A stretch of 64,000 nucleotides of DNA from an uncultured Candidatus Saccharibacteria bacterium (GTDB lineage Bacteria > Patescibacteriota > Minisyncoccia > Phycocordibacterales > UBA9973). The first letter of the stretch is position 1. Every line of letters starts with the position of its first letter. Below are positions 1 through 64,000 of the stretch, piece after piece. A model generated the notes under the pieces. It did not search any database and was not told where the DNA came from. It saw only the letters and a list, made by a program, of their open reading frames with translations. Location: the NCBI GenBank assembly GCA_964474435.1, contig CAYYSI010000002.1:92260-156259 (forward strand). The letters are read 5' to 3'. Both the position numbers and the translations under genes were made by a program.

Positions 1-127
1 AGTCGTTATAAGTAAGATGTCTTTATAGGATAGCACCAGTCGGAACCAAAGCGTCCTGCGCCGAGATCTAGAACCGTAGCTGACTGCTTAGAGATTAGAG
101 CCTTCTTGATATACAATAGGTTTGTGA

Positions 128-1159
128 ATGTCTGATGACAGCATAGCATATATAAATATTATGTCAACCCCTACACCCAACCCTCTCGAACGCGCACCTG
201 ACGAACAATTTTCGGATACTGTGTTGCGTCCGGGATCGTTTGATGATTACATTGGCCAGTCTCATATTAAAAAAAACCTGTCGATACTCATCGGTGCCGC
301 AAAAGAGCGCGGACATTCCCCTGAACACATTCTTTTTTATGGTCCACCAGGGCTTGGCAAGACCACACTCGCACATGTTATTGCAAAAGAAGTTGGCGCA
401 AACATTCGTGTAACATCTGGACCTGCGATTGAGCGCGTTGGCGACCTTGCAGCGATCCTTACCAACCTCCAACCAGGCGACATGCTCTTCATCGACGAGA
501 TCCATCGCCTCAACAAGGCGATCGAGGAAGTCCTCTACCCCGTCATGGAGACCGGCAAGATGGACATCATGATCGGCAAGGGCCCGAGTGCGCGCACGGT
601 ACAACTCGACCTTCCACCATTTACACTCGTCGGCGCAACAACACGATTTGGCATGCTCTCAGCTCCGCTTCGCTCTCGATTCTCTGGGGGCGCATTTCGA
701 CTGGAGTTCTACTCTGATGATGAAATCAGTACGATCCTTGGTCGCTCTGCAAACATCCTCGATATCAACATGCCAAAGGAAATGCTTGGTTCTATTGCGT
801 CACGTTCTCGCCAGACTCCCCGCATTGCCAACTACCTCCTGCGCCGTGTCCGCGACTATGCGCAAATGCAAAAGAAAGATATTAGCGATGACTCAATCAA
901 AGAAGCATTTAAACTCCTCGGCCTTGATGAAAACGGACTCTCTGCAAACGACATCCTTATATTGAAAACACTCAAAGAAAAATTTAACGGTGGTCCAACG
1001 GGTGTGAAAAACCTCGCAGCAGCAACTGGCGAAGATGAAGGCACCATCGAAGACGTCGTTGAGCCGTATCTGATACAGCTTGGATTGATTGAGAGAACAT
1101 CGAGAGGGCGTGTGTTGAGTGAAAAAGGTAAGCAATATTTAGAAAATGCAGGAAAATAA
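128..1159 (+). CDS. ruvB: Holliday junction branch migration helicase RuvB
   Basis: Walker A GPPGLGKTTLAHVIA, Walker B DEIHRL and RuvB C-terminal winged-helix region; ATG verified at 128. Confidence 0.9.
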   Translation: MSDDSIAYINIMSTPTPNPLERAPDEQFSDTVLRPGSFDDYIGQSHIKKNLSILIGAAKERGHSPEHILFYGPPGLGKTTLAHVIAKEVGANIRVTSGPAIERVGDLAAILTNLQPGDMLFIDEIHRLNKAIEEVLYPVMETGKMDIMIGKGPSARTVQLDLPPFTLVGATTRFGMLSAPLRSRFSGGAFRLEFYSDDEISTILGRSANILDINMPKEMLGSIASRSRQTPRIANYLLRRVRDYAQMQKKDISDDSIKEAFKLLGLDENGLSANDILILKTLKEKFNGGPTGVKNLAAATGEDEGTIEDVVEPYLIQLGLIERTSRGRVLSEKGKQYLENAGK

Positions 1160-1640
1160 TCTCATTCTCGCCATAGATCCTGGATACGACCGCGTCGGCG
1201 TTGCCATTGTGGAGCCAGGGCGACCGTCGAAACTTGTGGACTCACTCTGTATTGAAACCAGTAAAAAAGATCTCCAAGAAGTGCGCCTGTTTCAGATCTA
1301 TACACAAGTCACCAAGCTTATAGAAAAATACAGTCCCACCCATATCGCACTCGAAACACTCTTTTTCTCTGTGAATAAAAAGAGTGCGATGAAGGTTGCG
1401 GAGAGTCGTGGAGTGATCGTACTCATTGCAGGACAACATCATCTCCCTCTCATTGAACTCTCGCCACAAGAAGTGAAACTTGCGATGGCAGGAGTGGGCA
1501 ATGCCGACAAAAAGCAGGTCCAAAAGATGGTAGAACTCACACTGAAAATTGATATTTCCAAAAGAATCGATGATGAAATCGATGCGATTGCGCTTGGATT
1601 TGCAGCCGCAGAAGCAATACGTGTTAAAAGCTTTCAATAA
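1146..1640 (+). CDS. ruvC: Crossover junction endodeoxyribonuclease RuvC
   Basis: N-terminal LAIDPGYDRVGVAIVE catalytic Asp motif, about 160 aa; overlaps ruvB stop by 14 nt, consistent with translational coupling. Confidence 0.85.
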   Translation: MQENNLILAIDPGYDRVGVAIVEPGRPSKLVDSLCIETSKKDLQEVRLFQIYTQVTKLIEKYSPTHIALETLFFSVNKKSAMKVAESRGVIVLIAGQHHLPLIELSPQEVKLAMAGVGNADKKQVQKMVELTLKIDISKRIDDEIDAIALGFAAAEAIRVKSFQ

Positions 1641-1718
1641 ATACAAAAGTTCACTTGCAAAGAAAACAGTAGTTTGCTACAACATAGTGTATAAAAATTA
1701 ATTTCAATTATTTCACCA

Positions 1719-1973
1719 ATGACTACAGACGACGATTTTAAAGAATTAACAGGACCTGATGCACTCGATGTGAGTGCAGGCGATGCCGATGGTATTGTCG
1801 AAATCGATGAAGAAGAAGTTCCTGCAGTCGTCGAAGACGATGCTTTAGAAACTGATGGGTTTGGGCTCAACGGTCGTCCAAAAGAAGATGGTGAAGAAGC
1901 AGAAGACCCTGATGATGACTACTCTGCAATGGAAGCATTGCTCATGGAAGCAAACGGCTGGGAAGAACGATAA
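1719..1973 (+). CDS. small acidic hypothetical protein (D/E-rich)
   Basis: 84-aa ORF with ATG start, followed by a hairpin terminator; no recognisable domain. Confidence 0.35.
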   Translation: MTTDDDFKELTGPDALDVSAGDADGIVEIDEEEVPAVVEDDALETDGFGLNGRPKEDGEEAEDPDDDYSAMEALLMEANGWEER

Positions 1974-1974
1974 A

Positions 1975-2003
1975 TAAAATCTCCTCATATCGAGGAGTTT
2001 TTA
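1975..2003. terminator. bidirectional rho-independent terminator
   Basis: aaaat-CTCCTC-atatc-GAGGAG-tttttatttattt hairpin flanked by A and T tracts, lying between convergent genes. Confidence 0.6.
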
Positions 2004-2004
2004 T

Positions 2005-2436
2005 TTATTTCTTTTCTGCTCGTTTCTCGACACACTTGGGACAGAGACATCCTTTTGGTTTGATGTATTCGTTCCAGTATTCTTTGCCGTAGTCATAGCA
2101 GAGCTCTTCACCAGGAGCAATGTTCTTGATCGCAGAAATATACACACGACCTGCTGCAGTATCAGGCTCACAATTGGCGCGACATGAGTGGTTGATATAG
2201 CGTGCGATATTTTTGCGTGTGGTGCCATCGATGTGGCGATTGGATGATGTCTCAAAGAGATATCGTCCGCCACGTCGGTTTGCTTCGGCGGCAGTGATCA
2301 CTTCTCCGAAGTATTCGATGACACAGTCGCCCTTTTTGATCGGTACCTTTGCAAAGAGACCGAGGCCATTGATGCCGCGTTTGACGACGAGGTCGTGTGG
2401 GGTTTTGTATTTGGGGACATATTTTGGGGATGACAT
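2005..2436 (-). CDS. SET-domain protein (putative protein-lysine methyltransferase)
   Basis: Motifs GxG...YINHSCxPN-like (RYINHSCRANCE), ELCYDYG and a C-terminal Cys cluster (post-SET). The ATG at 2436 was chosen because the longer track ORF overlaps the upstream gene and has a low-complexity N-terminus. Confidence 0.7.
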   Translation of the reverse strand: MSSPKYVPKYKTPHDLVVKRGINGLGLFAKVPIKKGDCVIEYFGEVITAAEANRRGGRYLFETSSNRHIDGTTRKNIARYINHSCRANCEPDTAAGRVYISAIKNIAPGEELCYDYGKEYWNEYIKPKGCLCPKCVEKRAEKK

Positions 2437-2452
2437 GAGTGAAAAGTATACC

Positions 2453-3310
2453 TTATGCTCGCCATTTGGCGTAGATACCTGTCGAGAGGACGCGATCGCT
2501 CTCTGATTGAATAATACCAATATCACCATATGAAATAGTTCCTGTCGGCAATACTTCATGGAGAAGCTCTCCAAATGTTCGTGCGGAGTATCCTGATGCA
2601 TAGCCGTTGAGGATGACGAGTTTTGCATTTGGTGAGAGGAGTTGTGGGATGAGGGTGAGGAATTCTTTGAGGGATTCTTCGATTTTCCATACTTCCCCTT
2701 TGGGGCCGCGACCAAATGCCGGTGGGTCCATGACGATGACTTCGAATGTTTCCTCGCGCTGTATCAAACGCTTTGCGTATTTAAATGCGTCTTCACAGAT
2801 CACTCGAACTGAGTCTTTTGAAAGTCCTGACTGCAAAATATTTTCTTTGACTGTCTCAATTGTACTTTTGGATGCATCGACATGGGTTACTTGCATACCA
2901 GCGATCGCTCCGGCAACGCTCGCAGCTCCTGTGTATCCAAAGAGGTTGAGCATGCGCAACCCTGTGTGCTTCTTGCCAAGTGCGAGCAATTCTTCCCATT
3001 GATGTGAGTGCTCGGGAAATATACCGATATGTTTGAATCCTTTCAGTGAAAGCGCGAGTGTCATATCTTTCCAATCGATGTTCCATGATTCTCCAACACC
3101 ATTTCCAAGCTTCCATCGCTCCCCTTTATCTGCCCAGACAAACTGTGCTTGTGCATCTACCCATGCGCTTGGATGTGAAGTATTCCAGAGTACTTGTGGA
3201 TCAGGACGATCGAGGAGTACTCCACCGATGCGCTCAAGCTTCCTGCCATCTCCCGAGTCGATAAGCTCGTATTGATCCCACCCTTTTGTTGTCACATCTT
3301 CTCGTTTCAT
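2453..3310 (-). CDS. class I SAM-dependent rRNA methyltransferase (RlmI/RlmK-like)
   Basis: GYTGAASVAGAIAG SAM-binding motif, an upstream PUA-like region and the DPPAFG motif typical of RlmI-family 23S rRNA m5C methyltransferases. Confidence 0.7.
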   Translation of the reverse strand: MKREDVTTKGWDQYELIDSGDGRKLERIGGVLLDRPDPQVLWNTSHPSAWVDAQAQFVWADKGERWKLGNGVGESWNIDWKDMTLALSLKGFKHIGIFPEHSHQWEELLALGKKHTGLRMLNLFGYTGAASVAGAIAGMQVTHVDASKSTIETVKENILQSGLSKDSVRVICEDAFKYAKRLIQREETFEVIVMDPPAFGRGPKGEVWKIEESLKEFLTLIPQLLSPNAKLVILNGYASGYSARTFGELLHEVLPTGTISYGDIGIIQSESDRVLSTGIYAKWRA

Positions 3311-4209
3311 TATTTTTTAACTGCAGCTGCAAGTGCCTCGGGAAGTGTTGGATGTGTGAACACAAAGCCTTTGTCGATCAATAGTTGTGAGCTCACGCGC
3401 TGACTTCGTGTCAGTTCGCTCATAAAGTCGCCAAACAGTGCCTTCGCGATGAACTTTGGAATAGTACCGAGTACTCGTCGATGTATTGCTTGCCCAAGCA
3501 TTTGCATAAACGTTGTGTGCATGACTTGCTGTGGTGCTGCAGCATTGACGAAGCCTTGGAGTGTCGACGTCTGAAGCGCAAAGAGGTAGGTGTTGACGAT
3601 GTCGTCCTCGTGAATCCATGGCTGCCAAAAATCTTTTTTGGAAAGCTTTAAAAGAAATCCAAATCGTGCACTTCGACGCAACTGGGCGATCATGCCGCCG
3701 TGCCCCACGACTGGCGCAGTGCGTATACAGACAACACGTGTCCCAAAGCTCTCTGCCTTGTGTGCTTCTGCTTCCCATGCAGCCACAACATCGGCGAGAA
3801 ATCCGCTGCCTTGCGGTGAGCGCTCTGTGAGTTCTTCACCTCCTCGCTCTCCATAAAACCCAACTGCAGATGCATTGATGAGGATGCTCGGTCGGCTCGT
3901 TGCCCCCTGCATGCTCTCGACGATATGGCGCGTGCTTATGATACGACTGTCGCGAATTGCCTTCATCTTTTCAAGGGTCCATTTTTTATTGATTGGCTCG
4001 CCGACAAGGTTGATGACTGCATCGGTGTGCTCAAGTACGTTGAACGGGAGCTGCTGCGTCGTGATGTCGCATTGGATGAAGAAGAGTTGGGCATGGGTAA
4101 AGACTGGCGGGAAGCGATCAACGACGATCACGGTGTCCCCAAGGGCGAGAAGTTTCTTTGCGAGTTGGGTTCCGATGAAGCCAGAACCTCCTGTAAGGAC
4201 AATAGTCAT
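3310..4209 (-). CDS. TIGR01777-family NAD-dependent epimerase/dehydratase (YfcH-like)
   Basis: N-terminal Rossmann motif TGGSGFIGTQL; length and C-terminal DUF1731-like region. Confidence 0.7.
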   Translation of the reverse strand: MTIVLTGGSGFIGTQLAKKLLALGDTVIVVDRFPPVFTHAQLFFIQCDITTQQLPFNVLEHTDAVINLVGEPINKKWTLEKMKAIRDSRIISTRHIVESMQGATSRPSILINASAVGFYGERGGEELTERSPQGSGFLADVVAAWEAEAHKAESFGTRVVCIRTAPVVGHGGMIAQLRRSARFGFLLKLSKKDFWQPWIHEDDIVNTYLFALQTSTLQGFVNAAAPQQVMHTTFMQMLGQAIHRRVLGTIPKFIAKALFGDFMSELTRSQRVSSQLLIDKGFVFTHPTLPEALAAAVKK

Positions 4210-4380
4210 AATAGTCTAATGGTATCACGCGCCTCCATAGCCGTATGTGGTACACAACAAAATAGCCCTGGCGTCATCTTTTCCCGGAAGTAGATCTTGG
4301 TATAACACTTTGTGCATGTTGCAGAACAACAATCCCAAGGCTCACTTCCGGGTTTTGCAAAACCTATGATCTAGGCTAGT

Positions 4381-4548
4381 ATGCGGCGTATGGATACCTT
4401 CCTCGATATCGCCGAAACCGTGCTTTTGGCAATACTCAACTTTGCATACTTTGTGATACTCTCACTGATCTTTTTGCCTGCGTTTTTCATCGTCACCTAT
4501 CTCCAAAAAACATGGGAGGAATCGATGAAAAAGACACTCGGGCTCTAG
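4381..4548 (+). CDS. candidate small membrane protein (55 aa)
   Basis: ATG...TAG ORF below the track cutoff, with one hydrophobic helix (VLLAILNFAYFVILSLIFLPAFFIV); speculative. Confidence 0.2.
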   Translation: MRRMDTFLDIAETVLLAILNFAYFVILSLIFLPAFFIVTYLQKTWEESMKKTLGL

Positions 4549-5738
4549 ACTATTTTGATAAATCGATTTTTACCAACCTTGTAGGTACCCGTGAGTACAA
4601 CCGTCGTGTCGGTTATTTTTTCTTTTGATTCAAAATCTGAAATAGCTCCTGCTTCAACAAGTCTGCGGAGCGCGCTTTTGGATTCAACGATTCCTTCATC
4701 AATGAGCAGGGTTTCGAGTGTGCGACCCTTGCCGACAAATTCGGTAATCGCATCACTTACTTCTCTCTGTTGAAATGTCGCCACAAATGCAGCTTCGGCT
4801 TTGACGGCATCAGCATCACTTGTACAAGTTTTCACAATTTCAAATGCCAAGCGCATTTTGATGTCGCGTGGATTGATACCCTTTTGCAATTCGTCTGCAA
4901 TATTTTTTACTTGTGTGAGCGTGTAGTCAGTGCAGAGCTCAAACCCTGAAAGAATCATACCATCGGTCCATGACATTACTTTTCCATAAATGTCTGCAGG
5001 TGTATCGGTAAATGCAATCATATTTCCTTCACTTTTTCCCATCTTTTTGCCGTTTGCATCTGCGAGAAGCTTCATTGTGATGACAAACTTTTCTTTATTC
5101 TTTAGCTGTTTGAGGAGTGTGCGTCCTGCAAGCATATTGAAGAGTTGATCGTTGCCACCAACTTCTCCATCAACATCCATTGCGACCGAATCGTAGCCTT
5201 GCATGAGTGGGTACATGAACTCGTGTATGTAAATTGGTTTCTCTTCCTCCATGCGTTTCTGGAACATGTCGCGCTTGAGCATTTGGTCCACTGTCATGTT
5301 GGATGCGAGTGATAGTACATCTGCAAACTTCATCTTGCCGAGCCATTTATTGTTGAACTTCACCGTTGCAGCATTTGCACCAGAGAAACGAATAAATTTA
5401 GAAGCCTGTTTTTTGTATAGCTTGAGATTGGTTTTGATTTCTTTCTCAGTCAGTTGTGCTCGTGCAGCACCTTTGTCAGTTGGATCACCAATGCGAGCAG
5501 TGAAGTCTCCGATCAGAAAGATGATCTTGTGTCCAAGGTCCTGGAAATGGCGAAGCTTGCGAAGCGTAATCGCATGCCCAATATGGAGCGTTGCTGCGGT
5601 CGCATCATACCCACAATATATCGTGAGTTTCTTGCCACTCTTGAGTGCTGTCTCCACAAACCCCTTACTTGGTAATATCTCCGCAACTCCCTTCTCAAGC
5701 AATGTCTGAATTTTCTCCTCCTTGTCCATGTGTTCCAT
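4545..5738 (-). CDS. tyrS: tyrosine--tRNA ligase
   Basis: Class I HIGH (TLHIGHAITL) and KMSKS (KMGKSEGN) motifs with a C-terminal S4-like domain. Confidence 0.9.
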   Translation of the reverse strand: MEHMDKEEKIQTLLEKGVAEILPSKGFVETALKSGKKLTIYCGYDATAATLHIGHAITLRKLRHFQDLGHKIIFLIGDFTARIGDPTDKGAARAQLTEKEIKTNLKLYKKQASKFIRFSGANAATVKFNNKWLGKMKFADVLSLASNMTVDQMLKRDMFQKRMEEEKPIYIHEFMYPLMQGYDSVAMDVDGEVGGNDQLFNMLAGRTLLKQLKNKEKFVITMKLLADANGKKMGKSEGNMIAFTDTPADIYGKVMSWTDGMILSGFELCTDYTLTQVKNIADELQKGINPRDIKMRLAFEIVKTCTSDADAVKAEAAFVATFQQREVSDAITEFVGKGRTLETLLIDEGIVESKSALRRLVEAGAISDFESKEKITDTTVVLTGTYKVGKNRFIKIV

Positions 5739-5793
5739 ATATGGAGAGATTGTAGCATTTTCTATTATAGGTGGATATTTGTATACTATCGGT

Positions 5794-6222
5794 ATGAAAC
5801 GTATCTTTACTCGGCTCCATATATACCTCAGTCACCACTCATTCCTCTATGCCCTCATTGTTGGCATTGCCATCGTCCTCTTTTGGCGCGGCGTGTGGCA
5901 CACAGTAGACCTCCTCCATCTCTATATCAGTCACTATCATGCAACTGCGAGCATCGACTTCTCTGAGCATCCATGGTGGGACGGTCCTCTCTCATTCGTC
6001 GTGGGCTGTATCGTCTTGTACATCTCTCGCGCATTTGTCTCAAGCTTCATCGGTAACGAACTCATCCTCTCGGGCCTCCGCACAGAAAAAAAGATCACTC
6101 GCCAGACTGACTCAGACCTTAAGACAGAAGTCACAGCCATCTCCGAGATCAAAGAAGAAATCGAAACCATCACCCGCAAACTCGGCGACCTCGAATCCCA
6201 AATCAAAGATCATCATACATAA
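5794..6222 (+). CDS. hypothetical membrane protein with C-terminal coiled coil
   Basis: Internal ATG at 5794 chosen (the track ORF overlaps the tyrS start); 2-3 predicted TM helices. Confidence 0.45.
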   Translation: MKRIFTRLHIYLSHHSFLYALIVGIAIVLFWRGVWHTVDLLHLYISHYHATASIDFSEHPWWDGPLSFVVGCIVLYISRAFVSSFIGNELILSGLRTEKKITRQTDSDLKTEVTAISEIKEEIETITRKLGDLESQIKDHHT

Positions 6223-6280
6223 AACCAGATTGTAAGGAAGTGATGAACCGCTTCGTCTTCTATAAATAGCTTTATTTGCT

Positions 6281-8806
6281 ATGATAGCTAGTATGCCAAA
6301 GAAAAAACACTCACTTAAAGAATGGTTCAAAAACCTGCACTGGAAGAAGATCTGGTTCATCTGCCTTACAGCATTTTTCGTCCTTGTAGGATTCGGGTTG
6401 ATATGGGCTGCGACGATCAGGCTCCCTGATGTCTCGACATTTGAGGCTCGCAAGATTGCAAATTCGTCCAAGATCACCGACAAGACCGGCGAAGTCGTCC
6501 TCTATGACATCAACCAAGGTGTGCGACGTACCGAGATCCCTTTTGATCAAATGGGTGACAATATCAAGCACGCAGTTGTCTCGATCGAAGACGCGCACTT
6601 TTATACCCACAAAGGTATACGTCCAACATCGATCATCAGAGCGATCTTTGTAAACATTTTCTCAGGAAGCTTCTCACAAGGAGGTTCAACTCTCACACAA
6701 CAGATCATCAAAAATACCCTCCTCAACACTGATAAGACTGTCGTGCGCAAGTTTAAGGAATGGGTACTCGCAATCAAACTCGAGCGACACTTCACCAAGG
6801 ACCAGATCCTCACAATCTACCTCAACGATGCACCATTTGGAAGCACGATCTATGGTGTTCAAGAAGCATCCAAGGCATTTTTCCTCAAGGATGCCAAAGA
6901 CCTCACTGTTGCAGAGAGTGCGTACCTCGCCGCAATGATGCCTGCACCGAGCTACTACTCCCCATTTGGGAAACATAAGGACAAGCTCGATGAACGCAAA
7001 AATCTCGTGTTGTCCAAAATGAAAGAATATGGACACATCACCGACGAGCAGTACCTCGCCGCAAAGACTGAGACAGTGACATTCAACATTAGTGCATCCA
7101 ACAGTATCAAGGCTCCACACTTTACGTTTTGGATCCTCGACTACCTTGAACAAAAGTATGGGAAAGACGTGATGGAGAGTGGAGGCTTTACGATCAAGAC
7201 AACGCTTGATTTCGAGATGCAGCAAAAGGCAGAAGAAGCAATCGCACAATACGCCGAGTCAAACCTCAAGAAATACAATGCATCAAACGAAGCACTTGTT
7301 GCAATCGATCCTACCACTGGGCAAATACTCGCAATGGTTGGTTCAAAGGACTACTTCAGCAAGGACATTGATGGAGCGTACAATATCGCGACTGCAAACC
7401 GACAACCGGGTTCATCATTCAAGCCATTTGCATATCTCACTGCATTTGCTGAAGGGTATACCCCAGAAACCGTACTCTTTGATGTACCAACAGAGTTTTC
7501 AACAAGTTGTGATGCGAGTTCAAACCCAATCAATGGAAACACTGCAAAGGATTGTTATCACCCACAAAACTTTGATGGGAAATTCAAAGGTCCTATTTCA
7601 CTCCGAAGCGCAATTGCAGAGTCACGCAACGTACCATCTGTGAAACTCCTCTACCTCGCAGGAGTCGATGATGTCGTGAAAAATGCGCACGCACTTGGTA
7701 TTACAACACTTCAAAATCCAAAAGAAATCGGTCTCTCGCTCGTACTCGGAGGTGGCGAAGTTACCCTTCTCGATATGACGAGCGCATACAGTACGTTTGC
7801 AAACAGTGGCCTGCGCAATCCAGCAACTGGCATCCTCTCAGTCACTGATCACTCTGGCAAAGTACTCGAGGAGTTTGAACCTGACACCCAACAAGTGATT
7901 GATAAAAATGCAGTGCTAACACTCAATGATGTCCTCTCTGATGCAACTGCCCGTGTTCCAACCTTTGGGTCATCAATCACGATCCCAGGTGTTGCTGTGA
8001 AAACTGGTACCACCAACGACGATCGCGATGCGTGGATTATGGGCTATACTCCTACACTTGCAGTGGGTGTATGGTCTGGAAATAATGATAATAAATCGAT
8101 GCACTCTGGTGGTGGTGCAGTCTCTGGACCAATCTGGAAAACATTTATGGAAGGATATCTCAAAGAACATCCCTCACCTGCATTTGAAAAACCAATACCT
8201 GATCCAGAGTACGACTCCCTTAAACCAATCCTTCGTGGCCAATGGATGGGAAACCACGCAGTTGAGATAGATAGTGTGACCGGACTTCGTGCAACTGATG
8301 CCACACCTGCAGCCTCTCGTATTGAAAAGATTATTACTGATGTCCAAGACATCTTGTACTGGGTAGATAAAAAAGATCCACGTGGTCCTGCACCAAGCAA
8401 CCCGAACTCTGACCCACAATTTCACCTTTGGAATCCTCCAGTACAGACATGGTGGGCAAACAACTACAGTAACTATCCTGGAACAACATTTGCTGATATC
8501 CCGACTGGATATGACACTGTCCACACCAACGATACTGCGTCAACGATCACGATCAGTGGAGTCTCAGGTGAAATGAGTGCACAGACTCCGACTGTTATTT
8601 CTGTGGGAACAACAGGACAATACCCACTCACGTCAGTTGATCTCTTTATTAACAACAAATACCTCACCACTCTCTCGTCTCCATATCGTCTCATCTTTAC
8701 TCCATCTGAGTATGGCTATAGTAGTGGCACCTACACACTCAAAGCAACAGGGACTAATAGTATTTTCTCAAAACAAAGTACTGAAAAAACATTTACCGTT
8801 ATCTAA
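6281..8806 (+). CDS. penicillin-binding protein 1A (bifunctional glycosyltransferase/transpeptidase) with C-terminal extension
   Basis: GT51 motifs (EDxxFxxHxG, GGSTLTQQ), transpeptidase SxxK (SSFKP), SRN and KTGT; N-terminal TM anchor. Confidence 0.85.
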   Translation: MIASMPKKKHSLKEWFKNLHWKKIWFICLTAFFVLVGFGLIWAATIRLPDVSTFEARKIANSSKITDKTGEVVLYDINQGVRRTEIPFDQMGDNIKHAVVSIEDAHFYTHKGIRPTSIIRAIFVNIFSGSFSQGGSTLTQQIIKNTLLNTDKTVVRKFKEWVLAIKLERHFTKDQILTIYLNDAPFGSTIYGVQEASKAFFLKDAKDLTVAESAYLAAMMPAPSYYSPFGKHKDKLDERKNLVLSKMKEYGHITDEQYLAAKTETVTFNISASNSIKAPHFTFWILDYLEQKYGKDVMESGGFTIKTTLDFEMQQKAEEAIAQYAESNLKKYNASNEALVAIDPTTGQILAMVGSKDYFSKDIDGAYNIATANRQPGSSFKPFAYLTAFAEGYTPETVLFDVPTEFSTSCDASSNPINGNTAKDCYHPQNFDGKFKGPISLRSAIAESRNVPSVKLLYLAGVDDVVKNAHALGITTLQNPKEIGLSLVLGGGEVTLLDMTSAYSTFANSGLRNPATGILSVTDHSGKVLEEFEPDTQQVIDKNAVLTLNDVLSDATARVPTFGSSITIPGVAVKTGTTNDDRDAWIMGYTPTLAVGVWSGNNDNKSMHSGGGAVSGPIWKTFMEGYLKEHPSPAFEKPIPDPEYDSLKPILRGQWMGNHAVEIDSVTGLRATDATPAASRIEKIITDVQDILYWVDKKDPRGPAPSNPNSDPQFHLWNPPVQTWWANNYSNYPGTTFADIPTGYDTVHTNDTASTITISGVSGEMSAQTPTVISVGTTGQYPLTSVDLFINNKYLTTLSSPYRLIFTPSEYGYSSGTYTLKATGTNSIFSKQSTEKTFTVI

Positions 8807-9050
8807 TCGACGAAACCTTAATCTGTTTTTCACGAAGCGCTTCGATAAGCGCTTCTTTTTTTAACAAGATTGCCATCTTTACTGGAGGTGCGGCGTTGAT
8901 GTAGAGCACACCACTTTTTAGTGTTATACCATCTTTGGAAAGAGAGATATGGAGTATTGAAGCAACACACTCAATCACGACATCTTTGTACGCGTGTTCG
9001 GCATCGATTTTCTTTTTAAGGTTATGAAGGATACTGTCAAAAAGTGACAT
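8799..9050 (-). CDS. DUF721/DciA-like small protein downstream of dnaN
   Basis: 83 aa, position immediately 3' of dnaN, and a hydrophobic pattern typical of DUF721 (LYINAAPPVKMAILLKKEALIEALREK). Confidence 0.45.
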   Translation of the reverse strand: MSLFDSILHNLKKKIDAEHAYKDVVIECVASILHISLSKDGITLKSGVLYINAAPPVKMAILLKKEALIEALREKQIKVSSIR

Positions 9051-9055
9051 AGATG

Positions 9056-10147
9056 TTAACGATTGGTTGGCATCAAGAGATAGAGGAAACTTGTGTCATT
9101 TACACTACGCACGACGATCGGTTTATTGGGAGTAGTAAATGAGAGTGAGACACTATCACCTGGAAGCGCTTGAAACACATCGAGGAAATACTTAAGATTA
9201 CAAACAACTTCGATCGGATCACCCTGGACAACTGAGTCAATAATAGAAAGTGATGAGCCGACGTCACTATTTTTAGAACTAATGCTGATCTGTTTTGATT
9301 CGGGATTGATCATAAATATGACTTGGAAAAATTTATCCGCGAATATAGTGGAGAGTTTGAGAGTGTTGAGGAGGTCTTGCTTCATCACGACGACCTTTGT
9401 ATTTTCTTCTTTTGGGATAATAAGCTGATATGGGGGAAATCCTCCATCAATGAGCCTAGATGTGAAATAGACACCATTTCCGCTCACTGAGAGCTGATTG
9501 CGAGTATATGAGATACGAGCAGTGTCTCCACAGACTTCGAGTGCACGAAGGAGATCGGCAATATTTTTATATGGAATTAAAATCTTGGAAATATCAGGGA
9601 AGTTTTTAATGACAACCTTTTTCTCTGCGAGGCGGAATGAGTCAGTTGCAACGAGATAGAGTGTGCCTCCTTCGGCATAAATATAAATACTTGAGATTTC
9701 GGGTTTGATCTCACTCACTGCTGCTGCAAAGTACACTGACTTGATCGCGTCTTGGAGGACTGTTGTCTTTATTTCTACAACATCTCCTTCAACTACTGGA
9801 AGCGCTGGGAAATCTTCTGGAAGAAGGGACTTGATGACCGTGGTCGTCTTTTGGGAAGTGATGGTGAGATTATCGTTTTCGAGTGTGAGTGTTACATCGC
9901 CCGTGAGGTTACTGCAGACATTGGCGAGGATATCCCCTTTGATCACGACAACACCATCTGTTTCGACTGCTGCTGCGATCTCTACTTCAATACCGACAGT
10001 GAGGTTAGTTGATCGGATCTTGATAGATTTACCTGTGGCCTGCAAAAGAATGGAATGAAGAATAGGAAGCGTGAGATGTTTACCCGTCATGCGATCAGCG
10101 AGTGTTACGGCATTTTTGAGTTTTTCTACTGAACAAGTAACTTTCAT
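9056..10147 (-). CDS. dnaN: DNA polymerase III beta sliding clamp
   Basis: Three-domain, 363-aa beta-clamp architecture; located immediately downstream of dnaA. Confidence 0.9.
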   Translation of the reverse strand: MKVTCSVEKLKNAVTLADRMTGKHLTLPILHSILLQATGKSIKIRSTNLTVGIEVEIAAAVETDGVVVIKGDILANVCSNLTGDVTLTLENDNLTITSQKTTTVIKSLLPEDFPALPVVEGDVVEIKTTVLQDAIKSVYFAAAVSEIKPEISSIYIYAEGGTLYLVATDSFRLAEKKVVIKNFPDISKILIPYKNIADLLRALEVCGDTARISYTRNQLSVSGNGVYFTSRLIDGGFPPYQLIIPKEENTKVVVMKQDLLNTLKLSTIFADKFFQVIFMINPESKQISISSKNSDVGSSLSIIDSVVQGDPIEVVCNLKYFLDVFQALPGDSVSLSFTTPNKPIVVRSVNDTSFLYLLMPTNR

Positions 10148-10339
10148 AATAATTCAACTAAGCTTCTAATATAGAGTGTGGATTGTGGATATCTCTTCAA
10201 ATACCGTTATATTTCAATAGTATTTTCAGAGACATGACTGTGAGTAAGTATTGAGTATCTTTGATAACTATTTTCAGAGACACTTACTATACACAGTTCT
10301 TCCAATACATTCTCACTTCATTTCCTCGACATATCCACA
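10148..10339. promoter_or_regulatory. dnaA-dnaN intergenic origin-associated region with DnaA boxes
   Basis: TGTGGATAT at 10184-10192 and its inverse ATATCCACA at 10331-10339 (8/9 to consensus) flank an AT-rich segment that contains two copies of TATTTTCAGAGACA (10221-10234, 10269-10282). Confidence 0.55.
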
Positions 10340-11683
10340 TCATTTAAACATGATACGGATATCTTCGAGTTCTTTCATGAGATGTGGGTCGCGATCAAGT
10401 TCATTTTTAATTTTTTCATAGGAGTGAATGACAGTGGTGTGATCTTTTCCACCAAGTTTTGCACCGATTGATGGATAGGACTCATTGAAGTCTTCTCGAA
10501 GGATAAACATGATCACTTGGCGAGCTTTCACAATCTCTTTACGGCGTGTCTTTTCATAGATCACTCGCTCATCAAGGTTGTAATACTCAGAGATCGACTT
10601 CACAACTGTGTCGACCGATACAACTCGTCGTGGTTTAACGCTATTTTTAATCAATACCTTCACCTCAGTCAAGCTTATCGGCTTTTGTTTGACCTCAGTG
10701 TGCACTGAAATGACATTGAGTACACCTTCAAGCTCTCGAATACTACTTGTCACAACTGAGGCAATATAGAGGAGGACGTCTTCGTCGAGTGGGTGCGGGA
10801 GTTGGGCACTCTTTTCGCGCACAATCGCAAGTCTACTCTCGAGATCAGGCTCTTGGATGTCGATAGTCATACCGGCATTGAAGCGAGTCTTGAGACGGTC
10901 TTCGAGGCCAATAATATGGTTTGGGTGTTTATCAGAAGAGAAAATAATATTTTTCCCCTGCTCATAGAGCGCATTGAAGAGATGGAAGAGTTCTGTCTGG
11001 GTCCCCTCCTTTCCTGAGACAAATTGAATATCATCAATAATAAGAACATCAACCTTGCGGTATTTTTCACGGAAGGTATTGGTACGATTAGTTTGAACAG
11101 AACTCGTATAATCATTCATAAATTTCTCCGCAGTAGTATAGAGGACGCGCTTATCAGGAAAGAGTCGCTTCATCTCGTTCCCTACTGCTTGAGTGAGGTG
11201 GGTTTTACCAAGACCGCTCGCACTATAGAAAAAGAGTGGGTTATACGCGTGTTGTGGGTTTTTCACGACTGCTTGGGCTGCGGCATACGCAAGTTCATTA
11301 AATGGTCCAACAACAAAGCGATCAAAGGTGTATCGAGGGTTAAGGTTGTCGTCGCGGTTAATATAGACTTGTTGGAGTGGAAGCTCAGGCTTTTCTTCAA
11401 TACTTTTTGGTTGTACTGGTTGTGGAGCAGAGATTTGGCCGATAATGAACTCAATCCCTCGGATATGGTCCAAGTGGTCTACAATCGTCTTTAAGATGAG
11501 TTTGTGGTACTTGGTGATCATCCACTCACGGACGAATTCATTGGGGACAGTGATGTAAATGATCCCCTCTTCCTCTTTATTGATTGCAGTATTTTTAAAC
11601 CAAGTAGTGAAGTTTGCCTTGGTGACCTGAGGTTCGATTTCTTGTAGGCAAGTCTCCCAGAGTTGTAATACTGATGTATCCAT
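10340..11683 (-). CDS. dnaA: chromosomal replication initiator DnaA
   Basis: AAA+ Walker A GLGKTHL, Walker B LIIDDIQF, and a C-terminal DnaA-box binding domain. Confidence 0.95.
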   Translation of the reverse strand: MDTSVLQLWETCLQEIEPQVTKANFTTWFKNTAINKEEEGIIYITVPNEFVREWMITKYHKLILKTIVDHLDHIRGIEFIIGQISAPQPVQPKSIEEKPELPLQQVYINRDDNLNPRYTFDRFVVGPFNELAYAAAQAVVKNPQHAYNPLFFYSASGLGKTHLTQAVGNEMKRLFPDKRVLYTTAEKFMNDYTSSVQTNRTNTFREKYRKVDVLIIDDIQFVSGKEGTQTELFHLFNALYEQGKNIIFSSDKHPNHIIGLEDRLKTRFNAGMTIDIQEPDLESRLAIVREKSAQLPHPLDEDVLLYIASVVTSSIRELEGVLNVISVHTEVKQKPISLTEVKVLIKNSVKPRRVVSVDTVVKSISEYYNLDERVIYEKTRRKEIVKARQVIMFILREDFNESYPSIGAKLGGKDHTTVIHSYEKIKNELDRDPHLMKELEDIRIMFK

Positions 11684-11827
11684 AATTTCGTATCCCTATC
11701 ATACCGCACATCAACACTATTGTTGAAAGTGGGGAAAACATGTGAATAGTGTTGATTATAGCAGAATTACCACAGGACTAGAGAGACTTGATTACTTCCC
11801 TACTATTGTGTATAGTGTTGCTACTTT
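11684..11827. promoter_or_regulatory. rpmH-dnaA intergenic region with DnaA-box-like repeats (candidate oriC part / dnaA promoter)
   Basis: Three copies of ATAGTGTTG, two of them within TGTGAATAG / TGTGTATAG (8/9 to TGTGNATAA) and one inverted at about 11714. Confidence 0.45.
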
Positions 11828-11962
11828 ATGTCACAAACCTACCAGCCAAATAAGCGAAAACGAGCAACAACACACGGATTTTTGGTCCGCTCTGCCTCTG
11901 TAGGTGGCCGCAAAGTCCTCAAAGCACGTCGCCAAAAAGGCCGCGCCAAGCTCGCTGTCTAA
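11828..11962 (+). CDS. rpmH: 50S ribosomal protein L34
   Basis: Manual translation gives [44 protein letters not shown]; below the track cutoff. Confidence 0.85.
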
Positions 11963-11972
11963 CCCCTCTCCT

Positions 11973-12296
11973 ATGCTTCCTAAAACAGAACGGCTCTCTC
12001 GTGCTCAGTTCTCAGAAATCCTTACAAATAAAGGCTTTTTGACCATTTATAACCGTCTTGGGACGCTCAAATATGTGCCTTCTAGTACTAAACAAGCACT
12101 TTCTGTAGTCACCAGTAGTAAGCATGAGAAAAAGGCCGTAATCCGCAATAAGCTCCGCCGCCGCCTGTATTCCCTATTTGGGAAGGAAAAACGCGCTATA
12201 ACGGGCATTTTCTATACTGCAAAGGGGTCATATGCGTTCAGTTATCCTGAAATACAAACACTTTTTAATGAATTACTCAAAAAGACTACTAAATAA
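11973..12296 (+). CDS. rnpA: ribonuclease P protein component
   Basis: Follows rpmH; basic protein with KLRRRLY; internal ATG at 11973 chosen because the track ORF overlaps rpmH. Confidence 0.75.
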   Translation: MLPKTERLSRAQFSEILTNKGFLTIYNRLGTLKYVPSSTKQALSVVTSSKHEKKAVIRNKLRRRLYSLFGKEKRAITGIFYTAKGSYAFSYPEIQTLFNELLKKTTK

Positions 12297-12525
12297 GGCC
12301 GCAATCGGTCTGATCCATGTCTACCGAGCTATTTTGTCGCCCTCAGTGGGAATCCTACGCATCTCACCTTTCTATCCTCGCCCAAGCTGCATCTTTTATC
12401 CGACATGCTCGGAGTACGGGATTGAATGCTTCAAAAAGTACCCATTCCTGACTGCGGTACGAAAAACAGCGAACCGTGTCGGGCGCTGTCACCCGGGGAA
12501 CGAACCGAAGGTGGACCTACCCTAA
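12268..12525 (+). CDS. yidD: membrane protein insertion efficiency factor YidD
   Basis: Conserved YidD motifs (FYPTCSEYGIE, RCHPG) and position between rnpA and yidC. Confidence 0.7.
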   Translation: MNYSKRLLNKAAIGLIHVYRAILSPSVGILRISPFYPRPSCIFYPTCSEYGIECFKKYPFLTAVRKTANRVGRCHPGNEPKVDLP

Positions 12526-12563
12526 TCCATTGCCATTTCGAGGTCTACGGGTACAATAGACGG

Positions 12564-13274
12564 ATGCATACCCTTTGGAATACCTTTATCTACAACCCGA
12601 TTTACAACGCACTCATATTCATCGCCCAGCACGTCACACTCCAAGACGTCGGGCTTGCGGTGATCCTCGTCACCATCCTTATCCGTTTCATCCTCCTCCC
12701 TCTTTCCAAGAAAAGTATTGTTGGGCAGTACAAAATGCGCGCACTTGAACCAAAGATTAATGCAATCAAGGCACAGGGTCTCTCAAAAGAAGAAGAATCA
12801 AAGGCAACCTTTGCACTCTACAAGACTGAAAAGGTCAATCCATTTTCTGGATGTCTCTATCTCCTCATCCAGCTCCCCATCCTTTTTGCGCTCTATTTTG
12901 TTTTCCGAAATGGTGTTGATCAGCCGACACATCTCTACTTGTTTTTGAGTACAGAAGGACTCAAGAATACACTTCTCGGGCTCGTCGATATCACCAAACC
13001 ATTCATCCCCTTTGCAATCCTTGCGGGTCTCACCCAAGGTATCCAAGCGTTCCTCACACCAAAGCCGCCTGTCAGTACTGATAATGGGTTCCAAGGTCAA
13101 TTTGCAAAGAGTATGGCAGTCCAGACCAAATACATCTTGCCACTCATTATTATATTTATTGCAACCAAGCTTGCTGCAGCAGTTGCACTCTATTGGTCTA
13201 TCACCAACATCTTTTCCATCGTTCAAGAGTTGTATTTCCGCAAGCAAATTGCTCGCAAAGCTACTATCAGTTAA
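12564..13274 (+). CDS. yidC: membrane protein insertase YidC (short form)
   Basis: Multi-TM Oxa1/YidC core; ATG at 12564 chosen just after the yidD stop. Confidence 0.8.
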   Translation: MHTLWNTFIYNPIYNALIFIAQHVTLQDVGLAVILVTILIRFILLPLSKKSIVGQYKMRALEPKINAIKAQGLSKEEESKATFALYKTEKVNPFSGCLYLLIQLPILFALYFVFRNGVDQPTHLYLFLSTEGLKNTLLGLVDITKPFIPFAILAGLTQGIQAFLTPKPPVSTDNGFQGQFAKSMAVQTKYILPLIIIFIATKLAAAVALYWSITNIFSIVQELYFRKQIARKATIS

Positions 13275-14530
13275 TAGCTATATTGCCAAAGGATACCTGT
13301 TTGTTTGTCGATGAAATACGCGACTCCAAGTGTTTCATCTACAGATAGGTTCGTCATGTCATATGAAGTGCCACTATTGTCGTACAGTGTGTCGTAGAGC
13401 GCAGCACTCGTGTAGATGCGATAGAGTTGGTCTGAGAATGTCACTGTGCCTTGGTACCACGCATCAGGATATGCTGCCTCTGGGACACTTGTGTTCCCTG
13501 CACAGATGAGGTCTTCGCTTTTGAGCCATGTGCATTTCTCGGGCAGTATTGTGAGACTGAGATTGCGAGTCGTATTCGTTTTAGTATTCAAAAGTTTGGT
13601 GACAAAGCTGTTGCCAGAGTTTTGTGAATAGATGATGTAGGTACCACTTGGACTGACTGACGCAGTGAGGCCGTTGATGTTGCCGAGCACACGACGAAGT
13701 TTCTTCTCAGTGGTATCAACTCGATACAGGAATCCTGGCACTTGTGCACTTGCCTTGGTTTGCAAGTATATACTTTTTGCTGTTGGCCACGAGAGTATCC
13801 ATTCGCGAAACGGGGTGCGGAGAATATCAATCTTTTTAGTATTGACTGTGTTTGTCACTGATAGGAGTGCACCATTTGTCTCATTGGTGATACGTGCGAC
13901 CTGTGCGCCATCAGGAGATGGAGCAAGGGCCGAGATGTTGTCCGAGAAGTACAATCCTTCTTTTTGAGTACGGGTGTTATCTGGGTTTGGCGGAGGAACT
14001 GGGACACTATAGGTCGCAATCGTGCGCTGGTCTGCGCGCAAGAATCGAAGGAGTGCTGTTGCAAACTTGTCTCCAAATGAGGCTTCGTAAATGTTTGGAA
14101 TATACACGTTTGAAATCTGGAGCGGCATAGAGCTATCCTCGATCTCGTACACGTAGCCGTTGCTGCGTGCAACATAGCGCAGGAGGTGTTTCGTCGTGAT
14201 CTGTGTCGTTGGTTTAGATTTGGGAATGCTCGGATCGGCAGGAATAGTGGTTGTGACCGTTGCAGTGTATGCACTAAAACCTGCGACTGCATCAGGACTC
14301 AGCTGTTTGAATGGAGATGCGATAGGGGTGGTATTTTCGGCAACAGTCTCAGCTCCTGTTGGGAGAGTGCCGGGAATGTTGGGGGTTGTATTTGCGCCTA
14401 TTGGGAAAAAGGCACCAAAGTCAGTAACTGCTGGTATACCATCCTCTGTCTGATGACGCTTGGCATAGATGTACCACCCAACACTCGCAACAACGAGGAG
14501 TCCGAGAATAATAAAAAAGATTTTCCGCAT
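13271..14530 (-). CDS. membrane-anchored hypothetical protein with beta-propeller-like (SPDG/SPSG) repeats
   Basis: N-terminal TM anchor; repeated SPDGAQV / SPSGTYIIY motifs reminiscent of TolB/PD40; the most distal gene of the T4SS-like array. Confidence 0.45.
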   Translation of the reverse strand: MRKIFFIILGLLVVASVGWYIYAKRHQTEDGIPAVTDFGAFFPIGANTTPNIPGTLPTGAETVAENTTPIASPFKQLSPDAVAGFSAYTATVTTTIPADPSIPKSKPTTQITTKHLLRYVARSNGYVYEIEDSSMPLQISNVYIPNIYEASFGDKFATALLRFLRADQRTIATYSVPVPPPNPDNTRTQKEGLYFSDNISALAPSPDGAQVARITNETNGALLSVTNTVNTKKIDILRTPFREWILSWPTAKSIYLQTKASAQVPGFLYRVDTTEKKLRRVLGNINGLTASVSPSGTYIIYSQNSGNSFVTKLLNTKTNTTRNLSLTILPEKCTWLKSEDLICAGNTSVPEAAYPDAWYQGTVTFSDQLYRIYTSAALYDTLYDNSGTSYDMTNLSVDETLGVAYFIDKQTGILWQYSY

Positions 14531-14550
14531 GAGAGTATTGTACTACAATA

Positions 14551-16269
14551 TTAGTTTCCAATAACCACTTGTGTTCCGGTTTTTATATATGGAAGCAGTG
14601 CTTCTATATCAGCGTTTTTCATTCGAATACACCCATTTGTTCCACTAAGGGTTCCGTTTTTATTACCGTGCATACCAATCCCTCTCTCACCATTTTGCAT
14701 AGGACTTAGGTGAAAGAAAGCAGCTCCCATGTTTGAACCTTGGGCATTAAATACTGGTTGCCCAGGTTTTTTTGGTGTTCTTATGTCTATAATTTTCCAA
14801 GTACCGATTGGTGTTTTTTTATCTCCTGTTTGTGCTTGTCCAGGGTTTGCAAAGCCATTGATTCCATGTCCAACATCAATAATATTATTTGTATCTACCG
14901 CCGAGCCTTTTTTAAGTCCAATAACCATCCTGTTATTTGTATATATTTTGAAATATGAAATTTCCCACCCTTCATTTTTAATTTTATTAACAACATTTGT
15001 TACCGCAGGAGAAATAGATGCATCTTTTGAATAAGTAACTTTTCCTGATTTGAAATCAGCTTCTTTGGAATCGTCACCAGCATCAGGATAATCAACAATT
15101 TCTACCCCAACCTCCACACTCGCAACATTGATACTATTCGAAACCAATTTTGGATTAATAGTATTGAGTATGAGGTATGCAGAGAGTGCTAAAAGCAATC
15201 CCATAAGTGCAGTAAAGAAACCACTTTTGGCACTTGCCTTGAGGAATGGCACATCAGTGACGAGGTATTGATAGCCTTCGTACATAAGTCGGAGTACAAG
15301 TACAACTGCCGTGAGGCCAATCAATGTTTTGAACGCAAAATTGAGGAAACCATTGATGTCACAGATTGCGTCTTGGGGAACTTTTTTATCAAGCTTTTGT
15401 TGTGCACAAAGATCAGGATCCATAAGCACTGATAGTCCTGGCCATGGCGCAAGCAGGTGGTAGCTTTTTGCATCGAACTCAGTCTGCTCTTTGACACTTC
15501 CCGCAGGGGTGTATCCAGTAGAACTATTGAACCTATCATCCTTTGTTGCGAGGACAGTGTTCCCTGTTTTGATGGTCTGGCGCATATAGTAGAGCGTATT
15601 TGGAGTAAGTCCGCCAAGATTCCAGTAGTATGAACCATCATCGTTTACACCTTCTGTCGACCCATTTGTTGTTGTGTGTGCGATAGCGAGTGCTGCCCCA
15701 GTGAAACCTCCTGATTGTGATGTGTAGAGTAGTTCAACTTTTAGGCCATTAATATAAGGATATTTTGTTATATCGATTTTTCCAGAAATAACCGCTTTCT
15801 GTCCATCACTACTTGGAGTTACTTCTTTTGGCCATGTATAAAAATTTGCTGTCCCCCCGGTTCCTGTGATCGCAACAGCAGTATCAGATGCATTTACTGG
15901 AGCCCCAATATTTGTAGATATTGTTCCGATAGTCGGAGCCTGTGGCAGCTTCATCGCATGCAAATAGTATGTGTAGTTATTTTTGTATGCACCGCCACTT
16001 ATCTGCCACACTACTTTGCCACCAACTGCTTTCTTGCGCATGTCAGTTGCGAATGTTGGAGAAGCGCTGTTAGGTGCAGGAACAGGTGCTGCATTGTCGT
16101 AGAGCTCAAACTCACTGACAGTGTCGGTCACACCCGTCATTGTCACAGTGATCTCTGTCGCAGACACGACTGCAGTGAGAGGATAGAGCGAAGCAACCAC
16201 AGATTTTGTTGGGATCAAAAAAAGAATGAGCGCGATGGGAATGAAGAGTGATTTAAAAAATGAATTCAT
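14551..16269 (-). CDS. secreted protein with central two-TM pilin-like hairpin and C-terminal L,D-transpeptidase (YkuD) domain
   Basis: Signal peptide MNSFFKSLFIPIALILFLIPTKSVVA (ATG at 16269). A hydrophobic hairpin (LIGLTAVVLVLRLMY...FFTALMGLLLALSAYLILNTI) resembles VirB2/TrbC pilins. The C-terminus has the YkuD motif GIGMHG...GCIRM. Confidence 0.55.
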   Translation of the reverse strand: MNSFFKSLFIPIALILFLIPTKSVVASLYPLTAVVSATEITVTMTGVTDTVSEFELYDNAAPVPAPNSASPTFATDMRKKAVGGKVVWQISGGAYKNNYTYYLHAMKLPQAPTIGTISTNIGAPVNASDTAVAITGTGGTANFYTWPKEVTPSSDGQKAVISGKIDITKYPYINGLKVELLYTSQSGGFTGAALAIAHTTTNGSTEGVNDDGSYYWNLGGLTPNTLYYMRQTIKTGNTVLATKDDRFNSSTGYTPAGSVKEQTEFDAKSYHLLAPWPGLSVLMDPDLCAQQKLDKKVPQDAICDINGFLNFAFKTLIGLTAVVLVLRLMYEGYQYLVTDVPFLKASAKSGFFTALMGLLLALSAYLILNTINPKLVSNSINVASVEVGVEIVDYPDAGDDSKEADFKSGKVTYSKDASISPAVTNVVNKIKNEGWEISYFKIYTNNRMVIGLKKGSAVDTNNIIDVGHGINGFANPGQAQTGDKKTPIGTWKIIDIRTPKKPGQPVFNAQGSNMGAAFFHLSPMQNGERGIGMHGNKNGTLSGTNGCIRMKNADIEALLPYIKTGTQVVIGN

Positions 16270-16270
16270 A

Positions 16271-17218
16271 TTAGTTAAATAGAAGCGTAAACTGTTTCTC
16301 AATATGCTGCAAGCTGTACGCGACAGTCGTGATCGCAAGATTGATGGTGCTTTGTACGGCAGTATTTGGACGAGAGAGACCTATTTCGTTTGCACGACTT
16401 GGGGTTACGGTTTGTCCATCGATGGTCATTGCAAATGAGAGATTGTTGAGAATGCCCTGTGGTGCGCTAAAGTAGTATGGTTCGAAATGAAGCACAATAC
16501 CCGTTTGCGTAAATGGGATAGTTTTGTTGTAGCCATGGGCATAGTCAACAAAACCTTCCCTGTTTTGATACGCAACAAGCGATGGAGACTGGAGTGCGGT
16601 CACTCGAGTAAGTCCTGTACCTGCAAAGACGCCGCCAGAGAGCGACACCTCAGTAGTTTCTTGGGGAGTGAATTCGTTTTGTGTAACAAGAAGGCTTGAT
16701 TTGTTGTATCCAGATTGTTCGGGTACGGCAGAGCCGTTGCGTGACCAGGTATAGGTGACTCCGCTTGGAGCACTTGCCGAAGGAATCGCCGTAAATCGCA
16801 GGAGTCCATTGACGGGCAAGAGCGCCTTCCCTTTATAAAATGGCGGCGTATACGCATCTGCTGCTTCCCAGAGTACGTCCACACTTGCTGGGCGAAGTAC
16901 GACACTCGTGCTCGCATTTTCGATACCTGAACCACTTGCATTCATAGAGACCACACCTGTTGCACCACTTGCAGGAGCAATGACACTAACCGTCGTTCTC
17001 CCTACACCTCGTGCAATGACGACGTTGTTGTACGTCCATGTGATAGAGGCTTGGCTGAGGTCTGCACTATAGCTTGATGCAGTGAGTGTTACAGTACTCC
17101 CTGGTTCGGGGTTGTTGGGTATGACATCAATAGAGATATCTGTACTAATTTGTGCTCGTGCGACATGAGGAATGAGCAGTGCTCCAACAATGAGCATGAT
17201 CGACCATATATATTTCAT
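16271..17218 (-). CDS. secreted hypothetical protein (signal peptide, Ig-like repeat composition)
   Basis: Cleavable signal peptide ending HVARAQ and a S/T-rich beta-rich sequence; tightly packed within the T4SS-like array. Confidence 0.45.
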   Translation of the reverse strand: MKYIWSIMLIVGALLIPHVARAQISTDISIDVIPNNPEPGSTVTLTASSYSADLSQASITWTYNNVVIARGVGRTTVSVIAPASGATGVVSMNASGSGIENASTSVVLRPASVDVLWEAADAYTPPFYKGKALLPVNGLLRFTAIPSASAPSGVTYTWSRNGSAVPEQSGYNKSSLLVTQNEFTPQETTEVSLSGGVFAGTGLTRVTALQSPSLVAYQNREGFVDYAHGYNKTIPFTQTGIVLHFEPYYFSAPQGILNNLSFAMTIDGQTVTPSRANEIGLSRPNTAVQSTINLAITTVAYSLQHIEKQFTLLFN

Positions 17219-17260
17219 GCATCTAGTATATCATCGAGTACCGTATCCGAATATGTATCG

Positions 17261-19069
17261 CTATCGGTTCTGTTCGCTAAATTCTTTCTTTGCGGCACGT
17301 ATGGAGATGACTTGGGATGGGTCAGATGTGATGATCTGGTCTTCGGTATATGATGCAATGATTTTGATCGCGACATGTTTGAGTCCGGCAAAGAAGATGC
17401 CCTCTCCGACACCACTCTCGAGCAAGAGAAACTTCTCTTCATCAGTGAGGTTGAATGTTTTCTGGAGTACATCCATAGTTGAGGGAGATTGTTTGAGCAA
17501 AAGTTGGATCGATGAGTTGGTGACGATTGGTACGCCATACGGGCTCTTCATGAAGTCCCCCACGTCTTGGGTGATAGTACAAAGTCCGAGATAGTATTTA
17601 CGGCCTCGCTTTGCGATTGAGTACAGGAACGATGCAGTGTCGTCTGACTTCATCATCCACCACGCCTCATCCACCACAAGTAGACGCTTCTTGAGTTCTT
17701 TGCGCACTGCATTCCAAATGAAGTGCGTGACGATGTACATCGCCGCTGGCTTGAGATCGTCTTCCATGTCGCGCACAGAGAACACGACGAACTTTTTGTT
17801 GATGTCGACGTTTGTTGGTTGGTTGATAAATGTTGCCCATGAGCCGTGTGTGTATTTGGTGAGACGCTGAAGTATGGACTCAGTCCCCTCCATACCAGAG
17901 AGCACCATTTCAAAGTCAGAAAGGAGTGGCGGTTCGATTGTTGCGAAGTCGCTTTCGGGTGTGATGTCTTTCAATGAATACGTTTCGGTAATCGCACGGT
18001 CGATGATCGAGTCTTCTTCAGGACTTAGTCCCCCAAGCATGATACGAAAGAGTCCGACAAGGTTGATGATGTTGGAGCGAAGTACATCTGCTGGGGACTC
18101 GTCCACACGAGGTATTGGCAGGTCAAATGGATTGATGTGGTTGTCAGACGAAAGTGAGATATTGAAATATCGTCCCCCGATTGCTTCTGCGAGGTATTCG
18201 TATTCGCGCTCTGGGTCAATGACGATCACGTCGGTATCAAACATCAGCGTTCGGATAATTTCAAGTTTAGTCGCATAACTTTTTCCGGCACCAGACTTCG
18301 CAAAGATGATGGAGTTGTAGTTCTCAAGTGAAAAGCGATCAAAGATCACAAGGGATGAGTTGTGACGGTTCACACCATAGAGAATGCCAGTGTCCCCTGT
18401 CAGGTCAAATGATACGAAGGGAAACATACTCGATATTGGTTCAGAGTTGAGCTTCTGAGTGATACCAAGCTTGTCAGTCCCAAGTGGTACGACGGTTTTG
18501 AACCCATCTTCTTCTTGAAAGAGCGCCGGTTTGATGTAGATCATCTTGGATTCGAGCATGCTCTTGATCTCGCTCTCGGTGCGGAAGAGATCATTTTCAT
18601 TGTCGGCATAGATCGAAATATAAAAGCCGATGTTAAACATCTTTTCTTGGGCTTGAGTGAGATTGTCACGGAGTTCTTCGAGGTCTTGGTACGCAGTATC
18701 GAGCATTGGGTCGCGCACAAGTCCCTTTTGCTGGCGGACGATGATCTGACTTTCTACCTCTGCAATTTTCTTTTGGAAATGTTTGAGGAGCTCAGAGGTC
18801 TCGATCGGGTTGACGTAGATTGCCACATCAAAGATCTTGTCGAGGTTGATGATTGGCGTGAACCAGTTGTCGGTGAGGTATCGTGGGTATGCGATCACAA
18901 AGAATGTGCGCACGGTCTTGTCACCAATGCGCATGGACTTGGGCGTGATCTCGATTGCAGACGGCGCGATCTTGTCTGCGAGCTCCATGGTCGCCCATTC
19001 ATACACTTCTTCGGGAAGAATAGGGAGTTTTTTATTTACTTTTTTGTCGTTCGATCCAAAGAGTGCCAT
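17261..19069 (-). CDS. VirB4/TraC/TrbE-family type IV secretion ATPase
   Basis: Walker A FAKSGAGKSY; Walker B LLVVDEAWWMM (the DEAW signature of VirB4/TraC AAA_10); 602 aa. Confidence 0.7.
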   Translation of the reverse strand: MALFGSNDKKVNKKLPILPEEVYEWATMELADKIAPSAIEITPKSMRIGDKTVRTFFVIAYPRYLTDNWFTPIINLDKIFDVAIYVNPIETSELLKHFQKKIAEVESQIIVRQQKGLVRDPMLDTAYQDLEELRDNLTQAQEKMFNIGFYISIYADNENDLFRTESEIKSMLESKMIYIKPALFQEEDGFKTVVPLGTDKLGITQKLNSEPISSMFPFVSFDLTGDTGILYGVNRHNSSLVIFDRFSLENYNSIIFAKSGAGKSYATKLEIIRTLMFDTDVIVIDPEREYEYLAEAIGGRYFNISLSSDNHINPFDLPIPRVDESPADVLRSNIINLVGLFRIMLGGLSPEEDSIIDRAITETYSLKDITPESDFATIEPPLLSDFEMVLSGMEGTESILQRLTKYTHGSWATFINQPTNVDINKKFVVFSVRDMEDDLKPAAMYIVTHFIWNAVRKELKKRLLVVDEAWWMMKSDDTASFLYSIAKRGRKYYLGLCTITQDVGDFMKSPYGVPIVTNSSIQLLLKQSPSTMDVLQKTFNLTDEEKFLLLESGVGEGIFFAGLKHVAIKIIASYTEDQIITSDPSQVISIRAAKKEFSEQNR

Positions 19070-19089
19070 TACTCCTCAAGTATACAATA

Positions 19090-19725
19090 CTATTGTCCTT
19101 TTGCTTGTGTTGTGTTCTCTCCAGGGTTGAATGTTTTGTACAAAAGCTCAATCACTTCTTCGGTGCCTAGTTGTGCAACACGCAGCCCCACACGCGACAG
19201 TCCTTGTTCAACGACACTCACGCGCTCTTCGAGCTGACTTCGCTGTTCTTCGAAATCACTCACGGTCTGTGTTGCTGTGCTTGTCTTATTAAAAAATGAA
19301 AACACTTTTGCAATACCCTTTTGCTGACTGAGGATTGGTGGGATATATGGGATCACGACGAAAAAGGACTTGCGCATGATGTTGACCTGATCGGTGAAAC
19401 TCTGAATGAACTGAATGTATTCGCGTGTTTGCACTTGAAGCAATGGCTCTGTCTGCTCCTTGAGGCGGTTTTGCAGCGTCAAAATGTAGGGCCTGATGTC
19501 ATAGCGGCGACTCTGAATGACAATTTCTATAGGGAAATCGAGGGTGTTGAGGAAGTTTTGGAACTGCATGAGAGTTGCACGCTGTTCATCATAGGATTTG
19601 AGTGAGAGGTTGATGGATGATACAAGGACGACCATGCAGAGTGAGCCATCTTTTTGTACGACGATACCATCGCGTACTTCTTTGACCGGGACGAATTGTT
19701 GGGCTGGTGTGCCAATGGTAGCCAT
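19090..19725 (-). CDS. hypothetical protein immediately upstream of VirB4-like ATPase (possible detached VirB4 N-terminal domain)
   Basis: 211 aa, soluble; 20-nt gap to the ATPase gene in a different frame, and its own start context precedes the ATPase ATG. Confidence 0.4.
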   Translation of the reverse strand: MATIGTPAQQFVPVKEVRDGIVVQKDGSLCMVVLVSSINLSLKSYDEQRATLMQFQNFLNTLDFPIEIVIQSRRYDIRPYILTLQNRLKEQTEPLLQVQTREYIQFIQSFTDQVNIMRKSFFVVIPYIPPILSQQKGIAKVFSFFNKTSTATQTVSDFEEQRSQLEERVSVVEQGLSRVGLRVAQLGTEEVIELLYKTFNPGENTTQAKGQ

Positions 19726-19727
19726 AG

Positions 19728-20135
19728 TTATTTTTGAGTATTGTTCGGATCAATAACGTCGAGACTCCATGACAAAGTCTTGAGTTTGCTCTCGGTTAGT
19801 GTAGCACGATCGTTGCTTGCCTGAGCTTCAGGAACATCACGCTTCCCTGGTACAGGTGCTTGTTTGCGCCAGAGATACAGGCGTGATTTGGAATAAAACC
19901 TGATGAATGACTGGAGCACATTGATAAACGGCTTGTCATTGTATTTGAAAAACGTAAGTGCGAGCGCAAGCGCGGCAAACGCAGGTGCGACAATGAGCGC
20001 GACGTAGATTGGGAGTATTTTGAATGAGAGATACACAAAGCCTGCTCCCCCGGCAAGGTATGCAAACTCTCGGAACGTAAATGGTCCGAATACTTTGTCC
20101 TCGATGTCGATAAATTGGGGAACCTTGAACTGCAT
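19728..20135 (-). CDS. VirB3/PrgI-like small two-TM protein
   Basis: 135 aa; two TM helices (LAGGAGFVYLSFKILPIYVALIVAPAFAALALALTFF); positioned directly upstream of the VirB4-like genes, as in Gram-positive T4SS loci. Confidence 0.4.
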   Translation of the reverse strand: MQFKVPQFIDIEDKVFGPFTFREFAYLAGGAGFVYLSFKILPIYVALIVAPAFAALALALTFFKYNDKPFINVLQSFIRFYSKSRLYLWRKQAPVPGKRDVPEAQASNDRATLTESKLKTLSWSLDVIDPNNTQK

Positions 20136-20169
20136 AGCTCTATTGTACCCTACTTCGCTTTATTTCTGA

Positions 20170-20703
20170 TTATTTTTCGGGGATTTCGCGATACGGATCG
20201 ATCGATTTGATGCCACTTGGTGCAGTTGATGGAGCCGATGTTGTATTGAGTGAAGTATTTTCACCATACGAACGCTTGGTTGGAGCAAGAGTCGATGGAG
20301 CGGTCATAGTTTGGTTGAGACGAGTAAATGAGTTATTTCCAGAAGCCTCTGCTTCAGACAACTCAACCTCTTCGTTTTGTGCATATCCATCTATAACTAA
20401 ATCAAAGATTTTATCAGTCACATTGTTTTTAACCCAATTTATAATTATCTGATTCATCTCCGGTGAAGTACTAATGGATCGGATACGATTAACCAGAGTT
20501 TCTTCTGTTTCTACTTGTGCTATATAACCATATAGAGTTCCTCGAAATAGTGATATCGTCTCTGATGTTAGTCGTTGTTCTTGGCAGAATTCAGTAAACG
20601 CTTTTATAAAAGAATCACTATAAATGTAATCCTTCACTTCCTCAGGAATTTTATTGAAAGACTCTTCTATTTTTTGCAAATTTTCATCCATATTATTTTC
20701 CAC
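20170..20703 (-). CDS. acidic hypothetical protein
   Basis: Track start is GTG at 20703 (alternative ATG at 20691); overlaps the upstream gene stop by 11 nt. Confidence 0.4.
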   Translation of the reverse strand: MENNMDENLQKIEESFNKIPEEVKDYIYSDSFIKAFTEFCQEQRLTSETISLFRGTLYGYIAQVETEETLVNRIRSISTSPEMNQIIINWVKNNVTDKIFDLVIDGYAQNEEVELSEAEASGNNSFTRLNQTMTAPSTLAPTKRSYGENTSLNTTSAPSTAPSGIKSIDPYREIPEK

Positions 20704-23700
20704 TCTCCTTCTCTTTATTTTCGCGCTTTTCCTTTATTTTTTCCAACTCATTTTCTTTCTTTGCAAGCTCACTCTCAAGACGACTCTTTGTTTCATCGTT
20801 AAGTTTGTTAAGGTCTTCTCTATGTTTTTCTTTCTGCATATAAAGATCATTTCTATCTGCCTCGAGATCTTCGGCTTCTTTTATTTTTCCTGCGCGTCTT
20901 GCTATACCTGCTCTATTATCTAAGTCGCGAATATTATTTTCCATGACATCAGTTTTTGCTCTGAGACCTCTCTTGTACATCTCCATAGTTTCTTCCTTGT
21001 CTTTTTCGCTGTCATATGAACCTTTTGTTTTGCCTTTGTATTTCTCAAAGGCTTTTTCGCCAGCGTTTGCTCGATCAATCATTTGATCAAAGAATGCACT
21101 AAAGCCACTTGTTACTGTGTTAAGTTGTTTGTTTAGCTCTTCAAGTTTTTTGTCGATTATTTTCTTTTCGTTTTCAATTCGATCCTCTTTTGATCCAAAC
21201 TTACCTTTCTCTCTTTGATCTTTAGCATCATCAACAAATTTCTTTGCAACGGAAACATCACTCTTATTCTTTCTACTCTGATCATAGAGAAATGCCCCTA
21301 AAGCGCCAGTAGTAACTCCCGCAGCGGCAAAGCCACCAGCCCCAAGTGCTGTCCCTACGCCACCCGCTGTACCAACCGCTGCAAGAGGTTTTCCAGCTTG
21401 TTGACCAAATGTTTGCCCTGCAGCAATAGTCTTTGCAAACTCAACGCGCAATGCTTGAGTGAGCTGTTTGTTGGTTTCGACTGTACCGTGTTCTGTCTTG
21501 AGCGCTTGAACTTTTTTAGCAACATTATCTTCATATGTTGCATCTTTAAATTTATTGGTTTTCTTCATCTCAGCGATTTCTGCTGCAGTCTTTCCTTCTG
21601 CCTTGAGTTCTTCAAGTCGTTTTGACTCCGCTTCTTTGTGTGCAATATCACTGAGTTTCTTGTTCCAGAAATCCTTCGCATCAGTATCTTTGAGATCTGT
21701 TTTGAGAGATTCAATCTTCTTTTTAGCATCATCCTTCTCTTTCTTTTCAACAGCTTTCATACCTCCTTTTGTTGCATCTTGTCCAAGGTTGAATAATCCA
21801 CTCACTTTGTCGTTGAGCTTAACTCCCATTTGTTTGCTTGCAGTATCGCTTATTTTACTGAATGCAGATGTCTTTCTAAAATCGAAACTACCAGTCTGTG
21901 CCTTGTCATTGAATCCAAGACGAAGGCTTGCGATTCTGCCACTAATACCTCCCTCTGCCTTTTGTTGCATCAAGTCAGCGCGTTTGTTTTCACTAAGTTT
22001 AAGTGCGCCGGCAAGGCGTGTACCAGCAAATGCTGCACCACCAGTTGCAACGCCAAGCGCTGCCCCACCAATAAATCCCGTAGCTTTTTCTGCATAACCC
22101 TGGATAAGTTTTCCTGCTTCACCTGCATAGTCTTCAGCAATTTTCACACCTTTCTTAATCATCATGTAGACAATAAGCATTGGAATAGCGATATAAATAA
22201 CAGTTTCCAAGAAATTTGATCCCGAGTTTACGTTGGTAAACCCAGTAATGAAATCCGAATCAATAAATGAATAAATGATGTATAAGAAAAAGACAAATAT
22301 AGGAGCAAGCAAGGCATACATCGTAGTATCGCTGAGCCACTTGTCCCATGAAAATTCTTTTATCTTACTTACAATCGGCATATTACCTTTGCTGAGAAAG
22401 GCAAAGGGTGAAAATATCATTGCAATGTAGAGGCCGATGACGCGACCAAGAAAGAAAAATGCGGTCTTCCAAAACATCATAGCGACAGCAAAGAGGATTG
22501 TCGCAGCAATCAAGCTCACAATAATATAATATGTCGCGTAGTCGTTTCTATTGAGAGGATTAGTTTTTTCACTATCACTCGAAGTATCATCAAATGTTAC
22601 TGTTCCGTTTACCCCCTTGGTACTTCCTGTTGCATTTTCTACATTCAAAACTTGTGTCGAGAATATTTTTTGTGGATTGAAAGAGGATACTATTTTTTCA
22701 GAGAGTGGTTTGTAGTTGCCAACACCTACCTTGAGATTGGTGATAGATCCATCTGCTGCTTTTACACACTTACCCTCACAGACTTCGACTGAGTTATAAA
22801 AGACTCGAGCGGTGACATTGGAGATATCGATGATTACACGTGTCGCAAAGAGACTAAAGTTGATCAATAGTGCATTGAGGATCAGGTTTGGAAGCACCTG
22901 CTTCATGTTCGACTTGTTACTAAAGACCGTCATGAGCCCTGTGTACACCAGAATTATAATGAAGAAAATATTGGAAATATCTCGCACAAGCTGCCATCCA
23001 CGAACTGCAAAGTCGGCACGGTATGATGCGTCGTTAAGCGAATACCCTAAAAAGAAATCAAAGAGCATACCAAAGAGCCCTGCAAACCAACTGATCGGAA
23101 CATAAATAGCGTAATATACGAGCCATGCAATACAGCCGACAAAGGATCCTTCCCCAGGGCCGGCACCGTTGAGGATGTGGCAGTTTGGAAGTGTCGATGA
23201 CGGTGAATCAACTAAGTTGACTGGAGTAACAGGAGTATCTGTTTGGGAAAGTGCGGCCGCATCAGTTGCTGGCATTTGAAACTGCTCTGATTGAGCAATC
23301 TTGAAGTAGGGTTTTCCGTCACCACAGAGATTGTTGAAACTATGAATACTTGATGTCGTAGTATTTGAATCAAGTGTCTGGCCGTTAGTGTTATCTCCGC
23401 AATACCACAGATCTGCTTGGTATTTTGTTGGATCACCAATCTTAAACTTATTTGCCTTTGTGATATTTGTTCCAAGTGTTCCAGTGCTTGATAATGGTGC
23501 AAGGTCTGAGATTTTAAATTGAACATTAAATTTTGAGTACTGATCATCAAGCGCACTTAAAATACCATTAACTCCTTGTGCTCGATAATGATAGATCTTT
23601 GTTGTTGGTTCAGTTTCTGTGGGGGCCGTACAAACACCATTGCTACAGTACGGAGTACCGTCTGCTTTTTGATCGATATTAGTAGGGGCAGTGCTATATG

Positions 23701-24187
23701 GTACAACAGAAAAAAGACAAGCATTTTCGTCTACTGCACCAGTTGAAGCGCTCACATCACACAAGCGTAGAATAAAAACTTTTGATGTAGCGGTAGGGGC
23801 AAAATCTTTAATATGATCCCAATGCCATTTTTTATTTTGATCGTTGGTAATCTTAAAGCTTCCTTGGAAATTGAATTTGAAATAACTAAGTGCCTGTGCA
23901 GGCGTTGTTGATTGAGGAGTTGTTGTAGGGGTACCTGGTGTTTGAGTAAGTACAGAGCCGGAGGGTGCATTCACAGTAACCGCTTGTTGCATTGTCAATT
24001 TTAATGCAGGGTCGGTTCCGTCAAACAGATTCACATACTCATTAAATACACCTACTTGCGCAAACGCCGGCATCACATTCCCTACCACCACAAACAAAAA
24101 GACAAGCGTTAAGAGCGCTGTCTTTGAGATGCGTTTGCATGATCGCAGTATTGCAATACTAATCCTTCGAACGGAGCGTGCTTTCAC
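20693..24187 (-). CDS. giant VirB6/TrbL-like polytopic membrane protein with N-terminal surface domain and C-terminal charged coiled-coil tail
   Basis: GTG start with signal/TM segment. About 330 aa extracellular region, then 8 or more TM helices with TrbL/VirB6-like spacing. A roughly 450-aa K/E/A-rich low-complexity tail follows. Confidence 0.5.
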   Translation of the reverse strand: MKARSVRRISIAILRSCKRISKTALLTLVFLFVVVGNVMPAFAQVGVFNEYVNLFDGTDPALKLTMQQAVTVNAPSGSVLTQTPGTPTTTPQSTTPAQALSYFKFNFQGSFKITNDQNKKWHWDHIKDFAPTATSKVFILRLCDVSASTGAVDENACLFSVVPYSTAPTNIDQKADGTPYCSNGVCTAPTETEPTTKIYHYRAQGVNGILSALDDQYSKFNVQFKISDLAPLSSTGTLGTNITKANKFKIGDPTKYQADLWYCGDNTNGQTLDSNTTTSSIHSFNNLCGDGKPYFKIAQSEQFQMPATDAAALSQTDTPVTPVNLVDSPSSTLPNCHILNGAGPGEGSFVGCIAWLVYYAIYVPISWFAGLFGMLFDFFLGYSLNDASYRADFAVRGWQLVRDISNIFFIIILVYTGLMTVFSNKSNMKQVLPNLILNALLINFSLFATRVIIDISNVTARVFYNSVEVCEGKCVKAADGSITNLKVGVGNYKPLSEKIVSSFNPQKIFSTQVLNVENATGSTKGVNGTVTFDDTSSDSEKTNPLNRNDYATYYIIVSLIAATILFAVAMMFWKTAFFFLGRVIGLYIAMIFSPFAFLSKGNMPIVSKIKEFSWDKWLSDTTMYALLAPIFVFFLYIIYSFIDSDFITGFTNVNSGSNFLETVIYIAIPMLIVYMMIKKGVKIAEDYAGEAGKLIQGYAEKATGFIGGAALGVATGGAAFAGTRLAGALKLSENKRADLMQQKAEGGISGRIASLRLGFNDKAQTGSFDFRKTSAFSKISDTASKQMGVKLNDKVSGLFNLGQDATKGGMKAVEKKEKDDAKKKIESLKTDLKDTDAKDFWNKKLSDIAHKEAESKRLEELKAEGKTAAEIAEMKKTNKFKDATYEDNVAKKVQALKTEHGTVETNKQLTQALRVEFAKTIAAGQTFGQQAGKPLAAVGTAGGVGTALGAGGFAAAGVTTGALGAFLYDQSRKNKSDVSVAKKFVDDAKDQREKGKFGSKEDRIENEKKIIDKKLEELNKQLNTVTSGFSAFFDQMIDRANAGEKAFEKYKGKTKGSYDSEKDKEETMEMYKRGLRAKTDVMENNIRDLDNRAGIARRAGKIKEAEDLEADRNDLYMQKEKHREDLNKLNDETKSRLESELAKKENELEKIKEKRENKEKESGK

Positions 24188-24217
24188 GCATATAGTGTAT
24201 CACGCAGAGCGATGTTT

Positions 24218-25162
24218 CTACCACAAATTGAGTCGAAGTGAGCGTTCAAGTGTACGCAATCCGATCGCAGTATTGTTTGGAGTGAGGAAGCTACCACTTG
24301 CATTTGGTCCATCGATACCAATGAAGCCATCATACGGGTTGCCGCCACCGATCGCGGCACAGACTGGGTTGAGGTAGCTACACGCACCGTTGTTTGCGAC
24401 GACTCCCCCGATAAATCCTTGAGCATCTTGGGCAAGGACGTGCCAAAACGGTGTTGGGACGCGAAGTTTGTATTGAGAGTTGGCTGGGATCTGAGCAGTG
24501 CGAGCAACACATCGGTTATACAGACCCGTAATAGTGTCTACTTTTGCCTTGAAGTTGTCGTGGTTGCCTGTTTCTGTGGCAACATCGGCATCAGTGCGGA
24601 GTGTCTGGGATAGTGCATAAAATCTATTTTGGAGTGCTTGGAGCTGAATAAGCTGCTCTGGTGTGAATTCGATATTGAGATCTGCACTGCTGCACTCGGG
24701 CCCTGCGACTGTAGGAGGTACTGATGCGGGGGTTTGGGTTGTAGGGTCAACGGTCGTTGTGGATCCTGGCGCCGTTGTCTCTCCTGGGACACCAGATCCA
24801 GGTGTGCTTCCTGATGATGAGCCATTGGTTCCCGTACCAGAAGTTCCTGTGCCAGAACCTGTGGATGTCGTTGGGGTATAGGCACCACTGCTAAACTGCG
24901 CAACTTGGGTGCCGATTGTTGGGGTGACACTCGTGCCCGGTGTTGCAGAGCTGAGATTGTCATCCACAAAGACTGATGAGAGGCTGCCATCGTTTGGGGT
25001 GAGTCCGGTGCCAGTGTTTGTGTCTCCGCTCAAAAACTGTCTGAATGTTGGTTTTGCAGTACCATTTTTCTCTGCGGTGCGGCGTGAAAAGAGCCATGCT
25101 CCCCCGAGAATGATCGCGAGCACGATGAGAATGATGACAAGGATAGTGATGAATCGTTTCAT
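24218..25162 (-). CDS. N-terminally membrane-anchored protein with S/T/G-rich linker and globular C-terminal domain (VirB8-like candidate)
   Basis: TM anchor ILVIILIVLAIILGG, then a TGTGS-rich linker, then a roughly 170-aa domain. Confidence 0.4.
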   Translation of the reverse strand: MKRFITILVIILIVLAIILGGAWLFSRRTAEKNGTAKPTFRQFLSGDTNTGTGLTPNDGSLSSVFVDDNLSSATPGTSVTPTIGTQVAQFSSGAYTPTTSTGSGTGTSGTGTNGSSSGSTPGSGVPGETTAPGSTTTVDPTTQTPASVPPTVAGPECSSADLNIEFTPEQLIQLQALQNRFYALSQTLRTDADVATETGNHDNFKAKVDTITGLYNRCVARTAQIPANSQYKLRVPTPFWHVLAQDAQGFIGGVVANNGACSYLNPVCAAIGGGNPYDGFIGIDGPNASGSFLTPNNTAIGLRTLERSLRLNLW

Positions 25163-25170
25163 AATGAGTA

Positions 25171-27483
25171 TTATAGATGACTATAGAAATACACGCTCGA
25201 ATCCTCCGATGTTTTAATAAATGGATCCGGAGTTGCAGTGATGTCTTCGAGATGTGACAACCCTGCAGGGATAGGACCTATCTGGTATGCATTGTCGATA
25301 CATGAGAGCTTCACTGGAGTTCCAGCAGCTGCTTGTGCATCGATATAGTCTGCTTTTGCTCGCGCAACAATACGCTCTACTTCTTGGTCAATGGCTATGA
25401 GTTCGGTGAGCGCATCTTGTGTTGTCTGAATGTTGGTATTGTACTGTTCGTTGTATGCAGCGACACCTTGCGCATAGCCGACGAGGTTTCCTGTTTCTTT
25501 GATCGAGTCCTTGATGTCGCCAGTGATGAGTGCTGCATCAGCCGGAGAGGTCGCCGTTGCAAGGAAGGCATTAGTGATTGCTGTTTCGCTATAGAGATCG
25601 TTGTACTTTGATTTCAAAAGCGTCAAGATATCATTGAAATAATATCCCATGAAGTCTGAACCCGTGATGCCGTTGGTTGCATATCGTCGGTCACTGATTT
25701 TCTTGAGACCGAAGTCAACTTTGTCAAAGAGTGACCATCGCACGAGCGCGTATCCTGCAAGTTCTTCGAAGTCACTGGTGTCATTGCCACCGAGTGTTTG
25801 TCCTGGGTCGAGGATATGGTGAATGTAGTCGATCTGGCCATCAACGGTCTTGGTCACTGGCTGCAAACCTTCGAGGAATGTTTGGGTATTTTCATTGAGG
25901 TTATTGTTCCAGGTTGGATTTGGTCCAGGGATACAATAATCGAGCGCGCCGAGTCGAGGAACGAGCGACTTCATGACGTGCTGCGCATCTTGGCTACGAG
26001 TGAGGAAGTTCTTTTGAGTGAGGATCACTGCGCGAAGCTGTTGGGGGCGACTGATATCGAACTCCTGGTTAAATCCACCTGTTGTTGCGTCATATCCAAG
26101 CGGTGTCTGACAGGCAGTTGCGCTTGCAAGTGTCTGGCCATTGGTACCGAGGACGACATTGCTGCCGATCCCCCCGGGTACGGTCGATGCTGCTCTGCCG
26201 CGTCCTGAGCCAGTGATGCCGTCAGTGAGCAAACGATTCATGAGTTGATCAAAGAATGTACCGAGCACTTGGTTGATCTTGTTAGTATTTTCAAGTTGGC
26301 GCACTGTTGAGTTAGTGATACTTGAAACCTGAGCTGAAATAAGAGAGCCAGGAGTTACTGTTTCGTAGCGCAGACACTTTGGAGCTTTTGTTGGAGATGC
26401 TGCTTGAGTCCCTGTTTGGTATCCACCTGTATATGCAGCACACTGTGCTTGATTTGTTGCAGCACCTCCAACGCTGGTGCAGCATGATGCGTAGTTAGTG
26501 GAAATGATCACACTGCAAGATCCTCCTGCAGTTGGGACGCCGTATGTTGTCGATGCTGTAGCTGTTGAAGTAACAGCTGTCTCGTACTCAGCACATTTTT
26601 TCATACTCAAGAATCCCCCGCCTTGCTGAAGTTCATCTTTTACATTTTGTTGTGCAGTGTCGATGATGCTATTGAGTTCGTCTGTTGCATTAAAATATGC
26701 GCCCACAGGATTGTTTTGAGGATTGAGGAATGCATTCCAGCCACCTTTGGTGAAGTCGCTTTGGAAGTCTTGGTATGCTTTGCCTTCAGGTGTATTCATC
26801 GCCTTGTTGAGGAGGCCATCAGAGTATCCGGTTGCCTGCTGTTTGAGTACAGATTTGAGAGCATTGCCAAATATTGGATTACTATTGCCGACATAGGTAT
26901 TGAGATAGCTATCAAGTTTTTCATTTTTAATAGTCTTGAGGTATGAGTCAATATTGCGTACATAAAAGGGGTTGCCACCAAATCCAGTCTTGACCCAGTT
27001 GAGTGTTTTGTCCGAGAGCTTGGAAAGAGCGGTCTTGGCAACGGCATCTGCTGCACCATTGAGACACTGTTCACGTTTTGTTGTTTTTTCAAGCTCTGCC
27101 TGAGATTTCTCCGTTGCGGTCTGTGTAGGCTTGTCCCCCGTTGGCACTGTTTGTGAGGTATTGGTGTTGCTACTCGTACTAGTTTTCTTATTAGTACTGC
27201 TAAAAAGACTCTTTGCCGCATCTGAAATAGCACCGCCGACATTGAGACAGCTCGCAAGAGCACCTCCGATACCGTTGAATGTGATACCACTATATGTATT
27301 ACCACTAAGACCAGAGCCTGTACCTGGAGTGAAGTTGCTTCCACCGATAGATGCAGCACTTGCACAGTTACAGATGTTGCCGCCTGGTGCGACCGATCCA
27401 TCTGAACACAGCGGATCAGCGTGCGCAACCATTGGAGTTGCCAACAGTGCGAGAAGTATGAAACTAAAGAAGGCAGTGCGCAT
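25171..27483 (-). CDS. large secreted Cys-containing hypothetical protein
   Basis: Signal peptide ending VAHA; 770 aa with no recognisable catalytic motif. Confidence 0.45.
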   Translation of the reverse strand: MRTAFFSFILLALLATPMVAHADPLCSDGSVAPGGNICNCASAASIGGSNFTPGTGSGLSGNTYSGITFNGIGGALASCLNVGGAISDAAKSLFSSTNKKTSTSSNTNTSQTVPTGDKPTQTATEKSQAELEKTTKREQCLNGAADAVAKTALSKLSDKTLNWVKTGFGGNPFYVRNIDSYLKTIKNEKLDSYLNTYVGNSNPIFGNALKSVLKQQATGYSDGLLNKAMNTPEGKAYQDFQSDFTKGGWNAFLNPQNNPVGAYFNATDELNSIIDTAQQNVKDELQQGGGFLSMKKCAEYETAVTSTATASTTYGVPTAGGSCSVIISTNYASCCTSVGGAATNQAQCAAYTGGYQTGTQAASPTKAPKCLRYETVTPGSLISAQVSSITNSTVRQLENTNKINQVLGTFFDQLMNRLLTDGITGSGRGRAASTVPGGIGSNVVLGTNGQTLASATACQTPLGYDATTGGFNQEFDISRPQQLRAVILTQKNFLTRSQDAQHVMKSLVPRLGALDYCIPGPNPTWNNNLNENTQTFLEGLQPVTKTVDGQIDYIHHILDPGQTLGGNDTSDFEELAGYALVRWSLFDKVDFGLKKISDRRYATNGITGSDFMGYYFNDILTLLKSKYNDLYSETAITNAFLATATSPADAALITGDIKDSIKETGNLVGYAQGVAAYNEQYNTNIQTTQDALTELIAIDQEVERIVARAKADYIDAQAAAGTPVKLSCIDNAYQIGPIPAGLSHLEDITATPDPFIKTSEDSSVYFYSHL

Positions 27484-27492
27484 GGTTGATGG

Positions 27493-28389
27493 CTATAGTA
27501 TACCGTATGTTGCCAAATAATTGTTCATGTTTACAAGCGACGTGTTGAGTTTGAGGCTATATTTCTTGTATACCGCAACTCCGACGAGGGCTGCAATACT
27601 GTTGTCATTGATTTCAGTCATATAGGTGAGCGATGTTGCGATCCCAGAGAAGCTGTTGACGATGCCAAGGTGGTCTTGGGCAAGTCCGACCGGGACTTTG
27701 ACTCTTGCGAGCTCTTTGGCAAGCTTTTGGTATGTGGTTGCGCTTGCTTTGAGTTGTGGCAGTCCGGTTTGGTCTTCGTTTTGGAGCGCGGTTGCGAGCA
27801 CTTCGATATCGGGGGTGTTTGCATCGTATTTACCAATAATATTGCGCATCGATGTGCGATAGCTGGTGAGGGTGGGGATACTGGTTTGCACGGTCTGGAT
27901 ATCTTTTAGAGTATACGTATTGCTGACCTGTTTGATATCGACTGATGCGGCAAGTTTTGCAGAGATGGCCTGGAGTGTCTGGTCGTCGACTTCGTCAGAT
28001 TGGCCAAGGGCCGCCGTGAGTGTAAAGAGCTCCCGTGCGAGACGGTCGGTGTCGTCTGTTGGTTCAGTGCTCATGCTGTCAGTGATGCCGAGCGCTTTCT
28101 TTTTTGCAGCTATGATTTCTGCATTTGAGGTGCCGTTAGTATAGAGCACAGTCGGATCCAGTCCCCAGAGCTTTTCTTCCCAGTCAGGAATCTTGTTGCC
28201 ATTAGAGTCTTTGCCCACAATGTCCCCCACTGTTTCAGACACAACGACTGCAGACTTTTCTCGTTTAAAGACAAGTCGCTGAAACCATGCCGTTTGTACG
28301 ATGAGCACAACTGCAACAATGCCGATCGCGATTGCGCCACGCTTGATGAACTGCTTACTGGGACGGGAAGATTGTTGTGATAGCTCCAT
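27493..28389 (-). CDS. membrane-anchored hypothetical protein
   Basis: Single N-terminal TM (AIAIGIVAVVLIVQTAWF); 298 aa. Confidence 0.45.
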   Translation of the reverse strand: MELSQQSSRPSKQFIKRGAIAIGIVAVVLIVQTAWFQRLVFKREKSAVVVSETVGDIVGKDSNGNKIPDWEEKLWGLDPTVLYTNGTSNAEIIAAKKKALGITDSMSTEPTDDTDRLARELFTLTAALGQSDEVDDQTLQAISAKLAASVDIKQVSNTYTLKDIQTVQTSIPTLTSYRTSMRNIIGKYDANTPDIEVLATALQNEDQTGLPQLKASATTYQKLAKELARVKVPVGLAQDHLGIVNSFSGIATSLTYMTEINDNSIAALVGVAVYKKYSLKLNTSLVNMNNYLATYGIL

Positions 28390-28407
28390 TATGTCTACAA
28401 TTGTACA

Positions 28408-29217
28408 CTATTTTATTTTTTCAATTGCCTGCGCAAGGGCTTTCCATTGATCGAGCGCTATGGTTTCAGGTCGCGTTTTGGGATCGATGCTGACCGATGC
28501 AAGTATATGTTGCGCCAGATCTTTGGTATCCAGATAGTCGGCAAGGCTCCCACCGATTTGTTTTCGCTTCTTGCCAAAGACTGCCTTCATGACTGAGAAA
28601 AATATCTTTTCATCGCAATCAATAAAAAATGTTCTATTTATATCTTGTATAAGAAGTATTGCTGACTCCACAGTTGGTGGCGGTACAAATGCACCAGGTG
28701 GTACACGTCCCACGATACTTGCATTGCCATATGCCGCAACTGCGACAGACAAAATGCTTTGTTTACCATCTTTGGACACAATACGCTCGGCGACTTCTCG
28801 TTGCATGAGGAGTACCATGCGTTCTGGTTGATGCGCAGTGTTCAAGAACTGTTCAATGATCGCACCGGTGATGTAGTACGGAATATTTGCGATGAGTTTG
28901 TAGGGTTTTTGTGGAAGCGTGAGTGGATCAAATTTTAAAATGTCTTGGTGGATGAGTGTTAATTTTCCTGAAGCCATACTCTCTGCAAAGTTCTCCTGTA
29001 GAAGTGGAATGAGATCACGATCTTTTTCAATGGCGATGATCGTTGCGCCTTTTTCAAGGATTCGCTCAGTAAGCACGCCCTTGCCTGGCCCAATCTCAAG
29101 CACGAGGTCACCTGCACCAATATCCCCCGCATCAATGATCTGCGAGAGTGCCTTGGTCGAAGTGAGGAAGTGTTGCCCCAATGATTTCTTTGCGTACATG
29201 CCACTACTATAGCGCAT
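28408..29217 (-). CDS. rsmA: 16S rRNA (adenine1518/1519-N6)-dimethyltransferase
   Basis: KsgA motifs KSLGQHFL and EIGPGKGVLT; alternative ATG at 29199. Confidence 0.85.
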   Translation of the reverse strand: MRYSSGMYAKKSLGQHFLTSTKALSQIIDAGDIGAGDLVLEIGPGKGVLTERILEKGATIIAIEKDRDLIPLLQENFAESMASGKLTLIHQDILKFDPLTLPQKPYKLIANIPYYITGAIIEQFLNTAHQPERMVLLMQREVAERIVSKDGKQSILSVAVAAYGNASIVGRVPPGAFVPPPTVESAILLIQDINRTFFIDCDEKIFFSVMKAVFGKKRKQIGGSLADYLDTKDLAQHILASVSIDPKTRPETIALDQWKALAQAIEKIK

Positions 29218-29294
29218 TTCGGAAAAATGGTTTGATTTTAAATTAGGGAAAATAAAAAGGTTGTTTTAAAAACAACCTTTTGAAAGCAAGGTAT

Positions 29295-29576
29295 CTATAC
29301 CAATGCGTTTAGTTTTAATACTAATTCTTTAGCATAGTTAATAACGATCGGATTGGTTTCTAATCTTTTCGCATATTCATCTAAAGATGCAATACCCCAT
29401 CTTTTTAACTTCTTGGAAAAACTACGATTTCTACTAGTACGAATAAGCATACGTTGTATTATCAATGTTTTGGCTTCTTCTTCAGATACTATAGTTTTTT
29501 TACCTGTCGCAGTTGATGTAAAAATAAGTCGCCCTTCGTTATTAACAAAATACGATGCACTTGTGTTGTTTTTCAT
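29295..29576 (-). CDS. small basic hypothetical protein
   Basis: 93-aa ORF with ATG start, upstream of rsmA on the same strand. Confidence 0.3.
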   Translation of the reverse strand: MKNNTSASYFVNNEGRLIFTSTATGKKTIVSEEEAKTLIIQRMLIRTSRNRSFSKKLKRWGIASLDEYAKRLETNPIVINYAKELVLKLNALV

Positions 29577-29646
29577 TTTCTTAAATTTCCCCTACTCTAT
29601 TCTTTTTCCTTACAAAGTCAAATACTCGAAATGCTATACTCCCCTT

Positions 29647-30432
29647 GTGAACAAAAACATCTTTTTCATAGCCATCGTACTTTTTTTCATTCCTTTATAT
29701 GCGCATGCGGAGATATTGCGCACGTTGAAACTTGGCGACCGAGGGACTGATGTCAAAGAGCTCCAGGTATTTCTGAACTCCGATCCTGGCACCCGCATTG
29801 CGACTAGTGGTGTTGGGTCACCAGGGTATGAGAGTACATACTTTGGAGGACTCACTGCTGCGGCAGTGAAACGACTCCAGATCAAATATGCGTATGAAAC
29901 CCTCACGCCAGCTGGACTGAGTTCCCCAACCGGAGTTGTCGGTCTCTACACACGCAACCTTATTTATAAAATCATCCACACAACGACGCCGACTCCTGCA
30001 ACGCCCGTTACACCTCCTTCTATACCCACCGGTATTCCGCCAAAGATCACATCAGTCAGCCCAATGATTGTGACGACGAGTCCACAAACTCTCACCATCA
30101 CAGGTACAGGCTTCACCACCACTGACAACACACTTATCATTGCAAGTGATGGTGATCAGGGTGTTGGATCATACGGATCAACCAATGGCACAACACTTTC
30201 ATTTCCATTTGTCTTTGTAACGGGTGAAAAGATGAAATCGCAACTTGTCCCATATAAAGGAAGCGCACGGTACCCCCAGATACTTGCCGAATTTGTCAAA
30301 AATCTCGGTGGTGAAACAGTCACTCGCCAAAATGGCACCACCTACATACGTGCTATACTCAAAATCAAGAATGCAAATGGCGAAAGTAATGCCGTCACGG
30401 TCCAGGTTGATATCAAGGAGCTTCTCAAATAA
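29647..30432 (+). CDS. secreted peptidoglycan-binding-domain protein
   Basis: GTG start gives the signal peptide (M)NKNIFFIAIVLFFIPLYAHA. PG_binding_1-like region (LKLGDRGTDVKELQ...GGLTAAAVKRLQ) followed by T/P-rich and Ig-like segments. The track ORF extends further upstream only because there is no in-frame stop. Confidence 0.5.
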   Translation: MNKNIFFIAIVLFFIPLYAHAEILRTLKLGDRGTDVKELQVFLNSDPGTRIATSGVGSPGYESTYFGGLTAAAVKRLQIKYAYETLTPAGLSSPTGVVGLYTRNLIYKIIHTTTPTPATPVTPPSIPTGIPPKITSVSPMIVTTSPQTLTITGTGFTTTDNTLIIASDGDQGVGSYGSTNGTTLSFPFVFVTGEKMKSQLVPYKGSARYPQILAEFVKNLGGETVTRQNGTTYIRAILKIKNANGESNAVTVQVDIKELLK

Positions 30433-30438
30433 TCTTTT

Positions 30439-30822
30439 ATGAAAAAATTTCATTTCACCAAACAAACTATCGCCGCAGCAGTCTTGCTCACCAGTATGGT
30501 TGGTGCGTTTGCGCTCGCACTTCGCCCGGATCATACAGAGGCAGTTGGTGGCAGATACTTTGGAGGTATGAGAACATCGACCTTTAGTTGTAGTTGCAGC
30601 GGCAGTACGCTCATTTATATTAATGACTACGCAAGTGGTGGAGTGCTCGCACTTGTCTATAATGGTAGTGGAAGAACGTTTTCAAACAATAATATTTATG
30701 GGACATATCTCCTTGGTTCATACACAAGCGGAAGTCAGTGTCTCTACATTGTCGGCGAAGACTGTGTCGAAATGAGCTCTGATGGATACTTCGATGCAAA
30801 CCCTGGAACAGGAACATCATAA
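30439..30822 (+). CDS. small secreted hypothetical protein (Cys-containing)
   Basis: Signal peptide; 127 aa; followed by a strong terminator. Confidence 0.4.
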   Translation: MKKFHFTKQTIAAAVLLTSMVGAFALALRPDHTEAVGGRYFGGMRTSTFSCSCSGSTLIYINDYASGGVLALVYNGSGRTFSNNNIYGTYLLGSYTSGSQCLYIVGEDCVEMSSDGYFDANPGTGTS

Positions 30823-30824
30823 AG

Positions 30825-30858
30825 AAAAAATCTCTCCAGTATTTGGAGAGATTTTTTC
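30825..30858. terminator. bidirectional rho-independent terminator
   Basis: aaaaaa-TCTCTCC-agtattt-GGAGAGA-tttttt between convergent genes. Confidence 0.7.
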
Positions 30859-30870
30859 TTAACTATTTTT

Positions 30871-32775
30871 TTATAGAAACACTGTTGTAAATCCCGCTTC
30901 CCCACTTCGCGTTTCCCGTAATACAAGTTCTTCGGGTATATCGAGCACAAACTCGCTTGGCATGCGCACATCTCGCATACCATATATGGTGCGCATGCTT
31001 GCGTAGGTCAGATACAGTTTCTGGCGAGCACGTGTGAGTGCGACATACATGAGGCGGCGCTCTTCTTCGGCATCTGCGCCTGTTGCACCGCGATCTCTGT
31101 CGTGTGGAAAGAGTCCTTGTTCAAGTCCGACGACAAACACGACTGCAAACTCAAGTCCTTTTGCAGCATGGATCGTCATGAGCTTCACGCCGTTGGCGGC
31201 CTCCAGATTGTCTTGGTCACTCATCAGTGTTGCTTCTTCGATCAGTTTTTCAATGCCGTCTTCTGCACCAAGGTGATCATATCGTGTACCGAGCGTGACG
31301 AGCTCTGCCAAGTTTTCCAAACGCTCCTGACCATCCGGTTCATCTTTGTACGATGCATCCATACCACTTTCGATAATGATGTACTTGATACTTTCTGACA
31401 CCGAATGCGTTTGCATATAGATGCGAATGCGTGCAAGCAGATCAAAAAACTTTTCTACCGAGAGCTGTGCTTTGCCGCTGAGTTCTTCCTTTGCAAATAC
31501 TTTTGCAATCGTTACTTTTCCAATACCACGCGCGGGTACATTGATGATGCGTTTGATATCGACGAGACTTTCGGGATTGAGCGCTGCGCGCATATAACAG
31601 AGCACGTCTTTGACTTCCTTTCGTTCAAAGAACCGCACGCCGAGCACTTGATACGGGATACTGTATGAGAGAAATGATTCTTCGAGCACGCGCGATTGAA
31701 AGTTGGTACGAAAGAGCACTGCAATATCAGATGGTGCAACGCCTGCATCAATGTGTTCAACACATCGCTCGACAATAAAATTTCCTTCGTCAACTTCATC
31801 ATACGCCGTATAGATAGAGATCTGTTCCCCGTCAGTGTTGTTCGTAAATAATTTCTTGGGTGTGCGATAGTTATTTTTCTCAATGATTTCGTTTGCAGCT
31901 GCAAGCACTGTTTTGGTCGAGCGATAGTTTTCTTCGAGGACGACAACGGTTGCTTCTGGATAGTCTCGTTCAAATTCCAAAATGTTTTTGATATTTGCTC
32001 CACGCCATGAATAAATACTTTGATCAGAGTCGCCAACGACACACAAGTTTTTGGTGTGTGACGCAAGTGCCTTTGCGATGCGATACTGTACTTCGTTCGT
32101 GTCTTGGTATTCATCAATGTGGATGTGTGACCAGGTTTCGTGGCACCACTTCTTTGCCTCAATGTTTTTTTCAAGAAGGTGCACAGTATGTGTGAGCAAG
32201 TCATCAAAGTCGAGCGCCTTCTGTTCATGCTTCAATGCCTTGTACTTTTTCCAGATGCGGCCTGCGAGGCGATAGCTCGGATTTGCTTCCCCTTCGAGTT
32301 GCTCCGGTGTCTGGAATGCATTTGCGGCACGACTGATCGTATTTTTGATACCGCGCGGATCATTTTCTTTGGGATCGAGACCAAATGAATTGAGCGCTTC
32401 TTTGATGAGGGACGTCGTATCAGAGTCATCAAGGATCGTGAATCGCTTCACACCGTCATACACACCAAACTTCCGCAGCAAAAAAACTCCGAGACTGTGG
32501 AATGTGCTCACAAATGGCACGTCTCGTCCGCGTTCTATAAACGGAATCTTCTCAACCAAATGTCCCACTCGCTCGCGCATCTCCTTGGCCGCCTTGTTGG
32601 TAAATGTCACTGCGAGAATAGATGATGGAAGCACACCACTTGTGATGAGGTGTCCGATACGATGTACGATCGTCTTGGTCTTGCCTGCACCTGCACCTGC
32701 CACAATGAGAAGTGGCCCATCAGTTGCGAGCACTGCCTGCTTTTGCGCATCGTTAAGTCCAGAGGTGAAATCCAT
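30871..32775 (-). CDS. pcrA: ATP-dependent DNA helicase UvrD/PcrA
   Basis: UvrD motif I AGAGAGKTKT, motif II DEYQDTN, and a C-terminal VALTRA region. Confidence 0.9.
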   Translation of the reverse strand: MDFTSGLNDAQKQAVLATDGPLLIVAGAGAGKTKTIVHRIGHLITSGVLPSSILAVTFTNKAAKEMRERVGHLVEKIPFIERGRDVPFVSTFHSLGVFLLRKFGVYDGVKRFTILDDSDTTSLIKEALNSFGLDPKENDPRGIKNTISRAANAFQTPEQLEGEANPSYRLAGRIWKKYKALKHEQKALDFDDLLTHTVHLLEKNIEAKKWCHETWSHIHIDEYQDTNEVQYRIAKALASHTKNLCVVGDSDQSIYSWRGANIKNILEFERDYPEATVVVLEENYRSTKTVLAAANEIIEKNNYRTPKKLFTNNTDGEQISIYTAYDEVDEGNFIVERCVEHIDAGVAPSDIAVLFRTNFQSRVLEESFLSYSIPYQVLGVRFFERKEVKDVLCYMRAALNPESLVDIKRIINVPARGIGKVTIAKVFAKEELSGKAQLSVEKFFDLLARIRIYMQTHSVSESIKYIIIESGMDASYKDEPDGQERLENLAELVTLGTRYDHLGAEDGIEKLIEEATLMSDQDNLEAANGVKLMTIHAAKGLEFAVVFVVGLEQGLFPHDRDRGATGADAEEERRLMYVALTRARQKLYLTYASMRTIYGMRDVRMPSEFVLDIPEELVLRETRSGEAGFTTVFL

Positions 32776-32984
32776 GACTCACAGTGTAGCTGATTTATTC
32801 ACAAAGCGAAAATATCCTTATTTTGTAATGCTCTAGAGGAAGGATTGCATTAGGATAATACTCCAAAAGAGTGTCAATATAGCTAAAACAAGGCTAAAAT
32901 CAGCATTCCTTATTGACTAACCATGAATATAATTGTCCTATCACAACATGCTCGCATTCCTTGGTAAAATGATTGTCTATCTTT

Positions 32985-34106
32985 ATGACATCAACAGATT
33001 CAAATGGGTCGTCGTCAGACGTTCCCAAACGTTCCAAAAAACACCATATCGGCAAGAAACAGATACTCTACATTGTTCTTCCCCTTCTTCTTATTAATGC
33101 AGGCATTGCACATACGATCATTGGTCAGATCAAGATAAAGGCAAATGCGAGCGTGACAGAGGTCAAGGATGACACTACGGTTCTTGCGAATGAGGGCGAA
33201 GTTGCCGATGACACTGCAGCCCAAGACGAGATCGTTGCGGACGATCAGCCAGTCATTACTATTTATAAGGTAAAAAGTGGTGATACCCTCTCCGGCATTG
33301 CAGACAAGTTCAATATCTCTATCAACACGATCCGCTGGGCAAACGACCTTACAGAAAAAACCTCAAAGATTGCGATCGGAGACGAGCTCGTTATCCTTCC
33401 TGTTACAGGAGTTGAATATAAGGTAAAGAAAGGTGATACCCTTTCCGGTATTGCACTAAAGTTTGATGCAAGCCAAGACGACATTTTGAAATACAACGAT
33501 ATCGAAGCGGGGGCGATCAAGATCGGTACAGAGCTCATTATTCCAAACGCAGAGCCAATCACTGCTCCTGCCAAGGCTCCAGCAAAAGTAGTTGCCAAAA
33601 CTCCTATAAAACCAACAGCAACGAAAAGTACAACTACTACAACAACAAAGACGTCTTCTGAAACTGCAAACGTAGCAACAACTGATACAAAGGAAAAAGA
33701 AGATGACAAAAAGTCAGAGGACGAAGAAAAGCCTGCTCCAACAAAGACAACATACGTAAACCCTATTCCTGCCGGAGTACTCACACAGCGCATTCATGAT
33801 GGTAATGCAGTCGACTTTGGCGCCGCAATCGGAACACCAGTGAAGGCATCAGCTGCTGGTACGGTGATCATTGCAAAGGCAGGAAATAATGGTGGGTATG
33901 GAACGTATATTGTTATCACACACGCAGATGGATCTCAAACTCTGTATGGCCACCTTTCAAAACTCTCAGTTGCAGCTGGAGACAAAGTAGATCAAGGTGA
34001 AACAATTGGTCTCTCGGGAAATACAGGCAAATCAACTGGTCCTCACCTTCATTTCAAAATCATCAACGGCCCTCGCAATCCCTTCGCCTCTCTCGCGCTT
34101 CACTAA
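32985..34106 (+). CDS. LysM-domain M23-family peptidoglycan endopeptidase
   Basis: Two LysM repeats (YKVKSGDTLSGIA; YKVKKGDTLSGIA) and an M23 HxxxD / HLHFxI motif (TGPHLHFKI). The track start is TTG at 32973; the first ATG is at 32985. Confidence 0.8.
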   Translation: MTSTDSNGSSSDVPKRSKKHHIGKKQILYIVLPLLLINAGIAHTIIGQIKIKANASVTEVKDDTTVLANEGEVADDTAAQDEIVADDQPVITIYKVKSGDTLSGIADKFNISINTIRWANDLTEKTSKIAIGDELVILPVTGVEYKVKKGDTLSGIALKFDASQDDILKYNDIEAGAIKIGTELIIPNAEPITAPAKAPAKVVAKTPIKPTATKSTTTTTTKTSSETANVATTDTKEKEDDKKSEDEEKPAPTKTTYVNPIPAGVLTQRIHDGNAVDFGAAIGTPVKASAAGTVIIAKAGNNGGYGTYIVITHADGSQTLYGHLSKLSVAAGDKVDQGETIGLSGNTGKSTGPHLHFKIINGPRNPFASLALH

Positions 34107-34140
34107 TAAAAAAATCCTGCAACGAGCAGGATTTTTTTTA
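34107..34140. terminator. bidirectional rho-independent terminator
   Basis: aaaaaaa-ATCCTGC-aacga-GCAGGAT-ttttttt. Confidence 0.7.
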
Positions 34141-35643
34141 TTCAAACTTCGGCCTGTACTGCAATGCTTCCAATATGTGTGGGATCTCGATTGTCTCACT
34201 CTTTTCCAGATCAGCAATTGTGCGGGCGACTTTGATAGTGCGCATATAGACGCGGGGTGAGAGTTTGAGTTTCTCGGCATAGACTTGGAGCTGTTTACGG
34301 GCGTCATCCGAGAGTCTGCTTTCGCGTTGGACTTCGGTTGATGACAGATCGCTGTTGAGTTTCCCAAATCTTTTTTCTTGGGTTGTGCGCACTGACTCTA
34401 TTTTTTCTCGGACACTCCTACTTTCTTTTTCAGTTGCGTCATCATGGAGTGTTGCATATTCGACATGCTGGACTGGTACCCACAGATCGATACGATCAAT
34501 GATCGGACCGGAGAGTTTTTTGTTGTAGCGTGCAATTTCTGCACCACTACAACTACAGTGTTTGATGCCGCTGCCTCGATAGCCGCACGGACATGGATTC
34601 ATTGCGGCAAGGAGTATGAAACGCGCAGGATATCTGACACTTCCCTTTGCGCGTGCAACTGTGATCGCACCGTCCTCGATGGGTTCGCGCAGTGCTTCGA
34701 TCACACGCCGATCAAACTCCGGGAATTCATCCAGATACAATATCCCGCGATGTGCGAGTGTGATGTCGCCTGGACGTAATTGTTGTCCGCCACCAATGAT
34801 CGCAACATGTGATGCAGAATGATGTGGAGAGCGCAGCGGTACCTTGCCGTGTAACGCATCATTGATCAGTCCGATCGATGAGTAGATCGTTGCGACTTCG
34901 AGGAAGTGGCTACTTGTGAGCGCTGGCATGATGCCATGAAATGCCTTTGCGAGCATTGTCTTGCCAGTGCCCGGTGGTCCATAGAGGACGATGTTATGTC
35001 CACCAGCTGCAGCGATCGTGAGCGCGCGTTTGGCCTGTAGTTGTCCACGCACGTCTCCAAAATCAATCCCGCTTGAGGTTTCGATAATTGCTGGTGGTTG
35101 ATAGGTCGTCGTTTGCAACTGTTCTCCGTCATTGAGGTGTGCAACCAGTGCCTCAAGTGTGGGCACGAGATAAAATGTCACACCATCGACGAGGCACGCT
35201 TCGATGGCATTGCCTTCGGGTACAAATACTTCACTCATACCGTTGTCTCGTGCCCATTGCGCAATCGAGAGCAGTCCTCTCACTGGGCGCACGTCACCAT
35301 TGAGTGCGAGCTCTCCCACAAAGAGTTTGTTGCTCGTATCAAATACAAGCTCACCTGTTGCGGTCAGATACCCAAGTGCGATAGCAATATCAAAATACGC
35401 CCCCTCTTTGCGGAGCTCTGCGGGCGAGAGGCTGACGATGACTTTGTGGTTTTCTGCCTTTGGATTTTTATCAATGCTGTTGCGCAGTGCCGAGATCACA
35501 CGCTCACGAGACTCTTCGACTGACTTGTCCGGCAGTCCCACAATCTGGAACATATAGAGCCCTCGATTGATATCGGTCTCGACGACGACTCCTACTGCTC
35601 CCAGTCCTGACAACTGCGCACTCTGAATGCGAGAAAATGACAT
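34138..35643 (-). CDS. comM: Mg-chelatase-like AAA+ protein YifB/ComM
   Basis: Lon-like N-terminal domain and an AAA+ Walker A GPPGTGKT; ATG at 35643 chosen. Confidence 0.85.
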   Translation of the reverse strand: MSFSRIQSAQLSGLGAVGVVVETDINRGLYMFQIVGLPDKSVEESRERVISALRNSIDKNPKAENHKVIVSLSPAELRKEGAYFDIAIALGYLTATGELVFDTSNKLFVGELALNGDVRPVRGLLSIAQWARDNGMSEVFVPEGNAIEACLVDGVTFYLVPTLEALVAHLNDGEQLQTTTYQPPAIIETSSGIDFGDVRGQLQAKRALTIAAAGGHNIVLYGPPGTGKTMLAKAFHGIMPALTSSHFLEVATIYSSIGLINDALHGKVPLRSPHHSASHVAIIGGGQQLRPGDITLAHRGILYLDEFPEFDRRVIEALREPIEDGAITVARAKGSVRYPARFILLAAMNPCPCGYRGSGIKHCSCSGAEIARYNKKLSGPIIDRIDLWVPVQHVEYATLHDDATEKESRSVREKIESVRTTQEKRFGKLNSDLSSTEVQRESRLSDDARKQLQVYAEKLKLSPRVYMRTIKVARTIADLEKSETIEIPHILEALQYRPKFE

Positions 35644-35774
35644 CACGTACGAAACAGAATACTCTGTTGTATGGTATGGAAATAAGATCGACCTGTTTTG
35701 TACGTGAACATGAAACAAGTATAGTAATTCGTTCTAAACTATTTCTAAACTGTGTGAAACGAGATATGCACTAG

Positions 35775-36092
35775 CTACTTAAAGACAAAGAGTATGTCAT
35801 AGAAATGTTTAATCATTCCCTTTTTATCAACTTCGATACCTTCTGTTTTGTACAGCTTCATGCGCTTTGTGCGATATTCGTCATTGATCCAGACACGGCC
35901 GCCAGCGTAGACAATGCGGTGAAACGGAATCTTTTTCTCGCCGCGATCATATGCCTTGCCGAGTATTGCGGTCACACTGCGTGCGGCTTGCCCACCACCT
36001 CCTGCCGCTTTTGCAATGTCTCCATACGTCGTCACCTTCCCCTTCGGGACCATAAGTGCGAGCTCGACGACTCGTTGTGAGAATGTTTTCAT
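35775..36092 (-). CDS. alkyltransferase-like (ATL) protein, MGMT DNA-binding domain lacking the acceptor cysteine
   Basis: 105 aa, equal to the MGMT C-terminal HTH domain alone. The active-site motif reads IPFHRIV where MGMT has IPCHRVV. Confidence 0.6.
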   Translation of the reverse strand: MKTFSQRVVELALMVPKGKVTTYGDIAKAAGGGGQAARSVTAILGKAYDRGEKKIPFHRIVYAGGRVWINDEYRTKRMKLYKTEGIEVDKKGMIKHFYDILFVFK

Positions 36093-36137
36093 ATTTTTTA
36101 TAGTAACAAAAAATCCGCCGGAGCGGATAGTTTTATC

Positions 36138-36494
36138 TTAATCATTCATGTGCGCCTTGCACGTCTTTGCGCTTGGGTTTGCTTCGAGGCGTTCTGGCTC
36201 GATCTTTTCGCCGCCGATTTCACAGATACCGTACGTGCCCTCTTCGATTTTCTTGAGTGCCTTTTCGACATCAGAGAGGCGCGCTTGGAGTGTAGTGACC
36301 ATGCCAGAGCGTCCTTCGAAGTCTTCGAATCGGTCAGCTGCATCGTTGTCATCGATCTCGCCCATCATGTCTTGGTCAGGCGTTGCTTCCCAAACATTGG
36401 TCTCAGTATTAAAGATGGCAATAGACCCGAGCTCTTCTTCGAGGTTCGCCTTTTCGGTCAATAGCTTTTCGTTGTAGTGATTTGTGTTCTTCAT
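36138..36494 (-). CDS. DksA/TraR-family transcription factor
   Basis: Coiled-coil N-terminus and a C-terminal TraR/DksA signature YGICEIGGEKIEPERLEANPSAKTCKAH. Confidence 0.65.
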   Translation of the reverse strand: MKNTNHYNEKLLTEKANLEEELGSIAIFNTETNVWEATPDQDMMGEIDDNDAADRFEDFEGRSGMVTTLQARLSDVEKALKKIEEGTYGICEIGGEKIEPERLEANPSAKTCKAHMND

Positions 36495-36555
36495 TACCGG
36501 CTATAGTAGCATGCCGGCAGGAATGCACAAGTCCGTTTTCCCCTCTGGATACTTC

Positions 36556-37446
36556 TTAGTGTTGTCTGATGATGGTGTCGTAAACGGCCTTGAGAACGCT
36601 TGGGTTTGTGGCAACGACGATCGTGTTGTCGGTGGCATAGCCGTAATAAAAGAGAAGCGTTTCTTCTTGGATATCGATGTCGTATGACTTGAGGGTGCGC
36701 ACGGGCAAGTTGTACATGTAGCTGCTCGTGAATCCTTTGCCAATCTCATTTTGGTGCATCGAGAGATCGATGTTGAGTGCAGGGGCAACCATCGACAGAA
36801 GTGTCGGTTCTGCGATCAAGAATTCTTTGGTTGCGATCTCTGGATTCGGTACTGAAAAGAGGATGAATGGCACGACTTGGGATCCAGTGTTGATGACGCC
36901 AAGTCTGACAAGTGAAGTTGCAGCAATAAATGGCTCACTTGCATCGGCGCGTATAAATTCGAGAATGCCTTCGTTTGAAAGTTGGGTAAGTGTTGTCGTG
37001 TCAGACACAATAGGTACAAGGAATGGCTTGCCTTCGGGCAAATCATCATGCGTGATGAGTGTGTCGATACTTGCGTCGATCGTGGTGTCTGCTGCAATGA
37101 TTGGAGTTGTCGATTGAAAGACTCCGACTGAGACATTGGGTGCGACGTGCACGGTGAGGTGCTCATAATAGTACACGCCATACCCAAGCGAACCGAGCGC
37201 AAGCAACAAGAGTATGAGTCCCCCGAGTGTGTACCATCCTTTTTGGTGACGAACTGTTTCCTTTTCTGCTTCAAATGTTTCTCGTTCTCGAGCTGTTTGG
37301 AGAAGTTCTTGGACAACAGTCGCATCAGTTGTGTCCATCGCAAGCGACATGTCGCGTTCATACGTTTGTACGACAGGACGACCTGACGGATCAGGAGCGT
37401 CAGGTCTCTTTGGTACAGGAGATGATTGTGGTGTTGTCGGCGGCAT
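36556..37446 (-). CDS. membrane-anchored hypothetical protein
   Basis: ATG at 37446 chosen; TM helix GGLILLLLALGSLGYGVYYY. Confidence 0.4.
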   Translation of the reverse strand: MPPTTPQSSPVPKRPDAPDPSGRPVVQTYERDMSLAMDTTDATVVQELLQTARERETFEAEKETVRHQKGWYTLGGLILLLLALGSLGYGVYYYEHLTVHVAPNVSVGVFQSTTPIIAADTTIDASIDTLITHDDLPEGKPFLVPIVSDTTTLTQLSNEGILEFIRADASEPFIAATSLVRLGVINTGSQVVPFILFSVPNPEIATKEFLIAEPTLLSMVAPALNIDLSMHQNEIGKGFTSSYMYNLPVRTLKSYDIDIQEETLLFYYGYATDNTIVVATNPSVLKAVYDTIIRQH

Positions 37447-37456
37447 TATAAATTGC

Positions 37457-37966
37457 TTAATACCCGATGAGGTACTTCTTGGCATTGACCGAGAGGTCGA
37501 GGAAGTCATCGGCCACTTCTTTCAGTGATGCTGACGCGCTCTTGCCGAATGTCACGACTTCGACCTGTACGCCATGATGGTATTTGAGGTAGTTGCACAG
37601 TGGGACGAAGTCGCCATCGCCAGAGACGATCACGATTGCATCGAGTTTGGGCGCCATAGAGACACAGTCGATCGCAAGTCCGATATCCCAGTCAGCCTTT
37701 TTGCTGCCATCATAAAAGATCTGGAGATCCTTGGATTTGGTTTCAATACCGTTTTTCGTGAGTGCGTCAAAAAATGCTCCTTCGTCATTGCTCTCAGTCG
37801 TGATGACATATGCGATTGCGCGGATGAGTTTGCGGCCGGCGAGCGAGTCTTTGACGACGTTTGCAAAGTGTACTTTTCGTTTATATAAATTTTTTGCGGT
37901 GTGATAGAGATTTTGGGCGTCAATAAAAATGCCGACGCGCTGATCTTTTTGTTTGATGATTGCCAT
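37457..37966 (-). CDS. NYN-domain (LabA-like) putative ribonuclease
   Basis: NYN/PIN-like acidic motifs IFIDAQN and IVSGDGDF; the track start is TTG, and the ATG at 37966 was used. Confidence 0.6.
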   Translation of the reverse strand: MAIIKQKDQRVGIFIDAQNLYHTAKNLYKRKVHFANVVKDSLAGRKLIRAIAYVITTESNDEGAFFDALTKNGIETKSKDLQIFYDGSKKADWDIGLAIDCVSMAPKLDAIVIVSGDGDFVPLCNYLKYHHGVQVEVVTFGKSASASLKEVADDFLDLSVNAKKYLIGY

Positions 37967-38016
37967 AGTTGTAGTATATAGCAAAACCCCCGTTTATTAA
38001 TCGGGAGTTTTGTGTA

Positions 38017-38277
38017 TTAGTCCTTGATAATTTTGAGTGCTTCTTTGTGTTGTGTCGGATTTGTTTTCTCGAGCACCTTGATGTGACCACGTCGGTCTGC
38101 CACCATCTTGATCAATCCTCGGCGTGAGTGATTGTCTTTCTTGTGTTTCTTGAGGTGGGTTGCGAGCATGTCGATCTTTTCGGTGAGCATTGCTACTTGC
38201 ACCTTCTTAGAACCAGTGTCCGTTGCGTGAACCTGGTGCTTTTTGATGACTGCTGACTTTTTCTTCGTTGATAACAT
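38017..38277 (-). CDS. rpsO: 30S ribosomal protein S15
   Basis: S15 signature HLKKHKKDNHSRRGLIKMV; internal ATG at 38277. Confidence 0.85.
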   Translation of the reverse strand: MLSTKKKSAVIKKHQVHATDTGSKKVQVAMLTEKIDMLATHLKKHKKDNHSRRGLIKMVADRRGHIKVLEKTNPTQHKEALKIIKD

Positions 38278-38453
38278 AGTAGAGACATCATAACACACCC
38301 ACTCAAAAAAAGCAAGTGGGGCCTGCGAGGTGAGGAAGAGATGTATTTTTGGAGCACTGTTGAGGCCAGAGGCCGAGTTTGCGGAAAAAATATGTCTCTT
38401 TCGACCCGAAGCAGCATCTATGTCGCACAATATTTTGTTATACTTCTCTGTAT

Positions 38454-39359
38454 ATGGACTTCCCTACTGCAAAACGACAATTCCTCGAGTATATCGAGAT
38501 CGAAAAGGGCCGCTCGCTCAAAACTGTCGAAAATTACGATCACTACCTCTCTCGCTTTGCCACTGACATGAAGGTATCCAAGGTGAAGGATATCACCGAA
38601 GACACACTTCGCGAGTTTCGCCTGCGCCTCAACCGTGCTCCAGGCGTCAAAGTCCGTGGGCAATCTGCTGCAACGATGAAGAAAAACACGCAGAACTACT
38701 ATATGATCGCGCTACGCTCATTCCTCAAATACTGCCGCAAGCGAAACATCGATGCTGTGACGCCGGATGCCATCGAGCTTGCAAAGGTCGGCGCTCGCCA
38801 CCTCGACCTTATATCAACTGACGAACTCAATCGTCTCTTGAAATCCCCTGACACAACGACGCTCAAAGGTTTGCGGGACAAAGCACTTCTTGAGCTCTTT
38901 TTCTCGACAGGCCTTCGTCTTGCCGAGCTTTGCTCGCTCAACAACGACCTCGACCTCTCTCGTGATGAGTTTTCTATACGCGGAAAAGGTGAAAAGGTCC
39001 GTGTGGTGTTCATCTCAGACGATGCACGAGCTGCAATCAAGGCATATCTCAAGGCTCGCAAGGACATGGACGACGCAATGTTCGTCAATATTGCCAAAAA
39101 CAAGATATCTGGCCGCCTCACCCCCCGTTCGATCGAGCGCATCGTGCGTGAATACTCTATAAAGGCTGGAATCTCCAAGAAAGTCACGCCCCACGTCCTT
39201 CGTCACTCGTTTGCGACCAATCTCCTCTCCAATGGCGCCGATATTCGCAGTGTCCAAATGATGCTCGGCCATGCCAACATCGCTACAACCCAGGTCTATA
39301 CACACATTACCGACAAACAACTTCGTGAGGTGCACAAGAAGTTTCATTCGAAAAAGTAA
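38454..39359 (+). CDS. xerD: tyrosine recombinase XerC/XerD family
   Basis: C-terminal catalytic motif HVLRHSFAT...LGHANIATTQVYTH with the catalytic Tyr. Confidence 0.8.
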   Translation: MDFPTAKRQFLEYIEIEKGRSLKTVENYDHYLSRFATDMKVSKVKDITEDTLREFRLRLNRAPGVKVRGQSAATMKKNTQNYYMIALRSFLKYCRKRNIDAVTPDAIELAKVGARHLDLISTDELNRLLKSPDTTTLKGLRDKALLELFFSTGLRLAELCSLNNDLDLSRDEFSIRGKGEKVRVVFISDDARAAIKAYLKARKDMDDAMFVNIAKNKISGRLTPRSIERIVREYSIKAGISKKVTPHVLRHSFATNLLSNGADIRSVQMMLGHANIATTQVYTHITDKQLREVHKKFHSKK

Positions 39360-39628
39360 GGGGCCTGCCCCGTTAGAAGCAGGATGCGGAAGCACACACT
39401 GCTTTCTAATGGGGTTATACACAGTTGTGCGTTGTGAATGCTGTTGCTACAATGAACACAGAACGCTGTTATTCAAAAATCCAATACTTCCTACGTAACG
39501 ACCATCATGTCGTTTAACAACATTAATTGTTTCCGTATACATTTACGATTAATAATTCAAACAAACAAAACCAGTAGTTCTTTTTCAATTTGCCACTCCT
39601 TTATGAAGTAAATAAACTTCTCAACATA

Positions 39629-39662
39629 TAAAACCCCTATTTTCTCAGGGGTTTTCTTTTTG
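39629..39662 (+). terminator. rho-independent terminator
   Basis: aaaaCCCCT-attttctc-AGGGGtttt-ctttt. Confidence 0.65.
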
Positions 39663-39672
39663 CTTGGGTATA

Positions 39673-39701
39673 TTGACAAATAGTATAATATATGCTATTA
39701 T
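39673..39701 (+). promoter_or_regulatory. candidate sigma70-type promoter
   Basis: TTGACA, a 17-nt spacer, then TATTAT, about 70 nt upstream of the 39773 gene. Confidence 0.4.
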
Positions 39702-39772
39702 ATACTCAGATAAGGTTAATCCTCACCTTCTAAAAAGAGCCGATCTTTTAAAACAAAAAAACAACTAAAAAG

Positions 39773-40384
39773 ATGAAAAAAATCTTATGTATTTTCGCAG
39801 CAATACTTATTGTTACTTTTACTGCTTCTGCAGAACCAAAAGATTCATTATGTAAATGTCCTACACCGGTAGGTACGATTGGTAAAAGTAAAAATAAAGC
39901 ATCAGGTGCACCACGCCAAAGTGTAATACCAACGTATTCATCATCGATATCGAACAGTTTCAATACGACGACGAATAATTATTATTACCCCGCACCATAC
40001 TATCCACCTGTTGAAGTTGTACAAAAAACCCAACCCCTTCAACCTGTTTCGACGCCACTCTCTGATCTTGTGGATGGGTTCCTATGGGGTGTACTTTTTC
40101 TAATTCTTGTCACAGCGCTGATATTGTTAGGAATCCTTTTCTGGAAATTCATCCAAAAGATGAAGGCTACTCCTCTTACTTCGAAAGATGAAAAAAAGGA
40201 AGTTACAAGCCATCATAGTGTGGTTGAAACAAAATCCGATCCAAGCGATCTTAAAAAAGATGCAATTGAAAAAGCATCGGCAGGTGGTGGAAGTTTTAGT
40301 TCAAGAGCTGACGGAAGTTGGAAAGTTGATTTTCCAAAACCTGAAGTAAAAACAGACGAAAACAAGCAACAGGTGCCACAGTAA
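39773..40384 (+). CDS. secreted/membrane hypothetical protein (signal peptide, Y/P-rich, one TM)
   Basis: Signal peptide MKKILCIFAAILIVTFTASA and an internal TM LWGVLFLILVTALILLGILFW. Confidence 0.4.
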   Translation: MKKILCIFAAILIVTFTASAEPKDSLCKCPTPVGTIGKSKNKASGAPRQSVIPTYSSSISNSFNTTTNNYYYPAPYYPPVEVVQKTQPLQPVSTPLSDLVDGFLWGVLFLILVTALILLGILFWKFIQKMKATPLTSKDEKKEVTSHHSVVETKSDPSDLKKDAIEKASAGGGSFSSRADGSWKVDFPKPEVKTDENKQQVPQ

Positions 40385-40404
40385 TTTTTTCATCTTCTGA
40401 AACC

Positions 40405-40437
40405 GAACCCTTCCAATTTTTTGGAAGGGTTTTTTAT
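40405..40437 (+). terminator. rho-independent terminator
   Basis: CCCTTCCAA-tttt-TTGGAAGGG-ttttttat. Confidence 0.65.
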
Positions 40438-40459
40438 TTCCTGAAAAATATGATAAGGT

Positions 40460-40759
40460 ATGGCAAAACAAAAAATAGTTATTTTTATGAAACAAGAGAA
40501 TGGAAAGAAAGCGATACTTATCGCTGTCGCACTATTAGCAGTCTCAGGCATATTTGCTTGGGAAAATCGTGATCAGTACACCACTATTTGGACAAAGACT
40601 GAGCCAGGAAAACCTGATTCAACACTCAAGATCACCCTTACTGGTGATACATCCTTGATAAAGGATACAATGAAATTATTGAAACGTCCTGACAAGGACA
40701 CCCTCGTTTCTATTTCAGATTCGAGTTTCACATCCCCGATCGTATTGATCAAACAATAA
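40460..40759 (+). CDS. small membrane-anchored hypothetical protein
   Basis: 99 aa with an N-terminal TM. Confidence 0.35.
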   Translation: MAKQKIVIFMKQENGKKAILIAVALLAVSGIFAWENRDQYTTIWTKTEPGKPDSTLKITLTGDTSLIKDTMKLLKRPDKDTLVSISDSSFTSPIVLIKQ

Positions 40760-40823
40760 AACCATTTTTTTCACACAAAAGCGCTCAGTAAATGGGCGCT
40801 TCTTTATTTGCTATACTCATCCT

Positions 40824-41594
40824 ATGAAACTCATCTCTTGGAACACCAATGGCCTGCGCGCTACTGCAAAGCAGGGCTACTTTGATCCCCTGTTTCGAGA
40901 CTTTGATCCGGATATTTTGTGCCTCCAAGAAACCAAGGCAACACCTGATCAACTTCCCGAAGAAGTGCGCAATGTATTTGGATACGAATCATTTTTTGCA
41001 TTCCCTACTATCAAGAAAGGCTACAGTGGCGTCGGTGTGTATACCAAAGAGTCTCCGCTCAAGGTTGTGTATGGCATCGGAGACGAAGCACTCGATGCAG
41101 AAGGCCGCACGATCACGTGTGAGTACAAAGACTTTTATTTCATCAACTGCTACTTCCCTAACGGTGGCGGTGCGCCCGAACGACTCGAGTACAAGCTCGC
41201 CTTTTATGAACAATTTCTCAAACACATCGAGAAGCTTGAGAAAAAGAAGCCGGTGATATTTTGTGGCGATGTGAATGTCGCGCATACAGAAATAGATCTC
41301 GCTCGCCCAAAAGAAAATGCGACACATGTCGGCTTTCTCCCTATCGAGCGTGCATGGATGGACAAGGTAGTAAAAAAAGGATGGATCGATGTATTCCGAC
41401 ATCTGCACCCTGATGCACGTGATGTCTATACCTACTGGGACCAATACTCACATGCCCGCGAACGCAATGTCGGGTGGCGTATCGACTACTTCTTTGTCTC
41501 GCCGAAACTTTTGCCAAAGGTGAAAGAATTCAAAACCCTCACTGACTACTACGGCTCCGACCACTGCCCCATCCTCCTCGACATCGACCTCTAG
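40824..41594 (+). CDS. xth: exodeoxyribonuclease III (AP endonuclease)
   Basis: ExoIII/APE motifs SWNTNG, LCLQETK and the C-terminal SDHCP. Confidence 0.85.
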   Translation: MKLISWNTNGLRATAKQGYFDPLFRDFDPDILCLQETKATPDQLPEEVRNVFGYESFFAFPTIKKGYSGVGVYTKESPLKVVYGIGDEALDAEGRTITCEYKDFYFINCYFPNGGGAPERLEYKLAFYEQFLKHIEKLEKKKPVIFCGDVNVAHTEIDLARPKENATHVGFLPIERAWMDKVVKKGWIDVFRHLHPDARDVYTYWDQYSHARERNVGWRIDYFFVSPKLLPKVKEFKTLTDYYGSDHCPILLDIDL

Positions 41595-41647
41595 CCATTT
41601 CCTTTACAAAAGTGTGTTTTGTGGTAATGTAGTACAAAACCTCCTTT

Positions 41648-41989
41648 ATGATACCCGTTAACAAAATATCTAAAACTACTGGTTACTACGCAGTAGCCGC
41701 ACTCTTTATTTCTATTGTCGTAGTAGTACTCAAAGATGATAGTAACTCAATGGCGATCGCTGGAATATTGTCAGCAATAGTAGGTATTCTCGTAGTCTGT
41801 ATTATGTGTTTTCCGAAATTATGGAAGATTAAGATAATAGATGAAGAATCACCAGATGAAACAACTGAGCATAACCATGCTGGCGAAGATGAGTTTATGA
41901 AACCATTTTTTACAGAAGAAGAGATGGTTGCTATTGATCCCGGAGCTACCGAATTCACTTTTGACAATCCTGCGGTTTCACAAAATTAA
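41648..41989 (+). CDS. hypothetical membrane protein
   Basis: Two TM helices; followed by a terminator at 42001-42040. Confidence 0.3.
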   Translation: MIPVNKISKTTGYYAVAALFISIVVVVLKDDSNSMAIAGILSAIVGILVVCIMCFPKLWKIKIIDEESPDETTEHNHAGEDEFMKPFFTEEEMVAIDPGATEFTFDNPAVSQN

Positions 41990-42000
41990 ATAACCCCGTA

Positions 42001-42040
42001 AAAAAAGTATCCCCGTACAGCTAAGTACGGGGATTTTGTA
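42001..42040 (+). terminator. rho-independent terminator
   Basis: ATCCCCGTAC-agctaa-GTACGGGGAT-tttgtat. Confidence 0.65.
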
Positions 42041-42280
42041 TGAAAAATATTTTTAGTTGGTTACGCAGCTCTTCGATAGGACTGGCTTTTGTTGTTCGGT
42101 CGTCGATACGACACTTTCTGTTTACGGGTAGCAATTTCGGTAACTAGTGCGTCGGTATGTTTCATCGACGTCTTTTTCTTGTTTGGAACATTTTTCATAT
42201 AAAATATATGTTTTTCTTAGTTATACCAACTAACCCTTGTGCTGTAAAGGAAAAGGAGTAGACTGAAGAAAACGATCGTT

Positions 42281-42766
42281 ATGAAAGATACTCATTCTGA
42301 ACTTGAAAAATTATGGGCAGAGCTTTCAGATAACAAGCCATACCCAGTTGAAGATTTGTATACCCATGTGATTGCTGAAGGTAAAAGAAACCGAGAGGAC
42401 TATTGGTCTATATACGACAAATTAGTTCACCATGAACTCGATCCTAGTATAGTTTATTTTGACAATGCTAGTCCGATTGATATTCTCGAAATGATTGAAG
42501 ATTTTTGTAAAAAACTTACACTTACCTTGAATCAGATATGGAAAGTCTCTTGGCATACTACAAGCACAATGAAAAGTACAAGGAGGTTTTCTAATTTGAT
42601 AACTGGAGTTAGTGGTGATCTGGAATATATTCAAGACAAGATAGAAATGGTAAATAATGATATAGATTTATTCCATTTCCATTTTCCTTGGAAATACACT
42701 GATACTTCATTTCGTCAGCACCCTCCCTCGTATGATTCAGAGTATTACAAATATCAAAAAAATTAA
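42281..42766 (+). CDS. hypothetical protein (AT-rich island)
   Basis: 161-aa ORF in a low-GC segment; terminator at 42766-42799. Confidence 0.35.
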   Translation: MKDTHSELEKLWAELSDNKPYPVEDLYTHVIAEGKRNREDYWSIYDKLVHHELDPSIVYFDNASPIDILEMIEDFCKKLTLTLNQIWKVSWHTTSTMKSTRRFSNLITGVSGDLEYIQDKIEMVNNDIDLFHFHFPWKYTDTSFRQHPPSYDSEYYKYQKN

Positions 42767-42975
42767 AAACCGGCTCATATTTATGAACCGGTTTTTTTAT
42801 TTCAGAATAAGAAAGTATTAGCCTGCAAAAGTGGGAAGATGTTTCTTTCGATACATGCTTTTCTTTTTCATTTTTTTAATAACTTTCTTCTGTTTCTTGG
42901 TAGTATTTTTCTTTTTTGGCATATAATGAGCGTTTTGATCCGATTGAGTAAATCAGATTTTGGGACCTTTGCCAA

Positions 42976-43803
42976 CTAGTGAGCAACAAAGAAATGTTGT
43001 CCAAGCATCTTCTTGAGTTTTTGTGCTTTGCGAGCATTTCGAGAAATCGTGAGCTTGGTCTTGCCATAGGCTACAAGTGCTTGGAGGGTTGGTATCACCG
43101 AGTCATCAAAGGCTTCGGTCCATGTATAGAAATCATCCACGGCCTGTGCAATATCCGGATCAATAGATGCTTCGATAATATAGTCACCAAATATGTTGAG
43201 ATAGTAATTTCGTTTCTCAAATACTGGCTTTTCAACTATGTGGTATTGGAGGTACGTGCCGTCAAAGAACTGCTTGGTATATATATCGAGCGGATCGTTA
43301 CTCCCGACAGTGAGCCAGATCTGTCGTTTCATATCTTTTAATTTATTGAATAAGTGCACCTCGCTCTCCTGTCGTGCGAGCATGAACCATTCATGTGGGT
43401 TGTAGATATAGATCGGCTCCTTTGTCGTATCAGCAAGCACATCAAATGCATGCCCCCAAAACTTATCCGCTTCATGAGGACTCTTGAATGCATAGCTGAT
43501 CTTGTCCCCGTCATCCAGAGAGAGGAAATCTACTCCTTCTCGTCGTGCACCATACCGCTCCTGTGCTCTGGCAAAGAAATCTGCCATCTTGCCCAGCCAC
43601 ACGTTCGAGAGCGAAAACTGTGTCCCATGCTTCACGACGACTTCCTCTGCGATCAAGCGACGCAGCACGACATAGAGGGCTTGTTTGGTGAGGGTTTTCT
43701 TGATTCCCCGAGCTGCTTGGAGCAATTGCGCGCCTGTTGCCGCATTTCCTGCCAATTTGCCGATTATCGACTCTTCTATAGTTGTCGGATGCTTGAAATC
43801 CAT
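42976..43803 (-). CDS. hypothetical protein with N-terminal winged-helix-like segment
   Basis: The track start is TTG; the ATG at 43803 (MDFKHP) was used. Confidence 0.4.
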   Translation of the reverse strand: MDFKHPTTIEESIIGKLAGNAATGAQLLQAARGIKKTLTKQALYVVLRRLIAEEVVVKHGTQFSLSNVWLGKMADFFARAQERYGARREGVDFLSLDDGDKISYAFKSPHEADKFWGHAFDVLADTTKEPIYIYNPHEWFMLARQESEVHLFNKLKDMKRQIWLTVGSNDPLDIYTKQFFDGTYLQYHIVEKPVFEKRNYYLNIFGDYIIEASIDPDIAQAVDDFYTWTEAFDDSVIPTLQALVAYGKTKLTISRNARKAQKLKKMLGQHFFVAH

Positions 43804-43987
43804 GCCTAAGGATAGCAAAATCTCCTATAAAAGTAAAATAATATTTTACAAATATATCCAAAAACCCTTATATTTTGACAAATCTTATAAATATATGCAT
43901 AATATGTGCAGGATAGAGTACTTTGAGATTGGTTCTAGGTTCGTAGTGTGATTCGGCCGAACACATTACTTATCTAAAACAAACTAT

Positions 43988-44785
43988 ATGAAACTTATTA
44001 TTATCGGAGGTGTTACTGGGTCTATAGGTCAGGAAATCCTGCGGAAATATCTCCTGGAGAAAGAAACCTTGATCTATGGTATCTCAAGGAAGGGTGTTTC
44101 TGTTTCCAGTTTCTCTAGCCTACCCAATCACAATATGATTGTTGGAGTAGATCTTCGAAACACTGCTTCTATAAGCGAATTTGTTTCCAAGATTCCCGTA
44201 CAGCACTACGACAGCATCTCTTACTTCCACTTAGTTGGTGAATTCAAGACTGAAATAACCGAGGGGTTTGAAGTGTTGGTTCAAAACGATCTGGATGAAG
44301 ATGGGATCGATGACGCGGTGCATGGACTGGTAGCAAAAGCATATCAAGATATGGTCTCCGGACTTATCGAGATTGCAGCTACTACCAATGCCGCGCTCAA
44401 AGTAGCCTCGCTCGGTTCTCTTGCTGATGTACATGATATTCCCTGTTTTCAATCGTTCAGGAAATCTCGTGAAATTGTGAAAACTTTTTCCCAAGAGATC
44501 TCCCAGAACAATTCGATCGCAAGTTTTTATCTGTTTAACACCAGCACGATCCTCTCTGCGGATGAAATGTTGGAGCGGCCATTTATATTTTCAACAAACG
44601 TTGATCCGACCTATTGGATCACTCCATCAGAACTTGTTGAGAAGGCACTTAGCTTCATGGGTTCCAGTAATGGAATCATCGAACGAGATATCTATCTTGC
44701 AAATCCGCAGTTTTCCGACGATTACTTCGATCCAACTGTCACCCTCAGGAGAAGAGTGCAGGAGCTGTACAACAAAATTATTTAA
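43988..44785 (+). CDS. NAD(P)-binding Rossmann-fold protein (SDR-like)
   Basis: N-terminal IIIGGVTGSIGQEI glycine-rich dinucleotide-binding motif. Confidence 0.45.
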   Translation: MKLIIIGGVTGSIGQEILRKYLLEKETLIYGISRKGVSVSSFSSLPNHNMIVGVDLRNTASISEFVSKIPVQHYDSISYFHLVGEFKTEITEGFEVLVQNDLDEDGIDDAVHGLVAKAYQDMVSGLIEIAATTNAALKVASLGSLADVHDIPCFQSFRKSREIVKTFSQEISQNNSIASFYLFNTSTILSADEMLERPFIFSTNVDPTYWITPSELVEKALSFMGSSNGIIERDIYLANPQFSDDYFDPTVTLRRRVQELYNKII

Positions 44786-44894
44786 CCCTCTAAAAGAAGT
44801 TGAGCGAAATAATACCGTTTCGCTCTCATTATTCAGCTCATCAAATACTTGGTGGTCTGATTGTGAAACAAATTGTTCATTTAAAAAATATAAT

Positions 44895-45212
44895 ATGAAA
44901 TATCAAAATATCACTCTTACACTTATCAAAGGTGAGCACGATACAAACATGATTATCCCTTTTGAAGCATCTTTCCTAAATACTGTTAAGATTATTCCGT
45001 ATTTTGAATCTGCGGCGTGTCTCCCTATGGATTTTCCTAACGAATGGTTTTTCAAAAAAATTCTATTAAAAATTAAAGGGAAATTAAAAGTTGTAACATT
45101 CACTTATCATGTCGTGGGTTGGGACGGTAGTTTTCCGATCATAGATCGTATTTATGATTACGAGCCCGGTAAAGAAAATTTAGAAAATCTCCACATTTTT
45201 ATCGAGTCCTAA
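44895..45212 (+). CDS. small hypothetical protein
   Basis: ATG at 44895; the longer track ORF overlaps the preceding gene. Confidence 0.25.
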   Translation: MKYQNITLTLIKGEHDTNMIIPFEASFLNTVKIIPYFESAACLPMDFPNEWFFKKILLKIKGKLKVVTFTYHVVGWDGSFPIIDRIYDYEPGKENLENLHIFIES

Positions 45213-45218
45213 CAATTC

Positions 45219-45249
45219 AAAAACCGACCATCACTGGCCGGTTTTTTTA
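45219..45249. terminator. bidirectional rho-independent terminator
   Basis: aaaaa-CCGACCA-tcac-TGGCCGG-ttttttt between convergent genes. Confidence 0.55.
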
Positions 45250-46785
45250 TTTCTTCTTCACTCCATGTTTCACGTGCAACTTCCCTACTTCTTCGTCGTT
45301 TGCTTCATCTTTGGAATGTTTCCCCTTCTCTCCTAATACTTTGAGGTCTTTATCCTCCAATTCATCCAGATCTTTGACCCGTTCAGAGAGGATTTCGACG
45401 GTATTAAGCGTTGGATCTTCGAGGACTTCCTCGAGTAATGCATGCAGGATCCAGCCCATACGAGGACCTGGTTTCATGTGTAATACCTCCATGAGGTATT
45501 TCCCATCAACCTTTAGCTGTGAAACCGAGATCGGGTCGCGGAGTGCTTCGTCGATCATGGCGTGGTATTTGCGCAGTCTATAGGGCGCTTCGGCCTTTTT
45601 CATACCGACGCGGTCGCATTCGCGGACTTCCATGAGCTCCCAGATATGCTCAGGTTTCACCTTTTGGATGATGCGGCGCACCGCAGAGAGCGTGATTTGC
45701 TCAGTATCAGAGAAAAACATGTGATTGCGCACCAGTGTAACTACCAAATCAGTCGTTTCACGTGAAAACCTGAGACGCTCCATGATCTTCTTGGTCATCC
45801 TCGCACCTACGACCTCGTGCCCAAAGAATGTGTATTTGTCCTTGGTCCGGTCATAGCGACGGGTTGCGGGCTTGCCAATATCATGAAACAGAGCTGTGAG
45901 GCGTATTTCACGTGAAAAGTTCTTGTCGGCAGCATGCTGGAGGGCATGTAGGAGGTGCTGGTACACATCATAGATATGAGCACCCTTTTGCTCACACCCA
46001 ATCCCCTCATATAGTTCTGGAATGATGTGTTTGAGGAGTCCAGACTTCTCGAGCATAACAATGCCTGCGGCAGGGCTGTCGGAATCAATGATTTTGACCA
46101 GTTCATCCCGGATACGCTCCCCTGAGATGTGTTTGAGGAGGTCGGCATTTGTAGTAATAGACTCAAATGTTTCATGTGTAACAGCAAAACCTAGGGTTGT
46201 GGAAAACCTGACTGCTCGGAGCATGCGGAGCGCGTCTTCGTTGAAGCGTACGTCTGGATAAAGGACACATCTGATAGATTTGTCCTTTATGTCCTTTATA
46301 CCTCCAAATACGTCTATAACACTGTCCTTTATGGGATCCCAAGCTATGGCGTTCATCGTGAAGTCACGACGTTCGAGGTCTTTGCGGATATCTGTTTCAT
46401 ATGAAACGGTGTCCGGATGGCGGGTGTCACTATAGGATCCCTCAGATCGATAAGTCGTAACTTGGGCAATGTTGTCTAAATCAGGTGTTTCCTCCCCCTT
46501 CGCATCTCCCTCCGGTCGTGCTACGGAGGACAGTCGCGTGCTCCTCTCCGGGGATATGTTGATCACTGTCACTGTCCCGAAGTCATTTTCGTTCACAGTC
46601 TTGAGTTCTGGGAATGTAGTGATCACCTGCTCAGGTCGAGCATTGGTTGCAATGTCCCAGTCCTTGGGCACGACTCCCCTGATCATATCTCGCACACAGC
46701 CGCCCACCAGGTACGCCTCAAAACCCGCTTCTTGCAGGGTCCGAGTTACACGTGTAACAAATGGTGGGATTTTTGAGGTATCCAT
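45247..46785 (-). CDS. cca: CCA-adding tRNA nucleotidyltransferase with HD domain
   Basis: PolyA-polymerase head motif LVGGCVRD...WDIAT and an HD motif LFHDIGK. Confidence 0.8.
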   Translation of the reverse strand: MDTSKIPPFVTRVTRTLQEAGFEAYLVGGCVRDMIRGVVPKDWDIATNARPEQVITTFPELKTVNENDFGTVTVINISPERSTRLSSVARPEGDAKGEETPDLDNIAQVTTYRSEGSYSDTRHPDTVSYETDIRKDLERRDFTMNAIAWDPIKDSVIDVFGGIKDIKDKSIRCVLYPDVRFNEDALRMLRAVRFSTTLGFAVTHETFESITTNADLLKHISGERIRDELVKIIDSDSPAAGIVMLEKSGLLKHIIPELYEGIGCEQKGAHIYDVYQHLLHALQHAADKNFSREIRLTALFHDIGKPATRRYDRTKDKYTFFGHEVVGARMTKKIMERLRFSRETTDLVVTLVRNHMFFSDTEQITLSAVRRIIQKVKPEHIWELMEVRECDRVGMKKAEAPYRLRKYHAMIDEALRDPISVSQLKVDGKYLMEVLHMKPGPRMGWILHALLEEVLEDPTLNTVEILSERVKDLDELEDKDLKVLGEKGKHSKDEANDEEVGKLHVKHGVKKK

Positions 46786-46802
46786 AGGGATATTCTATAT
46801 AG

Positions 46803-46874
46803 TGCACCCATCAGGACTCGAACCTGAAACGACGCTTCCGAAGAGCGCTGTGATATCCATTTCACCATGGGTGC
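46803..46874 (-). tRNA. tRNA-Arg (anticodon TCG)
   Basis: Manual fold: acceptor GCACCCA/TGGGTGC, anticodon stem GCGCT/AGCGT with loop CTTCGGA, T-arm CAGG-TTCGAGT-CCTG. Confidence 0.7.
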
Positions 46875-46940
46875 GTATTGCAACTATAGCATTATTAAGG
46901 TTTTTTGCAATTGTAAACCAATGTAGTAGTATATAATACG

Positions 46941-47591
46941 ATGAGAAAGGACAAAGATTTTATATTCACATTGCGCAAAGGAGGGGACTCATATAGGCAA
47001 ATCCAGGCAAAAACAGGGGTTTCACGTGCAACACTTACTAAGTGGTTTGGCAATACTGAGTGGTCAAAGGAGCTAAAAGTGGTCCATACTGACATTGAAA
47101 CCAGAAGCTCAAAGGAGCGAATGATCCGCCTCAATATGGTACGAAAGTTAAAGCTACAGTATGCATACGCACTTATTGAGTCTGAAGCTGTAAAGGAATA
47201 CGAGCTTTACAAGAAAGAACCGCTTTTTTGGGCAGGACTTATGCTCTATGCAGGCGAAGGGGAGAAGACCTCAAAAGGCTTGATTCGTATAAGCAGCAGT
47301 GAGACCTATATCCATAGGATCTTTGGGGATTTTGCCCAAAAGTACCTAGCAGTAGGGGAGAAATCATTGAAATATGGTCTCTTGGTGCACGAAGGGCAGG
47401 ATGAAGGTGTCTGTAAGAGTAAATGGGCACAAGAGCTCTCTCTAGATGATGGTGACTTCTATAAAACCCAGACCCTAAGGGGGCGAGAAACCAGATTGCA
47501 ATATGGTGTCTGTATGAGTATAATCTCGAATACTGGTCTGAAGAGAAAGGTACTAAAGTGGCTTTCTTTGGCACAGAATGAGAAATTTTGA
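46941..47591 (+). CDS. hypothetical protein with N-terminal HTH
   Basis: N-terminal resolvase-type HTH (DSYRQIQAKTGVSRATLTKW) and a weak LAGLIDADG-like segment (WAGLMLYAGEGEK); lies between two tRNA genes. Confidence 0.4.
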   Translation: MRKDKDFIFTLRKGGDSYRQIQAKTGVSRATLTKWFGNTEWSKELKVVHTDIETRSSKERMIRLNMVRKLKLQYAYALIESEAVKEYELYKKEPLFWAGLMLYAGEGEKTSKGLIRISSSETYIHRIFGDFAQKYLAVGEKSLKYGLLVHEGQDEGVCKSKWAQELSLDDGDFYKTQTLRGRETRLQYGVCMSIISNTGLKRKVLKWLSLAQNEKF

Positions 47592-47594
47592 TAT

Positions 47595-47665
47595 GCGGTC
47601 ATAGTTTAGTGGTAGAACGACTCGTTGCCAACGAGTAGGTTGGGTTTCGATTACCCATGATCGCA
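47595..47665 (+). tRNA. tRNA-Gly (anticodon GCC)
   Basis: Manual fold: acceptor GCGGTCA/TGATCGC, D-arm AGTTTAGTGGTAGAACG, anticodon loop TTGCCAA, T-arm GGTTTCGATTACC. Confidence 0.75.
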
Positions 47666-47840
47666 CAGAGTATATAAAGAACAAAAAGACCTTATTATGT
47701 AGGGTCTTTTTGTTTGTGTTGATATGTCTCATAGACAAAACCTGTCGAATATGGGGACAAAACCTTTAATAATCAACGAAACTGTGGATAACTAGGTGTA
47801 TATGTGGGATAACGGACGACTTTTACGCTACACTGTCCCT

Positions 47841-48203
47841 ATGATTCGTGTCTTTACGTCCAAAACCCAGGAATTGGGAGAAAAAGGGGAGCATGAGGCG
47901 GTCGTATACCTAGAAAATGACGGATTTACAGTTATTGAGCGAAATGCGAACGGCAAATACGGCGAAATCGATATTGTGGCCAAAAAGCAGGGGATTGTGC
48001 ACTTCTTTGAGGTAAAGGCAGGGTATGCAGGAGGGTGGATCAATCCGGCAGAAAACCTCACTCAGGCAAAACTTCGGAAATTCCTCATTTCTGCAGAACA
48101 CTATGCGCTGACCCATGGGATCAAAGACTATCGAGTCGAGGGGATCGTCGTGCTCTTTGACCGAAATGGGGGAGTAGGGGTCGAAAGGATAGGACTTTTT
48201 TAA
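47841..48203 (+). CDS. yraN: YraN/UPF0102-family endonuclease
   Basis: Conserved GEIDIVA...FFEVK motif; ATG at 47841 chosen (the track start is GTG at 47796). Confidence 0.65.
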   Translation: MIRVFTSKTQELGEKGEHEAVVYLENDGFTVIERNANGKYGEIDIVAKKQGIVHFFEVKAGYAGGWINPAENLTQAKLRKFLISAEHYALTHGIKDYRVEGIVVLFDRNGGVGVERIGLF

Positions 48204-48221
48204 GGTCTTTTTTGTGCGGGA

Positions 48222-48292
48222 TAGGGGAATCGGACTCCTGCTCTCAGTTTGGAAAACTGATGTTCTACCATTAAACTAATCCCGCAATATTT
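48222..48292 (-). tRNA. tRNA-Gly (anticodon TCC)
   Basis: Manual fold: acceptor GCGGGAT/ATCCCGC, anticodon stem TCAGT/ACTGA with loop TTTCCAA. Confidence 0.7.
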
Positions 48293-48340
48293 CTATTTTA
48301 TATTCTTTGGTCTCCTTCGCCAAGGCTTCGGCGACCGTTG

Positions 48341-48411
48341 TCGGGGTGCAGGGAATCGAACCCTGCCCTCTTGTTCCCAAAACAAGTATACTACCGATAT
48401 ACTACACCCCG
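48341..48411 (-). tRNA. tRNA-Pro (anticodon TGG)
   Basis: Manual fold: acceptor CGGGGTG/CACCCCG, anticodon stem CTTGT/ACAAG with loop TTTGGGA, T-arm CAGGG-TTCGATT-CCCTG. Confidence 0.65.
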
Positions 48412-48535
48412 TAGCACAAGCCATGGTAGCAGAAAACTACTAAAGATGCTATCCCTTACACTTCATTTTTTCTACAAGGAAATTTCTAAAATTTCGTAGG
48501 AGTAAAGCACTTTTTATTGCTATACTTGTATTGTA

Positions 48536-50809
48536 ATGACGCACTCACGCGGTCACCTTTTTAGTACTCATAGACGCACACTCGCTGCGCTCTTGTTCGG
48601 CCTCTCGTTTTCGATCATTGTTGCGTACGCAACACCGCCGGGTAGTGCATATACGCCAGGTGAGACGCTTGACCCAACATGTGCACCAGGAGATACATTT
48701 TGTACCGTTGCGATTGCGGGAGGGTTAACATTTTCTACTGGACTTACCAATACGGCAAATACGATTACGAACAATCTCTCGACTGGTGTATCTGGGGGGC
48801 AGAGTGTCGTGGGCGGTACGGCCGCATCAAACAACCTCACGCTTTCATCAACGACTAATGCAACCAAAGGGAAAATTATTTTTGGGACAAGTGTGTATGA
48901 TGAGGCAAACAATAGGCTTGGTATAGGGACAACATCACCCGATCAGCGATTTGTTGTGCAAGGACAGACAGTGGGAGGAACACCAACATATCTCAGATTT
49001 GATTCAGGTATTCTTTCATTGGAAGGAGATTTGTCGGCACAAAATGGGGTACCACTGATCGATTTCAAAGATACTGCAACCAATCAAGTCTTTTCACGTG
49101 TGGGATATATTCTCAATACTGGTATTTCGATTAGTAACTCATGGATTGGTTTAAATAAATCAGCGGTCTTTATTGAACATACCGCTGATGAAAATTCATT
49201 TGTGATTTCCAGAGGGACGGCGGCATATGGAGTACCAACCCGTATTGGTATCGGTACGGCCACACCCTCAAGTAGGTTTGATGTGACAACGGATGCTTTG
49301 AGTGAAACACAAACTGCAGTCTCCGGTATTGCACTCGTAAACCACTCTCCGGCAGTAAATGGAGTACAACAGATTTCGCCCGCAATCCGATGGTCAGGTC
49401 ATGGATGGAAAACAGCTAGTACTGCGGCAAGTCAGGCCGTTGATTTCAGAGCGTATGTTACTCCTGTGCAAGGAACGACAAATCCTACGGGGTATCTCGG
49501 GTTTGGATCATCGATCAACGGGGGAGCGTACACCGATAATCAGCTTGTATTAACGAGTCAGGGATACGTAGGAATTGGGACGACGACACCGTCTAATGTG
49601 CTCGAAGTAACCGGAGGAGCGAGTATATTTAATGGAGACATCCGTATACGATCAGGTAATACCTTTGTTGTATTAAATGCAGATAATTCTCTCAATGGTT
49701 CGATGTCGCTCATACATGAACCAAATAATCCTGCTATATCTATAGTCGCATCGCAGTATAATGGCAGTACTATACAGGGATATAACGGAGAAGGTTCATA
49801 CTATTATGCGACTGTTTCGGGCAATCGTATTGTTTCCATAGATAGGAATGTACTGTCGGGCGGAACGACGGGTGGAAACGGATTTACTATCGGGGACTAT
49901 GCTGAGTATGCACCAACGACAGGGACCAATACGTACAACACAATAAACCTCAATCCTATTATTAACGCTACAGGTGGCACGAACACTGTTCGGGGGATCT
50001 ACTATAATCCAAATCTTACAGCAGTGGTCGGCACAACCAATATTGCCTTTGAAAATACAACAGGAAACGTGCTGTTGGGTACGACGAGTGGGCGAGTGGG
50101 TATCGCAAATACGAATCCGGGATATTTGCTCCATGTTGGTTCGTCCGCGGTCACGACCGGTACAACAGTTGCACGTTTTGAAAATCAGGGCGGTACGTGT
50201 GATGTTGTTCCGTCAACTATCGGAGGTATAACCTGTACATCCGATGAGCGGCTCAAGAAAAATATCACGACACTTGATGATTCTATATTGGACAAAATAC
50301 TTTCGCTTCGATTGGTAACATACAACCTGAGAGCCGAAGAAAATACTGATCCTTTGCATACAGGTGTCATTGCGCAAGAACTCGTGAACGTGTTTCCTGA
50401 GCTTGTTGCCACTGATAGCTCCGGCTGGGAGTCAGTCTCGTATACTGGACTGATCCCGTACACGATCAAGGCAATTCAAGAAATGAATCTGCGTGTTACC
50501 GAGCTCAATGACATGCAAAAAGCAAATCCACTCCGCGACAACCTCACTGCATGGTTTGCAAATGCTGCAAACCATATCACGCGCATCTTTACGGGTGAAA
50601 TCTGCCTTACGGATACTGACGGCACATCGGAATGTCTAAACAAAGCAGAGCTCGGACAATTGAAACAACTCCTCAATACACAGACACGCACACCTGATCC
50701 TGTTGTACCATCAACCCCTGATCCACTACCATCGCAAGATCCGAGTATTCCTGAATTAGTGCCAGAGAGTACACCCGCTGAGATTCCCACAGATACGTCA
50801 CAATCATAA
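48536..50809 (+). CDS. secreted tail-fibre-like protein with C-terminal Peptidase_S74 intramolecular chaperone (autoproteolytic) domain
   Basis: Signal peptide/TM LAALLFGLSFSIIVAYA. The C-terminus CTSDERLKKNITTLDD...GVIAQEL...P matches the S74 IMC consensus S-D-x-R-x-K-x-N-I, followed by a coiled-coil tail. The central region is Gly/Thr/Asn-rich and beta-helix-like. Confidence 0.65.
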   Translation: MTHSRGHLFSTHRRTLAALLFGLSFSIIVAYATPPGSAYTPGETLDPTCAPGDTFCTVAIAGGLTFSTGLTNTANTITNNLSTGVSGGQSVVGGTAASNNLTLSSTTNATKGKIIFGTSVYDEANNRLGIGTTSPDQRFVVQGQTVGGTPTYLRFDSGILSLEGDLSAQNGVPLIDFKDTATNQVFSRVGYILNTGISISNSWIGLNKSAVFIEHTADENSFVISRGTAAYGVPTRIGIGTATPSSRFDVTTDALSETQTAVSGIALVNHSPAVNGVQQISPAIRWSGHGWKTASTAASQAVDFRAYVTPVQGTTNPTGYLGFGSSINGGAYTDNQLVLTSQGYVGIGTTTPSNVLEVTGGASIFNGDIRIRSGNTFVVLNADNSLNGSMSLIHEPNNPAISIVASQYNGSTIQGYNGEGSYYYATVSGNRIVSIDRNVLSGGTTGGNGFTIGDYAEYAPTTGTNTYNTINLNPIINATGGTNTVRGIYYNPNLTAVVGTTNIAFENTTGNVLLGTTSGRVGIANTNPGYLLHVGSSAVTTGTTVARFENQGGTCDVVPSTIGGITCTSDERLKKNITTLDDSILDKILSLRLVTYNLRAEENTDPLHTGVIAQELVNVFPELVATDSSGWESVSYTGLIPYTIKAIQEMNLRVTELNDMQKANPLRDNLTAWFANAANHITRIFTGEICLTDTDGTSECLNKAELGQLKQLLNTQTRTPDPVVPSTPDPLPSQDPSIPELVPESTPAEIPTDTSQS

Positions 50810-50833
50810 TTTCTTGCTATACTTACTACTGTA

Positions 50834-52474
50834 ATGACGCATTCACGCGCTCAACTTTTCAGTACTCATAGACGCACACTTGCTGCACTCATGTTTGGGC
50901 TCGCATTTTCTGCGGTTGTTGCGTACGCGACACCACCAGGGAGTGCATATACGCCCGCCGAAACACTCGATCCCATCTGTGTCCCAGGAAGTGCATTTTG
51001 TACAGTAGATATTAGTGCGGGGTCTCTCATTGGTTCAACATCTACTAATGGTACAGAGACGTGGCTTGGGACGAGTGTGGCTGGGCTTGGGGCGGCATCA
51101 ACTGATCACACTGTTTTTATTGGGATTGATGCAGGGATAAGTGCAAATGATAGTGAGTATTCTAATTTCATGGGATATCAGGCAGGCGCAGGGTCGACAA
51201 CGACACACTCGTCCACATTTATTGGTACAAATGCTGGATACCAAGTGAGTAATGCTTCAAATGCGGTATTTATCGGTTCCGAAAGTGGATCAACGGTGAC
51301 AAATGCAGGGGGTTCAAACTTCATCGGCTATCAGGCGGGCCTCAATGCAATAAATGCTACCACATCCAACCTCATCGGCTATCAGGCAGGACTGAATAGT
51401 TTTTCAGTGGCTGTTGCCAACGTCATCGGTAATGGTGCGGGGTCTGGTGCTACTGCTGCACCCTTCGTTAATTTCATTGGAAACAATGCAGGGTTTAATT
51501 CGTCGGATACGAGTAGTTCAACCTTTATAGGGTATAACACAGGTGGAAACGCAACCCATGCACAGCACTCAGTCTTTATTGGAACACAGACAGGAGCTAA
51601 TTCTACAGGAGCAACGAATGGAATATTTCTAGGAAGAGAGGCTGGCCTAAATGATACCGTTGATAATACTACCGACCAAGATGACTACTCAATACTTATT
51701 GGTCTTCGTGCAGGAACAGGAGGATTTGAAAACAGTATTGCAATCGGCGCATACGCAACAAACACTGCGCTAAACCAATTTATGATTGGTTCTGCAACGC
51801 GTCCGATAAATGAAATGGTCATCACCGGAACTGGGGGGCAGTCATGTACGATTCGCCCGGATACTGCAGGTATCAACTGTTCATCTGATCAAACACTCAA
51901 AACAAATATTACTGATTTAGAAAATGTACTCGACACACTCAGTGATGTGCGCACGGTCATGTACAATTGGAAAAATACTCCAAACACCAATGCGCAAATC
52001 GGATTTCTTGCACAAGATCTCAAGGAGTATTTCCCAACACTTGTGTCTCGTGCATCAAATGGGTATCTCCAGGTCAACTATGCAGGCATGACACCGATCC
52101 TCACAAAGGCGATCCAAGAACTCAATCTAAAAGTAGAAGGTGCGTTTGATATTCAGAAAAACAATACCTTTGCCGGAAATATGCGTGCATGGTTTGCAAA
52201 CACTTCAAATGGCATCGCAAAGATGTTTGCGGGTGAAGTAGAGACAAAGAACTTGTGTGTCTCTGACGATACAGGCGAGCGAACATGTATTACGAAGTCA
52301 GACCTCGACGCACTTCTTGAAAATGCACACCTCACTCCATCGTCTCCAGAACCAGTACCGACACCTGAAATACCTGTAGTCCAAGATGAGCCGGTTGACC
52401 CAGTACCAACTGAGGATGCGACTGAACCTATGGTTGATAGTACAATTGATACACCACCAACACACAATGAATAA
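50834..52474 (+). CDS. secreted tail-fibre-like paralogue with Hep_Hag-like FIGYQAG repeats and C-terminal Peptidase_S74 IMC domain
   Basis: The first ~60 aa and the 5' region are near-identical to the upstream paralogue. There are about 10 degenerate 14-16-aa repeats (NFIGYQAGLN...). The C-terminus reads CSSDQTLKTNITDLEN...GFLAQDL. Confidence 0.65.
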   Translation: MTHSRAQLFSTHRRTLAALMFGLAFSAVVAYATPPGSAYTPAETLDPICVPGSAFCTVDISAGSLIGSTSTNGTETWLGTSVAGLGAASTDHTVFIGIDAGISANDSEYSNFMGYQAGAGSTTTHSSTFIGTNAGYQVSNASNAVFIGSESGSTVTNAGGSNFIGYQAGLNAINATTSNLIGYQAGLNSFSVAVANVIGNGAGSGATAAPFVNFIGNNAGFNSSDTSSSTFIGYNTGGNATHAQHSVFIGTQTGANSTGATNGIFLGREAGLNDTVDNTTDQDDYSILIGLRAGTGGFENSIAIGAYATNTALNQFMIGSATRPINEMVITGTGGQSCTIRPDTAGINCSSDQTLKTNITDLENVLDTLSDVRTVMYNWKNTPNTNAQIGFLAQDLKEYFPTLVSRASNGYLQVNYAGMTPILTKAIQELNLKVEGAFDIQKNNTFAGNMRAWFANTSNGIAKMFAGEVETKNLCVSDDTGERTCITKSDLDALLENAHLTPSSPEPVPTPEIPVVQDEPVDPVPTEDATEPMVDSTIDTPPTHNE

Positions 52475-54608
52475 ACTATTTAGAAACATACTAGTACTCG
52501 CACTGTGCACGATAGGATTCGTGAGTGTTGCACACGCGGCAATGGGGACGATCGACCCAGGCAATGATGGCTCATACAAGGCGCTTATACAAAATACTGA
52601 CCTGGGGGCCGCAACCGCAATTAACTTTGGGAAGTTCACGACACAGTCTGCAAAAAATATCACCGTCTCTGACACAGAGCTGCGTGGGTTTGCTTGGGGC
52701 GAAGGGGTAGGGTGGATCGTCACCAACTGTGCTGATACGACGAGTGGCTGCAGTGTCACCAACAGCAATTTCAAAATCGCCAATGATGGCAGTGGCAACC
52801 TCTCGGGCTACGCCTGGGGTGAAAACACGGGCTGGATCAATTTTGGGCCATTTACCAACCCTCTGATTTCAACAGTCAAAATTTCTGGAGGACAATTTGG
52901 AGGTACTCTTGGAAGCGCGGGCTACGCATGGTCACAAAACTTTGGCTTCATCAAGTTTGATTGCAGTAGTCCTACAAGCTGTGTAAAAACTGACTGGGCA
53001 CCAGGTGGAGCATTTCAGTGTAACGATACAGTAGATAATGATGGAGATGGATTGATCGACTATCCTGCTGATCCTGGATGTAGTAATGCGACAGATAATG
53101 ATGAATCAAATGGTGGAACAACTGGGGGACCGGGAACTCCCGCATGTCGGGACGGGCGTGATAACGACGGCGACAACCTTGTCGACTATCCATCTGACCC
53201 AGGCTGCGATAACGCAGACGATACAAATGAATTTAATGCGCCGATAGATTTCTGTACCGCAAATCCATCTGATCCGTCGTGTTCATTTTGTGCATTGAAC
53301 CCAACCAACCCAGCTTGTCAGCAACCACCATTCTGTACGACGAACCCGGGTGATCCATCATGTTCATTCTGTAATCAAAATCCAGGAGATCCGTCATGTC
53401 AGATACCATTCTGTACAACCAATCCAACAGCGCCAATATGTCAGCAGCCATTCTGCACTCTGTATCCGAATGATCCATCATGCCAAGCACAACCATTTTG
53501 TACAACAAACCCAAATGATCCTTCGTGTGCATTTTGTGTTCTGAATCCTACTGATCCATCCTGCAAGACAACACCATCATATTGTCAGGTACACCCCGAA
53601 GAATGTTACCCTCCAAAAATACCAACAAAAATCGAAGGTGCAACCAAATCTTTTGTTACTGGCACAATCGGCAAAATACTCAAACTCACAGGGCTTGTTG
53701 CAGTCGGCGTTGGTGCACTCGCACTTTCATTCGTCGGAACACAGTTCTCACTCTACAGCCTTCTCCTTCTCTTGATGCGACTCTGGTCACTCTTGCTCAT
53801 CGCCCTCGGTATCAAGAAAAAGAGTAATCCATGGGGGACTGTGTATGACTCTGTCACCAAACAGCCAATCGATCCGGCGTACGTCGTGCTCATGGATATG
53901 CAGGGCAATGAAGTTGCAACCTCGATCACTGACATCGAAGGACGATACGGATTTGCAGTACCTCCTGGCACCTATACGATCATAGCGAACAAGACTAACT
54001 ACGAATTCCCATCCAAGAAACTTGCAGGCAAGACATCTGATGAACTCTACGATGACCTCTACTTTGGTGGACCAATCGTGATCACAGAACAAGATGGTCT
54101 GATCACAAAAAATATCCCACTCGATCAGCAGAACTTTGACTGGAACGAATATGCAAAAAATGAACAGCATCGACTCCGTCACTACAAGCGTCAAGATCTC
54201 TTTATTGCACGCCTTTCAAATATATTCTTCATTCTCGGCTTCATCGTCACCGCGATCTCGGTCCTCGTCGTTGCGTCCCTCTTTAATATCGTGCTCATGG
54301 GACTCTATATTGTCACTGCACTTGGGCGACTCTTTAAGGTTCGCATTCAACCAAAGGGAAGTGTCGCAGACACTGCAACTGATATGCCATTGCCGTTTAG
54401 TGTGGTGCGCGTGGTCTCGACTGCAACTAACAAAGAGATCATGCACAAGGTCGCAGGACCCACCGGCAAGTACTACGCGCTCGTAGCAAATGGTGACTAT
54501 CGCGTCGTCGTCGATCGCAAGAACGCCGATCAAAGCTATACGCCGGTCTCTATCCCAGATCCTGTCGCAGTGAAAAAAGGTTATATGAAAAAAGACTTCA
54601 AAGTATAA
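52467..54608 (+). CDS. multi-pass membrane protein with thrombospondin-type-3-like Ca-binding repeats, about ten CxxNPxDPSC cysteine repeats and CarboxypepD_reg-like domains
   Basis: ATG at 52467 overlaps the upstream stop (ATGAATAA). Signal peptide; DNDGDGLIDYPADPGC repeated twice; the repeat array FCTTNPGDPSCSFC...; a TM bundle; the motif GTVYDSVTKQPIDPAYVVLMD...GRYGF..PPGTYTI. Confidence 0.55.
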   Translation: MNKLFRNILVLALCTIGFVSVAHAAMGTIDPGNDGSYKALIQNTDLGAATAINFGKFTTQSAKNITVSDTELRGFAWGEGVGWIVTNCADTTSGCSVTNSNFKIANDGSGNLSGYAWGENTGWINFGPFTNPLISTVKISGGQFGGTLGSAGYAWSQNFGFIKFDCSSPTSCVKTDWAPGGAFQCNDTVDNDGDGLIDYPADPGCSNATDNDESNGGTTGGPGTPACRDGRDNDGDNLVDYPSDPGCDNADDTNEFNAPIDFCTANPSDPSCSFCALNPTNPACQQPPFCTTNPGDPSCSFCNQNPGDPSCQIPFCTTNPTAPICQQPFCTLYPNDPSCQAQPFCTTNPNDPSCAFCVLNPTDPSCKTTPSYCQVHPEECYPPKIPTKIEGATKSFVTGTIGKILKLTGLVAVGVGALALSFVGTQFSLYSLLLLLMRLWSLLLIALGIKKKSNPWGTVYDSVTKQPIDPAYVVLMDMQGNEVATSITDIEGRYGFAVPPGTYTIIANKTNYEFPSKKLAGKTSDELYDDLYFGGPIVITEQDGLITKNIPLDQQNFDWNEYAKNEQHRLRHYKRQDLFIARLSNIFFILGFIVTAISVLVVASLFNIVLMGLYIVTALGRLFKVRIQPKGSVADTATDMPLPFSVVRVVSTATNKEIMHKVAGPTGKYYALVANGDYRVVVDRKNADQSYTPVSIPDPVAVKKGYMKKDFKV
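53230..53580 (+). repeat. in-frame tandem coding repeats (~33-36 nt units) encoding the CxxNPxDPSC array
   Basis: Repeated ...tgtac(a/g)acaaacccaaatgatcc(a/t)tc(a/g)tg... units visible at the nucleotide level. Confidence 0.6.
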
Positions 54609-54610
54609 AA

Positions 54611-54645
54611 GAAAAAATCTCCATCAATTGATGGAGATTTTTTCT
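54611..54645. terminator. bidirectional rho-independent terminator
   Basis: aaaaa-ATCTCCATC-aatt-GATGGAGAT-tttttc. Confidence 0.7.
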
Positions 54646-54653
54646 TTAAGTAC

Positions 54654-55019
54654 TTATTTGGTGATAGTTTGGATCTTTTCGATGACGTCGCTGAGTGTGA
54701 AGTTTGATTTCACCATGTATTCTGCGGCACCTGCATCGAGGACGCGCTTCATTTCGAGATCGTCAGAAAGGTTTGAAAAGACAATAACAGGGACTGCTTT
54801 TATTTTCTCATCAGCCTTGAATTTCTGAAGGAGTTCGTAGCCGTTGATGTCTGGGAGCATGAGGTCAAGGAGTATGACGTCAGGAGTGCCGAGCGCGAGT
54901 GCGTTGTCGACTTCGGCTTGTGTGGTTGCAGCAATCACCGCAAAGCCTTCGTGGGTGAACTTTGAACTCTCGAGGTTCTTTAAAAATGAGTCGTCTTCGA
55001 TAATCAGGATTTTTTTCAT
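54654..55019 (-). CDS. stand-alone response regulator receiver domain (CheY-like)
   Basis: Acidic pocket DD...D (ILLDLMLPD) and the conserved K; 121 aa with no output domain. Confidence 0.8.
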   Translation of the reverse strand: MKKILIIEDDSFLKNLESSKFTHEGFAVIAATTQAEVDNALALGTPDVILLDLMLPDINGYELLQKFKADEKIKAVPVIVFSNLSDDLEMKRVLDAGAAEYMVKSNFTLSDVIEKIQTITK

Positions 55020-55065
55020 ATACAGAGAGTATACCCCAGATTGGAAAATCCGCTATTCTGCTCAA

Positions 55066-55764
55066 TTATCCCAAAGGCAGCGCGAGAGTGAATATGGTGC
55101 CTTCGAGTGGGGTACTGGTAAACGTGAGCGTGCCACCCTGGCGCTCGACGATATGTTTGGTTGCATAGAGGCCGAGTCCGACGCCGACGTATTTTTCTCG
55201 GGTATTGGATGCCCGGAAAAACTTCTCAAAGATCCGTGCATGTTCCTCGTGCGGGATAACGACACCTTTGTCTCCCACAGTGAGCACGGCCTTGCCGCCC
55301 ATGCCAGCGAGTGTCAGCGTGATGTCTGTATTTGCAGCGCCATATTTGATCGCATTTTCCAGCAGGTTGTGGATCGCAATACGCAGCTTTTCTTTGTCAC
55401 CAATGACGACGATGGGGCTTGGGGGTGCGGTATAGCGTATGTGCATGCCTTTTGCAGCAGCTTCACTCGTGAAATCTTTGATAGAGACATCGATGAGTGT
55501 ATTGAGCGGGATCGGATCTGTCGCATAAGGGACACTGCCGCCTTGGGTACGGATGATCGTCATCGTGTCATTGATGAGTGTGATCATGCGCTCGTTGGAG
55601 TCGGTGGCCTGAGCGAGCATTGCCACTTGGGTTTTGTTCAGTGAGCCAAAGTCGCCATCAATGAGCATCTTGAACAGCCACTTCATCGCAGTGAGAGATG
55701 TGCGCAGCTCGTGTGCAGATACGAGGAAGAAATCAATCTTTTCTTGAGAGTCATTTTTTTCCAT
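55066..55764 (-). CDS. soluble sensor histidine kinase (HisKA + HATPase_c, no TM or sensor domain)
   Basis: H-box SAHELRTSLTAM, an N-box LLENAIKY, and G-boxes GVGLGL. Confidence 0.8.
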   Translation of the reverse strand: MEKNDSQEKIDFFLVSAHELRTSLTAMKWLFKMLIDGDFGSLNKTQVAMLAQATDSNERMITLINDTMTIIRTQGGSVPYATDPIPLNTLIDVSIKDFTSEAAAKGMHIRYTAPPSPIVVIGDKEKLRIAIHNLLENAIKYGAANTDITLTLAGMGGKAVLTVGDKGVVIPHEEHARIFEKFFRASNTREKYVGVGLGLYATKHIVERQGGTLTFTSTPLEGTIFTLALPLG

Positions 55765-55794
55765 TACAACGATTGTACCATTTATGGAGTATGA

Positions 55795-55825
55795 AAATAA
55801 AAAACCCTTCCGGAATGGAAGGGTT
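55795..55825 (-). terminator. rho-independent terminator (minus strand)
   Basis: On the minus strand: CCCTTCC-attcc-GGAAGGG-ttttttatttt. Confidence 0.55.
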
Positions 55826-55851
55826 ATGTTTAGGTGTTTTTTGTAAGAATG

Positions 55852-56151
55852 TTAGGCAGCTAATGTTGCTAACACTTTGTCGTGTCCCGGTATTGCTTCT
55901 ACACCCACCAATATTTCTTTGGTATGGATGTGAATGAATTTCGGGGAGTTGCCGTTCATTTTTCTTTTAACCGCAGTTATGATAGCGATAATGTCAGATG
56001 CTGCCACGTTTTCTTCAAAAATGATTGCAGCATGTTTTTTCTTTTTAGCGGCTTCAGCAATCTCAAAAGGTTTGGCTCCTTTGTGAGAAAAAGAAAGTGC
56101 CGGCTTCGGATCATTTTTAAGATAAATTTCCTTTAAAGAATTTTCAGTCAT
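55852..56151 (-). CDS. small hypothetical protein
   Basis: ATG at 56151 (MTENSLKEIY); 99 aa; no confident family assignment. Confidence 0.3.
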   Translation of the reverse strand: MTENSLKEIYLKNDPKPALSFSHKGAKPFEIAEAAKKKKHAAIIFEENVAASDIIAIITAVKRKMNGNSPKFIHIHTKEILVGVEAIPGHDKVLATLAA

Positions 56152-56261
56152 GGTAGTTCTTTCGCGGTCACAGTTGGTGACAAAGAGCAGTTTTTTACAT
56201 ATAGTAAATTGTTGTTTTGTTTCCAAACATAATACTCTATTTCCAAAATAAGTCAACAAAA

Positions 56262-56290
56262 ACGACAAAATCCCCGCGAGGGGATTTTGG
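56262..56290 (-). terminator. rho-independent terminator
   Basis: aaaATCCCC-gcga-GGGGATttt hairpin downstream of the 56301 gene. Confidence 0.55.
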
Positions 56291-56300
56291 GAGGGGAGAT

Positions 56301-57224
56301 TTATTTAGCTTTTACAAAATCAGTATAGTTTGCAGTGGTACTTTCCGCTTTCTTCTTTTTTACCAAGAATCCATATTCAGAATATTTTATACCTGTTTTA
56401 AGGATCGCATCTTTTTCATAGCGGTTTATTTGTCCTGATGGATTTACTGTCGCAAAGTTTTCGAGGCCACCCGCACTAACCTTGTCGTTAACGTTGTTAT
56501 CCATTGTGTCATCAGATTCAGAATGAGTTGTATCAATAACCATACCGTATCCAATTTTATTAATAAGCTCCTGACCATTTTTAGCAACCGCTGTACGCAA
56601 ATCTTGAGTATTCGCAAGTTCAAACCCGAGTTCTTTTGCTGCCTTCTTTACATGTTCAATTTTTTCAGCATCGTTGTGACTATCATCTCCATCAAATCCA
56701 ACAAAAGCATATTCATAATTTGCGTCATTCATGGGAACATTCAACGACCCTTTGAATGTGATACCTGCTACTTCTTGGTTCGCTTCAGTGAAAACAATTT
56801 TTTCTTGGCCAATAGATTGAGTTTTTTCTTGAGTAGTATCACTCGGAAGTTTTTTAAGGTCCTCTGCGTTTGCGGCTGTAACGGCCGTAACCCCAAAACC
56901 AAGCAGTGTAAGGAATTTTCTAAAACCACCAACTTTTGATGTTTGTGGTATGTAATTTTTTGATGATGTCCAAGGCTCTGCTGGCGCATTTCCGCGCTGG
57001 TATGCAATAGAGCCCACCTTGTCTTTCATAGGGGTTTCCTTCGGTGTTTTGTAGGCATTATCAAGATCTCCCATGGTCTCTGCAACTTGTGCTTCGCGAT
57101 CTTCAGAGCTTTCCATTTCAACAATGACTCGCTCGCCAGGTCGTGCATGGATTACCACATCTTCTTTATTGATATTTTCTGCAACGTTTTCGTTTACTTC
57201 AAGATTTTCTTTTGATGATTCCAT
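56301..57224 (-). CDS. hypothetical protein with acidic N-terminus and one TM segment
   Basis: ATG at 57224 (MESSKENLEV); TM FRKFLTLLGFGVTAVTAANA. Confidence 0.4.
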   Translation of the reverse strand: MESSKENLEVNENVAENINKEDVVIHARPGERVIVEMESSEDREAQVAETMGDLDNAYKTPKETPMKDKVGSIAYQRGNAPAEPWTSSKNYIPQTSKVGGFRKFLTLLGFGVTAVTAANAEDLKKLPSDTTQEKTQSIGQEKIVFTEANQEVAGITFKGSLNVPMNDANYEYAFVGFDGDDSHNDAEKIEHVKKAAKELGFELANTQDLRTAVAKNGQELINKIGYGMVIDTTHSESDDTMDNNVNDKVSAGGLENFATVNPSGQINRYEKDAILKTGIKYSEYGFLVKKKKAESTTANYTDFVKAK

Positions 57225-57243
57225 GCCATCACTATACCACACG

Positions 57244-59949
57244 CTACTGATACCTCGCCATGATTTCAGCTTCCACTTCCTCTCTCGGGCGGCCGTATTT
57301 GAGGTAGGAGAGCTCCTTGAGTTTCTCGGCAACAACAGGGTTACCCTTGGGTGGGAATGGGGTCTTGGAGTTAAATGGCTTGGCAGGGACGCCGTTTACG
57401 AGCATTTTGATATAGCAGTTGAGGTTTTCTTGTTTGATGATGTCGGCCGGAGTGAATGTTGGGGCAAGTTGTTGTTCAAAGATATTGGCATTTTCAGGAG
57501 AGACACGGTGGACGACCATGGTACCGACGTTTCCAAATATCGCATTCTTGATGCCTTCCTCAAGCTGCTCGATGTACTGGTGCGCAACCGTAAGCGAGAG
57601 GCGATATTTGCGGGCCTCGGAAAGGATCGTCGAGATCGAGTCAGTCGTGACGTTTTGGAACTCGTCGATGTAGAGATAGAAGTCGTTCACTGGACCCTTG
57701 CCGATGATGTCGACACGAGAGAGTGCTGCCATGGTGATCTTGCCGACCAAAAGGAGACCGATGAGGTTGGAGTTGATGTCACCGAGACGGCCTTTGGAAA
57801 GGTTCACAAGCAAGATCTTTTTGTTATCCATGATGTCGCGGAAGTTGAGCACGGATTCTTGTTGAGCGACGACGGGGCGCATGATGTCGTTAGAAATAAA
57901 CACGTCAAATTTGTTGGTGATATAGGGGACGAAGTTCGCAAGTGCACTCTCACCAGTTGTCTTTTCAGCATTTTGCCAAAAGGCTTTGATGATCGGATTT
58001 TTGCAGCGGGCGAGTTTCATGTCGCGGAACGTCTTGTCGGTGAGGACACGACCGATTTCGAGAAGTGTAGAACCAGATGCTGGGTCCTCCATCACAAGGC
58101 CTGCAGAGTTGCGGAAGTATTGTTCAAACATTGGGCCACCCGCAGTCTTCATATCAAAGAGTTTGTTGAAAATAGAGAGGAGCTCGTTGATGACAAATAT
58201 TTTTTGTTCAGGGAAGTTTGCATCGTACTCAAGCATGTTGAGACCCATCGGACGCGCCGTGTGAGCCGGATCAAAATAGATGACGTCGTCGATGCGCTCT
58301 GGGGGGATGTTGGCAAGGATGTCCTCGATGTCGTTGCCGTGCGGATCGATGAAGCACACTCCGTCGCCGTTTTTGATATCCTGAATGATCATGTTTTTCA
58401 AAAACACGGTTTTACCAGTACCAGTCTGTCCGATCACATAGCAGTGGCGCACGCGATCTTCTTTTGCAAAATGAATCTCAGTCGTCTGTCCGCGATACGT
58501 GTTGGTACCGATCGTGATGCCGTTCGTGTTTGGCATTGTCGGTGCAGGCGCAGATGCAGCACTACTTTCCTTGAGCTCGGGCGCAGCCGTAAATCCAACA
58601 GGGAAGTGAAAGAGTGTTGCGAGCTCGTCGATGTTGAGCGGTATTTGTTCGCTCTGATTGCGTGTACGGAATGTAAAGTCGTGCACAAATGCAGGGATTG
58701 CAGATGCACGCGTGTCATACCAAATGAGTGAGTTTGAGTTGGGCAATGTGAACTGCGCAAACGATGCTTTGATCGTATTGAGAATACTTGTTGCGCGTTC
58801 GACCGTGGTACCTGTTGCGATAATGCGAATACCTGCAGTCATGGTCTGACTTTTTGCCTTTGCGGTTGCAAACTCGATGCCGCGCGTGTCGACTGGTTTT
58901 GGTTTGTCGTCCTCTGGTTTGTCTTTTTCAAAAAAGGCCATGAGTCCTTTGCCGAGCTCGCGACCGATAGAGGCCGTTGCATCTTTGTACAAGTCTTTGA
59001 CCGTTGTGCCACCCTTTTGTGCAGAGTCGATGATCGATGTGTAGAGCGTGTTGGTGTTCGTCGTGTCATTTGAAATGATGAGCTGGATTGCAGCGCCTTC
59101 ACCATTTGCTTCAAGTTGTGAGAGTGACCCGATCAAAGCTGAGAGAGGATCGTGCTCAAATGCGCTGTCAGTGTTCAATGGAAAAATTGCAGGCTCTTTG
59201 AGCGATGCAACACTTGCGGCAATACCAGAGCCTTGAGCCGTGAATATGTTGTAGTCATCGACGACTTCATCAATGATGGCGGTGGGGTAGTATGCGTGCA
59301 CGAGCTTTTCAAATGTAGATTCGTTGACACTTGGGATCGATGCATAGAGTCCAATGTCGCGACCGTTGTTTTGCACGGCGAGTTCGAGGACATAATAGTC
59401 GACACCGTTGCTGATGGTTGACCACATGCCCATGTAGAACTGCTTCATCGCCTGAATGAAATTTTTGAAATCACTGCCTTCAGTATTTGCAGCTGCAGGA
59501 AGGGTCACCGCAAAGAGGGTGTGGCGAAGTTCTTGTTGGAGGGCACTTCGTTCTTTGAGTCCCGGGATTGCGCCGATCGTATGGAGGTACTGCACGAGGA
59601 ATCGGTGGAAGTCGTCCTCGAGGTGTGCGTCGTGCATGCCCGCAACGATGTCGAGCGCATTTTTGATACCCTTGGAGAGCATGATCGCAAAGAGCTCCTC
59701 TATCTTTTGGTCATGGGTTTCAGGTTTGAGACGCAGCACGATACGTTCTGTTTCGTGTGTCGGCAGCATGCTTGATTCATGAAGGAACTCTTGAGCTTCA
59801 GTTTGCGCATACTGCTCGATCGTGTGCTTTGCGGCAGCTTCGAGATTTGCATGTGGCTTACTCTGCAGCAGATATTCTTTTTGCGCTTCAGTACCAAGCC
59901 ATGCGATTTCTTGGGCAGGTGTTGTCAGCGTTTCTTTGGGAGCGAACAT
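57244..59949 (-). CDS. VirD4/TraG-family type IV coupling-protein-like ATPase with ~480-aa N-terminal extension and no TM anchor
   Basis: Walker A VIGQTGTGKTVFL, a D-rich Walker B region YLYIDEFQN, and a TraG-D_C-like signature KYRLSLTVAHQYIEQL. Confidence 0.55.
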   Translation of the reverse strand: MFAPKETLTTPAQEIAWLGTEAQKEYLLQSKPHANLEAAAKHTIEQYAQTEAQEFLHESSMLPTHETERIVLRLKPETHDQKIEELFAIMLSKGIKNALDIVAGMHDAHLEDDFHRFLVQYLHTIGAIPGLKERSALQQELRHTLFAVTLPAAANTEGSDFKNFIQAMKQFYMGMWSTISNGVDYYVLELAVQNNGRDIGLYASIPSVNESTFEKLVHAYYPTAIIDEVVDDYNIFTAQGSGIAASVASLKEPAIFPLNTDSAFEHDPLSALIGSLSQLEANGEGAAIQLIISNDTTNTNTLYTSIIDSAQKGGTTVKDLYKDATASIGRELGKGLMAFFEKDKPEDDKPKPVDTRGIEFATAKAKSQTMTAGIRIIATGTTVERATSILNTIKASFAQFTLPNSNSLIWYDTRASAIPAFVHDFTFRTRNQSEQIPLNIDELATLFHFPVGFTAAPELKESSAASAPAPTMPNTNGITIGTNTYRGQTTEIHFAKEDRVRHCYVIGQTGTGKTVFLKNMIIQDIKNGDGVCFIDPHGNDIEDILANIPPERIDDVIYFDPAHTARPMGLNMLEYDANFPEQKIFVINELLSIFNKLFDMKTAGGPMFEQYFRNSAGLVMEDPASGSTLLEIGRVLTDKTFRDMKLARCKNPIIKAFWQNAEKTTGESALANFVPYITNKFDVFISNDIMRPVVAQQESVLNFRDIMDNKKILLVNLSKGRLGDINSNLIGLLLVGKITMAALSRVDIIGKGPVNDFYLYIDEFQNVTTDSISTILSEARKYRLSLTVAHQYIEQLEEGIKNAIFGNVGTMVVHRVSPENANIFEQQLAPTFTPADIIKQENLNCYIKMLVNGVPAKPFNSKTPFPPKGNPVVAEKLKELSYLKYGRPREEVEAEIMARYQ

Positions 59950-60043
59950 GACAGTAGTATACCTTGTTGCACAGTGTATTTCTATATAAAAACAAAAATA
60001 CCCCGAGTTAATCGGAGTATGTTTGCAAGTGGGAAGAGTGAAT

Positions 60044-60316
60044 TTATTTCACTGCATCCTTCAACGCCTTTGCGGCGCGGAATTTTGGAACGCGAGTTGC
60101 TGCAACCTTGACCTGTTCACCAGTCTTGGGGTTGCGAGCCATGCGAGCTGCGCGAGTTTTCACTGAGAAAATGCCCAAGCCAGCGATCGATACTTCGTCG
60201 CCCTTTTTGAGGGTATGGGTTATTTCTGAAATGAGTTTCTCGATTACTTCTTCGGCCTGTACCTTGGTACCGCCGATATGTCCGTGCACGAGCTCAACAA
60301 GTGCTGCTTTATTCAT
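60044..60316 (-). CDS. hup: DNA-binding protein HU
   Basis: HU/IHF fold signature GFGxF (GLGIFSV), RNPKTGEQV and the beta-arm. Confidence 0.85.
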   Translation of the reverse strand: MNKAALVELVHGHIGGTKVQAEEVIEKLISEITHTLKKGDEVSIAGLGIFSVKTRAARMARNPKTGEQVKVAATRVPKFRAAKALKDAVK

Positions 60317-60735
60317 AGTATTGATAGGGGAGACCCCTGGAATGACTACTCTAATAATTGTCAGTGCGCTTAAGCGAGGGTGCTTGAGCTTTGACCATTA
60401 TATACCAAGGGTTTTTGGGTGCAATAGACGGAAAATGTTGACTTTTGGTGTATAAGGTGCTATTATAAAAGCAGATTTCTGAACTCATTTGCACCAAATC
60501 CTCAATATAATATGAAAACGTTCATTGAAGAACATGCAGTTATGATCATGAGAGTATCAACAGTAGTTATTGTGACCCTCATTCCACTCGGAGTTTATCT
60601 TTATCTCAAAGGTAACAAGCTGAAAAAAGAATTTGAGTACAAAAAAGCCCCCTTATAACAGGGGGTATTTTTTATGTGTAGTCATTATATTGCAATACCT
60701 TGTTAGGTGCTTGTTTGTTTGGCATACTGGGGGAT

Positions 60736-61353
60736 ATGAAAGAATCAATACACGAAGACGGGATTAATGAGGAGTGGAGTACTGCATACGACGCACAGGA
60801 TCCCGAAAGCCCGACCTTTAGGGAGACAACTCGTGTATCAACTCAGCAAAATATTGAGGTGATTGAGGCGTATCTTTTGCAACACCCAGACCTTGATTCA
60901 AAAGAAAAAGCCTTTCTCGAAGCCTCTATTGCTCTGAAGCGCCAGAATCAGGAAAACAAAGCCAGAGACACAGTTGCCGCAGAGGGTATTCGAGAAGATA
61001 TCGCGAATGAGAATACAGTAGAAAAAGAAGTACTCGAAGTACCAAGCAATCCAGAAAAACTACGGAGGGATATTGCGGGACTACAGGAAGGTATGAAGCT
61101 ATTTGATATTGATCCGGAGACCCGGGTCCGCATAGATCATGCGAACTCAGATATGTGGAAGACAAAATACGCAACTACAGATAAAAGAACTGCAAAAGTC
61201 ACCATGCTGGGAATGTTCGGTCTTGGGAAAAATATACCGAGAATTGAGTTTTATCAAACACTTGGCTCAATTGCATCAGAAAATAAGATAGATCTTGGAG
61301 AAGGCAAATCTGTTGCCGAAGTCATTTCATTACTTGAACAAAAAGCAGCCTAG
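60736..61353 (+). CDS. hypothetical acidic protein
   Basis: ATG at 60736; the track start at 60700 is TTG. Confidence 0.35.
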   Translation: MKESIHEDGINEEWSTAYDAQDPESPTFRETTRVSTQQNIEVIEAYLLQHPDLDSKEKAFLEASIALKRQNQENKARDTVAAEGIREDIANENTVEKEVLEVPSNPEKLRRDIAGLQEGMKLFDIDPETRVRIDHANSDMWKTKYATTDKRTAKVTMLGMFGLGKNIPRIEFYQTLGSIASENKIDLGEGKSVAEVISLLEQKAA

Positions 61354-61385
61354 CAAAAAACCCTCCAATTAAGGAGGGTTTTGTT
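61354..61385 (+). terminator. rho-independent terminator
   Basis: aaaaaaCCCTCC-aattaa-GGAGGGttttg. Confidence 0.65.
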
Positions 61386-61396
61386 ATACTTATATC

Positions 61397-62491
61397 ATGT
61401 CCAAATCCATAGAAGCGCTAGAGCAAAAAGAATCAATACTAAGCCCCGAAGGTGTAGTCGTAGATACAAAACCTTTGGAAAAAGCAGTTGTGTTAGAAGA
61501 CAAAGAAGTAGTTCGGGAACATATACATAACCTTGAAGATGAAATAGAAGAAATCCAAAATGCAGATGCAAAAATTGAGTATGCAAAGCGGTATGATATT
61601 CCCCCAGGCGCAATTGGGGGCGATGTTTCTATGGCAGGAGCTTCGATTGAAGAGCGGAAACAGCAAATACAGGAACTGAAACAGCAACTTCACTCTACGA
61701 AAAAACATTGGTGGCAGAAAGCTCCTATTGTGGTGGGAATGTTATTAACAGGATTGTTTGCTGCAAAAGATGCGAGTGGGCAAAATCAAGATAGGGTAGG
61801 TACTACAACTGAAACAGTACATGGTATTTCTAAAGAAAAAACAAATCACTATGATCCAAAGTATTACACTCCCGAATCACCCGACTATAATCCTCTAAAA
61901 GTTTTCCAAGATTTAAGCTTAGAATTTCACCCAGAGAGAGTAGATTCATTACATACGGGAATAGGCGGAGGCGACATGCATCCGCTATTGGTTGAAATGG
62001 AAAAGATTTTGGAGAGTACTATACCTGAGACTAGTTTATTTCCTCAGGATTACAAAGACTTTGAGTCATTTCGGGATAGTTTTATAAAGACGAGAAAGGA
62101 ACAATTTTCTAATCCAAAATTTATGGAGCGTTCATATCTTCATGATGCCTATCATGAAGGAAAGGCCATTTTCTATCGAAAACTATTGGCCCAGTATGAG
62201 AATGATTTTGCTGCGTTTAAGCGAGATAGGCCAAAAGAAGCTGGATATCGCTTCAGTGATTTTGATGCCGGCTTAGCGTACAATCGAACCGAGAATATTG
62301 AGTATGAAAGCGAAGAGGGTTTCAAGGAAGCTATAAATGCCTGGAGAGAATCCGCCCAGAGCGTCATGGATGAGTTATGGGAGCTTGAATATCAAAAAGA
62401 TCATCTAGAAGAAGAAGCACGGGCTCGTTGGGAGACATACGAAAAAGAAAGAAAACTCTCTCCAGAAGAAGAAAAAATGATGAGGATTTAA
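61397..62491 (+). CDS. hypothetical coiled-coil protein with one TM helix
   Basis: TM WWQKAPIVVGMLLTGLFAA; charged coiled-coil segments at the N- and C-termini. Confidence 0.4.
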   Translation: MSKSIEALEQKESILSPEGVVVDTKPLEKAVVLEDKEVVREHIHNLEDEIEEIQNADAKIEYAKRYDIPPGAIGGDVSMAGASIEERKQQIQELKQQLHSTKKHWWQKAPIVVGMLLTGLFAAKDASGQNQDRVGTTTETVHGISKEKTNHYDPKYYTPESPDYNPLKVFQDLSLEFHPERVDSLHTGIGGGDMHPLLVEMEKILESTIPETSLFPQDYKDFESFRDSFIKTRKEQFSNPKFMERSYLHDAYHEGKAIFYRKLLAQYENDFAAFKRDRPKEAGYRFSDFDAGLAYNRTENIEYESEEGFKEAINAWRESAQSVMDELWELEYQKDHLEEEARARWETYEKERKLSPEEEKMMRI

Positions 62492-63958
62492 CTATCTCGC
62501 GTAATCCGTAATTCTCGTCTCGCGGATGATTGTCACTTTGATTTGTCCTGGGTAGCGGAGCTCGGTTTCGATCGAGAGTGCGATGGTGCGAGCCATATTT
62601 TTTGCTTCGAAGTCAGAGACGTTTTCTGGATGGACAAAGATACGGATCTCGCGTCCTGCTTGGAGTGCGTATGCCTTCTCGACGCCTTTGTATCGTGATG
62701 CGAGTCCCTCGAGGTCGTGCAAACGTTTGAGATATAGCTCTGCAGTATCGCGACGTGCTCCAGGGCGAGCACCACTGATCATGTCGGCAGTTTGAACGAT
62801 GACTGCTTCGATACTTTCGTGTGGACAGTCATCATGGTGGCTTTTCATAGCATCAATGATGCGTTGGTCGGTACCAAATCGCTGCATGACTTTGATGCCG
62901 ATCTCGACGTGCGTGCCTTCGAATTCATGATCCAAGGCCTTTCCAATGTCGTGCACAAGTGCGCCCGCTTTTGCGATGTACGTATCAGCCCCAATTTCAG
63001 ATGCGAGCATTTCGGCAATGTGTGCCATTTCGATCGAGTGCTGCAAGACATTTTGGCCATAGCTTGTGCGAAAATGAAGTCGACCAAGGATGGCAAGCAC
63101 CCTGGGGTCAAGGTTGTAGATGCCACACTCGTACGCAGCTTCGGCACCTTTTGCTTTGATGATCTCGTGAATTGCCGCACGAGATTTCTCGACTTCTTCT
63201 TCGATCTTTGCAGGTTGGATGCGACCGTCTTTGACGAGTGCCTCGAGTGCATGGACTGCAATCGCGCGACGCACTGGATCGAAGCATGACACGACGATTG
63301 CACCAGGTGTTTCATCGACGAGCACTTCTACCCCTGAGTACCGTTCGAATGCTCTGATGTTGCGACCTTCCTTTCCAATGATCTTTCCTTTTATTTCTTC
63401 GCTTTCGATTGGAATAGTCGATGTTGAGAGTTCGTTGGTTGTGGGCACTGCGAGTCGTTGGATCGTCGTCATCAGTATGTCTTTGGCACGGTCCTCGAGT
63501 GTTTCATGCATCTGTCGTTCGAGTTTGTGCATGCGCACGGTGAGGTCCTCTGCATACTGACGCTCACTTTCCTTTAGGAGTGCCTCACGCGCGTCTTCGA
63601 TACTAAAGCCTGCAATATCCTCAAGGAGTGCGTGTTGGTGCGCGCGCAATGCCTCTGATTCTTTTTGTTGTTCAAAAACGATCTCAGCTTTTTGTTCGAT
63701 GATGTTGGCACGACTGTCGAGCTCGAGCTGGCGTGCATCAAGGAGTGCTTCTTTTTTGACCAAGCGGCTTTCTACAGCTGAAGCTTTTTCATTTGCTTCA
63801 TCAATAATCTTTTGTGCGCTTTCCTTTGCATGCATCAACCGCTCCGAGATAGAAAACTCGAGGTTGTTTTTGCGAACAATAAATATGACTGCACGGATGC
63901 TATAGCCCAACAGTGCTCCACCCAGGAGCATCCCGCCGGCAAGCAATAGCTCATTCAT
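62492..63958 (-). CDS. rny: ribonuclease Y
   Basis: N-terminal TM, a coiled coil, a KH domain (IIGKEGRNIRAFE) and an HD domain (HSIEMAHIAEML...VHDIGK). Confidence 0.85.
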   Translation of the reverse strand: MNELLLAGGMLLGGALLGYSIRAVIFIVRKNNLEFSISERLMHAKESAQKIIDEANEKASAVESRLVKKEALLDARQLELDSRANIIEQKAEIVFEQQKESEALRAHQHALLEDIAGFSIEDAREALLKESERQYAEDLTVRMHKLERQMHETLEDRAKDILMTTIQRLAVPTTNELSTSTIPIESEEIKGKIIGKEGRNIRAFERYSGVEVLVDETPGAIVVSCFDPVRRAIAVHALEALVKDGRIQPAKIEEEVEKSRAAIHEIIKAKGAEAAYECGIYNLDPRVLAILGRLHFRTSYGQNVLQHSIEMAHIAEMLASEIGADTYIAKAGALVHDIGKALDHEFEGTHVEIGIKVMQRFGTDQRIIDAMKSHHDDCPHESIEAVIVQTADMISGARPGARRDTAELYLKRLHDLEGLASRYKGVEKAYALQAGREIRIFVHPENVSDFEAKNMARTIALSIETELRYPGQIKVTIIRETRITDYAR

Positions 63959-64000
63959 GTTACTTTGTCGTTACTGGTTTGGTAATAACTGCGTCAATGA

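Follow-up and report, generated by a model that had tools for sequence, protein, structure and literature searches.

A gene for a small SET-domain protein lies directly downstream of an rRNA-methyltransferase-like gene on a contig of an uncultured Candidatus Saccharibacteria bacterium, within an analysed stretch of 64,000 nucleotides (the window). The locus raises the question of which protein such a SET enzyme would methylate and whether its neighbour indicates the target. The SET gene is real and strongly conserved in this ultra-small Patescibacteria bacterium, and it fits an already-known protein class. In our preferred reading, with a probability of about 0.6, the product would be an active, cytoplasmic, stand-alone SET protein-lysine N-methyltransferase with a housekeeping role, acting on a nucleic-acid-associated protein of its own cell, and the pairing would reflect inherited gene order.

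The SET-domain protein-lysine methyltransferase gene occupies positions 2005..2436 on the minus strand, running from an ATG at 2436 to a TAA at 2007-2005. It encodes 143 amino acids, with a SET core, a post-SET segment and short Lys-rich N- and C-terminal tails. The predicted pI is 9.3 (homologue median, 9.4). The earlier note on this DNA had recognized the gene but given its length as 144 aa, which the ORF coordinates correct to 143 aa. The ATG at 2436 also matches the 143-aa gene call of a 99%-identical homologue (P0001). Longer starts (an in-frame TTG at 2715 and an ATG near 2529) were rejected, as they would run into the methyltransferase gene, and the residues gained do not resemble the Lys-rich extensions seen in homologues. 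Inspection of the N-terminus revealed neither a signal peptide nor a hydrophobic segment. A Pfam scan detected no ankyrin or other targeting domain, for which a protein of 143 aa has no space.

The SET assignment was confirmed by the Pfam model PF00856, which matches over its whole length (positions 1-105 of 105) with an E-value of 6.6e-24 and 84.8 bits (cut-off 22.4). The AF2 model of the protein (pLDDT 76.3, pTM 0.70) was searched against the PDB with Foldseek, and the top 50 matches were all SET domains, with probability 1.0 and TM scores of 0.65-0.72, MLL3, MLL1 and SET1 among them. No rival non-SET fold appeared among these top matches, so the SET plus post-SET domain described earlier is genuine. 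The best solved relatives are the SET domains of MLL3, SET1, MLL1, ASH1L and EZH2, with E-values down to 2e-17.

The SAM-binding and catalytic motifs GxG, motif II Tyr, (R)xxNHSC and ELxYDY are all present in the SET protein. In an alignment with 24 relatives, G24, G26, Y42, Y59, R79, N82, H83, C85, Y114 and Y116 are invariant. The equivalents of yeast Set1 G951, Y967, Y993, R1013, N1016, H1017, Y1052 and Y1054 are likewise all present and invariant in these relatives. Set1 activity is abolished by Y967A, N1016A, H1017L/R and Y1054A, and Y1052 is the Phe/Tyr switch (PMC3585878). The switch rule has exceptions, in that Set1 and MLL complexes trimethylate despite Tyr (PMC3585878). This counts against the preferred reading, and any product state assigned here would be a prediction. 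A further point against it concerns Set1 F1056, whose alanine mutant is null (PMC3585878): the aligned residue in the SET protein is Lys, with aromatics two to three positions further on.

The post-SET cysteine cluster C130-x-C132-x-x-C135 is encoded at 2032..2049 (minus strand), and C85 of the NHSC motif by the codon at 2182-2184; all four cysteines are invariant in the 24 relatives. By analogy with the established post-SET architecture, they are predicted to coordinate zinc as a Zn(Cys)4 site, closing off the lysine channel. Their CxCxxC spacing differs from the eukaryotic CxCx4C, and the model around residues 121-130 is of low confidence (pLDDT about 51). In the proposed mechanism, SAM would occupy the pocket of GxG (G24/G26), Y42 and, within ARYINHSC, N82-H83. 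The target lysine would enter a channel lined by Y59, Y114 and Y116, and the cluster of C85, C130, C132 and C135 would shut this channel. The substrate would be an abundant protein of the cell itself, either a nucleoid or a ribosomal/translation protein.

The same features bear on whether the domain might serve here as a binding module without catalytic activity, or might have a substrate other than a protein. Such a reading would accommodate the non-canonical post-SET spacing and the missing channel aromatic equivalent to Set1 F1056, but all SAM-binding and catalytic motifs are family-invariant and dN/dS is 0.02-0.04. Pseudo-enzymes usually lose catalytic residues. We regard this alternative as very improbable.

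Compared with its nearest relatives, the SET gene has a dN/dS of 0.02-0.04, and its synonymous sites are close to saturation. Identity to the nearest species-level relative is 92% for the SET protein, 83% for RuvB and 71% for the adjacent methyltransferase. Small bacterial SET proteins were found in at least 588 species-level genomes and form 3,447 clusters at 90% identity, which overturns the earlier description of bacterial SET proteins as uncommon. With such a low dN/dS and thousands of homologues, the SET gene is well beyond chance. Large contigs labelled as Gammaproteobacteria, Chitinophagales, Spirochaetota and Alphaproteobacteria carry close homologues, with 52-61% identity. Placement relative to eukaryotic and bacterial SET proteins was based on identity levels and on the length distribution of the nearest clusters. 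A literature search combining 'SET domain' with Patescibacteria found no paper. With Candidate Phyla Radiation, the only match concerns, by its title and abstract, death and TRADD-N domains.

The neighbouring gene (2453..3310, minus strand) encodes a 285-aa class I SAM-dependent methyltransferase of the PUA-less COG1092 (RlmI/RlmK/RlmQ/RlmO) fold group, orthologous to PDB 2IGT. The named enzymes modify 23S rRNA at m5C1962 (RlmI), m7G2069 (RlmK), m7G2574 (RlmQ) and m5C1942 (RlmO). The protein matches the RlmI/RlmK-type methyltransferase family (PF10672; E=1e-10) and combines a Rossmann methyltransferase core with a preceding beta-rich (EEHEE/beta-hairpin) module, as this fold group requires. 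The fold, N-terminal beta-domain included, is common to RlmI, RlmK, RlmO, SMU.776 and a mitoribosomal LSU assembly factor. RlmKL and RlmI are the best-scoring NCBIfam models, each far under its cut-off; the RlmI model NF011707 gives 51.2 bits where 712 are required, with alignment confined to the methyltransferase core (residues 82-232). No PUA family was detected at E<=0.01 in the Pfam scan, and about 105 residues precede the Rossmann core, versus about 210 in RlmI.

The catalytic Cys of E. coli RlmI, needed for m5C chemistry, sits in FSCSG of motif VI (PMC10870370). The neighbour carries LNGYAS where RlmI carries this motif, and Cys is absent from positions 190-206 and 228-245, which cover motifs IV/VI, in all 122 family members. 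Lacking both the PUA domain and the catalytic cysteine, the neighbour is not an m5C enzyme. Orthology to RlmI is ruled out by these two absences together with scores far under the NCBIfam cut-offs. Identity to RlmI, RlmK, RlmQ and RlmO is 16-20%, and every NCBIfam cut-off is missed. Thus, of the RlmI-like 23S rRNA m5C-methyltransferase proposed in the earlier note, the shared fold of these rRNA enzymes stands, while the RlmI identity and the m5C chemistry do not.

The neighbour shows full-length, orthologue-level similarity to 2IGT. This Agrobacterium protein is its true orthologue and is itself uncharacterised. A literature search on 2IGT found no paper on its function; the sole match deals with the structural-bioinformatics tool ALEPH. 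The substrate of the neighbour is probably RNA. Its core also matches the defence-system methyltransferase model mad2 in PADLOC (E=6e-18, model positions 271-400 of 492). PADLOC gave no match for SET or YfcH and no further system components beside the mad2-like core. A defence-system reading was rejected, given the SET protein without a match and a mad2 likeness limited to the core.

The stop codon of the methyltransferase gene (2455-2453) and the SET ATG are separated by a spacer at 2437..2452 (minus strand), read directly as 16 nt, with no obvious Shine-Dalgarno sequence. The same-strand upstream arrangement had been reported correctly, with a spacing of 17 nt that is amended here. Further upstream, positions 3310..4209 (minus strand) encode a YfcH-like (TIGR01777) NAD-binding epimerase-family oxidoreductase with a DUF1731 C-terminus (TIGR01777, 255.6 bits, cut-off 207.35; Pfam Epimerase PF01370 and DUF1731 PF08338). 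Its stop codon overlaps the methyltransferase ATG by 1 nt. A scan of both strands for terminators, with the sequence read directly, located a GC-rich hairpin, CTCCTC-GATAT-GAGGAG, with T-runs on both strands, at 1981..1997. The hairpin lies 7 nt past the SET stop, is common to the SET gene and a convergent 84-aa ORF, and is predicted to be a bidirectional intrinsic-terminator-like site.

Because the YfcH gene overlaps the methyltransferase start and a terminator follows SET, the yfcH-like oxidoreductase (first), the PUA-less COG1092 methyltransferase and SET (last) probably form a three-gene operon. Co-transcription of the pair, as first suggested, is plausible in view of the 16-nt spacer, the terminator past SET and the spacing in 21 syntenic loci (median 18 nt). 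The promoter of this unit is presumed to lie at 4210..4380 (minus strand), where a consensus scan found no sigma-70-like site. A conserved small membrane-protein ORF at 4381-4548 (plus strand), divergent from yfcH and kept in loci L081 and L084, marks the unit as transcribed separately from TyrRS.

Conservation of the gene pair was assessed across 80 species SET loci. The pair is present in 24, all inside one Paceibacteria clade, and in 5/5 loci reached from the methyltransferase side. These syntenic loci (24 + 5) keep the whole region of ~8 kb collinear in the order PBP1-TyrRS-YfcH-MTase-SET-RuvC-RuvB. At the other 56 SET loci, which span Patescibacteria and other phyla, neither the methyltransferase nor YfcH was found within 5 kb, even at E<=0.05. 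Their neighbours are mixed and include an ABC transporter, SMC/RNase III, phosphoketolase/acetate kinase, TruB, HPF and NusG-L11. An attempt to derive a target from these neighbours was abandoned, as none was recurrent and the commonest cluster (10 loci) is an uncharacterised protein. The pair is thus conserved within one clade and missing from most SET loci. It is a gene order inherited within that Paceibacteria clade; it does not characterise the SET family and is by itself no sign of a shared substrate. Since the pair is limited to one collinear clade, gene context provides no independent evidence for a ribosomal target. The ribosome-associated target that the earlier note had drawn from the pairing is possible but gains no support from gene context. 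Mere synteny is not proven either, because a genuine functional link would also give tight co-transcription throughout a clade as well sampled as this one.

Such a link would be expected if the two enzymes served the ribosome together. The COG1092-type enzyme would methylate 23S rRNA, SET would methylate a ribosomal protein or a factor bound to the ribosome as the same subunit is assembled, and the genes would be co-transcribed as their products act on one particle. The fold that the neighbour has in common with rRNA methyltransferases and a mitoribosomal assembly factor is consistent with this, and to our knowledge every COG1092 member of known function acts on 23S rRNA. The yeast Rkm1-4 proteins, which are SET enzymes too, methylate ribosomal proteins. 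The pair is adjacent with short spacing in all 29 clade loci examined, and the SET protein is basic. SET genes elsewhere sometimes adjoin translation genes, namely nusG-rplK (L061 and L076), HPF (4 loci) and TruB (about 4), but such occasional adjacency is expected because these tiny genomes devote a large share of their genes to translation. The adjacency is also not specific, since TyrRS, YfcH, RuvC and RuvB are equally stable neighbours in the pair-bearing clade, and the 56 of 80 SET loci without such a methyltransferase within 5 kb argue against a joint role. Moreover, the RNA substrate of the neighbour is itself deduced, as its core also resembles mad2. Taken together, we consider a ribosome module rather doubtful. 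That SET and the PUA-less COG1092 enzyme constitute a dedicated ribosome-modification pair throughout a large clade of ultra-small Patescibacteria, one for a ribosomal protein or bound factor and the other for 23S rRNA, is distinctly unlikely.

A different target would follow if the protein were a secreted nucleomodulin-like effector that methylates proteins of the episymbiont's host cell, in the manner of LegAS4/RomA, NUE, BtSET and BaSET. Patescibacteria are typically host-dependent, T4SS-like ATPases are encoded in the window, and the sole NCBIfam match of SET is the LegAS4 model NF043024 (E=1.3e-8). Characterised bacterial SET proteins are mostly effectors (PMC10117894). The LegAS4 match, however, reaches 34.1 bits where 550 are required and aligns only the SET core (positions 31-143 of the 439 in the model). 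The protein has no signal peptide, hydrophobic N-terminus, ankyrin or other targeting domain, its gene has a housekeeping context, and the homologues at 52-61% identity on contigs labelled as four other bacterial groups do not suit this reading. Purifying selection is very strong, unlike in typical fast-evolving effectors. A secreted effector was set aside on the missing signal-like segment and the LegAS4 score, and is highly improbable. The preferred endogenous, nucleic-acid-associated target is suggested by the basic character of the protein (pI 9.3), its Lys-rich tails and the lack of an export signal.

Small SET proteins that stand alone are widespread among bacteria, both free-living and symbiotic, and nearly all experiments concern the secreted effectors of pathogens. 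In these organisms, whose genomes are very small, the SET protein ranks among the most conserved proteins of its neighbourhood; this suggests that the lysine methylation is endogenous and important to the cell. Identification of the target would give bacterial SET enzymes a housekeeping function; an rRNA-methyltransferase-like neighbour is confined to too narrow a lineage to support an inference about the target. A ribosome pair, if true, would give a bacterial SET enzyme its first conserved housekeeping substrate, and the 2IGT-like methyltransferase family its first function. The practical gain is small, because public MAGs already annotate the two genes as 'SET domain-containing protein' and 'class I SAM-dependent methyltransferase'.

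Among known systems, the effectors LegAS4/RomA (Legionella), BtSET (Burkholderia), NUE (Chlamydia) and BaSET (Bacillus anthracis) have the SET catalytic core in common with the protein described here. It differs from them in lacking ankyrin repeats, an NLS and a secretion signal, and in its housekeeping context and strong purifying selection. LegAS4/AnkI-type Dot/Icm effectors have a SET plus ankyrin architecture of about 440 aa, to which the protein does not conform. The closest solved structures belong to the KMT2/SET1 group (MLL3/KMT2C, MLL1 and yeast Set1), with 34-39% identity across some 115-135 residues. The ARYINHSC and GEELCYDY motifs of MLL3 are identical in the SET protein, and the fold (Foldseek probability 1.0, TM 0.65-0.72), the Tyr at the Phe/Tyr switch and the post-SET Cys cluster are shared. 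In contrast to KMT2/SET1, the protein stands alone at 143 aa without N-SET, Win motif or other partner-binding regions, its SET-I insert is about 8 residues shorter, its post-SET spacing is CxCxxC instead of CxCx4C, Lys replaces Set1 F1056, and the bacterium that encodes it has no histones. It does not belong to the KMT2/SET1 (trithorax/COMPASS) subfamily, which is also characterised by dependence on WRAD-type partners and a histone H3K4 substrate, as only a SET/PR-type domain was detected, with nothing beyond the core and the short Lys-rich tails. The best functional analogy, drawn from descriptions and not from sequence, is with Methanosarcina mazei Go1-SET and Chlamydia pneumoniae cpnSET. 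These are small prokaryotic SET proteins that methylate basic DNA-binding proteins of their own cells, MC1-alpha and Hc1, respectively (PMC3980110).

The SET gene (2005-2436, minus strand) runs from an ATG at 2436 to a TAA at 2007-2005 and encodes a 143-aa protein. In a Pfam profile search, the protein matches PF00856 over the entire model (E=6.6e-24; 84.8 bits, cut-off 22.4), and its only other match, to the related PR/SET family, is below threshold. On its 5' side, a 285-aa class I methyltransferase (MTase) gene (2453-3310, minus strand) has its stop codon 16 nt from the SET ATG. The MTase ATG in turn shares 1 base with the stop codon of the gene for a YfcH-like oxidoreductase (3310-4209, minus strand; TIGR01777, 255.6 bits, cut-off 207.35). 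The earlier description of a SET gene with a same-strand 5' neighbour is borne out, as is the SET identity by HMM search, while its figures of 144 aa and 17 nt were each off by one. A GC-rich hairpin with T-runs on both strands (1981-1997) lies 7 nt past the SET stop, and a terminator scan scored it in both directions, common to SET and a convergent 84-aa acidic ORF. On the 5' side of yfcH, a 171-nt gap is followed by a divergent 55-aa membrane-protein ORF (4381-4548, plus strand). Given these adjoining or overlapping genes, the terminator past SET and the divergent ORF past yfcH, yfcH, MTase and SET form one compact unit apart from TyrRS.

The 84-aa ORF (1719-1973, plus strand) is extremely acidic (pI 4.05) and has no Pfam match. 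ORFs of 81-83 aa occupy the matching position in L081-L083, which are among the loci reached from the MTase side. The 55-aa predicted membrane protein, located between TyrRS and yfcH, includes the sequence IFLPAFFIVTYLQKTW; its sequence and position are kept, without annotation, in L081 and L084 (48-51 aa).

In an alignment of the SET protein with 24 relatives (mean column identity 60%; residues numbered from Met1), the invariant residues include G24 and G26 (GxG), Y42, Y59, R79, N82, H83 and C85 (ARYINHSC), Y114 and Y116 (EELxYDY), and C130, C132 and C135 (CxCxxC). The invariant SET residues match yeast Set1 G951, Y967, Y993, R1013, N1016, H1017, Y1052 and Y1054. The nearest solved proteins by sequence are the SET domains of MLL3, SET1, MLL1, ASH1L, EZH2 and NSD (E down to 2e-17). 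The AlphaFold2 model (pLDDT 76.3) matches SET domains only (probability 1.0, TM 0.65-0.72), sharing 34-39% identity with MLL3 and MLL1. SET has a basic pI of 9.3 (the median across 120 homologues is 9.4), and many homologues have Lys-rich N- or C-terminal tails. Between SET and its nearest species-level relatives, pS is about 0.7, near synonymous saturation, with pN of 0.04-0.11 and dN/dS of 0.02-0.04. The closest relative shares 92% identity in SET, 83% in RuvB and 71% in the adjacent MTase. The SET gene is real and highly constrained.

The MTase matches PF10672 in Pfam over the Rossmann core only (E=1e-10). No NCBIfam model reaches its cut-off, the best being RlmKL, through its RlmK half (72 bits, cut-off 466), with RlmI at 51 (cut-off 712). 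Homologues are labelled '23S rRNA (cytosine1962-C5)-methyltransferase' by JGI and 'class I SAM-dependent methyltransferase' by NCBI. The orthologue-level match is PDB 2IGT (E=1.6e-53, full length), an Agrobacterium structural-genomics protein without assigned function, for which a literature search returned no match beyond a paper on a structural-bioinformatics tool. In a comparison of related proteins, 2IGT scores 35.1 (279 residues), RlmO, SMU.776, RlmKL, RlmI and TTHA1280 score 20.3-21.9 (230-249 of 285 residues), the trypanosome mitoribosomal LSU assembly factor mt-LAF24 scores 18.4 (233 residues), and generic class I methyltransferases score at most 17.2 (about 170 residues). These comparisons indicate that the MTase and the RlmI/RlmK/RlmQ/RlmO-type (COG1092) rRNA methyltransferases have an N-terminal beta-rich module in common, whereas the PUA domain is missing from the MTase. 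The m5C chemistry of RlmI requires the Cys of its FSCSG motif, and RlmQ, with Asn in place of that Cys, produces m7G (PMC10870370). Among 122 members of the MTase family, none has a Cys in the regions of motifs IV and VI; the window MTase reads LNGYAS at the motif, and its sole Cys (position 172) is kept in just 60% of members. This argues that the MTase, judged by its motifs, is RlmI-like in fold only and not an m5C enzyme; the rRNA-methyltransferase likeness proposed in the earlier note holds for the fold and fails for the m5C activity. The MTase core also resembles mad2, a PADLOC model for the MADS defence system (E=6e-18 over model positions 271-400 of 492), with a score between its RlmI and RlmKL scores, which shows that defence-associated methyltransferases, too, employ a COG1092-like core. 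By analogy, the MTase substrate may reasonably be taken as RNA, probably rRNA, but the mad2 likeness makes this assignment less than secure.

A SET-side scan of GTDB, with each species represented by a single genome, retrieved at least 588 species-level genomes with a confirmed SET relative within the first 600 matches to the search pattern, and the best 80 loci were examined. Among these, 24 (L001-L022, L034 and L049; SET identity 59-92%) display, collinear with the window, the order PBP1-TyrRS-YfcH-MTase-SET-(0-3 inserted genes)-RuvC-RuvB, with a median MTase-to-SET spacing of 18 nt. The other 56 (SET identity 50-66%) have no MTase or YfcH up to 5 kb away at thresholds as loose as E<=0.05, and their gene neighbours are heterogeneous. 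They represent further Paceibacteria and Parcubacteria lineages, together with large contigs that carry the labels Chitinophagales, Gammaproteobacteria, Spirochaetota, Caulobacterales and Hyphomonadaceae. From the MTase side, three homologues at 68% identity led to five loci, and in each of them SET follows the MTase directly within this syntenic block. Inside one well-sampled clade the pair is therefore invariant, its link being no better conserved there than the links to TyrRS, YfcH and RuvC/RuvB, and pairing with the MTase is not a SET-family property.

Collectively, the best-supported reading of SET is a housekeeping lysine methyltransferase with a SET domain, active and located in the cytoplasm. 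Its target would most likely be an endogenous, abundant, nucleic-acid-associated protein, and from Tyr at the Phe/Tyr switch (Set1 Y1052; PMC3585878) the predicted products are mono- or di-methylated, although exceptions are known. Ala at Set1 Y967, N1016 or Y1054 abolishes activity, as does H1017L/R (PMC3585878). A non-catalytic role for the window protein is unlikely. Most characterised bacterial SET proteins are secreted effectors (PMC3980110, PMC10117894); the N-terminus here has no hydrophobic segment, and we give export as an effector very little credence. A ribosome-coupled SET and MTase is consistent with the partner's rRNA-methyltransferase-like fold, the tight operon and the occasional adjacency of SET to nusG-rplK, HPF or TruB in other loci; it is a less likely possibility, and the gene context fits inherited synteny equally well. 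The observation in the earlier note thus stands, and its interpretation in part.

In two of the 56 non-syntenic loci, both from Patescibacteria (L061 and L076; about 5400-6950 in L076), SET lies directly upstream of nusG and rplK on the same strand, an anecdotal occurrence. The rplK product, L11, is a classic methylated ribosomal protein.

Clustered at 90% identity, the proteins retrieved by a word-indexed search form 3,447 groups; NCBI and JGI name them 'SET domain-containing protein', and most belong to Nomurabacteria and Paceibacterota. In an exhaustive search of 50%-identity representatives, the number of clusters rises from 33 at E<=1e-30 through 1,081 at E<=1e-10 to 9,975 at E<=1e-3, and those nearest to the window SET are almost all stand-alone proteins of 100-250 aa. 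The window SET is an uncharacterised member, already annotated as a SET-domain protein in public MAGs. Its cross-phylum conservation is unusually high, which suggests either that it spread horizontally or that its function is very tightly constrained. Seven loci (L038, L039, L050, L064, L067, L069 and L080), on contigs of up to 839 kb with the same five non-Patescibacteria labels, encode SET proteins 52-61% identical to that of the window. One 264-aa representative (P0241; E=3.5e-81) has two SET matches, apparently because the small SET protein was duplicated in tandem or fused.

Elsewhere in the window, tandem paralogues of 757 and 546 aa (48536-50809 and 50834-52474, plus strand) have nearly identical N-termini (MTHSR..LFSTHRRTLAAL) and Peptidase_S74 'chaperone of endosialidase' domains (E=1.5e-17 and 7e-15, respectively), and look like tail-fibre-type surface proteins. 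A 740-aa ORF with a CarboxypepD_reg domain (52386-54608, plus strand) overlaps the 546-aa ORF by 89 nt. Type IV secretion or conjugation-type ATPases are encoded at 17261-19069 (minus strand; TraG P-loop/VirB4-like domain, E=6e-25) and 57244-59949 (minus strand; 901 aa, weak coupling-protein family matches). Two very large ORFs of 1164 and 770 aa (20693-24187 and 25171-27483, minus strand), whose N-termini resemble signal sequences, lie immediately downstream of the cluster with the VirB4-like ATPase and match no Pfam family at E<=1e-3. Candidate dnaN-like (9056-10147, 363 aa) and dnaA-like (10340-11683, 447 aa) genes on the minus strand, recognized by position and N-terminal sequence, are listed with an ORF at 11904-12296 (plus strand). 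Cumulative GC skew is low around them, and given these candidates the chromosomal origin may be within about 10 kb of the SET locus.

A literature search for SET domains in Patescibacteria found nothing, and one for the Candidate Phyla Radiation matched, by title and abstract, only death and TRADD-N domains. By 2014, SET proteins had already been counted in more than 500 bacterial genomes, and two SET proteins have endogenous chromatin-protein targets, Hc1 for cpnSET and MC1-alpha for Go1-SET (PMC3980110, PMC10117894). Compared with eukaryotic SET enzymes, the window protein has no flanking domains, a shorter SET-I insert, CxCxxC rather than CxCx4C post-SET spacing, and Lys at the position aligned with Set1 F1056.

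Follow-up and report, generated by a model that had tools for sequence, protein, structure and literature searches.

T4SS are widespread in Patescibacteria, and the single species examined in this respect cannot grow epibiotically without its own, while their function is unknown (PMC10633639, PMC11665869, PMC12857230). The patescibacterial PF18895 pilins are small, free-standing proteins encoded in arrays of 2-11 genes (PMC12102498) and, according to reviews, the pili themselves have never been visualised (PMC12857230, PMC10633639). A recent survey kept VirB1-like hydrolases apart from VirB2-like pilins and concluded that pilus biogenesis is apparently independent of a VirB1 homologue (PMC12102498). 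Our analysis of a stretch of 64,000 nucleotides (the window, i.e. the whole stretch of DNA analysed) suggests that, at least in Paceibacteria, the roles of pilin and VirB1 are physically joined in one protein.

The protein in question is encoded in a T4SS operon with the order PrgI, split VirB4, Ig-like protein, fusion gene and a gene for a 419-aa protein (Table 1). The fusion gene is the second gene downstream of VirB4, and the locus adjoins yidC-dnaA. The same order was found in 38 of 41 species-level Paceibacteria loci, these being the loci with 5 kb of upstream flank, as well as in loci L002-L007. The Ig-like protein occupies the same position in 34/41 related loci. A homolog of the 419-aa protein, for which no family (Pfam, NCBIfam) or PDB match was obtained, is likewise present in 34/41 loci and unchanged whatever enzyme cassette precedes it. 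In the case of VirB4, a separate PF26593 TraC-like gene of ~188-213 aa was present in all seven gene-called loci covering the region, and a separate ORF for the N-terminal part was found across the species-level loci. The split is kept across loci and is therefore not a frameshift. The 1164-aa membrane protein is a candidate VirB6/PrgH analogue, judging only by its position and TM count; it had no family match in Pfam or NCBIfam, and a PDB sequence search found nothing.

Table 1. Features of the fusion gene and of the surrounding T4SS operon (positions in the window).
Feature	Position	Strand	Residues, basis or remark
419-aa membrane-anchored or secreted protein, immediately downstream of fusion gene	13271..14530	-	conserved
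YkuD-type L,D-transpeptidase catalytic domain	14554..14964	-	aa 436-572; stop codon 14551-14553
Catalytic motif H534-G535 ... C547-I-R549, GIGMHGNKNGTLSGTNGCIRM	14623..14670	-	alignment to 1y7m
Shared junction PKLVSNSINVASVEVGVE, then disordered acidic tether	14965..15156	-	aa 372-435
Two-helix TM hairpin, T4SS_pilin (PF18895) type	15157..15357	-	aa 305-371; hydropathy, AF2, profiles of relatives
Conserved 'neck' before TM1	15358..15474	-	aa 266-304, SYHLLAPWPGLSVLMDPDLC...ICDIN; alignment columns
Tandem FN3/Ig-like beta-sandwich ectodomain, variable	15475..16191	-	aa ~27-265; AF2, Foldseek and Pfam of homologs
Sec signal peptide (probable)	16192..16269	-	aa 1-26, MNSFFKSLFIPIALILFLIPTKSVVA with S after the cut; cleavage site from -3/-1 rule
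~315-aa secreted Ig-like protein, between VirB4 and fusion gene	16271..17218	-	weak Pfam ig/Ig_3
VirB4-type ATPase, C-terminal part, 602 aa	17261..19069	-	NCBIfam conju_CD1110 E 1.8e-111; Pfam P-loop_TraG
VirB4 N-terminal part, separate gene, TrsD/TraC-like, 211 aa	19090..19725	-	NCBIfam VirB4_plasma, TrsD, CD1110 N-terminal
PrgI (VirB3-like)	19728..20135	-	Pfam PF12666 E 6.1e-10
1164-aa polytopic membrane protein	20693..24187	-	9 hydrophobic segments; upstream of PrgI in related loci

A sequence-only reading of the window had taken the L,D-transpeptidase for the only cell-wall enzyme of the operon. This is borne out by Pfam, which found no further cell-wall enzyme over 13271-28389. Nearby but outside the operon, a class A PBP is encoded at 6281-8806 and an M23/LysM peptidase at 32973-34106. 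Searches with a hairpin HMM, and with Pfam on small TM ORFs, returned no second copy and no free small pilin in the operon or the 64 kb. A weak TrbC match in 39773-40384 was considered as a pilin and rejected, its sequence being that of a single-TM protein. A PHROGs search gave no match and therefore no phage link.

The fusion gene is a single intact ORF of 572 aa (14551..16269, minus strand) with an ATG start. A longer alternative start (TTG at 16338) is unlikely because the preceding gene stops 1 nt upstream of the ORF. The protein is identical to a database protein (P0001), and the same 572 aa were gene-called independently on a Logan assembly made from another sequencing run; independent NCBI and Logan records thus contain the identical protein. 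The sequence-only reading had described a signal peptide, a ~300-aa beta-rich domain, a TM hairpin and a YkuD domain fused inside a T4SS operon; this fusion is real, with its catalytic residues intact. A frameshift, named there as something that would refute the fusion, is contradicted by the continuous ORF, by the identical independent records and by the same layout in 38/41 loci.

The AlphaFold2 (AF2) model of the whole protein (mean pLDDT 78.8) and the sequence together give the domain order: signal peptide, FN3/Ig-like ectodomain, two-Cys neck, TM hairpin, disordered tether and YkuD. Hence ~280 aa of mature sequence precede the hairpin and ~200 aa follow it. The N-terminal ~26 aa are probably a Sec signal peptide, judging by the sequence, and nearly all homologs likewise begin with a hydrophobic stretch. 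The beta-rich ectodomain was modelled at a pLDDT of ~90 over aa ~30-300, and Foldseek against the PDB matched it to tandem FN3/Ig pairs and to the N-domain of purple acid phosphatase (E ~1e-6). The ectodomains of homologs match Pfam Pur_ac_phosph_N and fn3, and their length varies from ~40 to 420 aa. This region dominated the Foldseek search of the full-length model, which was uninformative on the hairpin or YkuD. In the neck, modelled as a beta-hairpin plus helix, Cys303 is invariant in the alignment and Cys288 is found in at least 90% of homologs; the two may form a disulfide. Behind the hairpin, pLDDT falls to ~31-53 over aa 371-420, and the stretch below 50 (aa 374-415) delimits a tether of ~40 aa. 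One helix then precedes the YkuD domain, which runs to aa 570 in the model.

The assignment of the C-terminal part to YkuD, proposed from the sequence, holds on two lines of evidence. Firstly, aa 444-570 match PF03734 well above its cutoff (E 4.7e-14, 53.6 bits vs 23.4), covering profile positions 8-146 of 146. Secondly, H534, G535, C547 and R549 align with the catalytic H123, G124, C139 and R141 of B. subtilis YkuD (PDB 1y7m). The motif GIGMHG begins at aa 530, GCIRM follows from aa 546, and 25 residues come after Cys547, in agreement with the proposed position of the catalytic Cys near the C-terminus. Among nine aligned YkuD-type cassettes, the H, C and R and the N of CIRMKN are invariant (9/9), and the position of G535 is G or S. 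A phmmer search of the YkuD region alone against the PDB gave no matches and the nine-sequence profile was needed; this profile matches 1y7m at E 3.3e-5 among solved-structure sequences. The residue preceding G-C in the catalytic motif is Asn. In many Ldts this residue is usually His.

Hydropathy identified hydrophobic segments at aa 1-19, 308-326 and 350-368. The hairpin had previously been placed at residues ~330-400; the AF2 helices (aa 305-337 and 341-371) correct this to aa ~305-371. Its loop YEGYQYLVTDVPFLKASAKS has a net charge of +1, the flanks carry -1 and -4, and the hairpin ends in the motif LILNTINP. The window protein shows one trait of PF18895 and VirB2-TrbC proteins, a signal peptide followed by a pair of hydrophobic helices that a short basic loop connects. 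Another trait of pilins, that of a small protein consisting essentially of the hairpin, is absent: the hairpin is flanked by large domains in a protein of 572 aa. No other part of the protein is as conserved as the hairpin (mean column identity of 59% vs 15% for the whole protein), with G332, K348, G357, N369, T370 and N372 invariant in or near it.

The hairpin had been called typical of VirB2/TrbC pilins, a claim in which two parts have to be separated. Membership of the T4SS_pilin family (PF18895) is supported by sequence comparison, by way of the syntenic orthologs. The window protein itself reaches 13.9-16.7 bits, below the cutoff of 26.6 (E 0.0078), with a match spanning profile positions 5-71 of 71. 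PF18895 was matched at E<=0.01 by 49/89 close homologs and by 53/68 species-level syntenic proteins, with a best E of 1.4e-13. Several syntenic orthologs exceed the cutoff, precisely where the hairpin lies (48.6, 37.4 and 35.7 bits). Our hairpin HMM connects these proteins at E 1e-9 to 1e-59. A specific likeness to VirB2/TrbC, on the other hand, did not emerge. Matches to PF04956, the canonical VirB2/TrbC family, were limited to 4/89 and 7/68 relatives, the best at E 2.4e-4, and hhalign of the hairpin profile against 120 Agrobacterium-type VirB2 homologs gave a probability of 2.9% (score 17.9 vs 19.7 for the reversed control). This VirB2 profile is narrow (at least 57% identity), and the comparison therefore leaves room for remote homology. 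Sequence and profile searches of the hairpin against the PDB returned nothing relevant. In the fold test, an AF2 model of aa 266-385 (pLDDT 73) was compared to the PDB with Foldseek and retrieved generic helical hairpins, none at E<=0.001, with no VirB2, TraA or pilins in the top 50. This fold check, which the sequence-only reading had proposed, is uninformative rather than negative.

A database search for the same architecture, also proposed there, found the hairpin in 148 clusters (50% identity, E<=1e-30) and in 58 species-level loci. Among the best 150 proteins listed (430-930 aa), nearly all carry it mid-protein. Nearly all of the 67 hairpin ORFs in the 58 loci (66/67) extend at least 77 aa beyond the hairpin, with a median of 185, and the sole exception runs off the contig end. 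The first four loci gave the impression that relatives always have two tandem copies; this was dropped, as two copies occur in only 5/41 species-level loci. The combination had been judged atypical. A hairpin joined to a wall enzyme is in fact the rule in Paceibacteria T4SS loci, and the choice of YkuD is what sets the window protein in a minority. At least ten interchangeable types of C-terminal enzyme were found, most of them the hydrolases that the earlier reading had expected at such loci: among 89 homologs, VanY occurs 19 times, NlpC/P60 16, SLT_2 12, SLT 11 and YkuD 11 times. YkuD was found in 2/68 species-level syntenic proteins, and M15_4, M15, M23, SLT_4, Amidase_2/5 and GDSL (SGNH) also occur on the same scaffold or in the same slot.

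These comparisons show a modular scaffold at the sequence level, in which N-domain and hairpin are kept while the C-terminal enzyme is swapped. In five pairs the scaffolds are 98-100% identical and the C-domains at most 20%, and the nearest hairpin neighbour bears a different enzyme in 39/63 cases. Two strains (L066 and L067) share 99% identical locus DNA except for a clean cassette replacement. In this pair the breakpoint lies ~18 aa after NTINP, and homologs diverge directly after 'VGV(E)'. The swap ends 17 nt past the stop codon, and the downstream gene of ~420 aa is 99.7% identical between the strains. A cognate immunity gene travelling with the cassette was therefore rejected, the downstream 419-aa gene being invariant across cassettes. 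Base composition in the window changes at the same junction, where GC3 drops from ~0.4 to ~0.2. In detail, GC3 is 0.38-0.41 in the N-domain and hairpin, 0.13 in the tether (GC 0.33), 0.24 in the YkuD domain and 0.43-0.58 in neighbouring genes.

Our preferred reading, to which we give about an even chance, is that the protein is a pilin-anchored, exchangeable cell-wall-editing subunit of the Paceibacteria monoderm-type T4SS, standing in the VirB1/PrgK slot. The N-terminus would be exported by Sec, and the hairpin would insert N-out/C-out with its small positive loop in the cytoplasm, so that the FN3-like ectodomain and the enzyme would both lie outside the membrane. This topology agrees with the charge pattern (-1 / +1 / -4) and with the conserved pair of Cys in the ectodomain. 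The conserved hairpin would dock the protein in or beside the VirB3/VirB4/VirB6-like membrane complex, or might co-assemble in a pilin-like manner, and the flexible tether would give the C-terminal domain access to peptidoglycan at the secretion site. Cys547, with His534 and Arg549, would then make an acyl-enzyme with the tetrapeptide stem, which may be joined anew, by a 3-3 cross-link or by anchoring, or shortened in an L,D-carboxypeptidase type of editing. The two outcomes put forward in the sequence-only reading, remodelling of cross-links and covalent anchoring, are possible for such a module. Going by gene order, the producer's own wall is slightly favoured over the host's as the target.

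Most proteins in the fusion-gene slot carry recognised PG hydrolase domains (among 89 homologs). The survey linked VirB1-type matches to virB4 in Paceibacteria specifically, and it found that S. epibionticum cannot do without the wall hydrolases encoded downstream of virB4 (PMC12102498). In the case of the YkuD version, strict functional equivalence to VirB1 is doubtful, because a transpeptidase does not open the wall. Two further points weigh against a docked subunit. The enzyme replacement between 99% identical strains resembles diversifying selection, a pattern seen more typically in factors directed at a host than in a housekeeping aid to assembly. Additionally, the PF18895 score of the window protein lies under the cutoff and no similarity to solved VirB2/TraA pilins was found.

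A host-directed role is the core of a second explanation, which we advance only tentatively. Here the protein would be a true VirB2-type pilin acting as a modular carrier: VirB4 would extract the hairpin and load it into a short pilus or stalk, polymerised or as a cap, so as to display an adhesin-like FN3 domain and a swappable enzyme that attacks and breaches the host wall. The swaps would track host range, making the protein a rapidly exchanged host-range determinant. Several observations agree with this. The two appended domains are predicted to be extracytoplasmic, and pilin-like extraction would therefore leave them on the outside of the filament. The hairpin, better conserved than any other segment, shows PF18895 membership by way of the orthologs, and no free-standing small pilin was found in the T4SS operon or the rest of the 64 kb. 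The cassettes are polymorphic on a 98-100% identical scaffold, with the clean swap between 99%-identical strains, and the window cassette has a foreign composition. By analogy, the repertoire (NlpC/P60, lysozyme-like, M15, amidase, YkuD, SGNH) appears to mirror sets of antibacterial effectors such as the Tae/Tge/Tlde families of the T6SS. Furthermore, T4SS and pilins of Patescibacteria are essential for epibiotic growth (PMC10633639, PMC12857230). However, ~300 aa N-terminal and 200 aa C-terminal to every hairpin would, on geometric reasoning, crowd a homopolymeric VirB2-type filament. The cassette is also exchanged without a cognate immunity gene, neither Foldseek nor hhalign gave a fold- or profile-level link to solved conjugative pilins, and the tether could equally give the enzyme access to the producer's own wall.

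It is unlikely that the protein is an ordinary housekeeping L,D-transpeptidase with a bitopic anchor, placed by chance beside T4SS genes near oriC. YkuD enzymes are indeed common in wall maintenance, the locus adjoins yidC, rnpA, rpmH, dnaA, dnaN and a PBP, and both the sub-cutoff PF18895 score and the non-specific fold search of the hairpin would suit a plain anchor. Nevertheless, the gene keeps its place after VirB4/Ig-like and before the 419-aa gene in 38/41 species-level loci. Unrelated enzymes fill the slot on the same scaffold, with YkuD in only 11/89 and 2/68 proteins, and neither a lytic transglycosylase nor an amidase could stand in for a housekeeping L,D-transpeptidase. Nor do plain anchors reach 59% column identity and keep polar residues invariant. 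Finally, an assembly or frameshift artefact that fused two separate genes, one for a pilin and one for an L,D-transpeptidase, is hardly credible, given the continuous ORF, the identical protein in NCBI and Logan, the 148 clusters sharing the hairpin and the C-terminal extension of 66/67 hairpin ORFs.

In the searchable literature we found no description of a pilin-anchored, exchangeable wall-editing subunit. Many of the enzyme modules (VanY, YkuD, amidases) lie outside the SLT/NlpC types targeted by VirB1 searches. If the modular-carrier explanation were true, it would be the first lead to a mechanism by which Patescibacteria depend on the T4SS for their epibiotic lifestyle. The identity of the edited wall, polymerisation of the hairpin and a link between cassette type and host are testable, and the junction is a defined recombination hotspot that can be tracked in metagenomes.

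Compared to known systems, the enzyme module resembles B. subtilis YkuD and E. coli Ldt in its PF03734 match above cutoff and its H-G...C-x-R tetrad. It differs from YkuD-family enzymes in having no LysM or PG-binding domain, in being connected by a tether to a pilin-type hairpin, within a T4SS operon, and in its short His-to-Cys spacing, with 12 residues between. Polymorphic toxins share with the fusion family a conserved N-terminal delivery or anchor region, a sharp junction and unrelated C-terminal enzymes exchanged between near-identical strains. The T6SS sets that include the YkuD-fold Tlde1 are alike in offering a YkuD-fold beside PG amidase, glycosidase and peptidase options. In contrast to these, no immunity gene accompanies the cassette, and the fusion protein is predicted to be exported by Sec and to sit in the membrane, unlike a soluble secreted substrate. 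Against solved-structure sequences, the YkuD-cassette profile retrieved YkuD-type enzymes of the classical kind, and none of the chains was named as a Tlde effector. Modular T4P pilins onto which functional domains are grafted, such as Streptococcus sanguinis PilB, also combine a pilin module with an extra globular domain, but they belong to an unrelated fold and machinery and are not of the T4SS VirB2 type. We know of no enzymatic cassette swapping described in them.

The patescibacterial PF18895 pilins, such as the essential Southlakia epibionticum array, are similar in their signal peptide, two helices, short basic loop and location beside virB4/prgI (PMC12102498, PMC10633639, PMC12857230). 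The fusion protein differs from them in its 572 aa, in its one or two copies and in its own PF18895 score under the cutoff. The VirB1-class PG hydrolases, namely PrgK (pCF10), TraG (pIP501), CwlT (ICEBs1) and TcpG (pCW3), are likewise encoded downstream of VirB4 in a monoderm (MPF-FATA-like) T4SS operon (PMC12102498). They also combine a membrane anchor with an extracytoplasmic wall-active domain, and relatives in the window slot share their SLT and NlpC/P60/CHAP-type domains. The window protein itself has no SLT, CHAP or NlpC-P60 domain, its module being a YkuD transpeptidase and not a hydrolase. Whereas the anchor of the VirB1 class is a single N-terminal TM, that of the fusion family is a mid-protein T4SS_pilin-type hairpin, combined with an FN3-like ectodomain before it and a swappable catalytic module.

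The fusion of a pilin-type hairpin to a YkuD domain inside the T4SS operon, as claimed in the sequence-only reading, is real. It is encoded on the minus strand by a single uninterrupted ORF of 572 aa, running from an ATG at 16269 to a stop at 14551-14553, and an upstream TTG start is unlikely because the preceding gene ends 1 nt upstream. The product is 100% identical to a database protein (P0001). It had been considered that the fusion might be unique to this contig through a frameshift; instead, GTDB species-representative genomes (Paceibacteria, Nomurabacteria, Minisyncoccia, Zambryskibacteria and others) yielded 58 loci with the same architecture.

To describe the layout of the protein, an AlphaFold2 model was calculated with 89 homologs as input (mean pLDDT 78.8). 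The hairpin was present, although its position had to be corrected from aa ~330-400 to aa 305-371. The charges around its helices (-1 outside, +1 in the loop, -4 outside) and two conserved cysteines immediately before helix 1 fit an N-out/C-out topology, which would place both large domains outside the membrane.

Features of the locus and parts of the fusion protein (nucleotide positions refer to the window)
Feature	Position	Strand	Remarks
yidC/dnaA/dnaN	9056-13274		flank, origin region
Fusion gene	14551-16269	-	
Tether and YkuD cassette	14551-15156	-	GC 0.33-0.37
VirB4 ATPase	17261-19069	-	602 aa
VirB4 N-terminal part	19090-19725	-	TrsD/TraC-like, 211 aa
Polytopic gene	20693-24187	-	counterpart of the L066/L067 gene
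ksgA	28408-29217		flank
M23 peptidase	32973-34106	+	two LysM repeats
Four tRNA genes	46802-48411		clustered
Peptidase_S74 protein	48536-50809	+	757 aa
Multi-TM protein	52386-54608	+	740 aa
Hydrophobic N-terminus			AlphaFold2
Beta-sandwich ectodomain	aa ~30-300		confident in AlphaFold2; Foldseek matches are tandem FN3/Ig pairs
Hairpin, two long helices	aa 305-337 and 341-371		AlphaFold2
Disordered stretch	aa 374-415		AlphaFold2
Helix and YkuD domain	C-terminal to disordered stretch		AlphaFold2
YkuD domain	aa 444-570		Pfam

Regarding the identity of the hairpin, the window protein itself gave a sub-threshold match to PF18895 (T4SS_pilin; E 0.0078 for the excised region) that covered the entire profile. 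The family was matched by 49 of 89 close homologs and, in loci sampled at one genome per species, by 53 of 68 proteins, and syntenic orthologs scored above the curated cutoff precisely at the hairpin (48.6, 37.4 and 35.7 bits). An HMM of the window hairpin connected all of these relatives (E 1e-9 to 1e-59). Matches to PF04956, the canonical VirB2/TrbC family, were few and weak among the relatives, hhalign of the hairpin profile against an Agrobacterium-type VirB2 profile scored no better than the reversed control, and a model of the hairpin alone, put through the fold search proposed as a check for pilin similarity, matched only generic helical hairpins. As the relatives support PF18895 much more strongly than the window protein alone does, and no relationship to canonical VirB2/TrbC could be shown, the hairpin is filed as a putative divergent member of PF18895; the pilin-family assignment holds through the orthologs, and the label ‘typical VirB2’ is not shown. 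From the family name and the literature on Patescibacteria, we infer that it may be functionally a pilin.

Searching for homologs gave 94 proteins (about 340-930 aa); in nearly all of them a signal peptide and a variable ectodomain precede the hairpin, and ~200 aa follow it. When the hairpin profile was searched against 1.84 billion cluster representatives, 148 clusters were obtained at E<=1e-30, and the hairpin lies mid-protein in nearly all of the best-scoring 150 proteins; the 6,656 clusters at E<=1e-10 are presumably the wider pilin family. Outside the window, candidate giant ‘poly-pilin’ proteins carry tandem pilin-type hairpin units within one predicted polypeptide (P0095, 1775 aa, with 17 units; P0176, P0177, P0181 and P0174 with 7-11 each), and these may be genuine polyproteins or may reflect read-through across arrays of pilin genes. 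Synteny was counted over the 41 loci whose upstream flank spans 5 kb or more. Of these, 38 have the hairpin ORF downstream of VirB4 and 36 have it close to dnaA, with an Ig-like gene before it in 34 and a homolog of the 419-aa protein after it in 34; normally it is single copy, with two in tandem in five loci. Every hairpin ORF save one cut at a contig end bears a C-terminal extension (median 185 aa). The architecture, previously called atypical, is common in the lineage, and only the YkuD cassette is an unusual choice.

The minus-strand operon begins with unannotated secreted and membrane proteins, followed by a 1164-aa polytopic protein, a 177-aa protein, PrgI (VirB3-like), the two VirB4 genes, a 315-aa Ig-like protein, the fusion gene and a 419-aa protein. 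The VirB4 ATPase belongs to the CD1110 family (E 1.8e-111). Because VirB4 is kept as two genes in every related locus examined, the split is characteristic of the lineage rather than the result of a frameshift. Its neighbours are ksgA at one end and, at the other, yidC, dnaA, dnaN and a class A PBP; this is the published chromosomal arrangement of the Paceibacteria T4SS, near oriC (PMC12102498). Pfam detected no further wall enzyme inside the operon, in agreement with the earlier claim that YkuD is the only one there. An M23 peptidase with LysM repeats, a wall hydrolase, is encoded on the other strand ~4.6 kb past the point where the operon ends upstream (28389), and could also serve the machine. 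Further away, the 757-aa protein combines an N-terminal hydrophobic segment with a Peptidase_S74 intramolecular chaperone domain of endosialidase or tail-fibre type (E 1.5e-17), adjoins the tRNA cluster and may be a surface protein of phage origin or of fibre-like type, and the 740-aa protein contains a CarboxypepD_reg-like (transthyretin-like) domain.

The YkuD assignment was borne out by Pfam (E 4.7e-14, 53.6 bits vs a cutoff of 23.4). In a solved-structure search with a profile of nine YkuD-type cassettes of the family, the nearest relative was B. subtilis YkuD (1y7m), and H534/G535/C547/R549 align with its H123/G124/C139/R141. Because these four catalytic residues match, the domain looks catalytically competent; its chemistry could be 3-3 cross-linking, anchoring of proteins to peptidoglycan, or L,D-carboxypeptidase/exchange activity.

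Among the 89 close homologs, the C-terminal domains were VanY (19), NlpC/P60 (16), SLT_2 (12), SLT (11), YkuD (11), M15_4 (3), SLT_4 (2) and GDSL (1), and other family members carry Amidase_2, M23, glucosaminidase or C39-like peptidase domains. Divergence starts ~18 aa past NTINP, the motif closing helix 2. In 39 of 63 cases the nearest hairpin relative bears a different enzyme, and in five pairs, e.g. P0002 (YkuD) and P0070 (VanY), the scaffolds are 98-100% identical (up to 466 aa) with C-domains at most 20% identical. In the case of the window protein, the closest hairpins belong to SLT_2 and SLT proteins (87% and 84%), and the closest YkuD domains to proteins with more distant scaffolds. 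The seam is also visible in the base composition of the window gene: the N-domain and hairpin have a GC3 of 0.38-0.41, the tether and YkuD domain one of 0.13-0.24, and neighbouring genes one of 0.43-0.58; as GC and GC3 of the cassette thus fall below the rest of the gene and its neighbours, acquisition from a lower-GC source is suggested. The loci of two strains, L066 and L067, are 99.1-99.7% identical in DNA over ~10.9 kb of an 11.9-kb contig and fail to align in two stretches. One is the cassette, which breaks at the junction on the left and 17 nt past the stop codon on the right, with no extra gene in the swapped segment. The other (L066:1404-1792, L067:2480-2865; ~390 bp) lies inside the ~1163-aa polytopic gene, perhaps VirB6-like, at aa ~788-916 past the last predicted TM, and may represent another hypervariable part of the machine, possibly one exposed at the surface.

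The simplest reading, to which we give an even chance, is a docked wall-editing subunit dedicated to the T4SS and occupying the VirB1/PrgK slot. The pilin-type, unusually conserved hairpin would hold the fusion protein at the machine, and the flexible tether would give the enzyme reach to the wall; most hairpin-fusion family members carry bona fide peptidoglycan hydrolase domains. With 59% column identity and invariant polar residues, the hairpin shows more conservation than plain anchoring would require, and enzyme replacement between near-identical strains is a signature of diversifying selection. Both observations keep alive a less likely reading, namely a modular pilin or stalk subunit presenting a host-directed wall enzyme, although no immunity gene lies alongside the cassette and a filament would probably be crowded by domains adding ~500 aa to each subunit. 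The same two observations fit poorly with a purely housekeeping role, and an incidental L,D-transpeptidase is improbable. An artefact is extremely unlikely for a protein that was also gene-called independently in an assembly from a different sequencing run.

Patescibacteria T4SS, their VirB2-like PF18895 pilins and the position near oriC are already known (PMC12102498, PMC10633639, PMC12857230), as are T4SS-associated hydrolases, YkuD enzymes and Tlde1, a YkuD-fold antibacterial effector. A 2025 survey counted VirB2-like and VirB1-like matches separately and inferred that VirB1 is not needed for pilus biogenesis (PMC12102498). In the literature searched, with subscription journals outside its scope, we found no description of the hairpin and wall enzyme fusion as a standard Paceibacteria arrangement, nor of enzyme-cassette exchange at strain level. 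VirB4 followed by a wall enzyme is the gene order of monoderm conjugation systems, as in prgJ-prgK, conE-cwlT and orf16-orf14 of Tn916. The published survey (PMC12102498) agrees with this.

Follow-up and report, generated by a model that had tools for sequence, protein, structure and literature searches.

An extended VirB6-like protein in a chromosomal, origin-proximal type IV secretion locus of Patescibacteria

Our analysis of a 64,000-nt stretch of DNA from an uncultured bacterium (the window) identifies a 1164-residue protein that is very probably the VirB6-type polytopic membrane subunit of a chromosomal, origin-proximal type IV secretion system (T4SS) of the monoderm type (MPF-FATA-like), a system found widely among Patescibacteria. 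The host of this T4SS is an ultra-small, Paceibacteria/Nomurabacteria-like bacterium of the candidate phyla radiation. The protein is an unusually large and previously unannotated version of VirB6, the membrane-channel subunit of such machines, and belongs to the extended VirB6 proteins, a kind that is already known. Its gene is located as follows:

20693..24187, minus strand: complete coding sequence of the extended VirB6-like protein, 1164 aa, GTG start, stop codon at 20693-20695

This open reading frame is a genuine gene and is conserved. Two independent Logan assemblies yield exactly the same 1164-aa protein. The GTG start given in the original prediction is the sole start codon before residue 31, GTG is also used by 7 of the 40 homologues listed, and the N-terminus (MKARSVRR... 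with a long K/R n-region, a hydrophobic stretch and AFA|Q) is kept among homologues. The same three-part layout recurs in over 120 full-length homologues (900-1340 aa); in 37 of 37 aligned homologues it comprises an N-terminal part of 274-470 aa, a core of 389-423 aa and a tail of 394-512 aa. Two observations could point to an artefact, either a frameshift or assembly fusion of VirB6 with a separate downstream gene, or a slippage-prone contingency region in the A-rich 3' third: 5-mer complexity averages 0.816 +/- 0.034 across the window but drops to 0.68-0.70 over the 3' 600 nt, and shorter relatives of ~700 aa exist. The low complexity is compositional bias only. Tandem Repeats Finder detected no tandem arrays at 20700-21600, and the longest homopolymer is 6 nt; we therefore reject slippage or phase variation, and the earlier suggestion that this DNA could be slippage-prone is not supported. 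A frameshift or fusion is ruled out by the matching assemblies and by tails that run in one frame in all 37 aligned homologues; because the protein is identical in both assemblies and the layout is common to more than 120 homologues, the tail is part of one conserved reading frame and not a separate gene. Even the short class of relatives has the proximal part of the tail. We consider an artefact of either sort extremely improbable.

Assignment of the protein to the VirB6 family came through intermediate relatives. Searched directly, it had no match in Pfam, NCBIfam or PHROG at E <= 0.1. Pfam TrbL (PF04610) is absent from the 25 families listed for 37 family members, one of which has a weak TrbL_3 match (E 0.0042), the rest being noise, and a Pfam scan of ten more distant representatives gave no match. 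A profile of the core (A3) found two relatives, P0179 (E 8e-29) and P0183 (E 1.8e-15), which score 27.8 and 27.5 bits on PF04610, above its gathering threshold of 25.9 bits. Alignment of the core to these relatives with hhalign gave probabilities of 99.7% and 99.3%, respectively, and their TrbL stretches (residues 208-404 and 139-338) fall within the core-aligned regions. The P0183 gene also occupies the same locus position as the VirB6-like gene. Judged by these relatives, the hydrophobic core is a member of the TrbL/VirB6 superfamily, in line with the resemblance originally proposed. Among PDB sequences, neither P0179 nor the profiles of the full-length protein and of the core had a significant VirB6 match, only coiled-coil noise (P0179 against TrwI, E 1.4, non-significant), a Foldseek search of the PDB with the full-length predicted model gave nothing at E < 0.9, and none of 72,556 plasmids had a tblastn match to the core at E <= 0.1. 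A rival reading, in which the T4SS neighbourhood is coincidental and the gene encodes some other polytopic membrane protein (a transporter or glycan polymerase, for example), is very improbable in view of the above-threshold TrbL link and the hhalign probabilities. Our searches matched no family of transporters or polymerases, and the position directly upstream of the PrgI, TrsD and VirB4 genes is strict in every locus examined.

The surrounding genes show that the cluster is the published Patescibacteria T4SS locus, with a monoderm-type VirB4, TrsD and PrgI/VirB3, on the chromosome near dnaA and without a relaxase:

24218..28389, minus strand: three conserved upstream genes of 314, 770 and 298 aa, co-directional, with gaps of 8-30 nt
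20170..20691, minus strand: 173-aa acidic non-membrane protein, directly downstream of the VirB6-like gene with a 1-nt gap
19728..20135, minus strand: PrgI family protein (VirB3-like; PF12666, E 6.1e-10, 39.9 bits against a cutoff of 27)
19090..19725, minus strand: TrsD/TraC-like protein (NF045975, 5.1e-14; NF041427, 6.4e-6; PF26593, precomputed)
17261..19069, minus strand: VirB4-like ATPase of the CD1110 (monoderm) family (NF045971, 373.7 bits against a cutoff of 325; PF19044, 6.3e-25)
13271..17218, minus strand: downstream cluster genes for a 315-aa Ig-like protein, a 595-aa protein with a YkuD L,D-transpeptidase domain and a 419-aa exported protein

The order VirB6-like, 173-aa protein, PrgI/VirB3, TrsD, VirB4 is repeated in four other loci, and the TrsD/TraC-like protein resembles VirB4 over the latter's N-terminal part. 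The 173-aa acidic protein has the same position in all relatives examined and no family match in Pfam, NCBIfam or PHROG. Each of the three upstream proteins carries an N-terminal signal or anchor and has orthologues at the same position in relatives, where other peptidoglycan hydrolases sit in place of the genes at 13271..17218. The cluster is flanked by yidC, dnaA, dnaN and ksgA. We found no relaxase among the ~40 window ORFs scanned and detected no VirB5, VirB7, VirB9 or VirB10 partners of the T4SS; a VirD4-like protein is encoded 33 kb from the cluster, which has no adjoining coupling protein.

The VirB6-like protein divides into the following segments:

24059..24187, minus strand: residues 1-43, Sec-type signal peptide or N-terminal anchor, as predicted from hydropathy
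23153..24058, minus strand: residues 44-345, beta-rich ectodomain with a T/S/P-rich linker and co-conserved Cys pairs 143/157, 263/288 and 336/352
22088..23152, minus strand: residues 346-700, VirB6/TrbL-like hydrophobic core with seven hydrophobic helices
22544..22822, minus strand: residues 456-548, large loop within the core, with a CxxxC pair (470/474) and a conserved GGYKPLSEKIVSSFNPQKIF motif
22007..22087, minus strand: residues 701-727, conserved Gly/Ala-rich, weakly hydrophobic segment (AF2 pLDDT <50)
21392..22006, minus strand: residues 728-932, proximal tail, a conserved helical domain (pLDDT 83-91 over 810-930)
21284..21391, minus strand: residues 933-968, uncharged G/A/V/T-rich segment (pLDDT <50)
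20696..21283, minus strand: residues 969-1164, distal tail, with five long K/E-rich helices of 27-42 aa each predicted by AF2

Residues 1-43 comprise a K/R-rich n-region (28.7 K+R per 100 aa), a hydrophobic h-region and a predicted cleavage site at AFA|Q, a pattern also seen in the homologues listed. The signal peptide and the ~300-aa beta-rich domain that follows support the large exported N-terminal domain that had been proposed to precede the membrane core. This domain is probably disulfide-bonded: Cys residues are confined to it and to loop 456-548, where they occur in co-conserved pairs. Both regions have a composition like that of exported proteins of the same genome. No relatives of the N-domain were detectable, and BLAST comparison of the N-domain, loop and tail with cluster-neighbour proteins revealed no relationship.

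The core is the most conserved region of the protein. Hydropathy gives one N-terminal signal-type segment and seven hydrophobic segments between residues 350 and 680 (approximately 353-381, 403-425, 434-455, 552-572, 575-599, 622-645 and 660-680), rather than the eight or more transmembrane helices expected at the outset. If all seven are counted as membrane spans, loop 456-548, which also has a variable S/T/N-rich stretch, falls inside the cell; this topology is disfavoured because the loop has paired Cys residues and an exported-type composition. By analogy with loop P2 of Agrobacterium VirB6, the loop is probably external. In the solved VirB6 of R388, only alpha1 and alpha2 are in the membrane and the other predicted transmembrane helices form a periplasmic dome (PMC9259494). 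With most predicted transmembrane helices of the solved protein outside the membrane, the side on which the tail exits is therefore not derivable from hydropathy. Segment 701-727, in which G712, G716 and G722 are nearly invariant, may be membrane-associated.

The tail (residues 730-1164, 435 aa) contains 17% K, 11% A and 10% E, has a net charge of +14, and lacks Pro and Cys. AF2 predicts 14 helices of 9-42 residues with breaks between them: short helices make up a conserved domain over the first 200 residues, and long helices are found only in the distal 200, where pLDDT reaches 95. The original prediction of a K/E/A-rich coiled-coil tail thus holds as to a long, charged and predicted helical region, but not as to a coiled coil over its whole length. 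By a crude heptad score, a clear heptad-like pattern is confined to residues 995-1042, and the continuous periodicity over most of the tail that a canonical two-stranded coiled coil would have was not found. Nor are there repeated KxxEK/AxxK motifs beyond chance: we counted 3 KxxEK where 1.2 are expected (z 1.6) and 8 AxxK where 7.9 are expected, and self-BLAST detected no internal repeats, which together rule out true sequence repeats. The "GT-rich segment" noted in the tail corresponds to the uncharged residues 933-968, whose counterpart in homologues is 10 to 45 aa long. We mapped the distribution of the domains by local jackhmmer over 267 collected relatives. The proximal tail, with its motifs QTGSFDxRNT, GG808-809 and YGxVKxxKxLxxAxRxxYAExL, is present in 228 of them, short class included, and the fast-evolving distal tail is detectable in only 24.

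Several known systems share features with this protein. PrgH (pCF10), TraL (pIP501), Orf15 (Tn916), TcpH (pCW3) and ConG (ICEBs1) belong to the same T4SS class, and their monoderm systems have the same gene order of VirB6-like, PrgI and VirB4. Two of them, TcpH and ConG, are likewise big proteins of ~800 aa whose C-terminal regions are hydrophilic. VirB6/TrbL proteins (PF04610), such as TrwI of R388 (PDB 7o3v) and Agrobacterium tumefaciens VirB6, likewise have a polytopic hydrophobic helical core. VirB6 and DotA are described as TMI, TMII and HH1-HH5, with which our seven hydrophobic helices agree; loop P2 of Agrobacterium VirB6 resembles the large core loop, and the genes lie next to virB3/virB4. 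Compared with TrwI and Agrobacterium VirB6, however, the protein described here is three to four times longer, is too divergent for a direct Pfam match, adds a signal peptide, a 300-aa N-terminal ectodomain and a 435-aa helical tail, and comes from a monoderm host without detected VirB5/7/9/10 partners. DotA of Legionella Dot/Icm (PDB 9ngy), part of a diderm type IVB system, has its extra domain inserted within the core instead of at the N-terminus and is without a long charged C-terminal tail.

By definition (PMC12857230), an extended VirB6 has at least five hydrophobic helices together with at least one large hydrophilic domain in a central or C-proximal position. Our protein, with seven such helices, a 93-aa loop and a 435-aa C-terminal hydrophilic region, fits this definition, and the comparison with extended VirB6 proteins suggested in the original prediction is borne out. 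Rickettsiales RvhB6 and the Anaplasma VirB6 paralogues similarly have at least five hydrophobic helices and large hydrophilic domains, among them a long C-proximal one (PMC12857230), but we detected no sequence relationship to them outside the core. In contrast to these proteins, the one described here is single-copy rather than part of a paralogue array, has an exported N-terminal domain and a non-repetitive tail, and belongs to a monoderm-type chromosomal system beside oriC. The VirB6 of published Patescibacteria T4SSs (Quinonero-Coronel et al. 2025, PMC12102498; Wang et al. 2023, PMC10633639) shares both the phylum and the VirB4/TrsD/PrgI-VirB3/VirB6 cluster. These clusters lie at the same site beside dnaA, dnaN and ksgA, as PMC12102498 describes for Paceibacteria, and are without a detected relaxase; the passages of PMC12102498 that we examined contain no mention of a coiled coil or C-terminal extension of VirB6.

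We propose that the Sec signal peptide would send the N-terminus outward and that the first membrane helix would hold the ~300-aa, beta-rich and probably disulfide-bonded domain at the cell surface. The seven hydrophobic helices would form the VirB6 fold and, to judge from R388 TrwI and Legionella DotA, a pentameric platform that docks VirB3 (PrgI) and the VirB4 ATPase, with the Cys-containing loop 456-548 facing outside. The conserved helical domain and then the variable, highly charged helical domain would lie in the cytoplasm, where the tail most plausibly contacts VirB4, TrsD or the 173-aa acidic protein, or recruits substrate. The oligomeric state, exact topology and tail binding partners given here are those that we infer.

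The cytoplasmic location originally predicted for the tail is favoured by its composition. K+R+D+E make up 35-50% of the tail and S+T+N+G+P 20-25%, whereas the corresponding values in exported proteins sampled from the window are 11-20% and 33-50%; the proximal tail is of cytoplasmic type, and the charge of the tail exceeds that of every sampled cytoplasmic protein of the same genome. The tail also has zero Cys, in contrast to the paired Cys residues in the exported parts of the same protein, and the K/R-rich residues directly past the last hydrophobic helix fit the positive-inside rule. Reporter fusions reportedly place the C-terminus of Agrobacterium VirB6 in the cytoplasm. These points count against another arrangement within the same family, in which the tail forms a pentameric helical stalk that is surface-exposed or sent toward the host cell, with residues 933-968 inserting into a membrane as an uncharged G/A-rich hairpin and the tail replacing missing VirB5/stalk components. 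If the dome of R388 VirB6, which DotA resembles in build, holds here, the outer side is where the chain would emerge from the last hydrophobic helix; between long helices of the tail there is indeed an uncharged, hydrophobic segment of 35 aa, and surface exposure has been proposed for the C-terminal extensions of Rickettsiales VirB6 proteins. Yet several homologues have only ~10 residues of the G/A segment, and the short class lacks it. We regard an exposed tail as unlikely and favour the cytoplasmic placement.

We would give similarly long odds to the broader idea that, in these surface-dwelling ultra-small bacteria, the VirB6 subunit itself builds the external part of the machine. If true, a pentameric VirB6 dome would carry the N-terminal beta-domain as a projection, and possibly also the long helical tail and its uncharged hairpin, to reach or insert into the host cell envelope. 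VirB6 would then stand in for the VirB5 stalk, adhesins and outer-membrane core that are missing from the minimal T4SS.

Our result concerns annotation and architecture in a system already known and does not reveal a new mechanism. Among T4SSs, that of Patescibacteria is the first for which a requirement in the growth of its own bearer has been reported (PMC10633639, PMC12857230), and its Saccharibacteria counterpart is essential for epibiotic growth. Most Patescibacteria VirB6 genes escape standard models: a survey of the phylum found 480 VirB6 against 2,272 TrsD homologues and ascribed the gaps to extreme divergence (PMC12102498). The window provides a concrete, well-supported example of a missing Paceibacteria VirB6, and the core profile recovers 16,311 representative clusters and therefore could close the VirB6 annotation gap. 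The two added domains, an exported and probably disulfide-bonded N-domain without recognisable relatives and a family-conserved helical domain of cytoplasmic type, are natural candidates for host contact and for ATPase or substrate docking, roles without an assigned component in this minimal machine.

We found the VirB6-like gene exactly as the original prediction had it: a GTG-start ORF of 1164 codons at 20693..24187 (-), whose product is identical across all 1164 residues in two independent public assemblies. The GTG is the furthest-upstream start option (the next ATG, GTG or TTG does not come before codon 31), and GTG also starts 7 of the 40 homologues listed. The protein opens with MKARSVRR..., followed by a lysine/arginine-rich stretch, a hydrophobic stretch and AFA|Q, a pattern that homologues share (MEAHSVRR and VKALSFRR are two examples). 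The gene is preceded by the hexamer TACACT, whose end lies 6 nt before the GTG. Across the window, we surveyed 30 nt ahead of each of 32 gene starts (e.g. 24188-24212 for the VirB6-like gene) and in 20 of these genes detected a -10-like TANNNT hexamer, often TATACT or TACAAT, with its end 4-12 nt from the start codon; the background rate is 10.8% (binomial p ~3e-12). Since a Shine-Dalgarno-like core was present in only 3 of the 32, these counts suggest that transcripts in the window would mostly be leaderless. The GTG start of the VirB6-like gene is consistent with this pattern, and the upstream motifs suggest that individual genes inside the T4SS cluster may be preceded by their own promoters.

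The locus has already been described in the literature, and the protein is an extended VirB6 in a known T4SS. The searched text of Quinonero-Coronel et al, 2025 (PMC12102498) reports a Paceibacteria T4SS in the same arrangement, akin to the conjugation systems of monoderms, mostly lacking a relaxase and frequently close to the replication origin. That text counts 2,272 TrsD homologues against only 480 for VirB6, with the gaps put down to extreme divergence; it states essentiality gene by gene for virB6, PrgI and TrsD, and makes no mention of a coiled coil or C-terminal extension of VirB6. Saccharibacteria cannot grow epibiotically without their T4SS (PMC10633639). A 2025 review defines an 'extended VirB6' as having at least five hydrophobic helices and large hydrophilic domains of unknown function (PMC12857230), a description that the VirB6-like protein matches.

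Directly downstream of the VirB6-like gene lie genes for a 173-aa protein, the VirB3-like PrgI, a protein resembling TrsD/TraC and a VirB4 of the CD1110 type. The cluster is co-directional, its gaps never exceed 42 nt, and its neighbours are ksgA at one end and yidC, dnaA and dnaN at the other. The order of the T4SS genes is the same at four other loci, among them the one with P0183, a TrbL-positive distant relative of the core.

T4SS-related genes in the window
20170-20691 (-): acidic, non-membrane protein of 173 aa, always following the VirB6-like gene
19090-19725 (-): TrsD/TraC-like protein of 211 aa, matching the N-terminal part of VirB4 models
17261-19069 (-): VirB4 ATPase of 602 aa, matching the VirB4 model from about position 183 onward
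57244-59949 (-): VirD4/TraG-type coupling-protein-like protein of 901 aa (PF02534 2.8e-6, PF10412 4.5e-6, TraG-D_C 1.6e-5)

VirB4 function appears to be split over the TrsD/TraC-like protein and the ATPase, a division kept in all relatives examined. The 173-aa protein is a candidate partner of the tail of the VirB6-like protein. Its N-terminus and C-terminal DPYRE motif are common to a 258-aa counterpart in the cluster of the short class (~700-aa relatives), and a BLAST comparison of the two gave no match. The cell-wall enzyme encoded downstream of virB4 varies, with a YkuD L,D-transpeptidase domain here (13271-17218 (-)) and Peptidase_M15_4 or amidase/NlpC-P60 at the equivalent position in two relatives' loci (L003 and L004, respectively); this peptidoglycan-remodelling module seems to be swapped, with the remainder of the cluster fixed. 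The listed TTG start of a 595-aa ORF at 14551-16338 (-) overlaps the upstream gene by 68 nt, and the true start probably lies further downstream. The VirD4/TraG-like gene is ~33 kb from the T4SS cluster, and no relaxase was found among the window ORFs scanned.

Other genes in the window
48536-50809 (+) and 50834-52474 (+): two adjacent large proteins, each with the Peptidase_S74 domain
52386-54608 (+): CarboxypepD_reg-domain protein, after the Peptidase_S74 pair
38379-39359 (+): XerC/D-like tyrosine recombinase (phage-integrase family), within a stretch of lower GC at 39-43 kb

Peptidase_S74 serves as the intramolecular chaperone in endosialidase and tail-fibre proteins, and the pair and the CarboxypepD_reg protein may be surface fibre proteins.

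A homologue search with the VirB6-like protein returned 267 proteins at E <= 0.001, and the best 120 of these are 900-1340 aa long, every one unnamed or 'hypothetical' and with no precomputed Pfam domain. All 47 of the 47 loci from species-representative genomes are in Patescibacteria MAGs, labelled Paceibacterota, Nomurabacteria, Minisyncoccia and, in some cases, Saccharibacteria. Column by column, the core is the most conserved part (0.54-0.77 over residues 361-520 and 561-720); values fall to 0.26-0.45 in the N-domain and are uneven in the tail (0.23-0.49), with a few conserved motifs prominent there. Searched exhaustively with HMMER, the core profile reached 16,311 representative clusters at E <= 0.001, of which 1,692 remain at E <= 1e-30. 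One source calls the 712-aa VirB6-like core relative P0149 'O-antigen polymerase', and has probably misnamed a polytopic membrane protein.

In the full-length AlphaFold2 model (pLDDT 78.5, pTM 0.46), N-domain residues ~100-310 are predicted to be beta-rich, with nine strands at pLDDT above 90, and a T/S/P-rich linker precedes them. The N-domain is present in 151 of the 267 relatives, essentially in the long class (full-length homologues) only; the short class lacks it, in clusters otherwise orthologous gene by gene. As first proposed, the C-terminal 435 residues are rich in K (17%), A (11%) and E (10%); they contain no proline or cysteine. The proximal tail (728-932) is modelled as several short helices (pLDDT 83-91 for 810-930); it is recognisable in 228 of the 267 relatives, short class included, and is thus an integral conserved domain of the family. 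The distal tail (969-1164) is modelled as five long charged helices and is recognisable in only 24 of the 267. Between them lies an uncharged G/A/T-rich segment (933-968, ~10 to 45 residues across homologues), which accounts for the 'GT-rich segment' described earlier. Given this division, the proposed coiled coil at best fits the distal 200 residues, and not the short helices of the proximal part. The suggested KxxEK and AxxK repeats occur at chance level (3 observed versus 1.2 expected, and 8 versus 7.9), and self-BLAST found no internal repeat in the tail. Opposite charges three residues apart (E..K, K..E) are enriched (z ~3.4), as is usual for charged helices.

The DNA at 20700-21600, once suspected of promoting slippage, is compositionally biased (5-mer complexity 0.68-0.70 versus 0.816 +/- 0.034 for the window), but with no Tandem Repeats Finder array and homopolymers of at most 6 nt it is not prone to slippage. 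All 37 of the 37 aligned homologues share the same three parts (N-region of 274-470 aa, core of 389-423 aa, tail of 394-512 aa), so the tail is not a separate gene joined by a frameshift, and we give virtually no weight to a fusion artefact or slippage locus. Another alternative is a membrane protein unrelated to VirB6 that merely adjoins T4SS genes. At E <= 0.1, scans of the VirB6-like protein against Pfam, NCBIfam and PHROGs gave no match, and family profiles found no VirB6 among PDB sequences. The core-only profile (A3) picks up more distant Patescibacteria proteins, including P0179 and P0183, which score 27.8 and 27.5 bits against Pfam TrbL/VirB6 (cutoff 25.9), and two further distant relatives fall just under that cutoff. 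Aligning the core to P0179 and P0183 with hhalign gave probabilities of 99.7% and 99.3%, spanning the stretch with their TrbL match. These intermediates and the T4SS gene context, as independent lines and not through a direct match, indirectly place the core in VirB6, in support of the VirB6/TrbL assignment, and we judge a chance neighbour very improbable.

By hydropathy, the protein has a single signal-type segment at its N-terminus, and seven hydrophobic segments lie between residues 350 and 680. The N-domain contains co-conserved cysteine pairs (143/157, 263/288 and 336/352, with 336/352 present in 67 of 67 sequences), the loop at 456-548 contains a CxxxC pair (470/474), and both resemble in composition the exported proteins sampled from the window. 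The signal peptide, together with the cysteine pairs and exported-type composition that the loop shares, makes it very likely that the N-domain lies outside the cell. None of the cytoplasmic proteins sampled from the window is as highly charged as the tail, which has 35-50% charged residues and no cysteine; K and R are abundant just after the last hydrophobic helix. The arrangement that would best fit these data has five membrane spans, with the N-domain and loop 456-548 outside and the C-terminus inside, in agreement with the single 45-residue helix that AlphaFold places at 547-591. This arrangement reportedly mirrors the topology of Agrobacterium VirB6 from reporter fusions. A tail externally exposed in a protein of the same family, acting as a stalk or membrane-inserting element, is kept in play because only two predicted VirB6 TM helices are in the membrane in the R388 structure (PMC9259494), and because VirB6 and DotA are each described as having two TM helices and five further hydrophobic ones, the same number as the seven helices of the core here; we consider it unlikely.

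We therefore hold it highly probable that the protein is a VirB6-type platform subunit of the Patescibacteria T4SS with two additions, a surface domain and a cytoplasmic domain; the main interpretation in the original prediction is right, and several of its embellishments are wrong. The cytoplasmic domain would probably contact VirB4, TrsD or the 173-aa protein, or substrate. The VirB6-like protein helps annotate those VirB6 genes that standard models overlook; its two added, unassigned domains are candidates for host contact and for ATPase or substrate docking.
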